NCBI GenBank assembly: GCA_903813345.2
Contig: CAIIXF020000001.1
Span: forward strand, 28,954,001 to 29,018,000
Origin: Owenia fusiformis
Lineage: Eukaryota
Reading direction: 5' to 3'
DNA: 64,000 bases
A program made the translations under genes and the position numbers. Position 1 is the first letter of the stretch. Every line of letters starts with the position of its first letter. The notes beneath the pieces are model-generated. The model searched no databases. It had not been told where the DNA came from and worked only from the letters and a program-made list of their open reading frames with translations. This document shows positions 1-64,000 of this stretch, piece by piece.

Positions 1-825
1 ATAAGAAATAACCAAAGAGTAGTATAAGTAAATACCTCCATCAATTCATAACATATAAATAAAAGAAGTGTGACTCTCTGAGTAGTTAGTATTGTAAGTG
101 CCAACACTCCAATTCTAATTTTGATTTATAATATTAGGGATACATAATACAACATTATTCACTGTCTTTTCTTATATGAAAAATTTAAGTCACCAAGCAA
201 CACAGATGGAGGGCAAACAACTAGGTCCAATGTCTTTGAGACACAACCTTTAGACTATCTCACATGATGACTAGCTTTTGTACCATAAGTATTTAAAGGT
301 AGTATCAGATCTAGAAAGCAACCTTAACCATAATTGTTTCAATATAAGAATATTTCTGGCTTAAATCATTCCTTGTCATGTTTGTGGTCATTGTTATGGT
401 CTCCAACTTTTTTTAGGATGGTGTTCGGCAGTTGGTAGTTGGCATCTGTAATGAATGGCAGGTAGTGACATTTTGCCTTATTTATAAAAAACACTTTACA
501 CTTTAAATCTTATATAACTCCATCGATTTATAACATATCACAGATATTTTTGGAGATATTATATTTGAGATCGTAAGGAATACATTGTTAGGTCAACTGT
601 ACTTGTTGCTTGCAATCTTGTCACTGTCATATAGATCTGATTCTGCCTTAAGCATACTTTAAGATAACAGGCTACAAGATTGGAAAGGAAGACATCCCCT
701 GGTCACCAAAGATTTGTCTTCTAAATGTAAAGAGAATTGCATCCTTCCTTTGACAAAAATATATTTTCATAGACATATTCGAAGGATTGTATCACAGCTT
801 ATTCTTGGCATTTGTTTATTACTAT

Positions 826-1329
826 TCATATGCTAGTAGCTGATATAGTAGTTGGAACATTTGGAGAAGGCTCAATGACCAACTCTCTAGGATTTCCACT
901 TGAGCCAGCATTAGTCCCTGGTGATGACTGAATCCCACTTCCACTCGTTCCAGAACTATTTCCAGAGTTTCCTTTTCCAAATTTTGTGTAAGACTTGATT
1001 GGCTGACTGGATTGTTCACTTGATGGGGTGCTTGACAACTGAATTTCTTTGTTTGGACCAGGTTCATTGCCAACCCCTGGGGGTATATAGTTACTTCTGG
1101 GTGCCTTGCCCTCATCTTTTGTCACATAATTAACTCTGGGCACTTGGGTTGGTGATGCATTAGATGTCATAGATGACCCCGACTCTGTTCCATATGAAAT
1201 TCCACTCACAGTCCCATTAGCTTCAGGAACTGTATTGAGACTATGGCTAAAGCCATTATTCAAATGAGTCCCACCATTTTCCCCAATCCCACTGTCATCA
1301 CTGGCTTGTCTTTTAACAAGGTGGTCCAT
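826..1329 (-). CDS. Receptor copy 1: terminal coding exon, Ser/Gly-rich cytoplasmic tail
   Basis: tttgtag acceptor then 167-aa ORF; clearly homologous to 60388-60861. Confidence 0.85.
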   Translation of the reverse strand: MDHLVKRQASDDSGIGENGGTHLNNGFSHSLNTVPEANGTVSGISYGTESGSSMTSNASPTQVPRVNYVTKDEGKAPRSNYIPPGVGNEPGPNKEIQLSSTPSSEQSSQPIKSYTKFGKGNSGNSSGTSGSGIQSSPGTNAGSSGNPRELVIEPSPNVPTTISATSI

Positions 1330-4300
1330 CTACAAACAGAAACAATATTTAGTCAATGATTTTTCTGATTTATGTTAAAAGATTTTAACTGGGGAGCCAT
1401 GTGCTGAATAAAATTCAACGTACAGAAATTTAGGTTTATGCTAATACATGTAATATGATAAGCAAAGGAAGTGTATAATCTCTTGATCTATTAAATATTT
1501 CTGCTTGGATTAATGTTGAACTGTTATCATGTAACTAGATAACCTTGTTGCTCTTGTTGAAATGATATGATATTGATTCATAAAATCAATTGAAGGTCAG
1601 TAGTAAAACAAGTAGACAATTTGGTATGAGTAAACTGTTTAGTAAGAGGGGGATTAACCCCAGAGTTCAAAGATGACATACGCTTATAATGTAAACCTGT
1701 ATTGAGATGACATACACCTCTGATTGGTCCAAATCGATAAAAAAAATGGCAGATTCAAAGTTTTCTAATAACACTTCGAATAATATTATGTTGATTCCTG
1801 GCGTATTAACCAATATCATAGCTTGGTTTTTCACATCAAAATAAAGAAATATGTATGGAATATGTTTACATCAATTAAAACATCACGACGACGCGCTACG
1901 TTCGAAAATTAACTGGTGAGAATTTGCGCGAACAAAGGTGTTACGCAAGAGACATATTATGTCAGTCATCGCTAAAGCTCTGGGGCTTTCCCTCCTCTTC
2001 TGTTTAGTAGTAGACTGGGTAAATTACATCTCCCCATTTGCCAATTTAGATTAAGAGCACAGAACTTCAGCATTTAAATCTGAATATCAGAGTAACTATT
2101 GTAAATGTATTCAATTATGTAATTTGTATACATACAGGTAATACAAGGTCATTAGACTGGCCACTATTCTCTTGAATGAAAGGTGTCCCACTGTTAGTAG
2201 GCGATTCTGGATTATCAATTGCAGTGTATCCATCCTGAGGTTGTCTACCTGAACCCCCGAAATGCTACAATAAACCACAATGGATCAGTTAATAATATAA
2301 CATGTTATAATACATTTTATTTGTACCATGTTTTATTTAATAATGCATTCATATCAAGTCCCTTATAAAACGCTTCCTGGTCATCTCAACCCAGTAAAAT
2401 TCGACCCCAGTAAAACTCAACCCCTACATTAGAGTATTTTAGCACTAACAAATTCGTATTCCATATGATTTAAAAGTTTATTGAATGAAAGTTTTAATAA
2501 TTTTGTTTCAATTTTTGATTTCCATTCTAAGACCTGCCTTGTATAGTTAACAATAACAATGAGCGCAATCTCCAAAGCTCCAAACTGCCAACATGGTCCT
2601 ACATGTACTAGGATTAATATGTGGGACTGATATGATTACAGCAACTGCAAAATGTTGAGTGATTAGCAGGGAGTTATTACAGGGAATTAAGGATGATTTA
2701 ATCACGTGTCATATTATTTTAGTGTTAATATGTTTGTTTTCTTGTAATACCTTTCAGGTTGACACTATTGAATATTAATACTGGACAAATATTTGACTTT
2801 TGAAAATCACATTAATGAAATTGGAAACAAAATTGACAAGAAACTAAATCCATTCTAGGACCTGCCTTGTATAGTTAACAATGAGCGCAATCTCCAAAGC
2901 TCCAAACTGTCAACATGGTCCTACATGTACTAGGATTAATATGTTGGACTAATATGATAACACTGTAACAGCAACTGCAAAATGTTGCAAAACAAAATTG
3001 ACAAGAAACTAAATCTGTCTAAAGGTGGAAAACAACACCTAGAACTAATATTTAAATCCTTTTTCCTGCCTTTATTTGATTATTGTGATATTATCTATAG
3101 ATGTGCAAATGCCACCAAATTAACATTACTTGACAGATTGTTTTTATGTCACCACCAAAAAGTGGTGACATATTGTTATGGTCTCCATTTTTTTGACGGC
3201 GGTCGGCAACCAGCGTCTGTAACAAATTCTTACAACTTTTAATAACTTAACAAATACAGTTTAGACTGACTTCAATTTTTTTCAAAATCATCTACAAGTT
3301 TTCAGAAGTTCAAATCTGACTTTACCTTGAAAAGATTCGACTTCTCAAGGTCAAAAAGGTCTTTTTCATCTTACTTCAAATTGAACAATGACACAAAGCT
3401 TTACAAATGTGGAGACTCCTGTTTGTCAATGTGGTTAAAAAAATGAGACCACCTTACATGTAATTTTTGACTGCATACTCAGATCAAGAATTTTAAATGA
3501 ACTAGAAGATGAATTTAAGAATATGCAAAATTTCAGCTATCAAGTTTATAAATCCCAAAAAGACAAGCTATCGCTTTTTGTGAATGTTCTAATCCTACCA
3601 GTTATATATATCTTTTATTGACTCTTTAGATGTCATATCATGACATATTAGTCACTAAGGTAGAGCAGTTCTTCCCATTGTCGAGTTGAAGAACTGGTAT
3701 CTTTATCCTGGCTAGAACCATAGACAATTCTAGCCAGCGCCAGCCTTTTATCGAGTCAGCAGCACATGCGGCTGTTAATGTTTTAATACACAGCTGCTAC
3801 TTGTATTTGTATTTTGAAATGATTACTATGAATAAAACTGAATAAATAGAAAAAATTGAAATTTCAGGGTTGAGTTTTACTGGGGTTGAGTGACTTGGGG
3901 CTGAGTTGACTTGGGGCTGAGTTGACTTGGGGTTGAGATGACTCGGGGTTGAGATGACCTGGCAACAATAAAACCACCTACATTAAGACCTATTGGTGTA
4001 CAAGGAGTCATATTAGGCAGAGACTGGTAACTTATGAAGCAGTTTTATTTAAAATGTGATCCAAATTGTTGGAGAGGCTTTTAATTGTAGCCCAAAATAC
4101 ATTTTTAATAAAGATGGGAGCCATTTTGAATGGTGAAACGTACTTCTGGAATAAATGTTCTAGCATAATCTAGCATAAATCAAGTCAACAGAAAACAAGA
4201 TTTTATTGAAATATTGAATTGCCATATATTTAGAGAGTAGGCAAGACAAGGAAATGATTTTTGAAAAAGTTTCATGCTGTCACTGCTTCTGTAATACTAA

Positions 4301-7300
4301 ATTTTACATAACCATAGATATGTGAATATAAAATTGAACTTACTATAGTATTATCATTTATTCCATTTTCAACCATAAAATTATCATGATCATCTGGCAA
4401 AGTAATTTCTTGTGTTGCTGATTTCTTACACCAGTCAATCCCTTGTCTTCCACGTCTAAAATTAATAATAATGAACTTTAAAAAATTTAAAAAAGAAAAA
4501 TAATGAGATATTTACTAGATGTAATAACAATGAAATTGAGATTTCTAGAAATTAGTTTGATCTATGTGACATTACTATATCTTGTATGTGACCAGTGCAG
4601 GATTCTTGTTACACTGATGTATCACCAGATCACACACTTGTTACACTGATGTATCACCAGATGAAACACTTGTTACACTGATGTATCACCAGATCACACA
4701 CTTTGGTATCAAAAACATCTTTTTCTGTTGAAAAACCATTCAAAACAGCTTATATGTAATATCATTGGATAAAAACATCATTCTAGGATTTCTCATGTAA
4801 GATAGAAAAGGCTGGTGCCTCGTGAAATACAGACTTTCTGGGGCGTAATATTTTCTGTATTCTACTTGATATAGATGTTCTCAGGCACAATATTTTCTTA
4901 TTCAACTCAATGCAGACTTTCTCAGGCACAATTCTTTCTGTATTCTACTTGAATCATTGAATAATTTAATATAAAATAATTTTAAATATACTTACTTCAC
5001 AAATGCCCGAAGGCCTATTCCAGCTAGTATGAGTGCAATAAGAATACCAATTGCAATTAGTCCCCAATGCCAGGGTCTCAGGCCTACAAAAATAAGAAAT
5101 AGTAAATGACAATACACTGTAATTTAGCCATGTGGCACGTCAATGTCTGTGCATTGCACTCTTGCAGATATTGATATCAACTATTGAAAAATGACCGCCT
5201 TCTACCAAAAGTGTCATTAGACAGTGTGGCATGCTTACAGTATTCACATACCAAATATGAACAAAATCGCGTCACTACTTTTCGAGTTATAGTAAAATAC
5301 GTTAAAATGGCGGCCATTTTTCAAACTTTTTTTCAAAATGGCCGCTTTCTACTAAAAGTGTCATAGGACAGTGTGTCATGCTTATAGTATTCACATACCA
5401 AATATGAACAAAATCGCTCCACTACTTTTCGAGTTATAGTAAAATACGTTAAAATGGCAGCCATTTTTCAAAATGGCCGCCTTCTACTAAAAGTGTCTTT
5501 AGACAGTGTGTAATGTTTATGGTATTCACATACCAAATATGAACAAAATCGCTCCACTACTTTTCGAGTTACAGCAAAAATCGTAAAATAACGAGTAAAT
5601 ACCGCCATTTTTCAAGATGGCTGCCATGTGCTTCTTAAATATCTACATTTCTAGCATTATTAATGTCCTATATAATTTTTTTACTTCTAAAACATATTGC
5701 TATTACAGTTTTACATATTGCACCTAAATTACTGTAAATTCGGCACTAAAATGGCCGCCATTTTGAAATGAGTGGCCATTTTGAAAATCGGCTTTCAAGC
5801 AGAACTTCTATTCCCATAGGGTATATGTGTACAAAATATGAATAAAATCGGGCCAATGGTATTTGAGTTATTGCCCGGACGGACGGACGGACGGACGGAC
5901 GTACGGACGGACGGACGGACGTACGTACGTACGTACGTACGGACGGACGGACGACGGACGGACGGACGGACGGACGAACGGAGGCGTTCCCTATATCTCT
6001 CCGAATAATATATTTGAGATCGTAAGGATCTCTCCGGATAATAACCAGGTAGTAACATACAAAATGTCACCACCTCCTATTTGTTACAGACTGCAATCAC
6101 AAACCACTGAACACCTTCAACAAAAAAGTTGGAGACCACTTATTGTGGTGACCTTGTGATGTTTTATTAATATCAATTAATAAATATGATGATATGTTAA
6201 TATCAATTCATGAATAAAATATTAATATCAACTCATGAATTACTCATGAATGGATAAAAATTACTCATATTACTATCAACTCATTAATAAAACAAGGCAA
6301 TAACATACAAAATGTCACCACCTGCCATTTCTTACAGACACTGAACACCACCTGCCAAACACAAAAACAAAATCTAGTCTCTAAGTTCATAGGCATATCA
6401 AAGGGTTGACATCCATCCACAAAGTTAAATGGCCTAATCCACAAAACACAACATTTCACAATGTACACCCAGACCATTTGTGATTTATCTAATGCTTCAA
6501 GTGTGACTTATTAAATCATATTTCACAAAAACAGTACAGCGGTATAGCTGCAATTATCAAATTTGTAGAATAAAGTATGTAAAAATGATAACTGGATTGT
6601 GGAGTATTGCACGGATATTGCTCTTTTTCAATGAAATTATCATAAATATATAAATGGATGTCATCACACATATATATTCTGCTTCATCAATGGGATAGAA
6701 GTTATCTTACATTACAAGTGAAAATACAAGGTGAACAAGATTGTACATGAAAAGAATAGAAGGATTAATAAACCAGTTTGGCAATAATATTATGATAGTG
6801 TAGTTTGTTAATATTTTAATATTGAGTAATACCCTGCGCGCCGAGTCTAGTTATAAACTACCCTCTGCCTAGTATAGACTATATTACAATGTAGCAGCCC
6901 CGCCCCCATGGTTGATGCCTGTGACGGCTCAGGTCATAAATCATTTTACACCTTCCGAACTGACTGATATTGCGTGCACAATAATCATGCGATTACATCA
7001 GAGAAAATGACCATATAAAAAGTGGGCCTTATTTCGACGACGAACTCTGATTTGCGCTGTGAGTTCAGAGATTTATTGTAAATGAGAAGCAAAGTCAAAC
7101 GAATGCAAAGGGCAATTGAGTAAGGGATTAAAGTAAAGAATGCAAATTTTCAAGAAGCACCCTGAAAATTTCAGACCAATCCATCGAACTGTTTGGCTTA
7201 AAACTTGTAGATGTAGATCCAAGATGGCTACCTAAGATTTTACCTAGAATGCCTAAAACTATTCAGTTCTAGACTTTCATACTAAGAAGCATCCATGAAA

Positions 7301-10300
7301 ATTTCAGATTAATTATCAACTGATTCTTCAAATGGAATTGCTAAATGCGAAAAAATTAAATAATTTATGTACAATTTTAGCCAGATAATATTGTTGGTAT
7401 GACTGTATGGAGCGTATGCATGGTAACAGTTTTTGTGAATATAATTTAAGAGAAATATTACCTATGAATCTTGAAGTGGCAATCACACATTTACTTTGAT
7501 AACTCTGATGACCTCCCTCAGAGTATGATGACATCTCAACACAATATTTACCCTCTGGTACTCCTGGTATTGTTTCACGGAGTTTGTTTGCTCCGGTAAC
7601 ATTATGTTCTTTGACTGAAAAAGGAACTGTGCTATATATTACTTGTAAGCTCCCTCTAGGAATCGCTAGATGTGTAGCCAAGGCATCAACAAATTAATAA
7701 ATATGATAGCCTATTAATTTTGAAGGTTGAATTGTATTTTTAATAAAATAACTAAGCAGTCATAACATTTACAAATCACATAATAAGCTGAGGTGCCTTT
7801 ATGGCAAGCCAAGACCTGAATTGTTTTCCATGATCATGAGTTTTTCAGAATTATTTTATTTCCAAGTTAATGTGTAGAAGACTATGTCATTAGACTGCTA
7901 CTCACCATTAGAAATATCATTCTCTGGATAGTAGAAGATAGTCCATCCTAAGACTGGAGATTTCATCTCACTACATAGATAAGGTTCCCATGAGACAGTT
8001 AAGCTTTCACTGACATCAGAGTCATTAATGGCAACAACCCCTTTAGGAGCTTCAACCCTTGCTGAATACAACAAAAGCAATTTAATTAATTTGTGGTTGA
8101 GGGATTTGGTTCATACCTTGTTAACTTAATTGGTTGGTATGTAACTTATTCTCTATTAGTTTGAAAGATCGGCCTCTGTTTTAAATACAAAAAATTAGAT
8201 ACATGCAATTGGTTAGGTCACCATTTATATTAACACCTCTGAAAGGCTAAAACCTAAATATTCTGTAATATAATGAGCTGTGATGTTTTTAGCATGTGAC
8301 TTCTTTTATACTTACATATGGAATAATCATACAAGCAATCTGCCCAGTTGATCCCAGAATGGATCTTCCCATTAAATACTGACACACCATATAAGTTATT
8401 AGTTGCCCCTTCTAGACTCATCATATGGCTTGTTTCCCCATTCTTCAAGACTTGACTTACAATGGGTATCTGAAATAATGTGCATGAAATACATAACTTC
8501 ATATATCAAGCTTCCGATCAATCAGACTGGTCCATTGGCATACTCGAAATTGATACAAGAGCTGAAGTTCTCTTCAAAGGTATTTTACAATAACTCAGGT
8601 GTGAGTAGGTAGTTACCAGTTTCACTACCAGGTGGCTCATTCGGGTCAGATAGCATGCTGGGTATACTAGAAAGTTCCTTTTAACTTAAATATTATTAGT
8701 TTTAGTGGTTCAATTTTTATATCACCCTTATGTATCTAATACTAAATTAAAATATGCCCCGTAAAGGAAAATATTATCTGTCCAATACAAGAAAAGTTAT
8801 TTCCTTCTCTGTAGTGAACACCTACCTATAGTGAACACATTTTTGTGGATCCATGGGTTCACTGAACAAAGGTTTTACTGTACATAAGCCCCATTTCATC
8901 TACATGTATTTATCTCTTTTATATAAAAGTGACTGCATGTGCAAGTTGCTTTAACTATGCAAAAAACTTACTAACATACTATCAACTGTATGTCCTCTGC
9001 TACTCACCTTTTCATTGCAAACTTTGTCATTGAATGCTACTCTTGGACAATAAACTATAGTTGCTTTTTCTGACTGTCCAATATTGAATGTCACTGTAAT
9101 GTTATTTACATTACTGAAGGCCACTAGTTGCTTAACAGGGAACACTGGAAAAATGATTAAATTGATTAATTGTCTTATACAAGAGGTAATTATGAAAAAG
9201 CATCAATTTTTATTACTTTATTCAATGATCCATTTCTAAAAATGAATTCATATCATATTTAATGGGACATTCCTTCATACTCTGTTGCAGCCTTGAAATT
9301 GTAGGTATATCCAGATTCTAAAGTATCAATAATACTTCTAAAACTATGAAAAATAGTTTAAGGTTCGATTAAATTGCTTCTTTTCACACTGCATGACATT
9401 TAAAGGGTTCCGATTAGCATCCCGTATAAAAACAATATGGCGGCTCCAGGCGAATCAACTGGATCAGTCCATTTTTAAGAAATAAGGGGAGTTCTGTAAA
9501 ATCCAGTTATTGAAATTGTCTTTGAGATAAAGTAATCCGTTTATAATGATTTTGAAAACGTTATCCAAAGAGTGATTCAAATAATGCATGTACAACAGCC
9601 AATATAAATTCTTGTATTAGAAACCGGTTTGTCTTGCTGTGTTTCATTTGTAGGATATTTCATATGCCAAGCTGTGTGCTATTACGTTATGGGGAAATTT
9701 AGATGCCAATTTTTCCTTATTATACACAAATAGAAGATCCTGAAACTTCACCCATAAATGTGGAATTGATTTGTCAAAATAAAAATCACCCTTTTATAAA
9801 TGTGTGACGATCTATAATATACTTATGCTATATAACAGTTAGAGGTGTTGACACAACGACCTCGAACCTGTGAACCCTTGAGTATTATTCCGGGATCGGG
9901 CCTTTTATACTAAACGGTGAGCAACACCAGAAACGAGCGTTCGATTTGCTAAACGATATGCGTCACCCTTTAAAGATACCCTACAGGAACTGATGTCATC
10001 AACTCATATTCTCTATGATTTTAATGCCATGCATGTCTTAATTTGTATGCCTTGACAAGCCTTACTGTGTTCTTTGCTTGGCAAGTAAGGATTCAGTTTT
10101 GAACTAATGCTACTATCCTTGCTATTAGCCTACATGTATAAGTGAGCTCATGAGACAATGACATCAAATTTATCAGAAATCTTGTTAGATAGCAGCATAC
10201 TAGAAATGCATACACATAATTTAATAAAAATAATCTAACATCCGTAAAGAGACAGAAATGAATATTTTAGCCTTAATATTTTTATTCAGGTTATGTTCTT

Positions 10301-13300
10301 CACAATAACTTCAGTAAACTAAACACCAGAAAATAGGGAGTTTAAGATTAGCGTAAATAACCCATTTACCTATACCTATACGTAGTTTGTTATTACACTA
10401 AGCGGTATTTTACCTAAGTTACAGGGTTTACGATACGTAATTACCTATAAATGGCCGAAGATAGGTAATTCGAAAACGTATGTTTTTATCAAACAAATTG
10501 TGTCATTTCTAGATCAAATATCATCCATTAAACTTTAAAATAGTAATACCAAACGTTTCTCATTCGATCTGCATAGAAATTAAGTGGTCGAACACATTCA
10601 TTGATGCGATAAACGATGCCATGTGATGATGCATGAAATTGTTGAATTTACAAATTCTTCATCAGTTTTGCTTATTGTAAATGTATGAAATCAGCCATTA
10701 TATCGTAGTTTTAATTGTTTAACTTTACTATTTGGCCACTCTCATTGCTAGATCATGCTAGAAATTTAACATTTCGGCTTAAGTCACTGCCCCATTAGTG
10801 GACCCTCAAGCATCATCCCCTCCCAACTACAGTAGCTACACCACACACTCTCTGAAGTATATAACAGTTCTTGGAGGTGAGATGTACTGGTATATGCCAT
10901 ATAAGCCATCGCATGGTTTTTATTCTATGATTAGGAGTTAATTTTATCATAAATTGTAGCATACGGTTTCGTAGCCTTTTACGTTAATCTTAAACTCATT
11001 TTGCAATACGCATTACCGAAAAGTATCCGTAACAAACATACGGATAGGGATAGGTACACGTATATTTTTACGCTAATCTTAACCTCCCTAATACAGAAAT
11101 ATGTCCTTCTGAAGAACCCTAATTTTTATAACTTGGAACCTTTGGTATTAATATTGCTCTACTTGACAGTTTCACAGCAATGAGTTCATTTTCACTTATT
11201 ACCTTTTTCAGTTCTGGGTACTTCAATAAAGTTTTGTGAGTTAGAACTATACCCAACTTCAGTTCTACACTCAACTACCAATCTGTATGCCCGGTCCTGT
11301 TTTAATGTGGTGGAGCACATGTTCCTATCTGCAGGAACAACACACAGAGTTGCAGCATTATATGAGACTGTAGGACCATCTTCTGACACATCACGTACAC
11401 GGCAATCTATAAGGATACCATTCTTATCTTCTTGTGGGATATCCTTCAATAAAATAGTATAAAGGTTGAGTTTATACCATATACCTGTATACAACAGACA
11501 AGATTCAATTTGTATATGGTATCTATATACTGGTACAACAGGCTAAAGCAACAAGGGAAGTTGTCAATATTTTTCAAGTCTGATTAAACTTATGATAAAA
11601 TATAGGCAAATATAGGGATGGATGATCATTTTCAACTAAATATCAATGTTTTTTTTTTATACACAATGTATATTTTTTATACACAATGTATATTTTTTAT
11701 ACACAATGTATATTTATTACGACAGATTTAAAAATTACTGTTATCTATGTGACCAGCTGCACTTTAAAGTTTATAGTTGCATTTATAGATGGCACTATAT
11801 AGATTTCATGTTTCAATTCACATAAATAGCTGGCACATAAATGTGCAACTTCCTCTTGCTTACAGTCACTACAATAGCCACATATATATTTTTACCTCTC
11901 CAGAAAATCTACAAAATCATCCACAATCGTTCATATTGGTAAGCCATCCACTCTTTATTTTACTTTTATATGCTTTATTAGATATTACTTGATTAAATAC
12001 AACACATATTTCTGATATTTTACCAATCATTTATGGTATTTTTGTCAACTTAGAAATGTATTGTAATTTTTATTCAGGCAGTGTGTTAGGCCACAGATTC
12101 ACCACCATTGGTTCCCACATTTCCCTCAAGCTCAAAGCAAGAGCCAGTTCTGTAAGTTAACATGCCAAACATTCAATTAAGTTAGCATTCATGTTGTCAA
12201 ATGTAAAATAGTCAAATTAGATTGTGTTTCAAATAAACATGCCAATGCCATTTCGTACTGTAATATTGATAAGCCTTGCCAATGCCATTTCATACTGTAA
12301 TATTGATAAGCCTTGCCAATGCCATTCCATGCAATGTTATTATTATATTGTAATTGCTTGTTATGATTTGTTTCTAGCCCCTCTGGCTCTGTAAAGTGAA
12401 TAAATTGACGTACACCACAAATCTAGTCGTTCGGTCGTTCACATATGGTACTGCGGGCTAACAACAACAACAACAAAGTGCAGAGCCAGAGAAGAACTGT
12501 AATCCAACAACCGGGATTCTATATCTGGGATAGACAACCGAGACTCCATGTCCGAGATTTGATAACCGAGATTCCAGGTCCGAGATTCCACAACCGAGAT
12601 TCCATGTCAGGGATTCGATAACCGAGATTCCAGGTTCGAGATTCGATAACCGAGATTCCAGGTTCGAGATTCGATAACCGAGATTCCAGGTTCGAGATTC
12701 CACAACCGAGATTCAATATCCGAGATTGAACCGATATTCGACAACCAAGATTGGACAACTAAGATCGACAATCACGTTACAGATGATAACAGATGTACTG
12801 TATATGCAGCATCCCGAAGTCAACAACAGATATGTAATGTATAATTGATTATCATGATATTCAATATCAGAGTTACCCTCAAATGTGAACACTAGAACAG
12901 CCAAAACCTACAGAGTGACAATACAAGTCACAGTGGTCCTAATCCATGAAAATCCACATGAACTCTGATCTGATATTCAGCAATTCAACAATTAGGTTGA
13001 GCATTGATATTCACATGAACTCTGATCTGATATTCAGCAATTCAACAATTAGGTTGAACATTGATATTTACATGAACTCTGATATTCAATTTTTAAAGTT
13101 GAAAAGGTGAAAATGTACATGAACATTGATATCCACATGAACTCTGATATTCAGCAATTCAACAATTAGGTTGAACATTGATATTTACATGAACTCTGAT
13201 ATTCAATTTTTAAAGTTGAAAAGGTGAAAATGTACATGAACATTGATATTCACATGAACTCTGATATTCAATTTTTAAAGTTGAAAAGGTGAAAATGTAC

Positions 13301-16300
13301 ATGAACATTGATATTCACATGAACTCTGATATTCAGCAATTTAACAATTAGGTTGAAAAGGTGAAAATTCACATGTACATTATTGACTCTTGATATTCGA
13401 CAATTATGATCAACTGAACTGATAGTTATCCAAGTTCTAAATCAGCTGATTGCAGGTTGAGAAACATTGACACTGTACTACACAGCTGTATTAATTCTTG
13501 CTGATTCAGTGTGCATTGATAATTGAACTTCAGTTTATCCCCATTTATTGAATTCATATTAAAGTACATACAGGTATTATATCGTCTTGCATATATGTAC
13601 TGCTGACCAGGTATATTTTAAGCAGGTATTTGTGTATGAAGTACCCAAGTGTTATTGTAAACCTTACATGTGCAACTGTGTCATGCCGGTATTAGTGTAA
13701 AAATCAAATCATCTCAAGTACAGGGTAGTTTTTAAATATTAGCTTCAAGGTAACACAAGGTGATCAAAATTTTTTTTTCACTTAGGCTAGGTTAGGTTTC
13801 ATAGTTAGGCTAAGGTTGCCCAAACATAAAAAAAACCTTGTAGTAGATTATTCAAATTCGGTTCCACTCTACAAATACAGGGTGTTCCAATTTATTTCAC
13901 ACAGTGTACCTGGTGTCCTACATTTTCAACTCTGTTTATATAGAGATAGTCTTACAATTCTTAAAACTACAGGGTGTCCCAACTTATTTCACACAGTTTA
14001 CCTGGTGTCCTACATTTTCAACTCTGTTTATATAGAGGAAGTATTACAATCCTTATTACTACAGGGTGTTCCAATTTATTTCACACAGTTTACCTGGTGT
14101 CCTACATTTTCAACTCAGTTTATATAGAGGTATACTTACATCCTTATAGCTACAGGGTGTTCCAATTTATTTTATACAGTTATAAACTTATACCAGGTGT
14201 TGCAGATATTTAACTCTGCTTATATAGCGGTAGTCTTACAATCCTTATTGCTACAGGGTGTCCCAATTTATTTCATACTATTATAAACTTACACCAGGTG
14301 TTGCTGATTTTTAACTCTATTGATTATAGAGTTATACTTACCATCCTTATTGCTACATGGTGTCCCAACTTATTTCATACAGTTATAAACTTATACCAGG
14401 TGTTGTAGATTTTTAACTCTGTTAATATAGAGTTATACTTACAATCTTTCTACTACAGAGTGTCTTAAAATATTTCATACAACTATAAACATATACCTGG
14501 TTTTAATAGTTTTTTAACTCTATTAATTATAGAGTTATACTTTAACTATAGGGTGTTTCAAATTATTTCACACATCACGTATACCTGGTATTACAAAAAT
14601 AGTACATATACTACTATCATACTTTATTGATACAAATTGAGTACAATACGCACATAAGGATGGCTACACCAACAAGTGAGGACAAATACAAAGAGGCGTA
14701 CATGAGGCTGCAAAAGGAAAAGAAACAGCAAGATGAGGAGATACTCCGACTGGACCACATCAGAAAGGAAGCTGAACTCAAGGCTAAACAGTTGGAAAAA
14801 TCACGAAAGGAGATGGAAACCCAATTGAAAGATATAAGCAAACCATATAAAATGGTCATTCCGGAGCGGAAGAAACTAGACTTTTTTAAAGGCAAGACAG
14901 ACTTTCAGGAGTGGAAGGAAGATGCGATAAATTACCTGAGGTACAAGGATGAAGAGGAACACATAGACCTACTGATGTACCACCTAAAGGGGGAAGCAAA
15001 ACTAGCAGTCAAGAATGATCAGCTGGAAACCATAGATGAAATATTTGATGCCCTTGAATTGACATTTGATCAAAAAGAGGCACCTGGTGTATTAAAATCT
15101 AAATTTTACACCCGAAAACAAAAACCAAATGAAAGTGTGATGCAGTATATTTTGTCCCTCACTAAATTGATGGATAAATGGCAAAAAGCCACCGAAATAC
15201 CTCTTACTGCAACAGAACAGAACAACATCCTCAAAGAACAATTCATCGAAAACCTTTCAGTACCGCAGTTGAAGTGGGAACTACACAAATATTTACGTGA
15301 TCATCCTGATGCTTCATTCAGAGATATGAAAATATTTGCATCACAATATACTAAGGATGTTCCATGTAATGATGCTTCTACTAACGACCCAGACATCGAA
15401 GTATCTGCCATTGCCACATCCCTGAGAGATATTGAATCGAAGATGAGCAACATGATTGAGCAAAACTTCAAGGAAATCAAAAAACTCACTGACGGCATGC
15501 AGAATTACGTTGAAACTATTAAAGATGATATCAAAACTGAAGTAACAGCCGATCTTAATACAAAGCTCCAATCTCTTACTCAGGAACTGAAGCAAGAAAT
15601 ACGTCAGGAAACTAATAGAAGCAGAACAAAGTGTACACATTGTGGTCGATGGGGGCACGCCATTGAACGCTGTTTCTACAATAAAAACAAGGACACAACA
15701 CAAAGTACATATACACAACAGCAGCCAAAAAACTAGTTTTGCCCCCCACTAACAAAAAAGTGGAGGGGCAGTCTTCAATTGAATCCAACAAAATGCATCA
15801 TAAATCAGATAATGAGACTACCTTCTCGGAAAACCTTATTGGTAATGAAGCCCTTATACATACAAGCATTAATAACAATGACACAATTTCAATGTTGGTT
15901 GATACAGGTTCCCGAGTTTCACTGATATATGAAAGCTACTATAATCAACATCTAAAAGGGCAATCAAATATAGAAAATTGCTTCATTAATTTAGTAGCTG
16001 CCAACCATACTCCTATTCCATACATTGGTTTTATCGTGGTCGATATTGAGGTTGCTGGCACAAAAATCAAAGATGCAAACATAATAGTGCAAAAAGATCC
16101 TGAAAACAAGAATAATAAATCAACTGCAAGGGTTGGAATCCTTGGAACAAATATCCTGAAACATCTGAAAATGTTTAAACATATATTGTGCACCGATGAT
16201 ACCCAGAAGCCAGATGAGGACTTCAACCTTAAACCACAAGCAGCACGTGTCTATGAGACAACAGTGATTCCAGCAAACTGTGAAGCTGATGTCGTATTGA

Positions 16301-19300
16301 CTGTCCATGGCCGTACAGGAGTTGGTCTAATCGAGAATATCAACACCCCTACACCTGGAAACATCAAAATTATGAACACATTAGTTGAAGTTACAAATAA
16401 CAAAGCTGTTGCTAGACTCATCAATATCAGCCAATCTCCAGTCACCCTGTATAGAAGAACAAAACTAGGAAAATTCTCCAAAGTAGATATTCAAGAAGAA
16501 TCTAGTCTTTTCCAAGATGGAAACAATGATGTCATTGTCACAGTAAACAAGATACAACCTGAAAATGAAGTCACAATAGACAAGATATCGGAGCCCAATC
16601 TCATTGATTTTGATGGCACATCTGAAGATAAAGAAAAATTCCAAAATCTTCTACACAAATATGAGGATGTCTTTGCTTCTGATGACTTAGATCTGGGACA
16701 TACAACTACAGTGAAACATGGCATAAAATTATCTGATGACATTCCTGTGAAGCAACCATTCAGACGGATCCCTCCCAACTACATCCAGGAAGTCAAACTA
16801 CAAATAGATCAGATGTTAAGGAAAGGAATAATTCGCCCAAGCAACAGTGCTTATGCCAGTCCCATAGTCTGCGTCCGGAAAAAGTCTGGTGCACTTAGAA
16901 TTTGTGTGGACTACAGAATTATCAACTCTAAAACTCACCGTGATGCATTTCCCCTACCACGTATTGAAGAAAGCATGGATGTCATGAGAGGAGCAAAGTA
17001 CTTCTCTTCACTCGATCTTCAATCAGCGTTCCACCAGATCGAAGTTGAAGAAGCCGACAAAGCTAAAACAGCATTTTCTACACAGTTTGGACTCTATGAA
17101 TACAACAGAATGCCGTTCGGTCTAACCAATAGCCCAGCCAGTTACCAGAGATTAATGCAAACCATATTCCATGAGGAAAACATGAGCAGTCTTATGATAT
17201 TCTTGGATGACATCCTGGTATTCTCAAATGACATTGATGAACATCTTCGTAAACTTGAAAATGTATTTGAGAAACTGAGAAAACATGGATTAAAATTGGA
17301 AATTAGAAAATGTTTCTTTTTTAAGAAGCAAATCAAATATCTAGGGCATGTATTATCTGAAGAAGGAATATCTGTGGATCCTGAAAAAATTAGCGTGATT
17401 GAAAAATGGCCCGAACCAACCACTGTTTCAGATGTTCAGGCGTTCCTTGGATTTTGTGGATTTTATAGAAGATTTGTTATAGACTTTGGCAAAACAGCAA
17501 GCCCGTTGTATGATGTGATAACTGAAAACCTACCATCTGACAAAAGAACAAAGAAGAAGAAAACCAGAGCAAAGTGTAAGATTAAAGTAACACTTAATGG
17601 AAAGTCAAAAGCTGCTTTTGAAGAGATGAAAAAGAAAATGATGAGCACACCTGTACTTGGATACGCAGACTACAACCTTCCTTTTAAAGTTGAGATAGAT
17701 GCATCACTGACAGGATTGGGAGCCATACTAAGCCAAGTCCAGAATGGGAAAGTCAAGATCATTTCATATGCCCATCGTAACCTTCGAAAGGGTGAAAAAA
17801 GTATGCACAAATTCAGTAGCAGAAAACTTGAGCTTTTGGCCATGAAATGGGCAGTCTCTGAAAAGTTTCGCGACTATTTACTGGGGAGCAAGTTTACTAT
17901 ATTTACAGACAACAACCCATTAACACATCTCAAAACCAGCAAGCTGTCTGCAGTGGAACAAAGATGGGTTGGAGAATTAGCTCCATTTAACTTTGACATC
18001 AAATACAATCCAGGCACTACTAACAGAGGTGCAGATATACTTTCAAGACTACAATCTGAAGGAGATGAGACAGAAGCTGAAGACTCAGATTCTGTTGAAG
18101 GTTTAGAATACAAGCCAAACATAGAAGACATCTCTAGTGAAAAGGTTAATCAAGTTATCACTGAAATAACCAAAACTACAAAAGTGACGATACCGGATAA
18201 CGCCATGAACAGCTCTAGTATAGATGTTAATGCTACTGACGTCCAGGATGAAAATATACTCAGTACCCCTCTTTTTGACACAATATCTATCCAGTCAATG
18301 ATAAAGATGCAAGAAAATGATATTGGTATATCATTGCTCAAGAAATCGTTAGTCACTAAGCCTACACTAACTCATCAACTTGATAGCAGATCTAAAACAT
18401 TGCTGAGACAGAAGAAGAGAGTTATTTTAGATCAAGGAGTTTTATACAGAAAGATTATCATCAGAGGAGAACCCTTATGCCAACTGGTCGTACCATCGGA
18501 ACTTGAAAATATCATAATGAAAGGAATGCATGATCATTTAGGACATCAGGCAGCAGAAAGAACTCTAGAACTAATAAAGAGAAAATACTATTGGCCAAAC
18601 ATGAAGAAGTCTGTTGATAGGTATGTAGGTACTTGCAAAAGGTGCACTATTGCCAAACCATTAAATAACAAAAGATGTACTCTTGGAACTATAACAGCAA
18701 AGTCCCCCAATGAAGTTGTGTGCATAGATTTTCTTAAAATTGATCAATCTGATGCTGGTATAGAAGATATTCTTGTCATTACTGATGTATTTTCAAAATT
18801 TTCTATATCTGTTGCATTGAGAAATCAGAAAGCTGAAAATGTGGCGAAATGTCTTATCAACAACTGGACTACAAAATATGGGATCATGAAGCGTTTGCAC
18901 AGTGACCAGGGACCCAATTTTGAGGGTCAAGTTATAGCCAAAATGTGTTCATTATATGGTATATCCAAATCACGCACAACTGCTTATAATCCTATGGGCA
19001 ATGGCCAAGTTGAAAGATATAATAAAACTCTGATTAGTATGATTCAAACTCTTGAACAAGAGAAAAAGTCTAAGTGGCAGTGTTATCTGTCTGAACTAAA
19101 TTTTGCCTATAATGTAACACCACACTCAACAACAGGTTACAGTCCTTTCTACCTTATGTTTGGCAGGGAACCAAACTTACCGACTGACATCATGGATGAG
19201 GAAGAGGACCATAATAAACCTTCTTGGCCTGAACTCCAACACCAAAGACAGACAGAAGCTTACAAGATTGCATCAGACAAAATGAGTAAAAAGGTAGAAA

Positions 19301-22300
19301 ATAGAAAGAAGCCTTACAGAACAATGAAACATTTAAATGTTGGAAACCTTGTTTTATTGAAAAGGCATTATATAGGTCGTTGTAAGATAAAGGATGCATT
19401 TTCCTCTGATCCTTGGATTGTAACAGAAAATTTGGGTGGCAATGTCTACAAAATTTGTCAAGGTACTGAGAAAGTGAAGGTTGTGAATTTAAAAAACTTG
19501 AAGTTATATGCTACATCTAATGACGATACTTCGGATTCTGATGACGTTGACCATGAAGTATCTAGTGGAAATGAATCTACAACTTCTGAAAGTGACAGTG
19601 ATGACTCTAGTTCTGATGGCAGTTTTGAAATTTTACTTTTTTCAAAAAATCAGAGGGAGGAGGAGGACCCATCCGCTCTGCGAAGGTCAACAAGAATAAG
19701 ACAAAAGCCTGATAGGTTAACATATACATAGTATTAATTGTATGAGAAGATATATCAGTAAAATTACTTGCCTTAATTGGTCGGTTATGTTAGTAAAATT
19801 ACTTGCCTTAATTGGTCGGTAGACAGTATAATTACTTATCTTAATTGGTCGGTAATGTAGGAGTTTTTACATTAATATTACTATTATTGTGTTGCCTAAT
19901 ATAACTAATTACAAATATGGATCACTTATACATGTAAGCCCATTTTTGAATTAATGATCTTAAAAATGCACATATAAAGTGTATGATATTATAAACCAAT
20001 TAAAATGCACATAAAAAGTGTATGAATTACATATTACGATAACACAACTTGCTCTTAATGTATTTCAATTTCATAAGTGGCCTAAAACCACAAATATATT
20101 CTGAAGCAATAGTGTTTTGCGCGCCGGTATGTACATAGTTGCACATAGTTAAGGTATTTTTGTATTTTGGGGTGTACATTTTGGGCTAAAAAGCCAGTAA
20201 ATGGCAACACATTTTGTATTAAAATGTAAAATGGCATATTAAGGCATTATTTTGGCATTCATTTATGTAAAAAGCATTACTTTTAATGGCATATGTTTTA
20301 AAGGCATAATTCTCAGAATTCATCATCATTTAACTTTAGAATTGTATAACCATGTACACTTTTGGTCATAAAAACAAAGTAATATTTAACTGTGATGGTC
20401 TGTCAACGTTGTCCGCGTGGATGTGACCAGCTGCACTTTAAAGTTTATAGTTGCATTTATAGATGGCACTATATAGATTTCATGTTTCAATTCACATAAA
20501 TAGCTGGCACATAAATGTGCAACTTCCTCTTGCTTACAGTCACTACAATAGCCACATATATATTTTTACCTCTCCAGAAAATCTACAAAATCATCCACAA
20601 TCGTTCATATTGGTAAGCCATCCACTCTTTATTTTACTTTTATATGCTTTATTAGATATTACTTGATTAAATACAACACATATTTCTGATATTTTACCAA
20701 TCATTTATGGTATTTTTGTCAACTTAGAAATGTATTGTAATTTTTATTCAGGCAGTGTGTTAGGCCACAGATTCACCACCATTGGTTCCCACATTTCCCT
20801 CAAGCTCAAAGCAAGAGCCAGTTCTGTAAGTTAACATGCCAAACATTCAATTAAGTTAGCATTCATGTTGTCAAATGTAAAATAGTCAAATTAGATTGTG
20901 TTTCAAATAAACATGCCAATGCCATTTCGTACTGTAATATTGATAAGCCTTGCCAATGCCATTTCATACTGTAATATTGATAAGCCTTGCCAATGCCATT
21001 CCATGCAATGTTATTATTATATTGTAATTGCTTGTTATGATTTGTTTCTAGCCCCTCTGGCTCTGTAAAGTGAATAAATTGACGTACACCACAAATCTAG
21101 TCGTTCGGTCGTTCACATCTAATTAACAATAACATGGGATAAGTGTTAAATTCAGCAAAATTATGAGTTTTTCTTAAGCTTACCTCCCAATACACAACAA
21201 CTGTTCGGGTGGAATCTGATGGATTTACATCTCTTATTTCAAATCCACCTCCATGGACGCCTGGCCCTCTTGCAGGGACTGAAATAAACACAAGTGAAAA
21301 TAAATGGATGTCTAACTTAGAATTCTGTTGCTTAACAAGACCTGTCTACATGATCTGAGTGGGATGCTAATTGCTGAAGTTAACCAGTTTGCAAGGAAAG
21401 AGTGAAGATTGGTTGAAAGAATAGTACTGTAATCAGTTTGTAAGTCCCTGTTGTTACTAGCCTATTTGAAAGAGTCAATATTCCAGCAAAAACATATTTG
21501 AATATTGATTTTGATTGAACAATTATTAATTATTTAGTTTACATGACATATCAAGACTAGGCCATACAATGGTGACTCACTATCTTGTTTAGTCCTTGCT
21601 TTATCCTGTTTACTGTCACTCCATGCTTCAGGATCAGAGCTATTCCTAGAGGCGACCTTAACAGACACATCAAAAGTGTAGTTTTGATATGGGTGTAGCC
21701 CTTCCACAAGAAACCAAGTCCTGTCTGTCTCACCAGCATTCTGAAAAATCAACTTCTAGTTAACAAAAATGCTCAAAAGCGTGTATTATAAACATAAGTG
21801 CCTACCTAACTGTGCCTAGCCCTGTATCTATGTCAAAAATTAATATCCTTAAATTTCCAATCATATTTTCTAAAAGGAGAAAAGTTTTATATAGATTCCT
21901 TACATGCACTTATAATATTCTGGCAGAAAGTTCAAAGTTAATCGTTTTCTTCGGATTACAATGTTTTTTTAACTTTTCAGCATGAATATAGTGTTGGGAC
22001 CTCAAAACCACGGAATGCCGGAGCGGCACCCTTGGGCAACTCTCTACACAGCATTTCATGGCAACATCGCTTGATAATCAGGTTCTTACATTTCCCTTTC
22101 TTTAATGAGTATAAAGGTCGGGTCCAAAATAACACTTATGTGTTATGCTCTCTAGGTAAAGAAGAGCTCCTTTAGAGGTAAATAGTCACATGGATTTGTA
22201 AAAAATGTGTAACCTGTAGTTGTATAACCCCTCCCCACAGCCCCCAAAGTTTGACGATTGGTGAAAACTGGCAAAAAAACTTTCATTTTCTAGGTTCAAA

Positions 22301-25300
22301 TTAAAAATGCATTGGGATGCAACACTTATTAGTATTCAAGGAACATCCACTGACTTTGTGTGATATAACAATATGAAGATTTTAATTATTAGACAATGGG
22401 AAGTATTTTATTTGAACCATTTTAGAATCCTATCCCATAAAAATGTTGAAAAGAGGGTGTGGTCAATTTTACCATTTTGCAGCATTTAAAGTTTGAAATA
22501 AATACAAACCAAGACATTAAAACATCTTCAAATGTTAAGTATATAGGACACTATATTTTATATGTTAATCTTGTATTTAGTACAAGTCTGAAATCCAATG
22601 CAATCATACAGTGGAGACTAGCAAGGTTTGCATACAATCCAGACATTGGAATCCTTTACAACCCATATAGCAGAATCATTCACAATTCAGAGCCAGGTGT
22701 TTGAAAAGTAGCAAAAATGTTGATTATTGAAAACAACTAAAGATGGCTTTCCATTGGTCAACCAAGCAGCAATATGCATTAAGTCTGACCAGGTTTGCTA
22801 TTGCTCATAGTTACAGGTGTGACGTTGCAGCCAAAATTTGCTTCTTCATTCGTGGTCAGATCGTTAACTTGCCACTAACTCCAGAAACAGTTTGCTCCAC
22901 ACACAAAGATGCCACCTCACACGAGCACACTCACTCACACTAGCTACTTTCCACCATGTGACTCTGATGCTTCATGGTTTAACAAGGATTCTGCTATATA
23001 TTGAGATGATGAGAACCATGATTTTCTTGTTGTGAATGACCCTGCTGAACAGCCTGGCTGTAACTGCCTGTAAGTAGTCTTGAAAATTTGAAGACATCAT
23101 CTTTAGTGATTTACCTTAATCTTTTTAGCTTCTTTTCAAACACCTGGCTCTGATAAATAGCTTAACAAGGACTCTGCTATTTGTTCAGATGATGAGAACT
23201 GAGTGTTTTATATAATACAAATTTTTGCCATACTTTGCACATTGTAAACGACGCTGCTGATTGGAAAGAAAAGGATAAGAAAGGTATGGCCAAAATGACT
23301 GACCCAACATATCAGGATACAATTGTTCATGATAACCACCGACTTCTGCCTAATGAGATGAGATGCTTATGTGTTGACTTTATGCCAATGTCCAGATTAT
23401 GCCAACCTCTCTATTATATGGTTACATTTCATTAAATTTCATTATGATACATGTACTAAATATTAAACTTTCATATAGAAGTGTACTCATTCATGATAAC
23501 CATCATACTGTGATTGCTCAGATGAGAAAAATTAATGGTTTTAATAATTAGACATTATGCCAATGTCGAGACTATGTCAGCCTCTCTGCATAACATTAGA
23601 TTTCATTATGATACATGTACTAAATATAAAACTTATATAAAGAACTGTGCTCATTCATGATAACCATCATAGTCTGATTGCTCAGATGAGAAAAACTAAT
23701 GGTTGTAATAATTAGACATTTTTCCAATGTCTAGACTATGCCAGCCTCTCTACTGTATGATACCATTATTAGATTTCATTTTGATACATGTAGTAAATAT
23801 AAAACTTACATATAGAACTGTACTCATTCATGATAACCATCATAGTCTTTGCTCAGATGAGAAAAACTAATATTGATTGTGATAATTAGACATAATGCCA
23901 ATATCTAGAATATGCCAACCTCTCTACTGTGCTGTGATGCTTATGTGTTGACTTTATGCCAATGTCCAGATTATGCCACACATAGATGTACTAAATATTA
24001 AACTTACATAAAGAACTGAACTCATTCATGATAACCATCATAGTCTGATTGCTCAGATGGTCTTAGTTTTATAACAGGGTCTTAGTTTTATAACGTGGGG
24101 GGTCTTAGTTTTATAACAGGGTCTTAGTTTTATAACGTGGGGGGTCTTAGTTTTATAACAGGGTCTTAGTTTTATAACGTGGGGGGTCTTAGTTTTATAA
24201 CAGGGTCTTAGTTTTATAACGTGGGGGGTCTTAGTTTTATAACAGGGTCTTAGTTTTATAACGTGGGGGGTCTTAGTTTTATAACAGGGTCTTAGTTTTA
24301 TAACGTGGGGGGTCTTAGTTTTATAACAGGGTCTTAGTTTTATAACGTGGGGGGTCTTAGTTTTATAACAGGGTCTTAGTTTTATAACGTGGGGGGTCTT
24401 AGTTTTATAACAGGGTCTTAGTTTTATAACGTGGGGGGTCTTAGTTTTATAACAGGGTCTTAGTTTTATAACGTGGGGGTTCTTAGTTTTATAACAGGGT
24501 CTTAGTTTTATAACGTGGGGGGTCTTAGTTTTATAACAGGGTCTTAGTTTTATAACGTGGGGGGTCTTAGTTTTATAACAGGGTCTTAGTTTTATAACGT
24601 GGGGGGTCTTAGTTTTATAACAGGGTCTTAGTTTTATAACGTGGGGGGTCTTAGTTTTATAACAGGGTCTTAGTTTTATAACGTGGGGGGTCTTAGTTTT
24701 ATAACAGGGTCTTAGTTTTATAACGTGGGGGGTCTTAGTTTTATAACAGGGTCTTGGTTTTATAACGTGGGGGGTCTTAGTTTTGTAGGTCTTAGGTCTT
24801 AGGTCTTTGTTTTGTAGACACCCGGAAGTATTCTAAGTATGATGTTCGATCTGTATGACAAAAATTTAAGAAAATATTTTTATCCGTTGCTATAGCAACA
24901 GTAATAGAACACTATTTGTTACCTTGGAAATGCACTAAATACAAAATTTACATATAAAATTTAGTGTCCTATATACACGTGATACATGAATCAATGTCAA
25001 GTAACATTTGAATATGTTTTAATGCCTTAGTTTGTATTTATTTCAAACTTTTAATGCTGCAAAATGGTAAAATTGACCACACCCTCTTTTCAGCATTTTC
25101 ATGGGATAGGATTCTAAAATGTTTCAAATAAAATACTTCCCACTGTCTAACAATTAAGATCTTCACATTGTTATATCAGACAAAGTCAGAAGATGTTCCT
25201 TGAATACTAATAAGTGTTGCATCCCAATGCATTTTTAATTTGAACCTAGAAAATGAACGTTTTTTTCCAGTTTTCACCAATCATCAAACTTTGGGGGCTG

Positions 25301-28300
25301 TGGGGAGGGGTTCTACAACTACAAGTTATACATTTTTTACAAATTCATGTGACTATTAACCTCTAAAGGAGCTCTTCTTTACCTAGAGAGCATAACACAT
25401 AAGTGTTATTTTGGACCCTACCTTTATACTCATTAAAGAAAGTGAAATGTAAGAACCTGATTATCAAGCGATGTTGCCATAGCAACTGAAATATTAGACA
25501 TATTACATAAATGATATGATGAATTATTTTATCTTCACTTCTAATCATGCTATATGCTTCAGAGAGTGTAAGAACCAAGAATATGAAGAAAATGATGAAA
25601 ACACACAAAATAATACATTTCTAAGGTAACAAATAGTGTTCTATAACTGTTGCTATAGCAACGGATTAATATTTTTTCTTGATTTTCACCATACATATTA
25701 AGCATCATAATAAAAATACTTCCTGAAAATTTCAAGTCTATATCTTTATTAGTGTTTGAGATATAAAGGTGTCTTATAGTACCCCCTGTAGATTTTATTA
25801 GGGGGTATAAGAAATGCTCTGTAGAGAGTTGCCCAAGTGTGCCGCTCCGGCATTCAGTGGTTTTGAGGTCCCAACCCTATATTCATGCTGAATAGTTCAA
25901 AAAACATTGTAATACGAAGAAAACGATTGATCCTCAAAATACCCCATATTTCTTCCAGACTATAATGAATTCAAATGACAACAGAAACTGTATGATCTTA
26001 GAAAGGTATGAAATAAGTCCCCTGATTGACAACTACTTGTGTTTCAGCTTCAGTTTTGTCTTTATTAAAAAGTTCATGTGAATGCAAGTCACTTTATAAA
26101 TCACAACCTTTGAAAGTGTTATGCTTTTTTGAATTTTTGAATGATATAATATCCTAAGTACACCGAATAAAAGAAAAATAAATTTGTTTTTTTCACCTCC
26201 CACCCTACCTTTTTTAGGGTGTTAACAAACATGATTTACTTTGAATGGCCTTACCTGCCATTGAGGCTGGTCATCTCTCTTATATAGAACTCTGTACATG
26301 ATTGGATTGATTGGTTTATCTCCATTTGGCTCCCAAGTAACATTGATTGCAACACTGCTCTCAACAATGAGCTTCACCTTATTTACAGCATAAGGGACCA
26401 CTGGAATAAGATAATATATTGGCTTTTTAGATAAATGTATGAAGAAAAGCACCAACCATCTCAAATTTTGAATTGCTTTACTTGGTAAAAAGTGTTTTAG
26501 GTTTTCATATATACACCCTATGCAGACAGAGCCTGTGGGAAATATTGGGTGCGGAGCAAATGAGCGGAGGGTGCGGAGCTAACGGTCATTTTTGAATTTA
26601 AATTTGGGATATTTCTGAAACTAAGCCGTTTTGGGACTTCAAATATACCAAGATATGTGTATTTGACACCAAATATCAATACAATTGTGAAAATAGTAGC
26701 GCAATTCATTCTATAGCGACGCAGTGTGCCTTAAACCTTTCCCAGACCTATATCTTTTGAAATTATCCTTTTAATACTGAGTCCCCAGCATTCATAAAAA
26801 ATGGTGTTCAAGGAACACTATCTATACAAATTATTTTTGCATCTTGGAAGCCAGGCAGTATCTGTGTGATTTCATAAAAATTCGGAAATGTTTTTCAGAT
26901 ATGAGCCCCTTCTAAATATTGGGTGCGGAGCAGCTCCATAAACGTACCTCCCCACCCAATATTTAGAGGGGGCTCATATCTCAAGAACATTTCCGAATTT
27001 TTATAAAATCACACAGATACTGCCTGGCTTCCAAGATGCAAAACTAATTTGCATGGGTAGTGTATCTTGAACACCATTTTTTATGAATGCCGGGGACGCA
27101 GTATTAAAAGGATAGTCTCAAAATATATAGGTCTGGGAAATGTTTAAGGCATACTGCGTCGCTATAAAATGAATTGCACTACTATTTTCACAATTTTATT
27201 GATATTTGGTGTCAAATACACATATCTTGGTATATTTGAAGTCCCAAAACGGCTTAGTTTCAGAAATATCCCAATTTAAAATTCAAAAATGACCGTTAGC
27301 TCCGCACCCTCCGCTCATTTGCGCCGCACCCAATATTTCCCACAGGCTCTGTCTGCATAGGGTGATATACAAATAATTGACTTAGAATTGGCCTTAACGT
27401 TGATTGCAACACTGCTCTCAACAATGAACTTCACCTTATTTACAGCTTAGGGAACCACTGGAAGATAATACATTGGTTCTCTAGATATCTAAATATACAG
27501 GGTGTCAAATAAGTCCCGTCCCCCCTGCTACAGCTTGCACCTTAACAGACAGTACCTAGTGTGATATACCATTGGAAAGATCATCCAAAGTTATGTTAAC
27601 TCACCAACTCTCAAGTATTTTGGATGAAATTTACTTATATTTTAATGATGTCTTTTATAGTTAACGTGCCCTCCTTTATGTAGCTTTTTTGCGTCAAAAT
27701 GACAAGGATATGACCTCAGAAATACGTCAAAAAGTTAATCTTTTTCGCATTCCACTTGTTACAAAAAGGTTTTCACCACTTTCCTTGCACCTCTATTAAT
27801 ACACATCTAACCCTATCCAGAAATTGGTTAAATTCATCGCCATAAACATATTTAGTCATCTTTTGGTCCCTTGACCTTTCTTATACCAGATTCTTAAAAT
27901 CCTGCCAAATACGCCAAATTGCCATATTTCTAGGCATATGGTCACCTCAATTAATACAATGTAAAAATTTGTGAGATTGATTGACATGTGTCAGATATAT
28001 GCCAATCAACGTAACTTTGGAAGACCTTTCCAATGATATATCACACTTGGTACCAAATATCTTGGTTTTGGCTGTAGAGGGGGGGACGGGACTTATTTGA
28101 CACCCTGTATAAAGAATTACTTAAAGGCAGAATCTGATCTATAGGGGGTGACAAAATTACAAGCAACATATAATTGACCTACCAATCTATTCCTTACAAT
28201 ATCAAATACAATATCTCCCAAAATATTTACGATCTGTTATAAATTGGTGAAGTTATTAATGATTCAAAGTGCAAAAATGAGTGAAAAATGTTTAAATTCT

Positions 28301-31300
28301 CTCAAATAATAAGAATGGTTACCATTCTTATAGAAAAAAATAGTACATTATTGTAAAAATCTTTAGTTTTCCTGGAATAAAGTATGCACTTTTGTGATTT
28401 TTAGAAAATAGACATGACAAGGAATGACATGAGCCAAAAATATTCTAAAATTGAAACAATTTTTTGTTTAGCCTGCTCGCTATATCTGATTCTTTCTTTA
28501 ATTACTTTAACTTCATCTCAATTGTGCAACAGTTCAAGTGTAAATGTAAATCATAGAGCGGGTAGGTGGTTAAATACTGTTTAAGGGTGTTCCTTGGGTG
28601 TTTGTGTAGGGTGCTATGTCCACCATAAGGCACCAGCATATAAATCTGAACCAAATCCATTGACTGGTAGATTAGATCAGAGATTACCAAAAAATGGCAG
28701 CCATTTTGAATTCAGTTGCCATCTTGGAAAATTCTTTTTGAGTGGAGTCCTTTGTCCCTAAGGCATCAGTATTTTAATTTTGATCCAAATATACTGACTG
28801 GTATTTGAGTTATCAAAAATTTTGATAATATCTAACTTTTATTGACAAACAATATAATTATTTCAACTAATTAATTATACAATATTCTACATTTTTTAAC
28901 ATGCAGTAATGCAATAATTGTATTATCAGGAGCTGTGCAATTGACATGATATGTACATATGTACATGCAGAAAGATGTACTTAAGAGCAGAAAACAAACA
29001 CACTTTTGTTTGACAACAATTGATTAAGTACTGACAATGGTATTACATAACTATTTACACAAATTTTCTTTGCAAAATATTGGAAATAATTTAAAATAGT
29101 CACATGCTGCTATTTGTATAGAAATAATTAGTCATCATTTCACCAAACAAAAGTACCATCTTTAAATCAAAAATGCTTTTCAAATTAACTTCCAGAAACA
29201 TTGGGATAGTCACTATACAAGCAAAAACATGGATTTAATAAAGGAATCATAAAAAGCTCAATAAGCAAATATGGCCATGTGATCCACTAAATAAATGCAT
29301 TGGGAGAATAATGGGTGGGGTTCCAGAAAATTTAATTCAGAAAAACAACAAGACACAGGGTGAACTGCACCCTTTGAACCTGTAGAAAAGCCTCAACAGG
29401 CAAGATTTAAGGATTGAAAATCTAAAATGGCCGCCTTAACATTTAACAAGAATGCCCAAAAACTAATCAGTTCTAAACGTTCACATGTCATGCATGTAGA
29501 AATATCTCTAAAATTTCAGATGAATCCATGAAACAGTTTGAAACCTGTAGAAAAGCTTCAACACACAAGATTTTAGGATGAAAAATTCAAAATGCTGACC
29601 TTAACATTTACTCAGAATGCCCAAAAACTAATCAGTTTTTAAGTTTATACATACTGTACATACATGCTTATAAGTAGTTGGATGTGTAGAAAACATAGTA
29701 TCCTCTTATGTACTAAAAGACAATACTTGTGATGATGATGTCACAAACAAGATATATCTGTTTCATTTCAAGAATGCATAGAGTGCAATAAGGGATTAGT
29801 AAAATTAATAATGTTAAAGCGGCTAAAAATAACCTAGACACCAAGTCTATTATCAGTTAGTAATATGTATATTTCATCCAAGACAAGAATGGTAGGGGAA
29901 GTCACAAAGTTGCTCCTTCTTGGCACTTTGGATTTCCAAGGTACGGATTTCCAGGGTATGAAGTTGTCAAAGTTTTTTTGATTGAAAATCTAACTGGTAA
30001 AACATTTGGCTGATTTAAGTATCTCAGTCTAAGACCCACAAGTCTGTGAAAGCAGAACAGCCGACACAAAAGGCTTAAAGAAAAAATCATCTTGGGTGTC
30101 TAGATGATCTAAAAGGCAATAAATCTTACTCATTGTAGCAAGGCTTTCTATATGAATGCAGGTGGATTAATGCATACTACTCTATATAAACAAGCATTTA
30201 AGCACCAGTCACCAACCAGCATGTAGAAGTTAACACTCACTATTTGCTTCCATGTCTATTCTCTCTCTTGCAGTGGTTTTACCAATATCATTGATACAAT
30301 CAATTTGTAAATAAAGGTAAAGCCTGGCAGAAATATGAGTAAAGTTACAATGATTTGAAGAACAGATGCAATTGGATTTATGCTCCTTGTCTTCAGATGT
30401 ACATGGTGTCAATCCTCCAGAGCTTGGGTGCCTGCAAAAACACAAAAGTTAAGATGACAACACAAATAATAGATTTAATAATAAATACTCACTGTGATCT
30501 TTCATAACTATCTGATGATGATGTTGGGGAAGTTCTCCAAGCGCATTCTTTATTGTCATAAACAAATACAATATTTGCTGACTAGCTACAATCCTTGAGA
30601 AATAGCAATAATTCTCAGTACAGCTGCACATGGATTCAGTTCCACCACATTGATGCAGTTTACCGCGAAATCTGTAAAAAGATCTGCATCTGCATACAAA
30701 AATGAATCCCTTTTCAAATTTAAATCTAAATCTTTCAAAAGCGAATAGAATCAATGATTCCCAGTCCTCTGAAGTTTGAAAGTATGTACCTGGGTGCTAA
30801 TCCATAGATAATCCTTGAAAATGAGAAATATTTTTGGGGATTATATAAAGCAATCTTATACATGTAGTCAATAAAATGTTTTAAAGAGTATTGACGTTTT
30901 TGGATGAATGACGTAAGCAAAATGGTTGAAAAACCTTGACACCCCCCCAAAAAAAATTGAAAAATTTTTTTTTTGAAAATTTCTTATTGAAAATTTTTTT
31001 TGTTATATTTTTTTTCATAGACTTACACACTTTGAAGGTGCCTAGAAAGCAACAAATAGGATCTTTTGTTTATTCAGCAGTAATATTAAAATTATAAAAT
31101 TGTAAAATTTTCTTGGGGGAGTGGGCCACCCCTCACACACCCACAAAACAATTGAAAAATCTGAATTATTGTATTATTGTCTCAGACACTTTTAAAGGGC
31201 CCAGACATCATCAAAGGCACCTTGATACAGTAAATGTTTCTGGGGAACAAACACTTGCGCTCCCTCTGACACCCCCACCCCACCTCCCCCGCTGGAATTC

Positions 31301-34300
31301 CCCTTTGACACCCCCCCAAAAAAACTGTCTTGTGGGCATGATGCTGTATACAAAACTACAAGAAACAAAGTTGATGTGCCTTCCTACTTGTCTTCGGTGT
31401 ACACTGTTTCCAGACACAGGGTACTTTGGCATGCAGAGCTGTACAAGAGCATAGCTGTGTGTCACTAAATGAATGTTACTTACAGAGAGCTATACACAGA
31501 CCTGAAGATTATTGCACAAAATGCACTTACAAAAAGCTGTATGAAACAGTGGTTGCTGTATGCAGGAAGGTAGCATTCTTCTGTTCAGGTTCCCAAGAGA
31601 CATGTCCATCATTCCAGTTATTAAACCGAGCACGAAAATTTGTTGGTTTCACTGGTTTCCCTGGAAAAGATAAGGCAATAACATAATATGGTGACTTTCA
31701 TAGAGTTATATGCATATATATGTAAAATATCACTTTTACAAAGAATCTGTTGTGGGGCAATGAAATAACTATACAGTGCCTGTATATTCTATCAGATGCT
31801 TATAGATTAAAAGATGTCATAAGAACAAAAATGCTCAAATTGAATGATCACAAAAAGAAACTGAAACCATCAATGGTACTAGTTCCTGGATGAAGTTGGA
31901 TAAATGTGACATCTTTTTAACCAATTGTATTGCTACCATTGTATAAGGTTACTATAAAAGAGGTCTCTTCAGATGCCTTTGTCGTAAGTGTTCTGGGAAG
32001 CACACCATCAGATTGCAAGACAAATTTTAATTGAACAAAGTCTGAAAATTAGCGACATTTCATTCATTTACTTCTTTTATATTTCTAATCAGAATTTTGA
32101 TCAAAAAAATAAAAGTTGACTCAAGTAACTTGAGTGTGTGAGTCACAAAATAATTCGGTTTATTACTAGCACTATATATTTGATTACAACCACACAATAT
32201 TGTAAATTACAAGAAACATTCAATCATTCACAGAAATAATGTCTCACCAGGTTTAACGGTAATTATCACTAGGTTCAATTCACTTGAGAAGTTTTATATA
32301 TATTTTAAAATGCAAATAATATACTGCCCTTTACAGCTTTACTACTTTACACAATGAGAGATTTCTTCATGTTCTTCTGAGAACAACAAGTATAATTTGA
32401 AATACAGATAAAACACTTTTAAACTACACGTTTAAACTACACGTACAATGTATATTAAAGTGAATAAGATAAAAATCATTTAATTCTGAAGTACTGGTAT
32501 ATCAAGATTGCATGTGGTAATATTAGAACAGCCCTTCACCATAGGTTGATTATTAGGTATTTGATAAGTATGAACTATTATGAAGGAATGACACAGGACA
32601 CAAGATAATTCCTCAAGGTTGTTCAGAATACTATCATGTCATAGCCAGCTTTTGCCTCAGGAGTTTGATTTTTGACAAAAGTCCAGGCAGTTTGACAATG
32701 TTGGCCCAAAATCACTTAAAATATGCTCAAAATGGTTAAGACTGCTCAAATATGTTTGCCAATGAAAAATATATTTGAACGAGAGGACCATGTCAGTCTG
32801 TTAAAGGAAATTACATTATATCTTATCATTTATTTGAGTCCACAAGTACAAGTATTTCCTTGAATACATGTCAATAAAAAGGTTTCTGCTGAACACTCTA
32901 ATCAGGTTTAATATTTAATCCAACCTTTTGCAGTTTAAAATTCTCATTATTCCAATATATAGCAAAATGTCCAAAATGTCCCCACCAATGGGTGATCCCG
33001 TCTAATGGTTATCCTAAAAATGAGTAGACAAGACTTAATTTAAGGATGGAAAATCCAAAATGGCCACCTTAAAATTTACCCAGAATGCCATGAAAATTTG
33101 AAATTGATCCGTCACACAGTTAACCAGAAAACATGTAAACAAGACTTTACAGACAAGATTTTAGGATGGAAAATCCAAAATGGCTGCGTTGACATTTACC
33201 CAAAATGTCAAAAAACTAATCAGTTTGTAGATTTTCATACTAAAATTTTACTCGAGTCTCTAGCTTACAGCTAGACGAAACTTCATTGATTTCGTATGTA
33301 CTGTGCTACACGCACCTACACGCACCTAGAACTCATTTTTAATAAATTTTATAAATATTTTTAAGAATATTAATCATATTTAGGATGAAGCGTTGCTTGT
33401 CTGGATTTAGATATTTCAAAATTTCATTTCGGAGTTTGACACATGGTGAAATTTTCTCGCTGTAGCTAAAAATGGCTTCCGGTTCTGGACGTGAATAACA
33501 TTTGAAATTATTCTCGCTTAAAGAAATCAAATATAACAATAGATTCAGACGGGGATGTGAGCTGATGTTCTTCAAATCTATACATAAAGGTATATTTCAT
33601 ATTATTATGCCATATTTACTGTGCGTGTGACACAATGATTTACAATATTTATAATACTAAGGCAGCTCAATCTTCCTCCTCAAAGCCGGAATATAGAGAA
33701 GGCTTTGGACCGAAGTAACTAAAATTCATCCCTGAAAATATGAAATTGATCTTCCGAACAGTTCACCTTAAAACGCATAGACAAGACTTTACAGACAAGA
33801 TTTTAGGACAGAAGATCCAAAATTGCTGCCTCGACATTTATGCAAAATGCCAAAAAACTAATCAGATGTAGATTTTCATACTAAGAATCATCCCTGAAAA
33901 TTTGAAATTGATCTACCAAACGGTTCACCTTAAAACGCGTAGACAAGACTTTACAGGCAAGATTTTAAGACGGAAAATCAAAAATGGCTGCCTTGACATT
34001 TATCCAGAATGCCAAAAAACTAATCAGATCTAGATTTTCATACTAAGAATCATCCCTGAAAATTTGAAATTGATCTACAGAACGGTTCACCTGGAAATGC
34101 GTAGACAAGTCTTTACAGACAAGATTTTAGGACAGAAAATCCAAAAATGGCTGCCTTGACATTTACCCAGAATACCAAAAAACTAATCAGATCTAGATTT
34201 TTATACTAAGAATCATCCCTAAAAATTTGAAATTGATCCACCAAACGGTTCACCTGAAAACGCGCAGACAAGACTTCACAGACAAGATTTTAGGACGGAA

Positions 34301-36415
34301 AAATCCAAAATGGCCGACAATAAAAAAGTGATTATGAGTTTTTGCTGATTTCCCTTTACAAAATTATCACATATAACTACTGTTAACAATAACATAGGCT
34401 TTTACAAGAAAGTACATCTGAAATTATTTATAAAGCTACTAAATAGTTAAAGTATGAAAACTCAAAAACACCATTCAGTATGATACAAAGTATTATCGCA
34501 CGCTAACTTTTCTTAAGACATTCAAAATGGCTGCCATGACTGAGCTAACAGGTTCAAAACCTAATCAGATCTAGAATGAAGTGAGCTGAACAAGATATTA
34601 AAGTTTTAAAAGCAACTGTGAAGCTGTTTTTCTTAAAGTTTGCAGACAAGGATTTTAGCATTTGACTTCAAAATGGCCGACAGGAAGTAGGTTTCGAGTT
34701 AATTTTTTTCATCCACACCTGTATGCACTCATAAGTTATCCCTGAAAATTTGAAGGTGATATCTGTAGCGGTTTTGGAGAAAACTCCCGAACGTACGGAC
34801 GGACGGACGTACTCCCGCAGAGTCCTTTGTGCAATTTTTTCCTTGTGCTGTGCGGGTTGCACATTCTAGTACAGTCCACAGTGCCAAATCTGTCCAAGTT
34901 ATAATGGACAATGTTAAGCATATCAAAATTGATACGGGGTGCGATTGTTCTTTATGAATGTGAGGTGCACTGGTTATGAAAACTGACCAACTTCTGGGTT
35001 GCACCACAGAGGTCGGTAAAAACCCCAGAAGGGTATATCTGAACGCATGGCGCACAGCACTAAGGACTCTGTGGGAGAGCAGACGGACGGACGGACGGAT
35101 GGACGTGCCTAGGCCGACAATATGACCCCACACTATGTGGTGGGGACATAAAAAGCTAAACATGAAGTTGAAGACTAAAGTGACTGTTTAGCGCTTGACA
35201 CAAAGTTCAAACGCAGGTATCAATACTCTAGCAATCAAAACATTATGCTTTTCTTAAGCTTCACAAATGAATGTGAAAGCAAAAATAAATGAATTTGTTA
35301 TAACAGTTGAATCACTCAGAAGTTCTGATATGTGAACTGTATACATAAGGTCTGATTGATTCTCCATTAATTCACGGTATAGTCTGTCACGTGACTTAAA
35401 TTTAATCTTTATTGGGTCACCCTGCAAAAACCAATGAATCTACAGTCTTCAAACTTTCCAACTAAAGTTAAAATAAAACATGCAAGAATATTAACAAACA
35501 ACCTATAACATTACATTGTAGAGGTTTCACAAAAATTGTAGAAGATGGAGTAAAAATTGTTGTCATACTTCCTATTGTAGCCACCTGTGATCCAATCAGT
35601 GTTCGTTTCACATTTTCCTCACTGGTGCTTTCGTTCAGGTAACAATAAAATGGGTGCCTCCCAGTGTATTGTCCTGTCATATTCTCTTTGTATATCATTA
35701 AAGTTGGAGACAGGATTGTGTAGAAATCCGATGAGATTACTTTAGAGCCAGCTTGGAAATAGAGGTAGCTTGAGTTGAAGGGGGCAACATCCCCTGTCAA
35801 TGTACAGTTTAGTTCAATATAATTTCCAAGCTCAACTAGAGGATTCACTGGTGTTACTTCTGGAAAGACAAGAATGAACAATTTGTTAAGAGTGTAATCC
35901 TTCAAAATCAAAATATTAAACTATAGTTATAAAAAGTGAGCAAAACACAAAGTGAACAAGATCACCCCATCAAATAAGCATTTTAAGCAATGCCCAGAAA
36001 AATGGCACTAGATTCTCAACATTTTTTATTTGACAGCCATTTAAAAAAAATGTTTGCGTCCAACCATTTGCCAGTATACATCTTTGCACAAAATATGAAG
36101 AAAATCAGTACACTTATACTTGTAAATGTGTTTGTATGACAGACAGGGACAGATGAATGAACATTAATGAAATCAAGGAATGAAAAAGTTAGATACAAGT
36201 AGTATATAAACTGATCTAAGGACAGATGGGCAATCACCAATAGAGACAACAGACAAGGGAGAGATAGCAATGAACCATTTAGCAAAAAAAACATAAGAAT
36301 GTGCACTTTGAAGAATTCAATACTTACTTCCAGGACTTGATATAAAGAATCCTTGCAATAAAACTTGGGATATGACTAAGAATACCACATATATCTGAGT
36401 CCAATGTAAGGCCAT
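826..36415 (-). CDS. Class I cytokine receptor, gp130/IL6ST-Domeless-like, copy 1 (spliced gene model, ~920-924 aa)
   Basis: Hand-assembled join (minus): 36328-36415, 35569-35859, 31531-31660, [30493-30671 OR 30241-30431], 26255-26400, 21581-21740, 21184-21278, 11203-11443, 9008-9144, 8316-8469, 7906-8061, 7462-7614, 4996-5083, 4344-4455, 2136-2264, 826-1329. All junctions GT-AG with matching phases; total 2763 or 2775 nt. Order: signal peptide, Ig, CBM (NALG motif, degenerate WSXWS 'EAWSDSK'), FN3 x3, TM, box1-like, Ser-rich tail. Family assignment is from architecture, not a database search. Confidence 0.85.
1645..1999. mobile_element. MITE, Mutator-like TSD
   Basis: Imperfect TIRs AGAGG..CCCCAGAG / CTCTGGGG..CCTCT; CTGTTTAGTA duplicated at 1635-1644 and 2000-2009; absent from the equivalent paralog intron. 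Confidence 0.75.
2136..2264 (-). CDS. Receptor copy 1: cytoplasmic exon
   Basis: HFGGSGRQPQDGYTAIDNPESPTNSGTPFIQENSGQSNDLVLP; ttgtag / gtatgt; homologous exon in paralog. Confidence 0.8.
2371..3967. mobile_element. Non-autonomous TIR element with 15-bp subterminal repeats
   Basis: GGTCATCTCAACCC ... GGGGTTGAGATGACC; ATAAAA on both flanks; empty site in paralog (~61667). Confidence 0.7.
2760..3140 (+). pseudogene. LINE (CR1/L2-like) RT C-terminal remnant
   Basis: LIFKSFFLPLFDYCDIIY resembles the post-RT motif of CR1/L2-clade ORF2; disrupted by a local duplication. Confidence 0.6.
4344..4455 (-). CDS. Receptor copy 1: juxtamembrane exon with box1-like ITLP
   Basis: RGRQGIDWCKKSATQEITLPDDHDNFMVENGINDNTI; ttttag / gtaagt; homologous exon in paralog. 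Confidence 0.8.
4606..4702. repeat. 32-bp tandem repeat x3
   Basis: CTTGTTACACTGATGTATCACCAGATCACACA. Confidence 0.85.
4996..5083 (-). CDS. Receptor copy 1: transmembrane exon
   Basis: GLRPWHWGLIAIGILIALILAGIGLRAFVK; ttttgtag / AA|gtaagt; same 88-nt length in paralog. Confidence 0.88.
5150..6045 (+). mobile_element. Helentron/HINE-like non-autonomous element
   Basis: ~140-bp core tandem repeats with AAAATGGCGGCCATTTT, then (GGAC/GTAC)n microsatellite 5877-5975 and 3' hairpin; boundaries approximate. Confidence 0.6.
7462..7614 (-). CDS. Receptor copy 1: membrane-proximal FN3 exon
   Basis: VKEHNVTGANKLRETIPGVPEGKYCVEMSSYSEGG...SRFI; ttttcag acceptor conserved in paralog; G|gtaata. Confidence 0.82.
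7906..8061 (-). CDS. Receptor copy 1: FN3 exon
   Basis: SRVEAPKGVVAINDSDVSESLTVSWEPYLC...GWTIFYYPENDISN; attcag / G|gtgagt. Confidence 0.85.
8316..8469 (-). CDS. Receptor copy 1: FN3 exon
   Basis: IPIVSQVLKNG...LYGVSVFNGKIHSGINWADCLYDYSI; tttcag / gtaagt. Confidence 0.82.
8600..8800. repeat. Dispersed repeat (copies at ~40240-40430 and inverted at ~58250-58450)
   Basis: Shared GAGTAGGTAGTTAC..CCAGGTGGCT and downstream sequence. Confidence 0.75.
9008..9144 (-). CDS. Receptor copy 1: FN3 exon
   Basis: VFPVKQLVAFSNVNNITVTFNIG...VYCPRVAFNDKVCNEK; tttccag / AAG|gtgagt. Confidence 0.8.
9404..9969. mobile_element. MITE with TTAA TSD (Kolobok-like)
   Basis: TTAA|AGGGT ... ACCCT|TTAA, imperfect TIRs. 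Confidence 0.55.
10335..11089. mobile_element. MITE, PIF/Harbinger-like
   Basis: TIR AGGGAG(T/G)TTAAGATTAGCGTAAA; 3-bp AAT on both flanks. Confidence 0.8.
11203..11443 (-). CDS. Receptor copy 1: FN3 exon
   Basis: DIPQEDKNGILIDCRV...YRLVVECRTEVGYS...EVPRTEK; NG-x-I and VGYS motifs typical of gp130-family FN3; phases 0 to 1. Confidence 0.85.
11748..12443 (+). repeat. 5' LTR
   Basis: Direct repeat of 20422-21117 (offset 8674); TG...CA ends; AATAAA at ~12399; internal 38-bp tandem duplication ~12240-12326. Confidence 0.97.
12446..12460 (+). other. Primer-binding site
   Basis: TGGTACTGCGGGC begins 2 nt after the 5' LTR; TGG is complementary to tRNA CCA; cognate tRNA not identified. Confidence 0.7.
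12529..12760 (+). repeat. Tandem array, ~28-bp unit (14-bp subunits), in retrotransposon leader
   Basis: AACCGAGATTCCAGGTTCGAGATTCGAT repeats. Confidence 0.9.
12955..13385 (+). repeat. Tandem array, ~52-65-bp units, in retrotransposon leader
   Basis: Recurrent CATGAACTCTGATATTCA core with two alternating tails. Confidence 0.9.
13876..14595 (+). repeat. Tandem array, ~8 units of 91-102 bp, in retrotransposon leader
   Basis: Units start TACAGGGTG-like at 13876, 13968, 14060, 14151, 14252, 14354, 14454, 14547. Confidence 0.9.
14660..15736 (+). CDS. gag: Gag with C-terminal CCHC zinc knuckle
   Basis: First ATG 14660; RKQKPNESVMQY retrotransposon capsid-like motif; CTHCGRWGHAIERC (C-X2-C-X4-H-X4-C). 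Confidence 0.93.
   Translation: MATPTSEDKYKEAYMRLQKEKKQQDEEILRLDHIRKEAELKAKQLEKSRKEMETQLKDISKPYKMVIPERKKLDFFKGKTDFQEWKEDAINYLRYKDEEEHIDLLMYHLKGEAKLAVKNDQLETIDEIFDALELTFDQKEAPGVLKSKFYTRKQKPNESVMQYILSLTKLMDKWQKATEIPLTATEQNNILKEQFIENLSVPQLKWELHKYLRDHPDASFRDMKIFASQYTKDVPCNDASTNDPDIEVSAIATSLRDIESKMSNMIEQNFKEIKKLTDGMQNYVETIKDDIKTEVTADLNTKLQSLTQELKQEIRQETNRSRTKCTHCGRWGHAIERCFYNKNKDTTQSTYTQQQPKN
15727..15770 (+). promoter_or_regulatory. -1 programmed ribosomal frameshift signal
   Basis: A AAA AAC heptamer directly before the gag TAG, 6-nt spacer, stem TGCCCCCCACT/AGTGG(A)GGGGCA; -1 frame runs into pol. Confidence 0.85.
15739..19731 (+). CDS. pol: Pol polyprotein (aspartic protease, RT, RNase H, integrase), expressed by -1 frameshift
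   Basis: LVDTGS protease; CVDYR, MPFGL, FLDD RT; DAS/ELLA/TDN RNase H; HHCC and D,D(35)E (CIDF, SDQG, QVER) integrase; uninterrupted 1330 codons. Confidence 0.97.
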   Translation: MPPTNKKVEGQSSIESNKMHHKSDNETTFSENLIGNEALIHTSINNNDTISMLVDTGSRVSLIYESYYNQHLKGQSNIENCFINLVAANHTPIPYIGFIVVDIEVAGTKIKDANIIVQKDPENKNNKSTARVGILGTNILKHLKMFKHILCTDDTQKPDEDFNLKPQAARVYETTVIPANCEADVVLTVHGRTGVGLIENINTPTPGNIKIMNTLVEVTNNKAVARLINISQSPVTLYRRTKLGKFSKVDIQEESSLFQDGNNDVIVTVNKIQPENEVTIDKISEPNLIDFDGTSEDKEKFQNLLHKYEDVFASDDLDLGHTTTVKHGIKLSDDIPVKQPFRRIPPNYIQEVKLQIDQMLRKGIIRPSNSAYASPIVCVRKKSGALRICVDYRIINSKTHRDAFPLPRIEESMDVMRGAKYFSSLDLQSAFHQIEVEEADKAKTAFSTQFGLYEYNRMPFGLTNSPASYQRLMQTIFHEENMSSLMIFLDDILVFSNDIDEHLRKLENVFEKLRKHGLKLEIRKCFFFKKQIKYLGHVLSEEGISVDPEKISVIEKWPEPTTVSDVQAFLGFCGFYRRFVIDFGKTASPLYDVITENLPSDKRTKKKKTRAKCKIKVTLNGKSKAAFEEMKKKMMSTPVLGYADYNLPFKVEIDASLTGLGAILSQVQNGKVKIISYAHRNLRKGEKSMHKFSSRKLELLAMKWAVSEKFRDYLLGSKFTIFTDNNPLTHLKTSKLSAVEQRWVGELAPFNFDIKYNPGTTNRGADILSRLQSEGDETEAEDSDSVEGLEYKPNIEDISSEKVNQVITEITKTTKVTIPDNAMNSSSIDVNATDVQDENILSTPLFDTISIQSMIKMQENDIGISLLKKSLVTKPTLTHQLDSRSKTLLRQKKRVILDQGVLYRKIIIRGEPLCQLVVPSELENIIMKGMHDHLGHQAAERTLELIKRKYYWPNMKKSVDRYVGTCKRCTIAKPLNNKRCTLGTITAKSPNEVVCIDFLKIDQSDAGIEDILVITDVFSKFSISVALRNQKAENVAKCLINNWTTKYGIMKRLHSDQGPNFEGQVIAKMCSLYGISKSRTTAYNPMGNGQVERYNKTLISMIQTLEQEKKSKWQCYLSELNFAYNVTPHSTTGYSPFYLMFGREPNLPTDIMDEEEDHNKPSWPELQHQRQTEAYKIASDKMSKKVENRKKPYRTMKHLNVGNLVLLKRHYIGRCKIKDAFSSDPWIVTENLGGNVYKICQGTEKVKVVNLKNLKLYATSNDDTSDSDDVDHEVSSGNESTTSESDSDDSSSDGSFEILLFSKNQREEEDPSALRRSTRIRQKPDRLTYT
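20422..21117 (+). repeat. 3' LTR
   Basis: No differences from the 5' LTR seen by eye. Confidence 0.97.
21184..21278 (-). CDS. Receptor copy 1: FN3 exon
   Basis: IPARGPGVHGGGFEIRDVNPSDSTRTVVVYWE; tttcag / GAG|gtaagc. Confidence 0.85.
21581..21740 (-). CDS. Receptor copy 1: D3 FN3 C-terminal half with degenerate WSXWS
   Basis: NAGETDRTWFLVEGLHPYQNYTFDVSV...PEAWSDSKQDKARTKQD; FN3 LxPxxxYxF motif; tttttcag / gtgagt. Confidence 0.88.
23380..24058. repeat. ~165-bp tandem repeat x4
   Basis: Recurrent CATGATAACCATCATAGTCTGATTGCTCAGATGAG. Confidence 0.8.
24059..24823. repeat. 42-bp minisatellite (~17 copies; 19+23 subunits) ending in a transposon-like terminus
   Basis: (GGGTCTTAGTTTTATAACAGGGTCTTAGTTTTATAACGTGGG)n then ...GTTTTGTAGACACCCG. 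Confidence 0.95.
26255..26400 (-). CDS. Receptor copy 1: D3 FN3 N-terminal half
   Basis: MVPYAVNKVKLIVESSVAINVTWEP...MYRVLYKRDDQPQWQ; ttccag / CAG|gtaagg. Confidence 0.85.
26514..27364. mobile_element. Foldback MITE with CAC termini
   Basis: ~410-bp near-perfect inverted arms starting CACCCTATGCAGACAGAGCC; ATATA on both flanks. Confidence 0.9.
27385..27492 (-). pseudogene. Partial degenerate duplicate of the D3 exon 5' end
   Basis: Matches 26338-26435; contains in-frame TAA. Confidence 0.8.
27498..28107. mobile_element. Tc1/mariner-type MITE
   Basis: TA|CAGGGTGTCAAATAAGTCCCGTCCCCCC ... perfect inverted copy|TA. Confidence 0.9.
30241..30431 (-). CDS. Receptor copy 1: D2 C-terminal half, alternative exon B
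   Basis: HPSSGGLTPCTSEDKEHKSNCICSSNHCNFTHISARLYLYLQIDCINDIGKTTARERIDMEAN; tttttgcag acceptor, A|gtgagt donor; phase 2 to 1; Cys pattern matches exon A. Confidence 0.78.
30493..30671 (-). CDS. Receptor copy 1: D2 C-terminal half, alternative exon A
   Basis: FRGKLHQCGGTESMCSCTENYCYFSRIVASQQILYLFMTIKNALGELPQHHHQIVMKDH; tttttacag acceptor (two in-frame alternatives just upstream), A|gtgagt donor; phase 2 to 1. Confidence 0.8.
31531..31660 (-). CDS. Receptor copy 1: cytokine-binding module D2, N-terminal half
   Basis: RKPVKPTNFRARFNNWNDGHVSWEPEQKNATFLHTATTVSYSF; ttttccag acceptor, TT|gtaagt donor (phase 1 to 2). Confidence 0.8.
33000..35155 (+). mobile_element. Helentron/HINE-like element with ~162-bp core repeats
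   Basis: Tandem AGACAAGACTTTACAGACAAGATTTTAGGA units, (GGAC)n at ~34792 and ~35082, terminal hairpin CCCCAC..GTGGGG; related fragments at ~7130-7320 and ~29400-29640. Confidence 0.65.
33248..33718. mobile_element. MITE with TTACT...AGTAA ends and 8-bp TSD
   Basis: CTAAAATT duplicated at 33240-33247 and 33719-33726. Confidence 0.8.
35569..35859 (-). CDS. Receptor copy 1: Ig-like domain exon
   Basis: KVTPVNPLVELGNYIELNCTL...PFYCYL...QVATIG; tttccag acceptor, gtatga donor, phase 1-1. Confidence 0.85.
36328..36415 (-). CDS. Receptor copy 1: first coding exon, signal peptide (exon begins in UTR at 36439)
   Basis: MALHWTQIYVVFLVISQVLLQGFFISSPG; acceptor tttcag, donor A|gtaagt phase 1. Confidence 0.8.
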
Positions 36416-36543
36416 GTTAGTGTATTTCTACCTCTCAACCTGAAAATAAACATCCATATAATTTAACAAAATCGATTACACCTTAAAATATCTATATGCT
36501 TTTAAATAGCTCACATTTGAATAATAAGAATAAATAATATTAA

Positions 36544-38510
36544 ATTCCCCATCTAAAGTTTAAACCACTTTGGCTTATATTGTAGTTTTACCCAATGTTA
36601 TCAAAGTGTGATATGTGAAACTTTTTTTTTTATTTCAAAAAGTGGTTTTTGATAGACTTTTTGTTCCAAAATTTGTGAATTTATTTAAAACTAACTTTTA
36701 GAGGTCACAAATATCTTTTAATTAGCCACAATTCATACCAATGCATAGCATTCATCCTCATATGTTTTTTGCCAAAAAAATTAAGAAAATTGGTTTATAA
36801 ATAAGCGAGAAATGAACTTATCAGTGCATAAAATTGGTTCCGAGAAAAATGCATTTAAAAATTTTAGTTCTCATAGAAACCAATGGTACAACTAGAAAAG
36901 CAGCAACTCCACGGAGTAGCAAATCCCACCGAACAAAACATATTATGCTTATTATAGCTAGTGTAAATGTTGAAATGTTTGTGCACTTTGTGACAGAAGC
37001 ATGAAATTTGGCACAAAGTTAGTTTATACCATTGTGAACTAGACATCATCATATAAAATTTGAACCAAATCCGTTCACTGGTATATGAGTTATCAAAGAT
37101 TATGTTTTTTTACGAAAATTGGCCGCCATCTTGAAATTCAGCCGCCATCTTGAAAATTATTTCTTTAACAGAGCTACTGTGTAACTAGGCATAATCATAT
37201 AAAATTTCAACCAAATCTGTTCACTGGTATTTGAGTTATCAAAGATTACGTTTTTTACGAAAAATTGCCGCCATTTTGAAATTAAGCGGCCATCTTGAAA
37301 ATCTTTTGTTGAACATAGCTACTATGTCCCTAAGCATCATCATATAAAATTTGAACCAAATCTGTTTACTGGTATATGAGTTATCAAAGATTACGTTTTT
37401 TACGAAAATTGGCCGTCATCTTGAAATTCAGCCGCCATCTTGAGAATTATTTCTTGAACAGAGCTACTGTGTCCCTAGGCATAATCATATAAAATTTCAA
37501 CCAAATCTGTTCACTGGTATTTGAGATATCAAAGATTACGTTTTTTACGAAAAATTGCCACCATTTTGAAATTAAGCCGCCATCTTGAAAATTTTTTGTC
37601 AAACATAGCTACTGTGTCCCTAAGCATCATCATATAAAATTTGAACCAAATCCGTTCACTGGTATCTCAGTTATCAAAGATTACATATTTTTACAAAAAA
37701 TGGCCGCCATTTTGAAATTAAGCGGCCATCTTGAAAATCTCTTTTTGTGCGAAATTCCTTTGTCCCTAGGCATCAGCATATAAAATTTGAACCAAATCCA
37801 TCAACTTGTATTTTAGGTATCAACGATTACATTTTTTACGAAAAATGGCGGCCATTTTGAATTGAGCTGCCATATTGAAAATTCCTTCTTGAGCAGAGGT
37901 CCTACACTCATAAGGCATAAGCCTATAAAATTTGAACCATATCCGTTAACCAGTATTGGAGTTACCGCCCAGTCACACGGGCGAACGAACGTACGGACGG
38001 ACGGACGGCTTCTCTATATCCCCCTCGAACTTTGTTCGGTGGGATAATGATATCTAAAACATAATATATTCTTATTTTTAACCTGGTTAGACAATCAACA
38101 TTGGTTTATTATTGAAGTCTAGCATATTTAGAAAAGATTGACATCGAAAACAAAATTTCAATTTACCTTAGTGACATCACTAATGTTTCAAAATATTTTT
38201 GATATGCTAAAACATTGAAGTAGCCCATTAAATATGGCATTTTATTATTGAAATAGTGAGTCCTTTGTTCAATCTTTGCATTGGTGTTAAAAAGATAATA
38301 TCTTTTTGAAATGCATTAAGAAATATTTGATGATTAAAAAATTTCAACTTTTTTTTGAAAAATGGCGGGAAATTTGAATATTTGAGAAATGAAATGCTCA
38401 CTTTTTTCAAAAAAATTTTTTTTTTTCAAAAATCTCTAAAATAAGTTTTTAAGTGATGACAAATAGTAAATGAATGATAAAAAAATATTTTCAAACTTTA
38501 GACGGGGACT
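36544..38510. mobile_element. TTAA-flanked TIR element (Kolobok-like) containing a nested HINE-like element
   Basis: TTAA|ATTCCCCATCTAAAGTTT ... AAACTTTAGACGGGGACT|TTAA. Confidence 0.7.
36955..38047 (+). mobile_element. Helentron/HINE-like element with ~145-bp core repeats x7
   Basis: AAAATTTGAACCAAATC units at ~145-bp spacing, (GGAC)n, 3' hairpin CGAAC-TTT-GTTCG; related fragment ~28640-28820. Confidence 0.7.
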
Positions 38511-39217
38511 TTAAGAGATCTGAAAACAGAATCTCTATTTTTCAGCCTCATTACACAGTTCCTTGGGGTTAGGAAGATAAATGTGAGATGTGTGTATACT
38601 ACAAAGATTTTATCTGGTAGGATTAATACTCATTAATTTGCTTTGAAGTAGGTCAAGTAAGTAGGTCACAGGGCTTAGCTTAAATATGGCCAATAATTGG
38701 TATTGAACTTACTTGGAAAATGAAATGATGGACAGTCCCTTGGAATAGTTTATAATATAATAATCTTGTTAAGAATTTCCATTCCTCCTTTTTTAACCAT
38801 CATTTTTTGGTCCCTCCATCCATATAAAGTAATCTGGAAAACAATAAAAATAATAGTTTAAAGTCAGGACTGTTTTTAAGAAAGGGTATTTGTAAATAAA
38901 TAGACTCTTGGGTCCATTTTTAGAACTGTCGTAACTTACGATTCCAAAAAAACAATTTTCTACTTTTTGATGAACAATGACCTGCAACCAATGTCTGGGG
39001 GTCACACTATTACACATGAAAGTCTTCCAAATATGTGTAACTTAACCCCTTTAATGATTGTTGACAGAAATACTAGGGGAGGTGGCAGTGGGTGTATGAA
39101 GTATGAAGTTTGCTATTTCTAGAAAATATATCGTAAGTTACAAAATATATACTGAATAAGATTGTGCTCTATCTGATTTAGCCTTGAAACAGTTATAAGT
39201 ACTTAAATAGAATCAAT

Positions 39218-40086
39218 AGAGAGATTTCGCACATAAGTGAAAGTACAACTTATACGTATAGTTTAAAGGGTCATATCGAACTATTATATTTACTAAAATC
39301 AATTTTAAATTGTACTTAATGGAACATAACTATTCCCGTTATAGAAAAGCTCCATCAACTAGAGACTATGAATGCACTGTCATCTGCACGTGTAGATTAT
39401 GCACTATATAATTAAATGCTTGCTTCCGTGTCCTTGTAGTTGTAGTGTATTATAAACACGATCCTTTAAAGGGAGTCATGATTCTTTAAAGTGAGTCATT
39501 ACATAAACAAGTTGATTATTTCAATGTTTTCATGATCAGTACGTATAAGTTCAATGAACTTACAAAACGGTATATTTACGTAGATGATAACGTATACAGT
39601 TGGATCTCCATATAAAGATTTGCCTACTATACATGTGTGTGGAACAATTGACTGCAAGCATTTTTTCAAATTAATTGGCGGAGTGGGAACAGTATCCAAT
39701 CAAATACTTTAATTTAACCATCAATTTGAAACACCAATCAAACCAGTAGGTTCTAGCAATTCCTGGAAACGACCCATTCAGTAGCTCAACATATAACATA
39801 CAGGGTGTTTCATAACGAGCATCTCCAAAAAGTCAATTTGAGAAGAGATGGGTCTATAACATATGTACTATATATGAGCCTATTTTATTCTAGACAAACA
39901 CATTTGGATCAACTAAACATGCTACAATTCAAGAAAGTACAAATGGCATCCCTTTGACCTGTATTTATTACAGTCCGAGAAGATCTTTCCTGACGAAAAG
40001 CTCACATTATGAAACACCTTGTACGTTTACCTATAAGTATAAGTATACGTTATAAGTTGTACTTTCACTAGGTGCGAAATCTCTCT
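39218..40086. mobile_element. MITE, PIF/Harbinger-like, with nested mariner-type MITE (39801-40021)
   Basis: TIR AGAGAGATTTCGCAC..AGTGAAAGTACAACTTATA; AAT on both flanks; inner TA|CAGGGTGTTTCATAA ... TTATGAAACACCTTG|TA. Confidence 0.8.
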
Positions 40087-41537
40087 AATTTGTCATTATC
40101 AAATTATCATAGTGAACAAGGAAGCAAAATCAATTTACAGCAATGGCAAGTTGCCTGTACAGGTAATCTTTCTTCCTATTAGCTGGTTGGTTCATGTGAA
40201 TTCATGTGACGCCATGGAAAAGTAGCTCAATCAATAACTCAGACGCGAGTAGGTAGTTACTATTTTCACCACCAGGTGGCTCGTTCGGGTCAGATAGCAT
40301 GGCGGGTATAGTAGAAAGTTTCCTTTAATTTAAATATTTCTAGTTTTAGTGGTTCAATTTTCATATCACCCTGCCTTATGTATCTAATAGTTATGCAAAT
40401 TAAAATATGTCCAGTAAAAGAAAATATTAGTTTTCAAGCCAATTTTCAAAACCATAATTCTAGATGTACTATTATGAATATGATCACTTTGACTGAATTT
40501 TGAATATTTAAGGACGTAAATCAAGATTATTTTTACTCACATCTAGTCTATTACATATACAGTACATGTAATATTAATTTCTTTACCTGCCAGGTATTGA
40601 AAAAATACTAAACCCAAATTACCAGTAGCTTAGAAATGAATACAGTTAACCAGACAAGGTTCAGTTTCCCTTACCTCTGTGGTGACTATTTGGCATACAT
40701 TTCTATTTCTTTTTTCTATGAATTAATACTTCCTTGTTTCAATAAATGTACTCTGTATGTTTTCTAGTATCATAAATCCATCATAAATGTTTTTTAAACA
40801 CTTTTGCAACAATATGAAAGAAAGGATTCATGGATTTTTTCATTCTGTAAAATAGCAGACAATGGGACTGAGAATATGATCAATGCTTTAACTATATAAT
40901 TTATATCAGTAATAAAAGGTACCTAGAAGATGATATTGATCTGTGTCGTGGCTCACGTAAGGATTTACTGTATGGTTGGTTTGTTATTTTGCAAGACCTG
41001 AATAAGAATGAGGTGGCGAGTCAGATCAAAGGGATATGGGAGCTTGATCTAAAACACAGTCATATTAGTACTATTATGAGAATGGATTTCCACCAGGTCC
41101 ATAGACAGCCTTTACCACGGGGTGGGGGTTCAGTTTTCAAAAAATTCTAGGGGGGGGGGTTCAGATTTGACACTTTTGGTCCCAAATCAAAGATATAAGT
41201 TAGTGTTAGCTTAATGCCTTTTGAGATGCTAAGTGACCTAATAAACTGGGCTTCTTATTATTACCAAGGAGAAAGATTTCACGTCTAGGTGGCTTTTTAT
41301 AGGCCCCATCAAGTACTATTATCCACAATTCTAGTTTTCAATATATAGGAATGTGTAGCAGTGACATTGATTGGCAATAGAAGAACAAGATGATAACCCT
41401 TATGTAATGAGATTGTTCGCAAATGAATCAAAAATTGATGGTTTAAGATTAAAATCAATAAAAAATATACAATTAATTTAAAACTTGTCATTGCTAGAGG
41501 AATATTTCTCAAAGGATGTTAAAAAGCTCATCCTGGC

Positions 41538-41862
41538 CACTGATGGATTAGGGGGGGGGGCCTGGGGGCATGGGGGCTTGGCCCCCCACCCCCCCCTTGG
41601 GTGAGCCCAGAAAAAAAAATGTTGGGCCAAAAAAGGCCTTAAAGCCCCAAAAAGTGGGCCTTTTTGGTCTTACCTGGGCCTTTGAAGGCCTTATTTTTTA
41701 ATTTCAGGCCAAATTTTCAAGAAATTGGGCCTGAAAATTTCAAAATTTGGGCCCACTTTTGGGTTTAAGGGGCCCAAATTTTTTTCCACGCTAGCGCGAA
41801 CGTTTTTTCTCTGACCGGAAATTTGGGCCCCCTGCCCTTGTTGGTTCCCAGATCCGCCCCTG
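41538..41862. mobile_element. Degenerate hAT-like MITE
   Basis: Right end GATCCGCCCCTG, G/C-run subtermini, repeated GGGCC; left end degenerate. Confidence 0.5.
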
Positions 41863-42879
41863 CTGGCTACGCTAGAATGTAGGTATATTCTTCGGAATAA
41901 TCCAATTAACCATAAAGGCTTGACTCCCAATTCCAATTAATCATTAATAAATTAATGTGGTAATTGAACATTTATTTCATCAGATAAAGGCTTTTTGAAA
42001 ATAACAGCTGAACAATGTGAACTTGCAACTGTATATCAAAAACACATTGGGTTTTAGAACAATAAAATATATTGGCTCGAGGCAATACTAATTAGAAAAT
42101 TTGCTTGGTACAAAGGGATCACTGTGACCCAAAATGTTAACTTTACTTGGTTAAAGCATTATTAGAGAGTGAAAATCATGCTGTTACGATTAATAATTTC
42201 TGCCAAATAACCTTGGATCATCCCAAAACCAAAGTCAGAATTGATTCTTTGGAACATAAGTGTGACAAAGAAGGACAAGAACATGAAATTATGACATCTT
42301 TAACAAACCTCCTCTCGGGCTTAAATAGCAACACATCTCTGACTCACAACTGATTTTGTTAGACTGTATGTGAACTTATGCTGAATGAGTGGTACATTTA
42401 CAAAGCATGCTTGTGTTTATTCTCAATAAGCATAAAATATTACTGTTTACTAAGAGTCTAGAATAATTCAGCCTTATTCAATGTCATACTAATAAGGTCA
42501 ATGTGATAGCTCACTACAAAAATACTATGTAAATGCACTTTGGAATGTATAAGGAAGTTTCAAAGACTGTTTTTCTATGTGAATGAGACCTGCCAACGAT
42601 TAGAAATGGCATTGGTTACAACTTTCTGTCTCAAAACACTTGACAAACATTTTAATACAAGGTAATAAAAAATTTCACAAATCCGCGGGGATTTAATTGA
42701 CAGCATGACCAACCTCCTTTATATGCTTTAAATACAACAATAACACAAGTGGAGCACTAGTCGAGATTTTACTGTTCTCCCATTTAATTTTGTGAGTTTT
42801 AAATTCACAAATTTTGAGAAATCAGAATTTCACAGCTTTTAAATTTGGCCGTGGCTGGAGAGCCTTAAATTTTAAGCCA

Positions 42880-43128
42880 CCATAGCACTTGGAGTTGTGT
42901 GTCGCAACCTCCGAGGGTGCCCCACATCCCTCAAAGAAAAGGCCTAGACAAGTCCATTGTTAGGCCCCACCTTGATAAGTACCAGTTGGATTAACTTGAC
43001 ACTAGACGGAGCAACAGCAGACTTTCCCTTATGTACAAAATAGTAAACGACAAGGTAGAAATCACATCTTCAGATTTTTTCAACTTCACCACATACTCTT
43101 GCAACATGGGCATACTCAAATACTCTTT
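42880..43128 (+). pseudogene. LINE (CR1-like) ORF2 3' remnant, continues at ~49489-49530
   Basis: KSIVRPHL, RRSNSRLSLMYKIVNDKVEI, LKYSF then FVPRTIVEWNKL after the insertion. Confidence 0.7.
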
Positions 43129-44441
43129 TAGGCCAGGATATAGCATGGGTTTTGGGAAGTTCAAGGGCCACTTGATAGACATAATGTTTCTGAAAGATGA
43201 CTTCATTTAGCATCAATTCATATATGTCTGGGTCTTTTTAGTTTGTGGACGAAGGATTCTGAGCAGTTTTACCCACCTAGAATAATATTTCAGGGGGGTA
43301 CTATATTATCATTCTATAAAATCAGTTATGCATTAACTATAGCACTGATTTATACATATTATGTTGCACTACACTGCAGTCAAGTGTTTCCCAAAGTTAT
43401 AGGGAGATATGTTGATCGGTTTTGACAAAAACACAATTTATAGTAATAAATAAGCATATTTTCATTCGTTTTTTAGTCTCGCCAACTTTATTGTTGCAGC
43501 TTCAGAGAAATAATTGGCACCAATACTGCTTTAAGAAGTAATCTAAAATTATTTCCAATCTATGTGGGGGGGAATTGTAATATAAAGAATGTAATGATTC
43601 AATACTATTTGGAATTTTAAATATGGCTTTGTTGACCCCTACCCCTTAGAAATATGAGAAAGTGAAGGTGGCACAATTAGATCAGAAATTCTATAATGAG
43701 TACTAATACTTCTCCAAGTAGCATTTTAAAAATGTATGTGTGATATGTAGAGGTAATTTAATGGGAGGGATGGAATATGAATTTTATTCTGAGGGAAAAT
43801 ATGATATTGGCCGAGGAAAACATCATATTGACTGAGGGCAATAGCCCGAGTGTTAATATGATAGTTCTCGAGGCGAATAAAATAAATAAAATTCATATTC
43901 CACCAACACCATCAATAGCCTATTTATTAAATTGTTTTTTCTGAAATATAAAAATCAAGAGAAATCCCCGGGAATGGTTCTGATATAGGATCTGATATGT
44001 GATTTAGGCTGATACAGGATCCAATACGGGATCTGATATATAGGAATAATAGAAATCTAGCTATAATATGGGATCTTTTGAATATCAATTCTCTTCCCTG
44101 TTTATTTCCCAGGGAAAACATGCTATTTTGGAATTATATAATTTTGTAATGATCAACTGTTTTTTTTTAATTTTCTGGATGCCTTTGTTTGTCTAAAGGG
44201 TCATTTCTTCATGTGAAATTCTTGTTTTTATATTTTTCTTTTTCTAAAATGTTATCAAGAATTTCTCTTTATAAGTCAAGGTCTTACGATTCTTATTCAG
44301 ATGCATCAGTCTGCATTTGTATGCTCATTATTTCATTTAATATATCCTTAAAAGTACAATAATTTACATCCCAATGATGCCTTGAAGCATGAGCTCTGTC
44401 TAGTCCAGCATAGCTTACCCAGGCAGGCACATGTGCATTTT

Positions 44442-46182
44442 CACGGTGTTATAGCATGACAGATACGACAAGGCAATTGGCCAAATTTTGCGGTAACGAT
44501 AACAAAAAATGGCGGACGGGAAAGACAGCATGTCCTCTTTTTCGCCTGTAGGCAAGATTCACAGATAAGCTTTCCTTTTCAACTAGTTCCATTCGGTGAT
44601 GCATATGTGAATGGTTATAAAGATTGAGTTAAATCTGTCGTGTGGTCTACAAGAAGCAGAATATAAGCTGTAAACCTACCCAGCTGAGATTTCGAAGTTC
44701 ATAATTTTTAGTCATTTTTCGTGTTTTCTCAGTATATGTGCCTCAGAGCCACTCAAAATATTAACTGTACGTAAACTGAGTATAAACAAGCCATAAAATG
44801 ACAAATGCAGAACAGAAATGTGGTAAATATTGTAGATAATAAGGTTTCAATCGCAAGGTCGTTAGACAGATACGTATGTATTGCATGCTTTTTTATGGAC
44901 AGCAACGCATTGTATTAGTTTTACATTAGATGTTAGCGGACGGTTACATGCAAGTTCCTGTCAAGTCAAGGTCCCTAGATGGATAGCTCTCTATGTGTGA
45001 ACTGCCTATATTTGTTTTCAGGACTCGCAAGAGACGCTCTTGCTTGAGCCTCTATAGGGCAAGGAAAAAATAGCGAAAGCCAATGAAAGTGAAAATGATT
45101 GTAATGAAGAGGCAAAGGAAGAAATTAGTAACAACGAACAGGCGACGGAAGAAAACAACTCCAAATTAATTGATGATGTCATGAGTGACATTAGACATAT
45201 ATTACCATTATTACAAATCATATTCAGCTGTTTATGTCACCATCTTCATAATAGTACAATAACGTCATTTCTGCGGGCAATATAGTGAAATATTGGACCA
45301 AGGGCCGCAGGCCCAAGGTCCAATATTTCACTATTTTGCCCGCAGAAATGACGTTATTACCATTATTACCACCGTTAATGCCCAGGGCTGAAATAGCAAA
45401 TTTGAAATAGAAAATCTTACGCACTGAACGATATCACTTTTCCCGGGAAACATAGCCGGGTGGATCATATCATTATTGCCCGACTAAAGTCATTAACGCC
45501 CGACACAATATTGCTCACGTCAATATAGCAATTTAAATGCCTTCTCAACTAGTACTAAAACCCCTAGAACAGGCCCTGCAAGGTGGTAATAATACGATTT
45601 CATCTATTATAGCTTACAAAACTCAAATCCGGTTGAAAAACATTTCAATTTTGGATCACAAGCGATATGAAATGATTCGGTTTTACATATATGAATGAGG
45701 TTCGCGTAACTGTCTATCAATTTTTGGCGTATCCGCAAATTCAAAATACATTATTATGGCTTGAGTAGAACATATTAAGTGGTTTACAATGCTTAATATT
45801 GGCTTTGTATGATCGTGTGTAGGTTACATTTATATACACCAAGGTTGTTGCGCAATGTAGAGCATGCCCTAACGAGGAAAAGAAACAAATTACTAAATTT
45901 TATGAAATTTTGAATTTCAAACTCGACAGTTTTTCGCTTATTTCATGTTATCCATGGGCGTCGATTTGCAAAGACTACGTTCAAAATAAACATTACTGAA
46001 TGCATCACCGAATGCGACGCTTACATAAATCTTTCATGCTTTTATTGATACGCAGTAGTAGAACATAATGCACCTACCTTAGCTTTCTGTTTCATCGTGG
46101 CCATTTTATTGGATAAATCAGTGATCGCATTCGACTAACCTCGTTTTCAGAGGTGGCGTATCTGTCATGCTATAACACCGTG
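44442..46182. mobile_element. TIR element with CAC termini and 5-bp TSD (Transib-like)
   Basis: Perfect 26-bp TIR CACGGTGTTATAGCATGACAGATACG; ATTTT duplicated at 44437-44441 and 46183-46187. Confidence 0.85.
45258..45358. repeat. ~100-bp near-perfect hairpin, within a Crypton-like interspersed repeat (~45198-45594)
   Basis: AATAACGTCATTTCTGCGGGCAA..GGACC / GGTCC..TTGCCCGCAGAAATGACGTTATT. Confidence 0.8.
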
Positions 46183-47257
46183 ATTTTATCAGCTAAGGGA
46201 TTCCTTCCAGGGGGAACAGGTAATTGCTATTGAGTCTATGCTGTCAATCTTAAAACTAAATATAGTTTAATAGGGAGTAGCCATATCAGCATCTTCCATA
46301 CCCCCCCCCCCCCCATAATCATTCAATAGGGACAATTGACGTTACATACTTATTCAAATAGCACTCCTAAATGCACTGTTTACCACTGAAGGAATCCTAC
46401 AGTTGATTAAATTCACATGTGACTCTAAACTGGACCTTTACCCATGAAAGAATTCTCACTCGGGAAGTTCAGCTGCATCTTTGAGGATGCGTTGTAGAGC
46501 TGTAAGCTGTTTGTGCTTCCGAGGAAAATTCTTATATGATTTATTCATGAAGGGATTATATATTTTATTTGTTTACCCCCCTGTCCCACTCCGTTCATGA
46601 GTATATACTCAGTTACTCCAAAAGTAGTTCATAAAGCAAACCTTTTAAAGCCATGGCAAGATTCTACAGTTGATACATTTCACCCGTTTCTCTGAGGGTT
46701 AAGAAACTGTATAATGTTTGTGGTTTGTGCTCCCAAGGAGAATTTTCATCTACAGTTGTACCTTAACCTCCCCTCACCCCATCCATTAACAAAGGAGGAA
46801 AATTCTTATATGACTTATCCCTCCCCAATTCATCGATAGAGGATGGCTGATGGTCATGATGGCTGATGGTCATGATGGCTGATGGTGCTCCCAAGGAGAA
46901 TTTTAATCTACCTTAACCTCCCCCTCACCTCATTCATTAACAAAAGGAGATGTTAAATGTCTCCACCTGCCATTTGATACAGATGTCGACCATTGACTGC
47001 CAACCCTCTAACACCATCCACAAAATACTATAACAAAAGGAGATAGTCACTTATTCCAAAAGTATTTCTAATAACATAGCCATAAAGAGATTCTACAGTA
47101 GATAAAGTTCACATATACATATGTACCTCTGAGGGTGGTGTGTGGAACTGTTTACAGTTTGTGCTTCAAAAGGGAAATCGTAATATGACTTATAAAGCTT
47201 ATATATACTACCTCAGAGGGTCATGTTTGGAACTGTAAACAGTTTTTGCTCCCAAGA

Positions 47258-47992
47258 AAAGGGATAGGTATCATTATGGTGAACTGAATTCAACAATGTT
47301 TTTCTCTTGAACCAATTATTGAAAACATTCTGTAAAAAACACGGTCATTTATGTAATTTTGACCGATTGGCAACAATTGAATGCAAAAATTATTTATATA
47401 TATTTTATATAACTGTTTTTGTTAACATTTTTTGTTTTTTTAGTGCAATTGCTTTTTGTTCCTTTCTACCAATTCTTGAGAATAAAATGAAATGTCTCTC
47501 CGAACCTTGTTGGAACAAAATAGCATATACAACATTTTCTTAGACCTCTCAATGTTATAGTGATACAAAGGAAATTTTGGTTGATTTTACAATAAGTATG
47601 CAAAAACTTTTACAAAACCCCCCCAAAATAGATAAAAATTAAGTTCAACCTTTAATTTCATTAACAAGATACCATAATATCAACCAAACCTTCCTTTGTA
47701 CGATTACAATATTGAGAGACCACACGTTGTGTTTATGTTGTTTTGTTCCAATGAGGTTCGGATAGATGTTTCATTTCATTCCGAACATATGATACCAAGA
47801 ACAAAAGAAGCGTCCCATGTGTTATCTAAAACAATATAAAGAAAAGTATATAAATATATTTCAAATTATAATGTTACCATACAAAAGATAACCATTAAAT
47901 TGACGATGTGTAAAATTTTCAGAATGTTTTGATGACTGGTTTAAGAGAAACATGTATTCAAAAAGTTCACCATATCGATACCACTCCTTTGA
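47258..47992. mobile_element. Degenerate TIR element
   Basis: GGTATC..ATGGTGAACT / AGTTCACCAT..GATACC with further inverted similarity inside. Confidence 0.55.
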
Positions 47993-50052
47993 AGATGACT
48001 TAACCTCCTTCTACTCCACTTTATCCATGAGCAAAAGGAGAAAGACAGAAATGATTGTTCAGAAGTATTTCTTATAATATTCCTTTTATATCTAAAAATG
48101 ATTCTACAATAGATAAAGTTTGCATGTACCTCTGACTCTGAAGAAACTCCGAATGACTCCCCCTCCCTCCATTTTATTCAATTAATAAGGGAAAAGGACT
48201 GGACTTTTCTCACTTATTCCAAAATTATTTCTTCAAATATCCCCTTTACCCATGTGCAGTTGAGCATAATTCAAAGGTTTGCGTGAGACCCCCACATGGG
48301 AAGTGGTGGAGGTTTTGACAAAACAAAGATTGAGCTGTCAAACTCAAATCATGGGAGTAACCTATTGAGTCAACTTCCCCACCCTGGAAGCAATAATAGA
48401 GAGTCAAATATAGTGAAAATTCCTATTATTAACAATATACTTTTGAAAATCTCTACTCTCAGAACTCTTTGAATGGTGCATAATATTTGAGAATGTATAA
48501 TGTTCATGTTCACTAGGAAAATTCTAATTATGTCAAACTTTACATCGTGCACTCTATATTAATAGGCATTCTTAGCATGTACATTATTTTCTTTCGGCCC
48601 ATATCTTTCAGCCCATAAATTCCCATCCTCTAGGTCTATATATAAACACTGTAACAGGCTTTTGACCCAAGAAATTTGTGTGTTATGACATTTGAGAAAC
48701 ATATTCTTGAAGAAAATAATATACAAAGCAGGACATAAGTAGTCATCATAGAATTTTTGATCCAATTGTGCCACCTCCGCGTTCTTGTATTTCTAAGGGG
48801 TAGGGGTCAACAAAGCCATATTAAAAATACAAAATAGTACTTTATCATTACATTGCTTATATTACAATGTCACACATAGCATGGAAATGATATTTGAATA
48901 CTACTTGGAGCACTATAACTGCCTATTATTTCTCTGAAGCTGCAACAATAAAATCAGTAAGACTAAAAAGGGGTAAGGGGTAGGGGTCAACAAAGCCATA
49001 TTAAAAATACAAAATAGTACTCAATCATTACATTCCTTATATTACAATGTCACACATAGCCTGGAAATGATTTTTGATCACTACTTGGAGCACTATTACT
49101 GACTATTATTTCTCTGAAGCTGCAAAAATAAGATTGGTGAAAATAAAAAGATAACGAAACTATGCTTTTTATTTCCATAAATTATATTTTCTCCCAAACC
49201 AATCAGCATATCTCCCTATAACTTTGGGAAACACTTGACTACAGTGCTAGCATCATAATATGTATAAATCAGTGCTATAGTTAATGTATAACTGATTTTA
49301 TAGAATGATAATATAGTACCCCCATGAAATATTATTTTAGGGGTGTAAAACTGCTCAGAATCCTTCGTCCACAAACTAAAAAGACCCAGACATATATGAA
49401 TTGATGCTAAATGAAGTCATCTTTCAGAAACATTATGTCTATCAAGTGGCCCTTGAACTTCCCAAAATCAATGCTATATCCTGGCCTATTTTGTTCCAAG
49501 GACCATTGTTGAATGGAATAAGCTTGATGAGACTGTAACCAGCCTATCAGTAGAACTCTTTAATAAGAGAAAATAAGGACTATCTAATAAGGACTAAACC
49601 ATTTAAAGTAACACAAATTATCTCAATCTACCTCTTGAAATGGATTACTTTTTGGATAACTTTTATCTGAATTCCAATGCAAATTGGATAAATCTTGGGG
49701 ATTCCCCCTCATAATCCTCGGATTATACGAATTCACCAAATATGCCAAATATTTATCAGATTGTAGTAATCAATGATTTATCCCAAAAGATAAAATTTAT
49801 CCGGATTGGATTGGGGATCGTACGAATTCACTGCCCCTGGAGATAATATATTATGATTATACTGATTTCACTATAGGTAACCTAGGTTGCCGGAGGACAT
49901 AGAACATACTGGTAAGTAGAGACAACTATGTGCATAGGCTTCTCTTGAAAGCCCATGGTACGTGGTAATAGCAAATCATTTTCTTATTGTAGGAAGTCAG
50001 ACTTATAAATGGAATATTGACTCCGACTTTACATTTCGTGACAAATAGGCTG

Positions 50053-52055
50053 CCCTTAAGAAAAAAGCCATGGTAACCATGGTATTCCATGGTGCGTCCA
50101 TGGTAATCCATGGTTTTCCATGGAAATTCATGGTTTTTCATGGTATTTTCCATGGAAATTCATGGATACCCATGGTTATCTTCCATGGATATTTACCATG
50201 ATTTTCCGTGGTAATTGGTGGTTTGGTAATTGTTTTTTCATGAACATGCCATGTTTTTACCATGACACTTGAGTTGTAAAATCAACAATTTTGGCAGGTT
50301 TTGTTTTTACCAAAATCTTCAAAATTGAATCAATATTTTAACGAATGAATCCAAGCTGGATTGAGAATTAGTCTCATTAATCATAGATAAAAGAATATGA
50401 CACCCCCCCCCCCCCCACCCCAAAATCTTTGAGAAAGTCAACCTTCTTGACAAAAGCTGGTTTCAGGCCTGAAATACACCATGTTTTTACAATCTGAATA
50501 TATGTTTAGTACATTCTGTACATAGTGTCATATGACAAAGAACTGTTTACTTAATATTTTTTTAATTGATGATTTGACCCCACAATTAAAAGTAATAATT
50601 TGTTTGCTGGGATTTGCTATCATTTAACTTTGGCACTTATGTAAAAAAAGACAAAATAAGTGATAAAATCAGCTAACTGGATTCCCTTATTGCAGACTGA
50701 ATAAACATTTTTACTTGGAGTAAATCCTATTTGGTTTTATTTGATCAACAATGAGTTTTTGACTTGCACTGTCTACACTCACAGACAATAATAATTACTG
50801 AAGAGGGAGCATTAGAAAGAGTAAGATTATCATATATAATAACAATTAAGATCAGAATATTTAAGAATTATGCAAATGAACTCTTATAATCTGTTGTAAA
50901 GAGATTAATCTTTTGACATTAATTTGAGAGTTAAGACACCTAATTAACATAGAATAATGGCAACCAAATATTTAAAAATTATGCAAATGATTATTTATTC
51001 CTATTCAAAGACAAATCAATTTTAATTACTTATACTATGTCTTGTGTTTAATCCCCCATCTCAATTTCAAGTCAAAATTCTGTAAAAGTATATACTTTTC
51101 TGTGGATTTTTTCAGATAATTGCTTATAAAAGTTGAATGGGACTTAATTTGGAGAAGTTCATTTAGAAACATAATGTATTATTCATTTTTCTGCTTCCAA
51201 AAGACCAAACAAATAGCCCATGGAAAACCATGGACTTTCAAAAGATCAAAAGAATAATCATGGAAAACCATGGCTTTTGATTGCACTTTCCAAAACATCA
51301 AAGAAATAACCATGGAAAAGCATGGCTTTCGATTGCAATCAACCGTCTTCCATGGCTTTTGATTGCAGTTTTCTCAACTTCAAAGAAAAAAACCATGGTT
51401 TTTGATTGTATTCTCAAATGTACAAAATGTAATTTAAGAAAATGAGTTATTTATTTCTTAAATTACTTCATATTGATTTTTAAAACTGAAAATTAAAGAA
51501 AGTATTGAAATAAAACAGAGCTTGGGCTAGTTTGACTTAATCTTTTTCAAAGGAAAGAAGTGTTTGGCCTAAAAAATAAGCAATCTCTATCTAGTCTTGA
51601 TCTACACAAAAGACCTTTGCACAATTGTTTTTGAAATCTTGTGGCCTACTCTCTGCTCTGCTGTTTCACATATTTTCTCATTTGTAAGCTGAGTCTAACA
51701 TTCGATGAATGTTCTTGCTATACCTTCAAAATGAAATGTCCACCCTTTTTTCTCAATGATAAGTCTCAGTCTAACTGGGATATATCATCAAAACATTCAT
51801 TTTGGAGATTTGGGTAAATACAAATCCTACCAAAATTGTTGATTTTACATCTCCATGACACATCCATTAAAAACCAATTACCAAACCAACAATTACCACG
51901 GAAAATCATGGTAAATATCCATGGAAGATTACCATGGGCGTCCATGAATTTCCATGGAAAATAACATGGAAAACCATAAAATTTCCATGGAAAACCATGG
52001 ATTACCATGGGCGCACCATGGAATACCATGGTTACCATGGCTTTTTTCTTAAGGG
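50053..52055. mobile_element. EnSpm/CACTA-like non-autonomous element
   Basis: CCCTTAAGAAAAAAGCCATGG ... CCATGGCTTTTTTCTTAAGGG, TG on both flanks, ~300-bp arms rich in CCATGG repeats. Confidence 0.85.
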
Positions 52056-52101
52056 TGAGCTTAGAGCTTTCTTGCCAAGAAAATGATAAAAAATACGGAG
52101 T

Positions 52102-53663
52102 GGCTCCAGGACCGACAATTGTCGGTACTGGAGACTGTCCAGGGGTATTTGCTGGGGTACCGACAATTGTCGGCACTCTATCGTCACCTAGTAGTGCCAG
52201 ATAGAGAGCCGACAATTGTCGGTACGCAAGTGCCTGCTACGTGTTTTTGCTAGAGGGCCGACAATTTCATTAATAAATCCACTACTTTTACTTTTAGAAA
52301 TAACCTCATCACTGGTAGCCTAGTGGTTAGCGAGCACGACTCGAACACACTCGGTCCCGAGTTCGAATCCCGGCAGGACCTGTTTTTTTCTTTTGAGGGG
52401 GGGGGGCGGCATAGTGCTTCTTTTGCAGTATGGAATCGTACAGGCATTAGCTTGTAGTGAGCCATAATTTATTTCGACAAATATTGATTCAACTTTCATC
52501 AAAATTGTCCTACAGCTTCAATTAAAAAACATTTTAAAGCTCTTTCTTGTTCTATCTAATGGGTCAATATATACAGTTAGGGGAGGGGATGCTTTCGCCC
52601 CCGTCGCTCTCTACCCTTACTACGCCATGGCACGGGAAAAATATCTCATTTGGAATATATCACTGTTTACTTTGCGTTTGGTAGCTCTCTCATGCGAGAT
52701 GGAAGGTGGCCATTAACTAAGGGAGCCAAATGCAACTTCCATCAAAAATTGTGCTAAGGTATGATTACCGTAATCCAATACCAAATTCGAAAATTCATAA
52801 CAATACTTTGCACATATGGCGTTCGTGACCAACTATGAAACGCTTACCCCCCATAGTGTTATATATCGAAATGCACCTGTCCATATAGGGGTTCGATTGA
52901 CCTACATCAAATTATAGGGAGTCAGGTTACTTTTTGAGATATCAGCGTCCGTTTATTGTAACTCGCTTTGCTACCACTTCCTCAATTCTGATTTGACGGG
53001 CAAACGCGTAGTAAACATGATCACGTTCGGAACTATTTTGACCTACATCGCAATTTTCGTAATTCAAATGAAAATTGAACTCCTCTTTATTTTGATACCG
53101 AATAGTGGCATACTAGGTACCCTAGAAGCCAACTATGGGTTATTTAGAACGGATACCACAGGTTTTTAAATGGACTATATAGGGGTCATACCTTTTGGCG
53201 GATGGATATGGAACCTCATACCATAAGCTTCAAATAAAAAACATTCTAGCTATTTTCTTCTATCTAATGGGTAGCAAACGCCCCTTTCTACGCCTGATCG
53301 GCTCAGGAGAAACATCCTGTCTGTTTAGAATATAACTTACTTGTTCATGTTTTTTATTGGGTTTTCAACGTTTACTACCATTCCCTGTTCCCGGGCTACC
53401 ATTTTTTGACTGGGTTTGGTAATCCCCGGGTAACCGGGGCTAATGCCCTCCCCGGGTTTTGCACTTGTTCCCAAAATATCCGTATGATATCTGAAATATC
53501 CCCCCGCGCATTGCGCATGCTCCAGAAAATTCGAAAATCAATATTTGTCGGTCCTCTAGCGTGTAAACACAGCATATCTCCCGTACCGACAATTTATTTG
53601 TCGGTCCTCTAGCGTGCCACCACATTAGAGTCTAGAGTACCGACAATTGTCGGTTCTCTAGCC
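52102..53663. mobile_element. TIR element with repeated CCGACAATTGTCGG palindromes
   Basis: GGCTCCAGGACCGACAATTGTCGGTACT ... AGTACCGACAATTGTCGGTTCTCTAGCC; no clear TSD. Confidence 0.75.
52310..52380 (+). pseudogene. tRNA-derived sequence (pseudo-tRNA / SINE head)
   Basis: A box TAGCCTAGTGG and B box GTTCGAATC at tRNA spacing; poor acceptor and anticodon stems. Confidence 0.6.
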
Positions 53664-53894
53664 TTTACGTAAAAAATAAGTAGGGCCTATCAGAACAATA
53701 AATATCAAAGAACAGCATACAACGGTCGGATTTATATGACTAACCAAAATGAAGAAGAATGATTATGGGGGCTATGTTTCTTAGTTTTTAGCCTAGACTT
53801 GATTTAATTGACGTAGGAAAAAGAAAAAACAAAACAACAACTGACAAAACATTAACAGGATAACTAACCAAACCCGTCTGGCCCAGTAATCTAC

Positions 53895-54992
53895 TAGAGG
53901 CTGACGGTAATTCCGGTTATACGGTTTCGGTACGGAATTGAGCATTTACCGGTATTGAAATTATTAACCGGTTAACCGACGATAATCCCCGGGGAAATAA
54001 AAGACACGTTATTTTTTTTAATTATTTCGTTTAATTTCCACTTTCACGATGCGTACATTTACATAGACATTGAGATGTCCATGTTTGGCAGTTCAGGTGT
54101 GATTTCCATGTTTGGCAGTTCAGGTGTGATGTCCATGTTTGGCATTTCGGGTGTAGTAGCTTCAGGCTCAGATTTGGTTATAGTTTGGCAGTTCTGGTGT
54201 AGTTGTAGTGTCAACGTCAGATCCAGAAACTGAATTATGTTTGTAATAGTCATTTACGAACAACAAGGCATTGACAACCTCATGTTGTAGTCGTGCCCGT
54301 TTGGAAGTAATGGTGTTGCCAGCTGCACTGAACTGACGTTCACTTGACACGGATGACACCGGGAGTTTTGGGTTTTGTTAAAATTTATTTTACCTACCCC
54401 ACCACAGGCCTGTCAACTTGGGAACAACTTACATGAGTGACTTGGAAATGTTGAACACCTCCCCGCAAAATGTGGACACCTTGGTCCAAATCTGAACACC
54501 TTGATCCAAATTTTGAACACCTTGGTTTAAATTTTATTACATCTTGCCAAATTTTGAACACCTCAAATTTTTCTGTCACGCAAAAATAACTGGCGTGACT
54601 TCAAATTCTTCAGCAAATGCGTGACAAATACGCAAAATGCGGGACAGTTGACAGGCCTGCCACCACCATGTATACTGCACGTCGCTTGCTATTGATACAG
54701 TTGAGAAATGGTTTGAAATGTGTAATACATTTAATTTAAAACTAACATACATCATGGCTTGATTCGTAAGATAGTTACATACTATTTCGTGAAGTTCATC
54801 AGTATGGGTTCAAATCGGTCTTGCACCATGTATGCATATAGACTTGAGAAGCTACGGAGAGAGTTAGGAACAAAGTGGGGGTGGCAGCGCATTGGCATTT
54901 TATCTTACATATTTTTACCGGTATTTCGGTAACGGTACGGTTATTAACGTGACGGTTACCGGTACTGGTTTTCAGTACCGTTGCGACCTCTA
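53895..54992 (-). mobile_element. Deleted hAT transposon with dimerisation-domain remnant
   Basis: TAGAGG...CCTCTA, exact 8-bp TSD TAATCTAC; SSVSSERQFSAAGNTITSKRARL at ~54250-54359 (hAT C-terminal SERxFS motif). Confidence 0.88.
54405..54659. mobile_element. Small MITE nested in the hAT element
   Basis: 14-bp TIR CAGGCCTGTCAACT; CCACCA on both flanks. Confidence 0.8.
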
Positions 54993-55096
54993 TAATCTAC
55001 TCCCGATTCTGAATTGTCGTAGATCTACGAGTACGGGAGTAGATAACTGGGCCAGACGGGTTTGGTTACAGGATAAGGAAGAGCAAAGGTCAATAT

Positions 55097-55128
55097 TTAC
55101 TCGAGTCTCTAGCTTTGGACCGAAGTAA
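55097..55128. mobile_element. 32-bp minimal derivative of the 33248-33718 MITE
   Basis: TTACTCGAGTCTCTAGCTTTGGACCGAAGTAA flanked by exact GTCAATAT repeats. Confidence 0.8.
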
Positions 55129-55668
55129 GTCAATATCATGATGAATATGTCTGTGTACAAAACTACATGGCAACGTATAGATCTACTTACGGTAGTTTGT
55201 ATATAATTACTCCAACCATCAGAACATCACACCTGTATATATAACTGTATTAGACAAAAACAAGTCCGTATCGCTGGTGTAGAACAGAATAGGACACGTG
55301 AAAGTGCTTCTCCTAATCAATTGCTTTTTCTTAGAATTTCGGCCGTGTACTGAACGAAAACCGGGAACCCCGGGGTTGTACTAAATACCACCTAGGTGCC
55401 CCACACCTAGGTGTCCCCATTGAAATACCTTACTGGCATATTTTACCATAACCAAACCCGTCTGGCCCAGTAATCGGGTGCACCCCAGTTCTCCGAAACC
55501 CAGTTCTCCGAAACCCAGTTGTCCGAAACCCAGTTCTCCGAAACCCACTTGTCCGAAACCCACTTGTCCGAAACCCATCACTCCGAAAAATATAGTCATA
55601 ATTTACCAGAGAAAGGGGAGACGTACTAAGCTTAGGCCAGTTTCATGCCATGTATTTGGCCAAATTAA

Positions 55669-56072
55669 GGTACAGCTGGAAAGTAACATTTTGGTAAAAA
55701 ATTGCTATACCTGCACATGTTATTTTCTGGTACAAAATAAAGTATGAAGGCATGTATCAATTTCCTTGCTTTTTTCAGGAAAGTATCATTACATTGTCTT
55801 CTTTTAGAATATCTGGTAGGCGTTCAAAGGGAACTCCAGGGAATTCTGATATTTCACACTTCCTGTTTTTCCAAATTTTCTTTCAAAGTTTCCAGACAAC
55901 ACAGGAGCTACCATTGACCTGTTTCCAGGTTTACTAAAAGTAGACAGTGTAATGATACTTTCCTGAAAAAAGCAAGGAAATACACACATGCCTTCATACT
56001 TAATTATGTACCAGAAAATAACATGTGCAGGTATAGCAATTTTTTACCAAAATGTTACTTTCCAGCTGAACC
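55669..56072. mobile_element. Foldback MITE with TTAA TSD (Kolobok-like)
   Basis: TTAA|GGTACAGCTGGAAAGTAAC ... GTTACTTTCCAGCTGAACC|TTAA, ~140-bp arms. Confidence 0.88.
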
Positions 56073-56255
56073 TTAATGGCATGGACGCATTCTGATGTTC
56101 ATAGATCTCTCTCTCTCACTTTGAATTGCATCCATTGCACGCGTTACCAGAATGGCAGGAACGGGGGATTTATTTTACATTGTGATTCTAAAAAAAGGTT
56201 ATCAAAACACAATATATATTACGGAACAGTTTATCTTATCTTCTTCAATCTCTTT

Positions 56256-57065
56256 TACCCTACTATCACACCAAACTAGTTCTCACTACGTTCTCAAAAA
56301 CGGGCTTCAACTGTGTACGAACGGACTGGACCTCCTAAGAACCGTTTGGGATCTATTTACAAACCATCGAACGTACTCGAACGGGTAGGTCCTCTAGAAC
56401 TTAGACAATGCTCAAAATGTTCTCGTGGTCGTCACGTTCTACAATTAGAACGAGTGACAACGTACTAACGACGAGCTGGACGTACTACGAACGGAACCGT
56501 CGTACTTCAATCCTACTAGGGACGTTTTAACAACGAGTTGAACTGTCTGAGGACGTGTTGAGAACGAGGTAGAACTAATTGCAAACGGGTTTAAACTGAT
56601 TAAGAACGTATTTAACATTGCTTATGAACGAGTTAGCAAAAATATAGCTATCACACCAAACAAGTTGCCACTGCGTTCTTCAAAACTGGTTTGAAACTGT
56701 GTGCGAACGGAATGAACGTAGCTGAAACTTTCTAAGGTCTATTTACGAACTTTATGAACGTTCTCAGACGGGAATGTGATTTTAGAATTTTGAATCGATC
56801 CAAAATTCGATGGCGACCATACCGTTCTGTAATCGGGTCATGTTGACCTTCTAGACTAAGGGACACGTTCTACGACGTTGCACACCGACGTGGTGCGACC
56901 TGAACGAACTGCGAACGAGATGGACGTAATGAAGACTGTTTAAGAACGAAGAAGCTAATTATTTCAGACATATTTCCCGACCACAGCCAGATTGAGCCCG
57001 TTTTATGACGTTTTCGTAGGACTGGCAAGAACGGGCAAGAACTAGTTTGGTGTGATAGGGAGGTT
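56256..57065. mobile_element. MITE
   Basis: TIR core CTATCACACCAAACTAGTTCT; exact ends uncertain. Confidence 0.7.
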
Positions 57066-60000
57066 ATATAGGCAAAATAAAATGAATCATTTTGAAACAG
57101 ATAAAATAAGTTTACGCATAGTACTTTAAGAATAAAACAGTATACATATTACGTTGTCAAAATATTTCGTCGCATTTAATTTCTTAGTCTCTGTATTTTA
57201 TCAAATCGTAAAGGAACAAAACATTCTTAACTTAATCACTTGGGATCAACTGGAAACGAAGGCGGGCTGTCCTCGTATCAAAATGGATGTTCTCCCATTC
57301 GCAAGAAGTTTCATTTTCGCCATGTACTCACTTCATCCTTTTAATTTAATCTCTATTTCTCGAACAGAGTACGTAAATGAAGAATAAGTTTTGGTTTCAA
57401 AAGATGTACATGTCAACTTTACTAAATAAATGCCCACTGGCTTGGGAAAGCTATTTTTCTTTTTATGAACGCTCATCACCCATTGGAAAAATGTTGTTCC
57501 CTCTCAAAAAAGGCCCATGGGCCATAAAGAAAATTGGTTTAAAAATTGTAGACCCCTATCTATGTATGTTGTGTAAACGCCATTTTACAATGAGAATAAC
57601 ATAATTTAACTTTGTTTGTTTGAACATCTATATCACCTGTATATGAACTTTCGTAGACTAAACATTAAACAATTAACGTCTTGACTTAGCATAATTAGCC
57701 TAATTTTGCAATGATGTCAACGTTATTCCAATGTTATGTTGTGATTCGCAGAGGTTGCGACAACGAGATTCGTTTAAAAAATGTATTTTTCAAATAAGAT
57801 CCTCTAATTTTCGGAGAACTGGGTTTCGGACAACTGGGTTTCGGAAAACTGGGTTTCGGAGAACTGGGTTTCGGACAACTGGGTTGACCCCGCCGGTATC
57901 GGCACCCCTTATTTAGAGGTAGTTTTCCGCTTTTTTAACAGTTTTTGCAATTAAAACATAATTATTATCAATATTGCAGTTTTAAATGTATATGTTGTAC
58001 CTAAAATACTGTAATATCCCAGATGCGAGTAGAAATAATCTTGATTTACGTCATTAAAAATTCACAATTCAGTCAAACTGATGTCATATTTCGAATCTAC
58101 ATGTAAAATTATATTTAGAAATGTGGTTTTGAAAAGAGTTTATCAACTTTGAAAATTAAATTTTCTTTGAAAATGTGACTTCTAGGTCGGGGAGATTCCC
58201 CATAGACCCCATGTTGTAAAACCACAAAAAGTGAAATATCTTTTCTTGTGTTGGGCAGATAATATTTTCTTTTACTGGACATATTTTAATTTGTATAACT
58301 ATCAGATACATAAGGGCAATATGACAAGTGAACCACTAAAACTGATGCATATTCAAGTTTAAGGGAATTTTGTAATACCCTGCCGTGTTAATTCCCCCGA
58401 ACCAGCCACCTGGTGGCGAAACTGGTAACTACCTACTCGCATCTGAGTAATTGAGACTAAAAATGGCGGCTATTTTAAAAATCGGCTTTCGAGCAGAACT
58501 TGTACTCACATGGGGCATATACATATCAAATATAAGCGATATTGGGCTGACAGTATTTGAGTAATTGCCCAGATGGACAGAGAGAGCCATTCTCTCCTGG
58601 TGAATCATAGGAGGGTGGGAGGTGAAAAAAATAAACAAATCAAAAGAGAAACTTTATTTATTTCATTATATTCATATATTTTTCAATTGTAAAAATACCA
58701 TGACACATACAAAAAATAGTGACTGATAAAATGACACCTACGGAGTTCATAAATTTATCATGTGACCATTTTCTATAAATACATGTATGGCTATATACAG
58801 ACTGACAGAATAAGAGATCACTCTTGTTGATATTCAGATATTACATATCAACTCATCAATAAATATGATATCACTCAAAGTGATCCGATATTGGGTTTAT
58901 CCCATGATTACAATCAAAATTAAGGCAATAGCCTTTTGATTTGAGTTATGGAGAAGGCCTACTCTATTATTGCAAATTTTAATCATATAAGCTGATTTAT
59001 AAAAACGAACATCAGCATGATAGAAAAAAAACAACAAAAAGATATGATTGGTAAAGTACAGTGCACCTTTTTTTCTTAACAGAGGGTACATATTTTTTCA
59101 ATTCAATTCAATTCATTTATTACTTCTAATATATATATTTTACATAATTAGACATAGTAAGTGGCATCATTTTCAGATGCTTATACCCACACATACGAGA
59201 ACAGAATACGGTGTACAAAAATTATCATATGAACCAAGGACGTCCTTGTATGAACTGACTTGAATAATTATCAGAAGTTGCTATATCAAAGTTATATTTT
59301 ATATATAAAATGCCATATTTTCCAAAATATTTTCGATATAATCAACATAACAAATCATTTCTTAACCAATTACTGCAATGTGGTAGAGATTATACATGTG
59401 ATTTATAACAATTTCTTGCAAACTCTGATGATGGAATTACATTTGTTTCGAAAAATCAGTAAGTAGGTGGATGAGGCTGAACAAATATGAATATATTCAT
59501 TTAGATATAATATACACTATTTTTAACAATGACACTCTAAAACTATATCAGGTGCCGCCTATACAAAATCATATTAGTTACATGTACATGATGTATCAAG
59601 ACTAATTGCACGCTGAAGTTACTAAACTATAAAATGTATTTGCATTGACAGTTAAAACATAGTCTGTACATTTCTCAATAATTATTTGCAGTAAAACCAA
59701 AACAATGATAATTTCTAACAAGTATTGTACTAGTCCTTTCATTTGATATGACAATTAGGTAAAATACAAAAACGTGAATACATATTTCATGGGAAAATAT
59801 AAAACTTCAAGTTTTATTCTGTCTATCAGATAAGTTTATAGACAATTATAAGATGTACATGATTTAATAATTGAACATAGCAACTCAACGGAGAAGCAAG
59901 TCCCACTAAACAGAACTTATTTCATCAAACTACTCATAATTTTATTCATTTCATAATGGTAACATGCGCAAATTTTTATTTCATGAAAAATAAAGATGAT

Positions 60001-60387
60001 TACCAGTTTACTACAATTTATCATTTTTCTATAAATGAGGTAACCATACCGGTATTTATTATTTGGGAGAATTGATAATTTTTCTCCATTTTTACACTTA
60101 CATCTTAAATAATTTCACCAATTATAATAATTACATATCACAGATATTTTGGGAGATATTATATTTGAGATCATAATGAACCCATAGCTAGGTCAATTTT
60201 ACACGTTGCTTGCAATTTTATCACCCACTATAAATTTGAGTTTTCCTTTAAGTATACCATAGGACATCCACTGGTAACTGAAGACTACAGAAAATTGCAT
60301 CCATCTTTGACAAAAAAATATATTTTTAATACACATATTCAAAGGATTATATCACAGCTTTACGCATTTGTTTACTACTTCATACTT

Positions 60388-63300
60388 TCATATGTTAATG
60401 ACACACTCAATGACCAACTTTGTAGGACTTTCACTTGAGCCAGCACTAGTCTCTAGAGAAGACTGAATCCCACTTCCACTCGTTCCAGAACTATTTCCAG
60501 AGTTTCCTTTTCCAAATTTTGAATAGTGCTTTACTGGCTGACTAGATGGGTTGCTTGATAAATTACTTGACAGCTGGCTCTCTTCATTTAAGCCAAGTTC
60601 ATTGCTAACCTCTGGAGATATATAGCTACTTCTTGATACCTTTCCCTCATTTTTCATCATACAGTTATCTCTGGGCACTTGGGTTAGTGATGCACTAGAT
60701 GTCACAGACAGGACAGATGACCCCGGCTCTGTTTCACATGAAATTACACTCTCAGCTTCAGGAACTGTTTTGAGACTATGGCTAAAGCCAATATTCAAAG
60801 GAGGTTCACCATTTGCCACAATCCCACTGTCTTCGCTGGATTGTATTTTAACAAAGCCCACCTATGAACAGAAACCATTTATTATTATATGTTATGAGAT
60901 GGTCATTATTGATGACACCCAATATAGTCAATGATTTTTCTGATCACTGTTAAAAGATCCAAAATGGGAAGCCGTGTGCAGCTTTAAATTCAAGGTATAA
61001 GAATTTAGGTTTTTGTTACTGATTCTAATATGATAAACAAAGGAAGTGCATAATCAATTAAGAAGTCATATATAGGCCTATCCATTGATAGACACTTCAA
61101 GACTAAAACATGAATCTATAATAGATAATAATAACCATTATATATATAGAGAGAGAAATAAATAGAAGCCATTGGTGGTTTTTATCATGCTAGAATAGCA
61201 TTATATAATACAACACTTTATTTCTTGATTTACCAAATATTTCTACTTGGATTAATGTTAAACTATTGCCATGCAATTCTTGTGAATAATTGTGAACACA
61301 CTTACAGATAAAGGTCAATAGAAAAATCAAGGCAAACAATTGTAATAGACTGGGTAATTTCTAGACTATTTGCCAGTTTATATAACACAACATAGAACTT
61401 CAATATCTAAATCTGAATACCAGAGCCAGACTTATGTAAATGTATTCAATATCTTTTATACATACAGGGGATAAAAAGTCCTCAGTCTGTCCACTACTAA
61501 TATTCTCTTGACAGAAAGGTGTCCCACTGTTGGTAGATTCTGGATCAGTGTATCCATCTTGAGGTTGTCTACCTGAACCCCCGAAATGCTACAATAAACC
61601 ACAATGTTATAATACATTTTATTTGTACCATATTTTATCTAATAATACATTCATACCAAATTCCTGATAAAATCACCTGCTGTATAAGGTTTTTGGTTAA
61701 TAGTTTTAGAAAAATGATATCATATAATTTGAAACTTGTTGGCAGTATATCAATCAATATCAACTATATCAGCATGATTGAGTGGGGCCTTCTTGATCAG
61801 TGATCATAAGCCTATAAACTATTTTCTATTTGAAGATAATCAAAGTTAGTAAAGAGGCATTCATGTTTTAGCAAAAAAATCATTAAAAAATCATCAGGTT
61901 GGAAAAATCTCTTGTTTTTCCCCTACATTTTCTACAATTAAAGTAAAAATTTCAATGGCCATTTTGAATTTGGATCCTCTTAGACAGACACTGTTAACCT
62001 CATAAAGCAGGTTTATCTTAACTGTGACTCAAATTGGTGGAGAGTCTTTTATTTCATCCAAGAAATAAGTTGTTTTTTGAGTAGTGAAAACACATTCTGG
62101 AACAAATGTTCTTTCATACACCAAAAAATTAATCAAAGCATTAACATGACAAAATGTCACACCTAGTTGCTCACAATATCATTAGTTCAATCTTAAGTCA
62201 GATTTGACTTAGTCAGATTTGAACTTCTGAAAACTTAATTAAGATTTTGAAAAAAATTGATGTCAGTCTCAACAGTATTTGTTAAGCAATTGGAAGTTCT
62301 AAGAATTTGTTACAAATGCTAACCGCCACCTGCCGATCACCAACTGCCGCCACAAAAAAAACAGAGACCATAACAATTCATTATGTCACCACCAAAAAAT
62401 GGTGACATACCATTTTTTGGTGGTGACATAATGAAACTGGACTGATATAAATATCACAAGCAGTAACACACAAATCTATGATTTTCAAGTTGAGCTATGA
62501 ATGAATTTTGGTTGGCTAGCTATGAATCATTTGGAATTTAGAAATAGTAGATAATAGACAAGGAATAACATAAGCAGAAGAATGATTTTTTAAAAAGTTA
62601 CATAAAATTGAACTTACTGTAGTATCAGCATCTATACTTTCAAACATTACAATTGGCACAGTAATTTGTTGTGTTGCAGATTTCTTAAACCAGTTAATTC
62701 CTTCTTTTCCATGTCTGAAATTAAATAAAAAGGAAATGTAATGAGATTTTGATTTGTCGAACTTGATGATATAATGAAAAAAATGACATTGAGATTTCTA
62801 CAAATCTGATTGCCTTGTGGCATAAATATATCTTGTATTGATTTTAGGATTCTTATTGCTCTCCAATGTCACTGTATCACACACTTTGATGTCAGACCTT
62901 TTCTGCTAAAAAAAATTTAAAGATTTCACATAAAAAGTATGACACCTTATGAAATACTGACTTTCTGGGGCGCAATATTTTATGTATTTGAATCATTGAA
63001 TAATCAAATATAAAATAATATTAAATATACTTACTTCAAACAGACACGTAGGCCTATTCCGGCTAATAGGACTACAAAAACGGAAACAGCTGCAATTAGT
63101 CCCCAATGCCAGGGTCTCAGTCCTACAAAAATAAGAAATAGTAATTGACAACAAAAAATCCACATGACACATCAATATCTGCATGTGCACTGCACACTTG
63201 CAGATACTGATATCAATCCATGAATAAAAAGGCATTAACGCGCAAAATAACACCACCTAGTTGGTCACAATATTGTGAGTTTAAATCTGAAGTCAGATTT

Positions 63301-63947
63301 GAACTTCTAAGAACTTAAATGATTTAAAAAAATAAAAAGATCAATTTGAAGCAAGTTGAAAAATAACTTTTTGACCTTTTATGACAGATTTGAATTTCTA
63401 AGATTTTGTAAATGATTTAAAAAAAGATTAATTCAGATTTGAACTTCTTAAAACTTGTAGATGATTTTGAAAAAAATGAAGTCAGTCTAATCAGTACTTG
63501 TTAAGTTATTGGAAGTTGTAATAATTTGTTACAGACACTGACAATATGTCAACACTTTTGGTGATAACATAATGGTGTTACATTACTATCAATTCATGAA
63601 TAGAATGATATTATAATATCAATTCCTGAATAATGATATTAATGTCAACTCATGAATAAACAAGGCATTATGATGCCAAATGTCACCACCTATCATTTGT
63701 TACAGACACAAACGCCAAACACCAACAACCAAACACCATCCACCAAATGTATGGTTAAACACAATGTGTGAATATGATTTAAAAGAAATATTACCTGTGA
63801 ATCTTGAAGTGGCAATCACACATTTACTTTGATAACTCTGATGACCTCCCTCAGAGTATGATGACATCTCAACACAATATTTACCCTCTGGTACTCCTGG
63901 TATTGTTACCCGGAGTTTGTTTGCTCCGGTAACAATATGTACTTTGA
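60388..63947 (-). CDS. Tandem paralog (copy 2) of the cytokine receptor, 3' five exons; gene continues beyond window end
   Basis: Exons 63795-63947 (FN3), 63035-63122 (TM GLRPWHWGLIAAVSVFVVLLAGIGLRVCLK), 62618-62714, 61466-61588, 60388-60861; same splice phases as copy 1, only frame-preserving indels, no internal stops seen. Confidence 0.85.
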
Positions 63948-64000
63948 CTGAAAAAGGAAATGTGCTAGGTATTACTTGTAAGCTTCCTCTAGGAATCGCT

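Follow-up and report, generated by a model that had tools for sequence, protein, structure and literature searches.

The gene described here lies on the minus strand of the window, a 64-kb stretch of Owenia fusiformis DNA, and both of its alternative exons are read on that strand. It is a member of a tandem cluster of paralogs. The exon for D1, the N-terminal Ig-like domain (35569-35859, phase 1 to 1, splice sites read), shares 77 of 96 residues with the paralog P0002 and matches Pfam Lep_receptor_Ig with an E-value of 0.018, too weak to pass the cut-off. The constitutive exon D2a (31531-31660) encodes the first ~43 residues of D2, the first domain of the cytokine-binding module. Downstream of it are exon A (30493-30671) and exon B (30241-30431), separated by a 61-nt intron (30432-30492). 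The constitutive exon D3a (26255-26400) starts the second domain of the module, D3. Exon D3b (21581-21740) carries the degenerate motif WSDS at the position of WSXWS; 34 of its 53 residues match P0002, and its fn3 match in Pfam (E 0.085) is again too weak to pass. A further weak fn3 match is found at 7898-8110 (E 0.0074). The conserved transmembrane-exon block (4909-5180) contains the hydrophobic stretch WGLIAIGILIALILAGIGL of 19 residues, which is also conserved in the paralog, and is 79% identical to the paralog block at 62953-63216.

The public annotation holds a fragment of this gene. All 122 residues of the O. fusiformis GenBank entry CAH1774162.1 (P0001, 122 aa) are located in the translation of the isoform with exon B, and the entry is absent from the translation of the isoform with exon A. 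Exon A is missing from the annotation, and only the 122-residue fragment with exon B has been deposited. The present analysis corrects this annotation.

Exons A and B are a real tandem pair of homologous exons, as first described from the sequence. Exon A has 179 nt (59 full codons), encodes the second half of D2 and is of the paralog type. Exon B, with 191 nt and 63 full codons, is a diverged copy that has gained an NFT sequon and one more cysteine, the fifth. In front of each exon is a pyrimidine tract with CAG at its end, and GTGAGT follows each, in agreement with the strong acceptors and gtgagt donors reported in the earlier note. Both are free of stop codons in the frame dictated by the adjoining exons and both run from phase 2 to phase 1. 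With the base composition of the window, the probability of being open by chance is ~0.012 for exon A and ~0.009 for exon B.

Alignment of the two translations with MAFFT gives 35% identity and 19 invariant columns with the pattern C..C.C..N.C.F..I..LYL..N..G..I.M. Exon B retains all four common cysteines and the conserved core. BLASTP detects the similarity with an E-value of 1e-05, and the local BLOSUM62 score of 57 was attained by none of 5000 shuffles (mean 23.5, SD 4.5, maximum 49). The claim of adjacent, stop-free and diverged homologous exons with a common motif is thereby borne out. A and B are neighboring similar internal exons (61 nt gap, 35% identity) and are alike in phase (2 to 1), length (179 and 191 nt) and openness, as is characteristic of mutually exclusive clusters. 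A third copy of the exon was not found within the 64-kb window by tblastn.

The corresponding segment of P0002 is A-like: it aligns to exon A with a score of 115 (20 of 41 residues identical) and to exon B with a score of 88 (17 of 45). Together with the unusual fifth cysteine of exon B this would fit a situation in which A is the working exon and B a recent duplicate that has no function itself and is included through splicing noise or as a stage-restricted by-product. The 63 open codons of exon B, with their low chance probability, and the retention of the four cysteines and the core argue against such a role.

The reading frame constrains how the two exons can be used. The upstream exon (31660-31531) stops two bases into a codon, and the first two bases of the downstream exon (26400-26255) finish a codon. 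Frames computed from the window are free of stops across D1-D2-D3 for A-only and for B-only transcripts. Inclusion of both exons leads to a stop 20 nt into exon B, skipping of both leads to a stop 19 nt into the downstream exon, and a retained 61-nt intron leads to a stop at intron nucleotide 41. Thus, the frame is preserved solely by single inclusion, either of A or of B, just as had been deduced from the phases. That a B-only mRNA keeps the frame is a further point against exon B being a mere by-product.

In the intron between A and B (30492-30432), TTAAC is the sole match to YTRAY. The branch adenosine predicted from it is located 44 nt from the donor and 17 nt from the acceptor, so the earlier reading of the 61-nt spacing and of a putative branch point ~44 nt past the upstream donor agrees with the sequence. 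Introns of ~60 nt are spliced in many invertebrates, a point against steric enforcement. The 61-nt intron of this gene is probably unspliceable by itself, with the branch-like site too close to the donor. Being probably too short alone, it would leave only within the larger intron of either isoform, and exclusivity would be enforced sterically. Exons 2 and 3 of alpha-tropomyosin are a mutually exclusive pair based on steric hindrance, and the predicted branch site 44 nt from the donor would liken the Owenia pair to this type. In a survey of human mutually exclusive exons, proximity of the branch point (<50 bp) applies to 57 clusters (9%), frame incompatibility is given as another mechanism, and 60% of the clusters have exons whose length is no multiple of three (PMC5740500). 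The distance from the donor of exon A to the predicted branch point TTAAC (44 nt) is below the limit of <50 nt used there, and the same holds for the lengths of the Owenia exons, which are no multiples of three either.

Use of the two exons was followed in sequencing runs. X1 and X2, from two studies and labeled only 'RNA?', consist of contigs; they were placed on positions 26200-31800 with an identity threshold of 95%. In both, the depth is 0 over two bins of unique intron sequence (29192-29378 and 29753-30126), so X1 and X2 represent spliced RNA. X19 and X21 are raw RNA-seq reads.

The joint between D2a and exon B, with exon A skipped (30430|31530), has a depth of 93.2 in two contigs of X1 and of 5.24 in X2. 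The joint between exon B and D3a (26400|30241) has depths of 121.6 and 5.24, respectively. Both joints have GT..AG borders on the minus strand in X1 and X2, and one X2 contig of 245 nt covers D2a, B and D3a. The B-only path is thus traced junction by junction. Exon A is represented by an X2 contig of 257 nt, which aligns exactly to 30493-30671 and has 29 and 49 further letters that are not intronic, and by an X1 contig (30501-30671) with a depth of 161.9. Both exons are therefore present in spliced RNA. The contig depths of A and B are 162 versus 130 in X1 and 6.3 versus 5.2 in X2, corresponding to a share of ~44-46% for exon B in both runs, with contig depth being a poor measure of expression according to the coverage tool itself.

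For D2a, an X2 contig (31550-31660) has a depth of 16.4 and the X1 bin has a depth of 321, which is near the sum of A (162) and B (130) in that run. In the same way, the depth of the body of exon B in X1 (129.5) is near the sum of the D2a-B joint (93.2) and of two contigs that carry the 61-nt intron (19.8 and 22.2). The balance of these sums leaves little room for a splice from A to B. Neither this joint (30493|30431) nor the joints of exon A with its partners (30671|31531 and 30493|26400) are among the joints listed (15 of 41). Contig boundaries and depths point to D2a and D3a as partners of exon A and to a lack of A+B transcripts. Of the proposed mutually exclusive use, the joints 31531>30431 and 30241>26400 were found in X1 and X2 and the contigs of exon A are cut at the splice sites; exclusivity itself is suggested by the depths.

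The raw reads show a different balance. In X21 the depth is 2.33 for exon A, ~0.1 for exon B and 1.8 for D3a; in X19 it is 0.42 for exon A and 0 for exon B. These values derive from very few reads: position 30559 is covered by three in X21 and by two in X19. First mates map to the plus strand, which fits minus-strand RNA in usual stranded libraries. The state with A and without B was seen in one raw-read run (X21) with about three reads. Across the samples, the balance of A and B appears to be ~1:1 in some and A-only in others.

The near-zero depth of exon B next to a covered exon A in both raw runs is what would be expected if B were noise or a by-product without function. On the other hand, exon B accounts for nearly half of the A+B contig depth, with canonical junctions, in two runs from two studies. 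Taken with the preserved frame and core of exon B, this makes a functionless B unlikely.

The two X1 contigs that hold the 61-nt intron unspliced (30391-30494, depth 22.2, and 30402-30494, depth 19.8) include the adjoining ends of A and B, and a further piece of intron (31332-31548) has a depth of 6.8. Such RNAs could mean that the pair is only loosely exclusive and that A+B or A-intron-B forms are made regularly and targeted for decay, tuning the level of the receptor; every form of this kind hits an early stop. However, the intron-carrying contigs amount to ~6-13% of the exon depth and resemble partly spliced intermediates of either isoform. The A>B joint is absent among the 15 of 41 joints listed, and the depth of the B body is explained by the D2a-B joint and the intron-carrying contigs. 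Regular production of these forms for tuning is quite improbable, more so than a functionless exon B.

The contigs differ from the window at 1-8 sites per exon. As the gene is part of a tandem cluster, A- and B-transcripts might in principle originate from two near-identical gene copies or haplotypes and not from one gene. But A and B are 61 nt apart at one locus, and contigs with the end of A, the intron and the start of B exist. Moreover, the known paralog has 38-80% protein identity per exon, well under the 95% threshold. An origin from two copies is thus very improbable.

Likely, then, the locus is a mutually exclusive tandem exon duplication in a gp130-type receptor gene, with one copy per mRNA and two isoforms. 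In the proposed mechanism, the exon that was duplicated within this gene for a single-pass class I cytokine receptor would encode the C-terminal ~60 residues of D2, and every mature mRNA would retain exactly one of A and B. The two isoforms would differ in this D2 segment alone, in which they are ~65% different. Exclusivity would have two layers: the 61-nt intron with its branch-like site 44 nt from the donor would not be spliced alone, and A+B inclusion, double skipping or intron retention would lead to a stop within 7-14 codons, with the resulting transcripts presumably removed by nonsense-mediated decay. Complementarity of the docking/selector type was not evident in an inverted-repeat scan of 29900-31700. 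Competing RNA structures were rejected, as the 15 short imperfect pairs (11-25 nt) have no comparative support.

The assignment to the receptor class was approached by predicted structure and by sequence. A structure search of the Atlas with residues 45-375 of P0002 returned class I cytokine receptors in 10 of 10 rows (TM 0.59-0.79), with values of 0.66-0.79 for clusters of gp130, CRLF1, OSMR and G-CSFR. P0001, which contains the B-form of D2, has an Atlas model with a pTM of 0.68; in its search, 9 of 10 rows are cytokine-receptor clusters (TM 0.65-0.74), including IL6Ra-bind, EpoR_lig-bind and LIFR_D4. These comparisons have predicted models on both sides and constitute one source of evidence. 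The confident prediction of a cytokine-receptor fold for the B-form also speaks against exon B being a functionless copy. An AlphaFold2 single-sequence model of P0002 was discarded (mean pLDDT 32.8).

Searches by sequence gave no significant match to cytokine-receptor families in Pfam (Lep_receptor_Ig E 0.018, fn3 E 0.004-0.085), and among solved structures in the PDB just fn3 domains of DCC and PTPRD were hit, with E-values of at least 0.05. A profile of A and B retrieved irrelevant matches only from solved structures and two proteins, both from Owenia, from 1.84 billion representatives. Exon A had no match in longer proteins. In searches among proteins of near length, P0001 retrieved itself alone, and so did P0002 among 2227 candidates.

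At the level of the predicted fold, an Ig-like D1 precedes the two domains of a cytokine-binding module. More FnIII-like exons, with the weak fn3 match (E 0.0074) in membrane-proximal position, and one transmembrane segment (WGLIAIGILIALILAGIGL) complete the likeness to gp130 and Domeless. D2 of class I cytokine receptors has four conserved cysteines in a canonical two-pair spacing. In the Owenia gene, by contrast, D2a has none and all four are confined to the half of D2 that the A/B exon encodes (C-x6-C-x-C-x4-C in exon A). The WSXWS motif expected in D3 is replaced by WSDS, and by WSES at that position in the paralog. The tail of gp130/Domeless-type receptors contains the Box1 JAK-binding motif and the STAT-docking motif YxxQ; neither was recognized by eye in the tail exons. 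Thus, only predicted structure supports placement as a gp130-type class I cytokine receptor. The gp130/Domeless-like identity put forward in the earlier note holds for the predicted fold, while the sequence searches, both of Pfam and of solved chains, yielded no significant match to the family.

In gp130, the cytokine site combines the EF loop of D2 with the BC loop of D3, and disruption of the C'-C'E-E module leads to ligand-independent dimerization, as stated in a preprint (bioRxiv 10.1101/2025.11.11.685192). Since the EF loop of gp130 belongs to this half of D2, the exchanged segment should include the contact loop of D2. With both the EF loop and the C'-C'E-E module in the corresponding half of gp130, the two isoforms most likely differ in ligand recognition, by analogy to FGFR IIIb/IIIc, or in their activation threshold. 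Separate ligand specificities of the A and B isoforms would be one outcome, and if different ligands are bound, the arrangement would be a compact route to more receptor specificities. A more specific proposal, that of an FGFR-like switch that is regulated by stage or tissue, hard-wired by the short intron, and alters ligand specificity or ligand-independent dimerization, can be put forward tentatively.

Among known systems, the IIIb/IIIc switch of FGFR1-3 appears to have the closest logic. In both cases, a single-pass signaling receptor has adjacent homologous exons for the C-terminal half of a beta-sandwich domain in the ligand region, with one exon per mRNA. The domain in question is Ig domain III of a tyrosine kinase receptor in FGFRs, whereas in Owenia it is the FnIII-like D2 of a cytokine receptor without a kinase. 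Exclusivity in FGFR2 is achieved by tissue-specific regulators and intronic elements and is not known to depend on a tiny intron; the Owenia exons, in contrast, are just 61 nt apart. FGFR1-3 are cited among receptors with mutually exclusive exons (PMC5740500), and the choice of IIIb or IIIc determines the FGF-binding repertoire of FGFR2 (PMC3192734). Dscam1 also has tandem homologous exons for half of an extracellular beta-sandwich domain, of which one is used per mRNA. However, it has dozens of such exons compared to two in Owenia, where no sign of a stochastic choice per cell is seen. The description as 'Dscam-style' diversification was thus overstated for a two-exon cluster, and FGFR IIIb/IIIc is nearer.

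JAK/STAT receptors of invertebrates are few and poorly understood. In a recent survey (PMC13203501), IL6R-like receptors are traced back only to molluscs and Owenia is cited for JAK alone. Judging by titles and the starts of abstracts, the literature search yielded no class I cytokine receptor described as having mutually exclusive exons. 'Mutually exclusive exons' together with 'domeless' was not found, and the publications listed for Owenia and alternative splicing deal, going by their titles and first abstract lines, with different topics. The list of human mutually exclusive exons in the supplement of PMC5740500 might include a case from a cytokine receptor.

If the tentatively proposed FGFR-like switch is real, it would be the first of its kind to be reported for a class I cytokine receptor, and an unrecognized, diversified cytokine-receptor system in Spiralia would be indicated. 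In this early-branching annelid, the gene is one of a tandem group of gp130-like receptors that are highly diverged, and the half-domain that is diversified corresponds to the one with the cytokine-contacting EF loop in gp130. Furthermore, the locus provides a simple natural test case for how intron length may enforce mutual exclusion.

The receptor gene lies on the minus strand, and its exons were defined from open frames and splice sites. The Ig-like exon D1 (35859–35569), with an open frame and splice sites, is followed by D2a (31660–31531), which leaves its last codon at two bases. The first two bases of D3a (26400–26255) complete a codon, and D3b (21740–21581) carries WSDS at the WSXWS position. 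Further FnIII-like exons are located 3' of D3b on the same strand, as are a transmembrane exon within the block 4909–5180 and a serine-rich tail exon (1329–826).

The reverse complement of 30800–30100 contains two exon-like blocks, exon A (30671–30493, 179 nt) and exon B (30431–30241, 191 nt). Both are on the minus strand, preceded by a pyrimidine tract and CAG and followed by GTGAGT. With the first base completing the upstream codon, A is open over 59 codons and B over 63 codons (chance openness at window composition ~0.012 and ~0.009, respectively). The two products align with 35% identity and 19 invariant columns, which include four cysteines, LYL and the N-x-x-G core. BLASTP relates them with E = 1e-05, and their local score of 57 was reached by none of 5,000 shuffles (mean 23.5, maximum 49). 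A tblastn search of the window revealed no third copy. The splice sites, open frames, homology, frames, 61-nt spacing and branch-like site described in the earlier note were all found as stated.

Frames computed from the window are open for D1-D2a-A-D3a-D3b and for D1-D2a-B-D3a-D3b. Every form except single inclusion would meet an early stop: 20 nt into B if A and B are both included, 19 nt into D3a if both are skipped, and at intron nucleotide 41 if the 61-nt intron is retained. Frame incompatibility as a first layer of exclusivity is directly apparent from these computed frames.

RNA data covering 26200–31800 comprised contig sets X1 and X2 (two studies, labelled 'RNA?') and the raw RNA-seq runs X19 and X21, which carry the same species label. 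The contigs of X1 and X2 look like spliced RNA: the unique intron bins (29192–29378 and 29753–30126) are at depth 0, and the joints show GT..AG when read on the minus strand. The junctions 31531>30431 and 30241>26400, proposed in the earlier note for counting, are present in both sets. The joint 30430|31530, which connects D2a to B and skips A, has a depth of 93.2 in X1 (two contigs) and 5.24 in X2; the joint 26400|30241, from B to D3a, has depths of 121.6 and 5.24, respectively. One X2 contig of 245 nt consists of B plus 26 and 29 letters of its neighbours. Another of 257 nt aligns exactly to 30493–30671 and continues for 29 and 49 further letters, so A was cut at both predicted splice sites. 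In X1 a contig covers A from 30501 to 30671 (depth 161.9). The raw reads of X21 give depths of 2.33 for A, 1.8 for D3a and ~0.1 for B, and those of X19 give 0.42 for A and 0 for B; in each run exon A is covered by two or three reads. First mates of X19 and X21 map to the plus strand, which fits minus-strand RNA in usual stranded libraries. Given the B joints that skip A and the raw runs with A and near-zero B, transcripts with B and without A exist, and transcripts with A and without B probably do as well.

The X1 values come with the caveat that contig depth reflects expression poorly. Exon A (162) and the body of exon B (129.5) together give ~292, near the 321 of D2a. The D2a-B joint (93.2) and two contigs carrying the 61-nt intron (19.8 and 22.2) match the depth of the B body. 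Thus, there is little room for a direct A-to-B splice. Neither the partner junctions of A nor an A-to-B junction is among the 15 of 41 joints listed. The unspliced 61-nt intron in the X1 contigs fits removal only within a larger intron.

A steric layer may contribute to exclusivity. The 61-nt intron has one YTRAY match, TTAAC, which places the predicted branch A at position 44, 17 nt before the acceptor. This distance from the donor is probably too short for the intron to be spliced alone. It is below the <50 bp criterion of a human survey of mutually exclusive exons, which applies to 9% of clusters; frame-incompatible lengths are given there for 60% (PMC5740500). An inverted-repeat scan around the exon pair yielded no convincing competing RNA structure.

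Assignment of the protein to a class relies on predicted models. Pfam matches were all below their own cut-offs, a sequence search of solved structures returned only generic fn3 chains (E ≥ 0.05), a profile search with A and B gave no relevant match, and the single-sequence AlphaFold2 model was too poor for use (pLDDT 32.8). The canonical cysteine spacing of class I cytokine receptors and an intact WSXWS are absent, and neither Box1 nor YxxQ was recognised by eye in the tail exons. The ESM Atlas carries its own predicted models of two related proteins, P0001 and P0002. For P0002 (residues 45–375), each of the ten structure rows is a class I cytokine receptor (TM by query 0.59–0.79), including gp130, CRLF1, OSMR, G-CSFR, IL-31RA and IL-12Rb2, and the Atlas feature search agrees. 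For P0001, which has the B-form D2 (pTM 0.68), nine of ten rows are cytokine-receptor clusters, with TM values of 0.65–0.74 to clusters with IL6Ra-bind, EpoR_lig-bind or LIFR_D4. Since the structure rows agree and the sequence methods and defining motifs fail, the gene is accepted as a gp130-type class I cytokine receptor at the fold level only.

P0001 and P0002 are the two proteins retrieved by the A and B profile from 1.84 billion representative proteins. P0001 (122 residues) corresponds to GenBank CAH1774162.1, titled 'unnamed protein product, partial [Owenia fusiformis]'. Its whole sequence matches the B-isoform translation without a difference, whereas the A-isoform translation does not contain it. 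The deposited partial model runs from the end of D1 through D2a and exon B into the start of D3a; exon A and the remaining receptor are outside it. P0002 (CAH1774169.1, 468 residues) is a paralog encoded on the same 62.2-Mb contig. Identical residues per aligned residues are 77/96 for D1, 24/42 for D2a, 20/41 for A, 17/45 for B, 21/41 for D3a and 34/53 for D3b. Its segment is A-like (score 115 to A and 88 to B, compared with 57 between A and B); three sequences are too few to order exon and gene duplication. The 3' end of another paralog occupies 60091–64000, colinear with 495–7667 on the same strand, and ends short of D2. The colinearity comprises five blocks with 70–93% identity, among them those of the transmembrane and tail exons. 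Taken with CAH1774169.1 on the same chromosome, the arrangement suggests a local cluster of putative gp130-like genes.

D2a (~43 residues) and A or B (~60 residues) form a domain of roughly 105 residues. As D2a supplies the first part, the exchanged part should comprise the C-terminal strands and loops. About 65% of the aligned residues differ; A has a pI of 7.9, four cysteines and no N-glycosylation sequon, and B a pI of 6.0, five cysteines and the sequon NFT. According to a preprint on human gp130, the cytokine site is formed by the D2 EF loop and the D3 BC loop, and lesions around the C'-C'E-E module and EF loop lead to ligand-independent, domain-swapped dimers (bioRxiv 10.1101/2025.11.11.685192). 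Most likely, the exchange would alter ligand recognition or the activation threshold. The earlier note had proposed two receptors with different ligand surfaces and enforcement by the short branch distance. Spliced contigs and raw reads bear out alternative exon use and support the mutually exclusive reading in its core, whereas its ligand-specificity and steric parts are still proposals.

A mutually exclusive pair derived from tandem exon duplication is of a well-known kind. In its logic FGFR2 IIIb/IIIc comes closest: there, two alternative exons yield receptor isoforms with different FGF-binding repertoires (PMC3192734). As far as the searches go, the gene family is new for such a pair: no paper combining mutually exclusive exons with domeless was found, and titles and abstract beginnings of the literature searched describe none in cytokine receptors. 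A recent pathway survey follows IL6R-like receptors back no further than molluscs and mentions Owenia solely for its JAK (PMC13203501).

At site 30559 in exon A (plus strand), the window and the X2 contig have T. The X1 contig and all covering raw reads (2/2 in X19, 3/3 in X21) have G. By eye, residue 38 of the exon A product becomes Leu instead of Met with G; at this position exon B also has Leu, and the paralog Ile. This is probably a polymorphism.

Several repeats are found in the gene. The intron after D3b contains an LTR retrotransposon of 9.4 kb (11747–21118), antisense to the receptor gene. Its LTRs (11747–12444 and 20421–21118, 698 bp each) are 100% identical, and its open frames encode a gag-like protein (377 residues, PNMA match) and pol (1348 residues; RT, RNase H and integrase). 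The insertion appears very recent. At 27395–27470, 1 kb upstream of the true D3a, there is a copy of the D3a acceptor and the first 63 exon nucleotides; it is 89% identical and contains an in-frame stop, and the joints listed show no use of its acceptor. It adjoins an inverted repeat (26514–27364) with 417-nt arms that are 94% complementary. The very high depth of this region in X1, X2, X19 and X21 indicates that the inverted repeat derives from an expressed repeat family. In the D3a-D3b intron a minisatellite (24059–24784) has 17.3 copies of 42-bp units with 99% matches; the long open frame across it was dismissed as a repeat artefact. A 162-bp unit is repeated 3.7 times at 33718–34314, with related copies dispersed in two introns of the gene at 29335–29635 and 33031–33223. 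It probably represents a short interspersed or MITE-like element.
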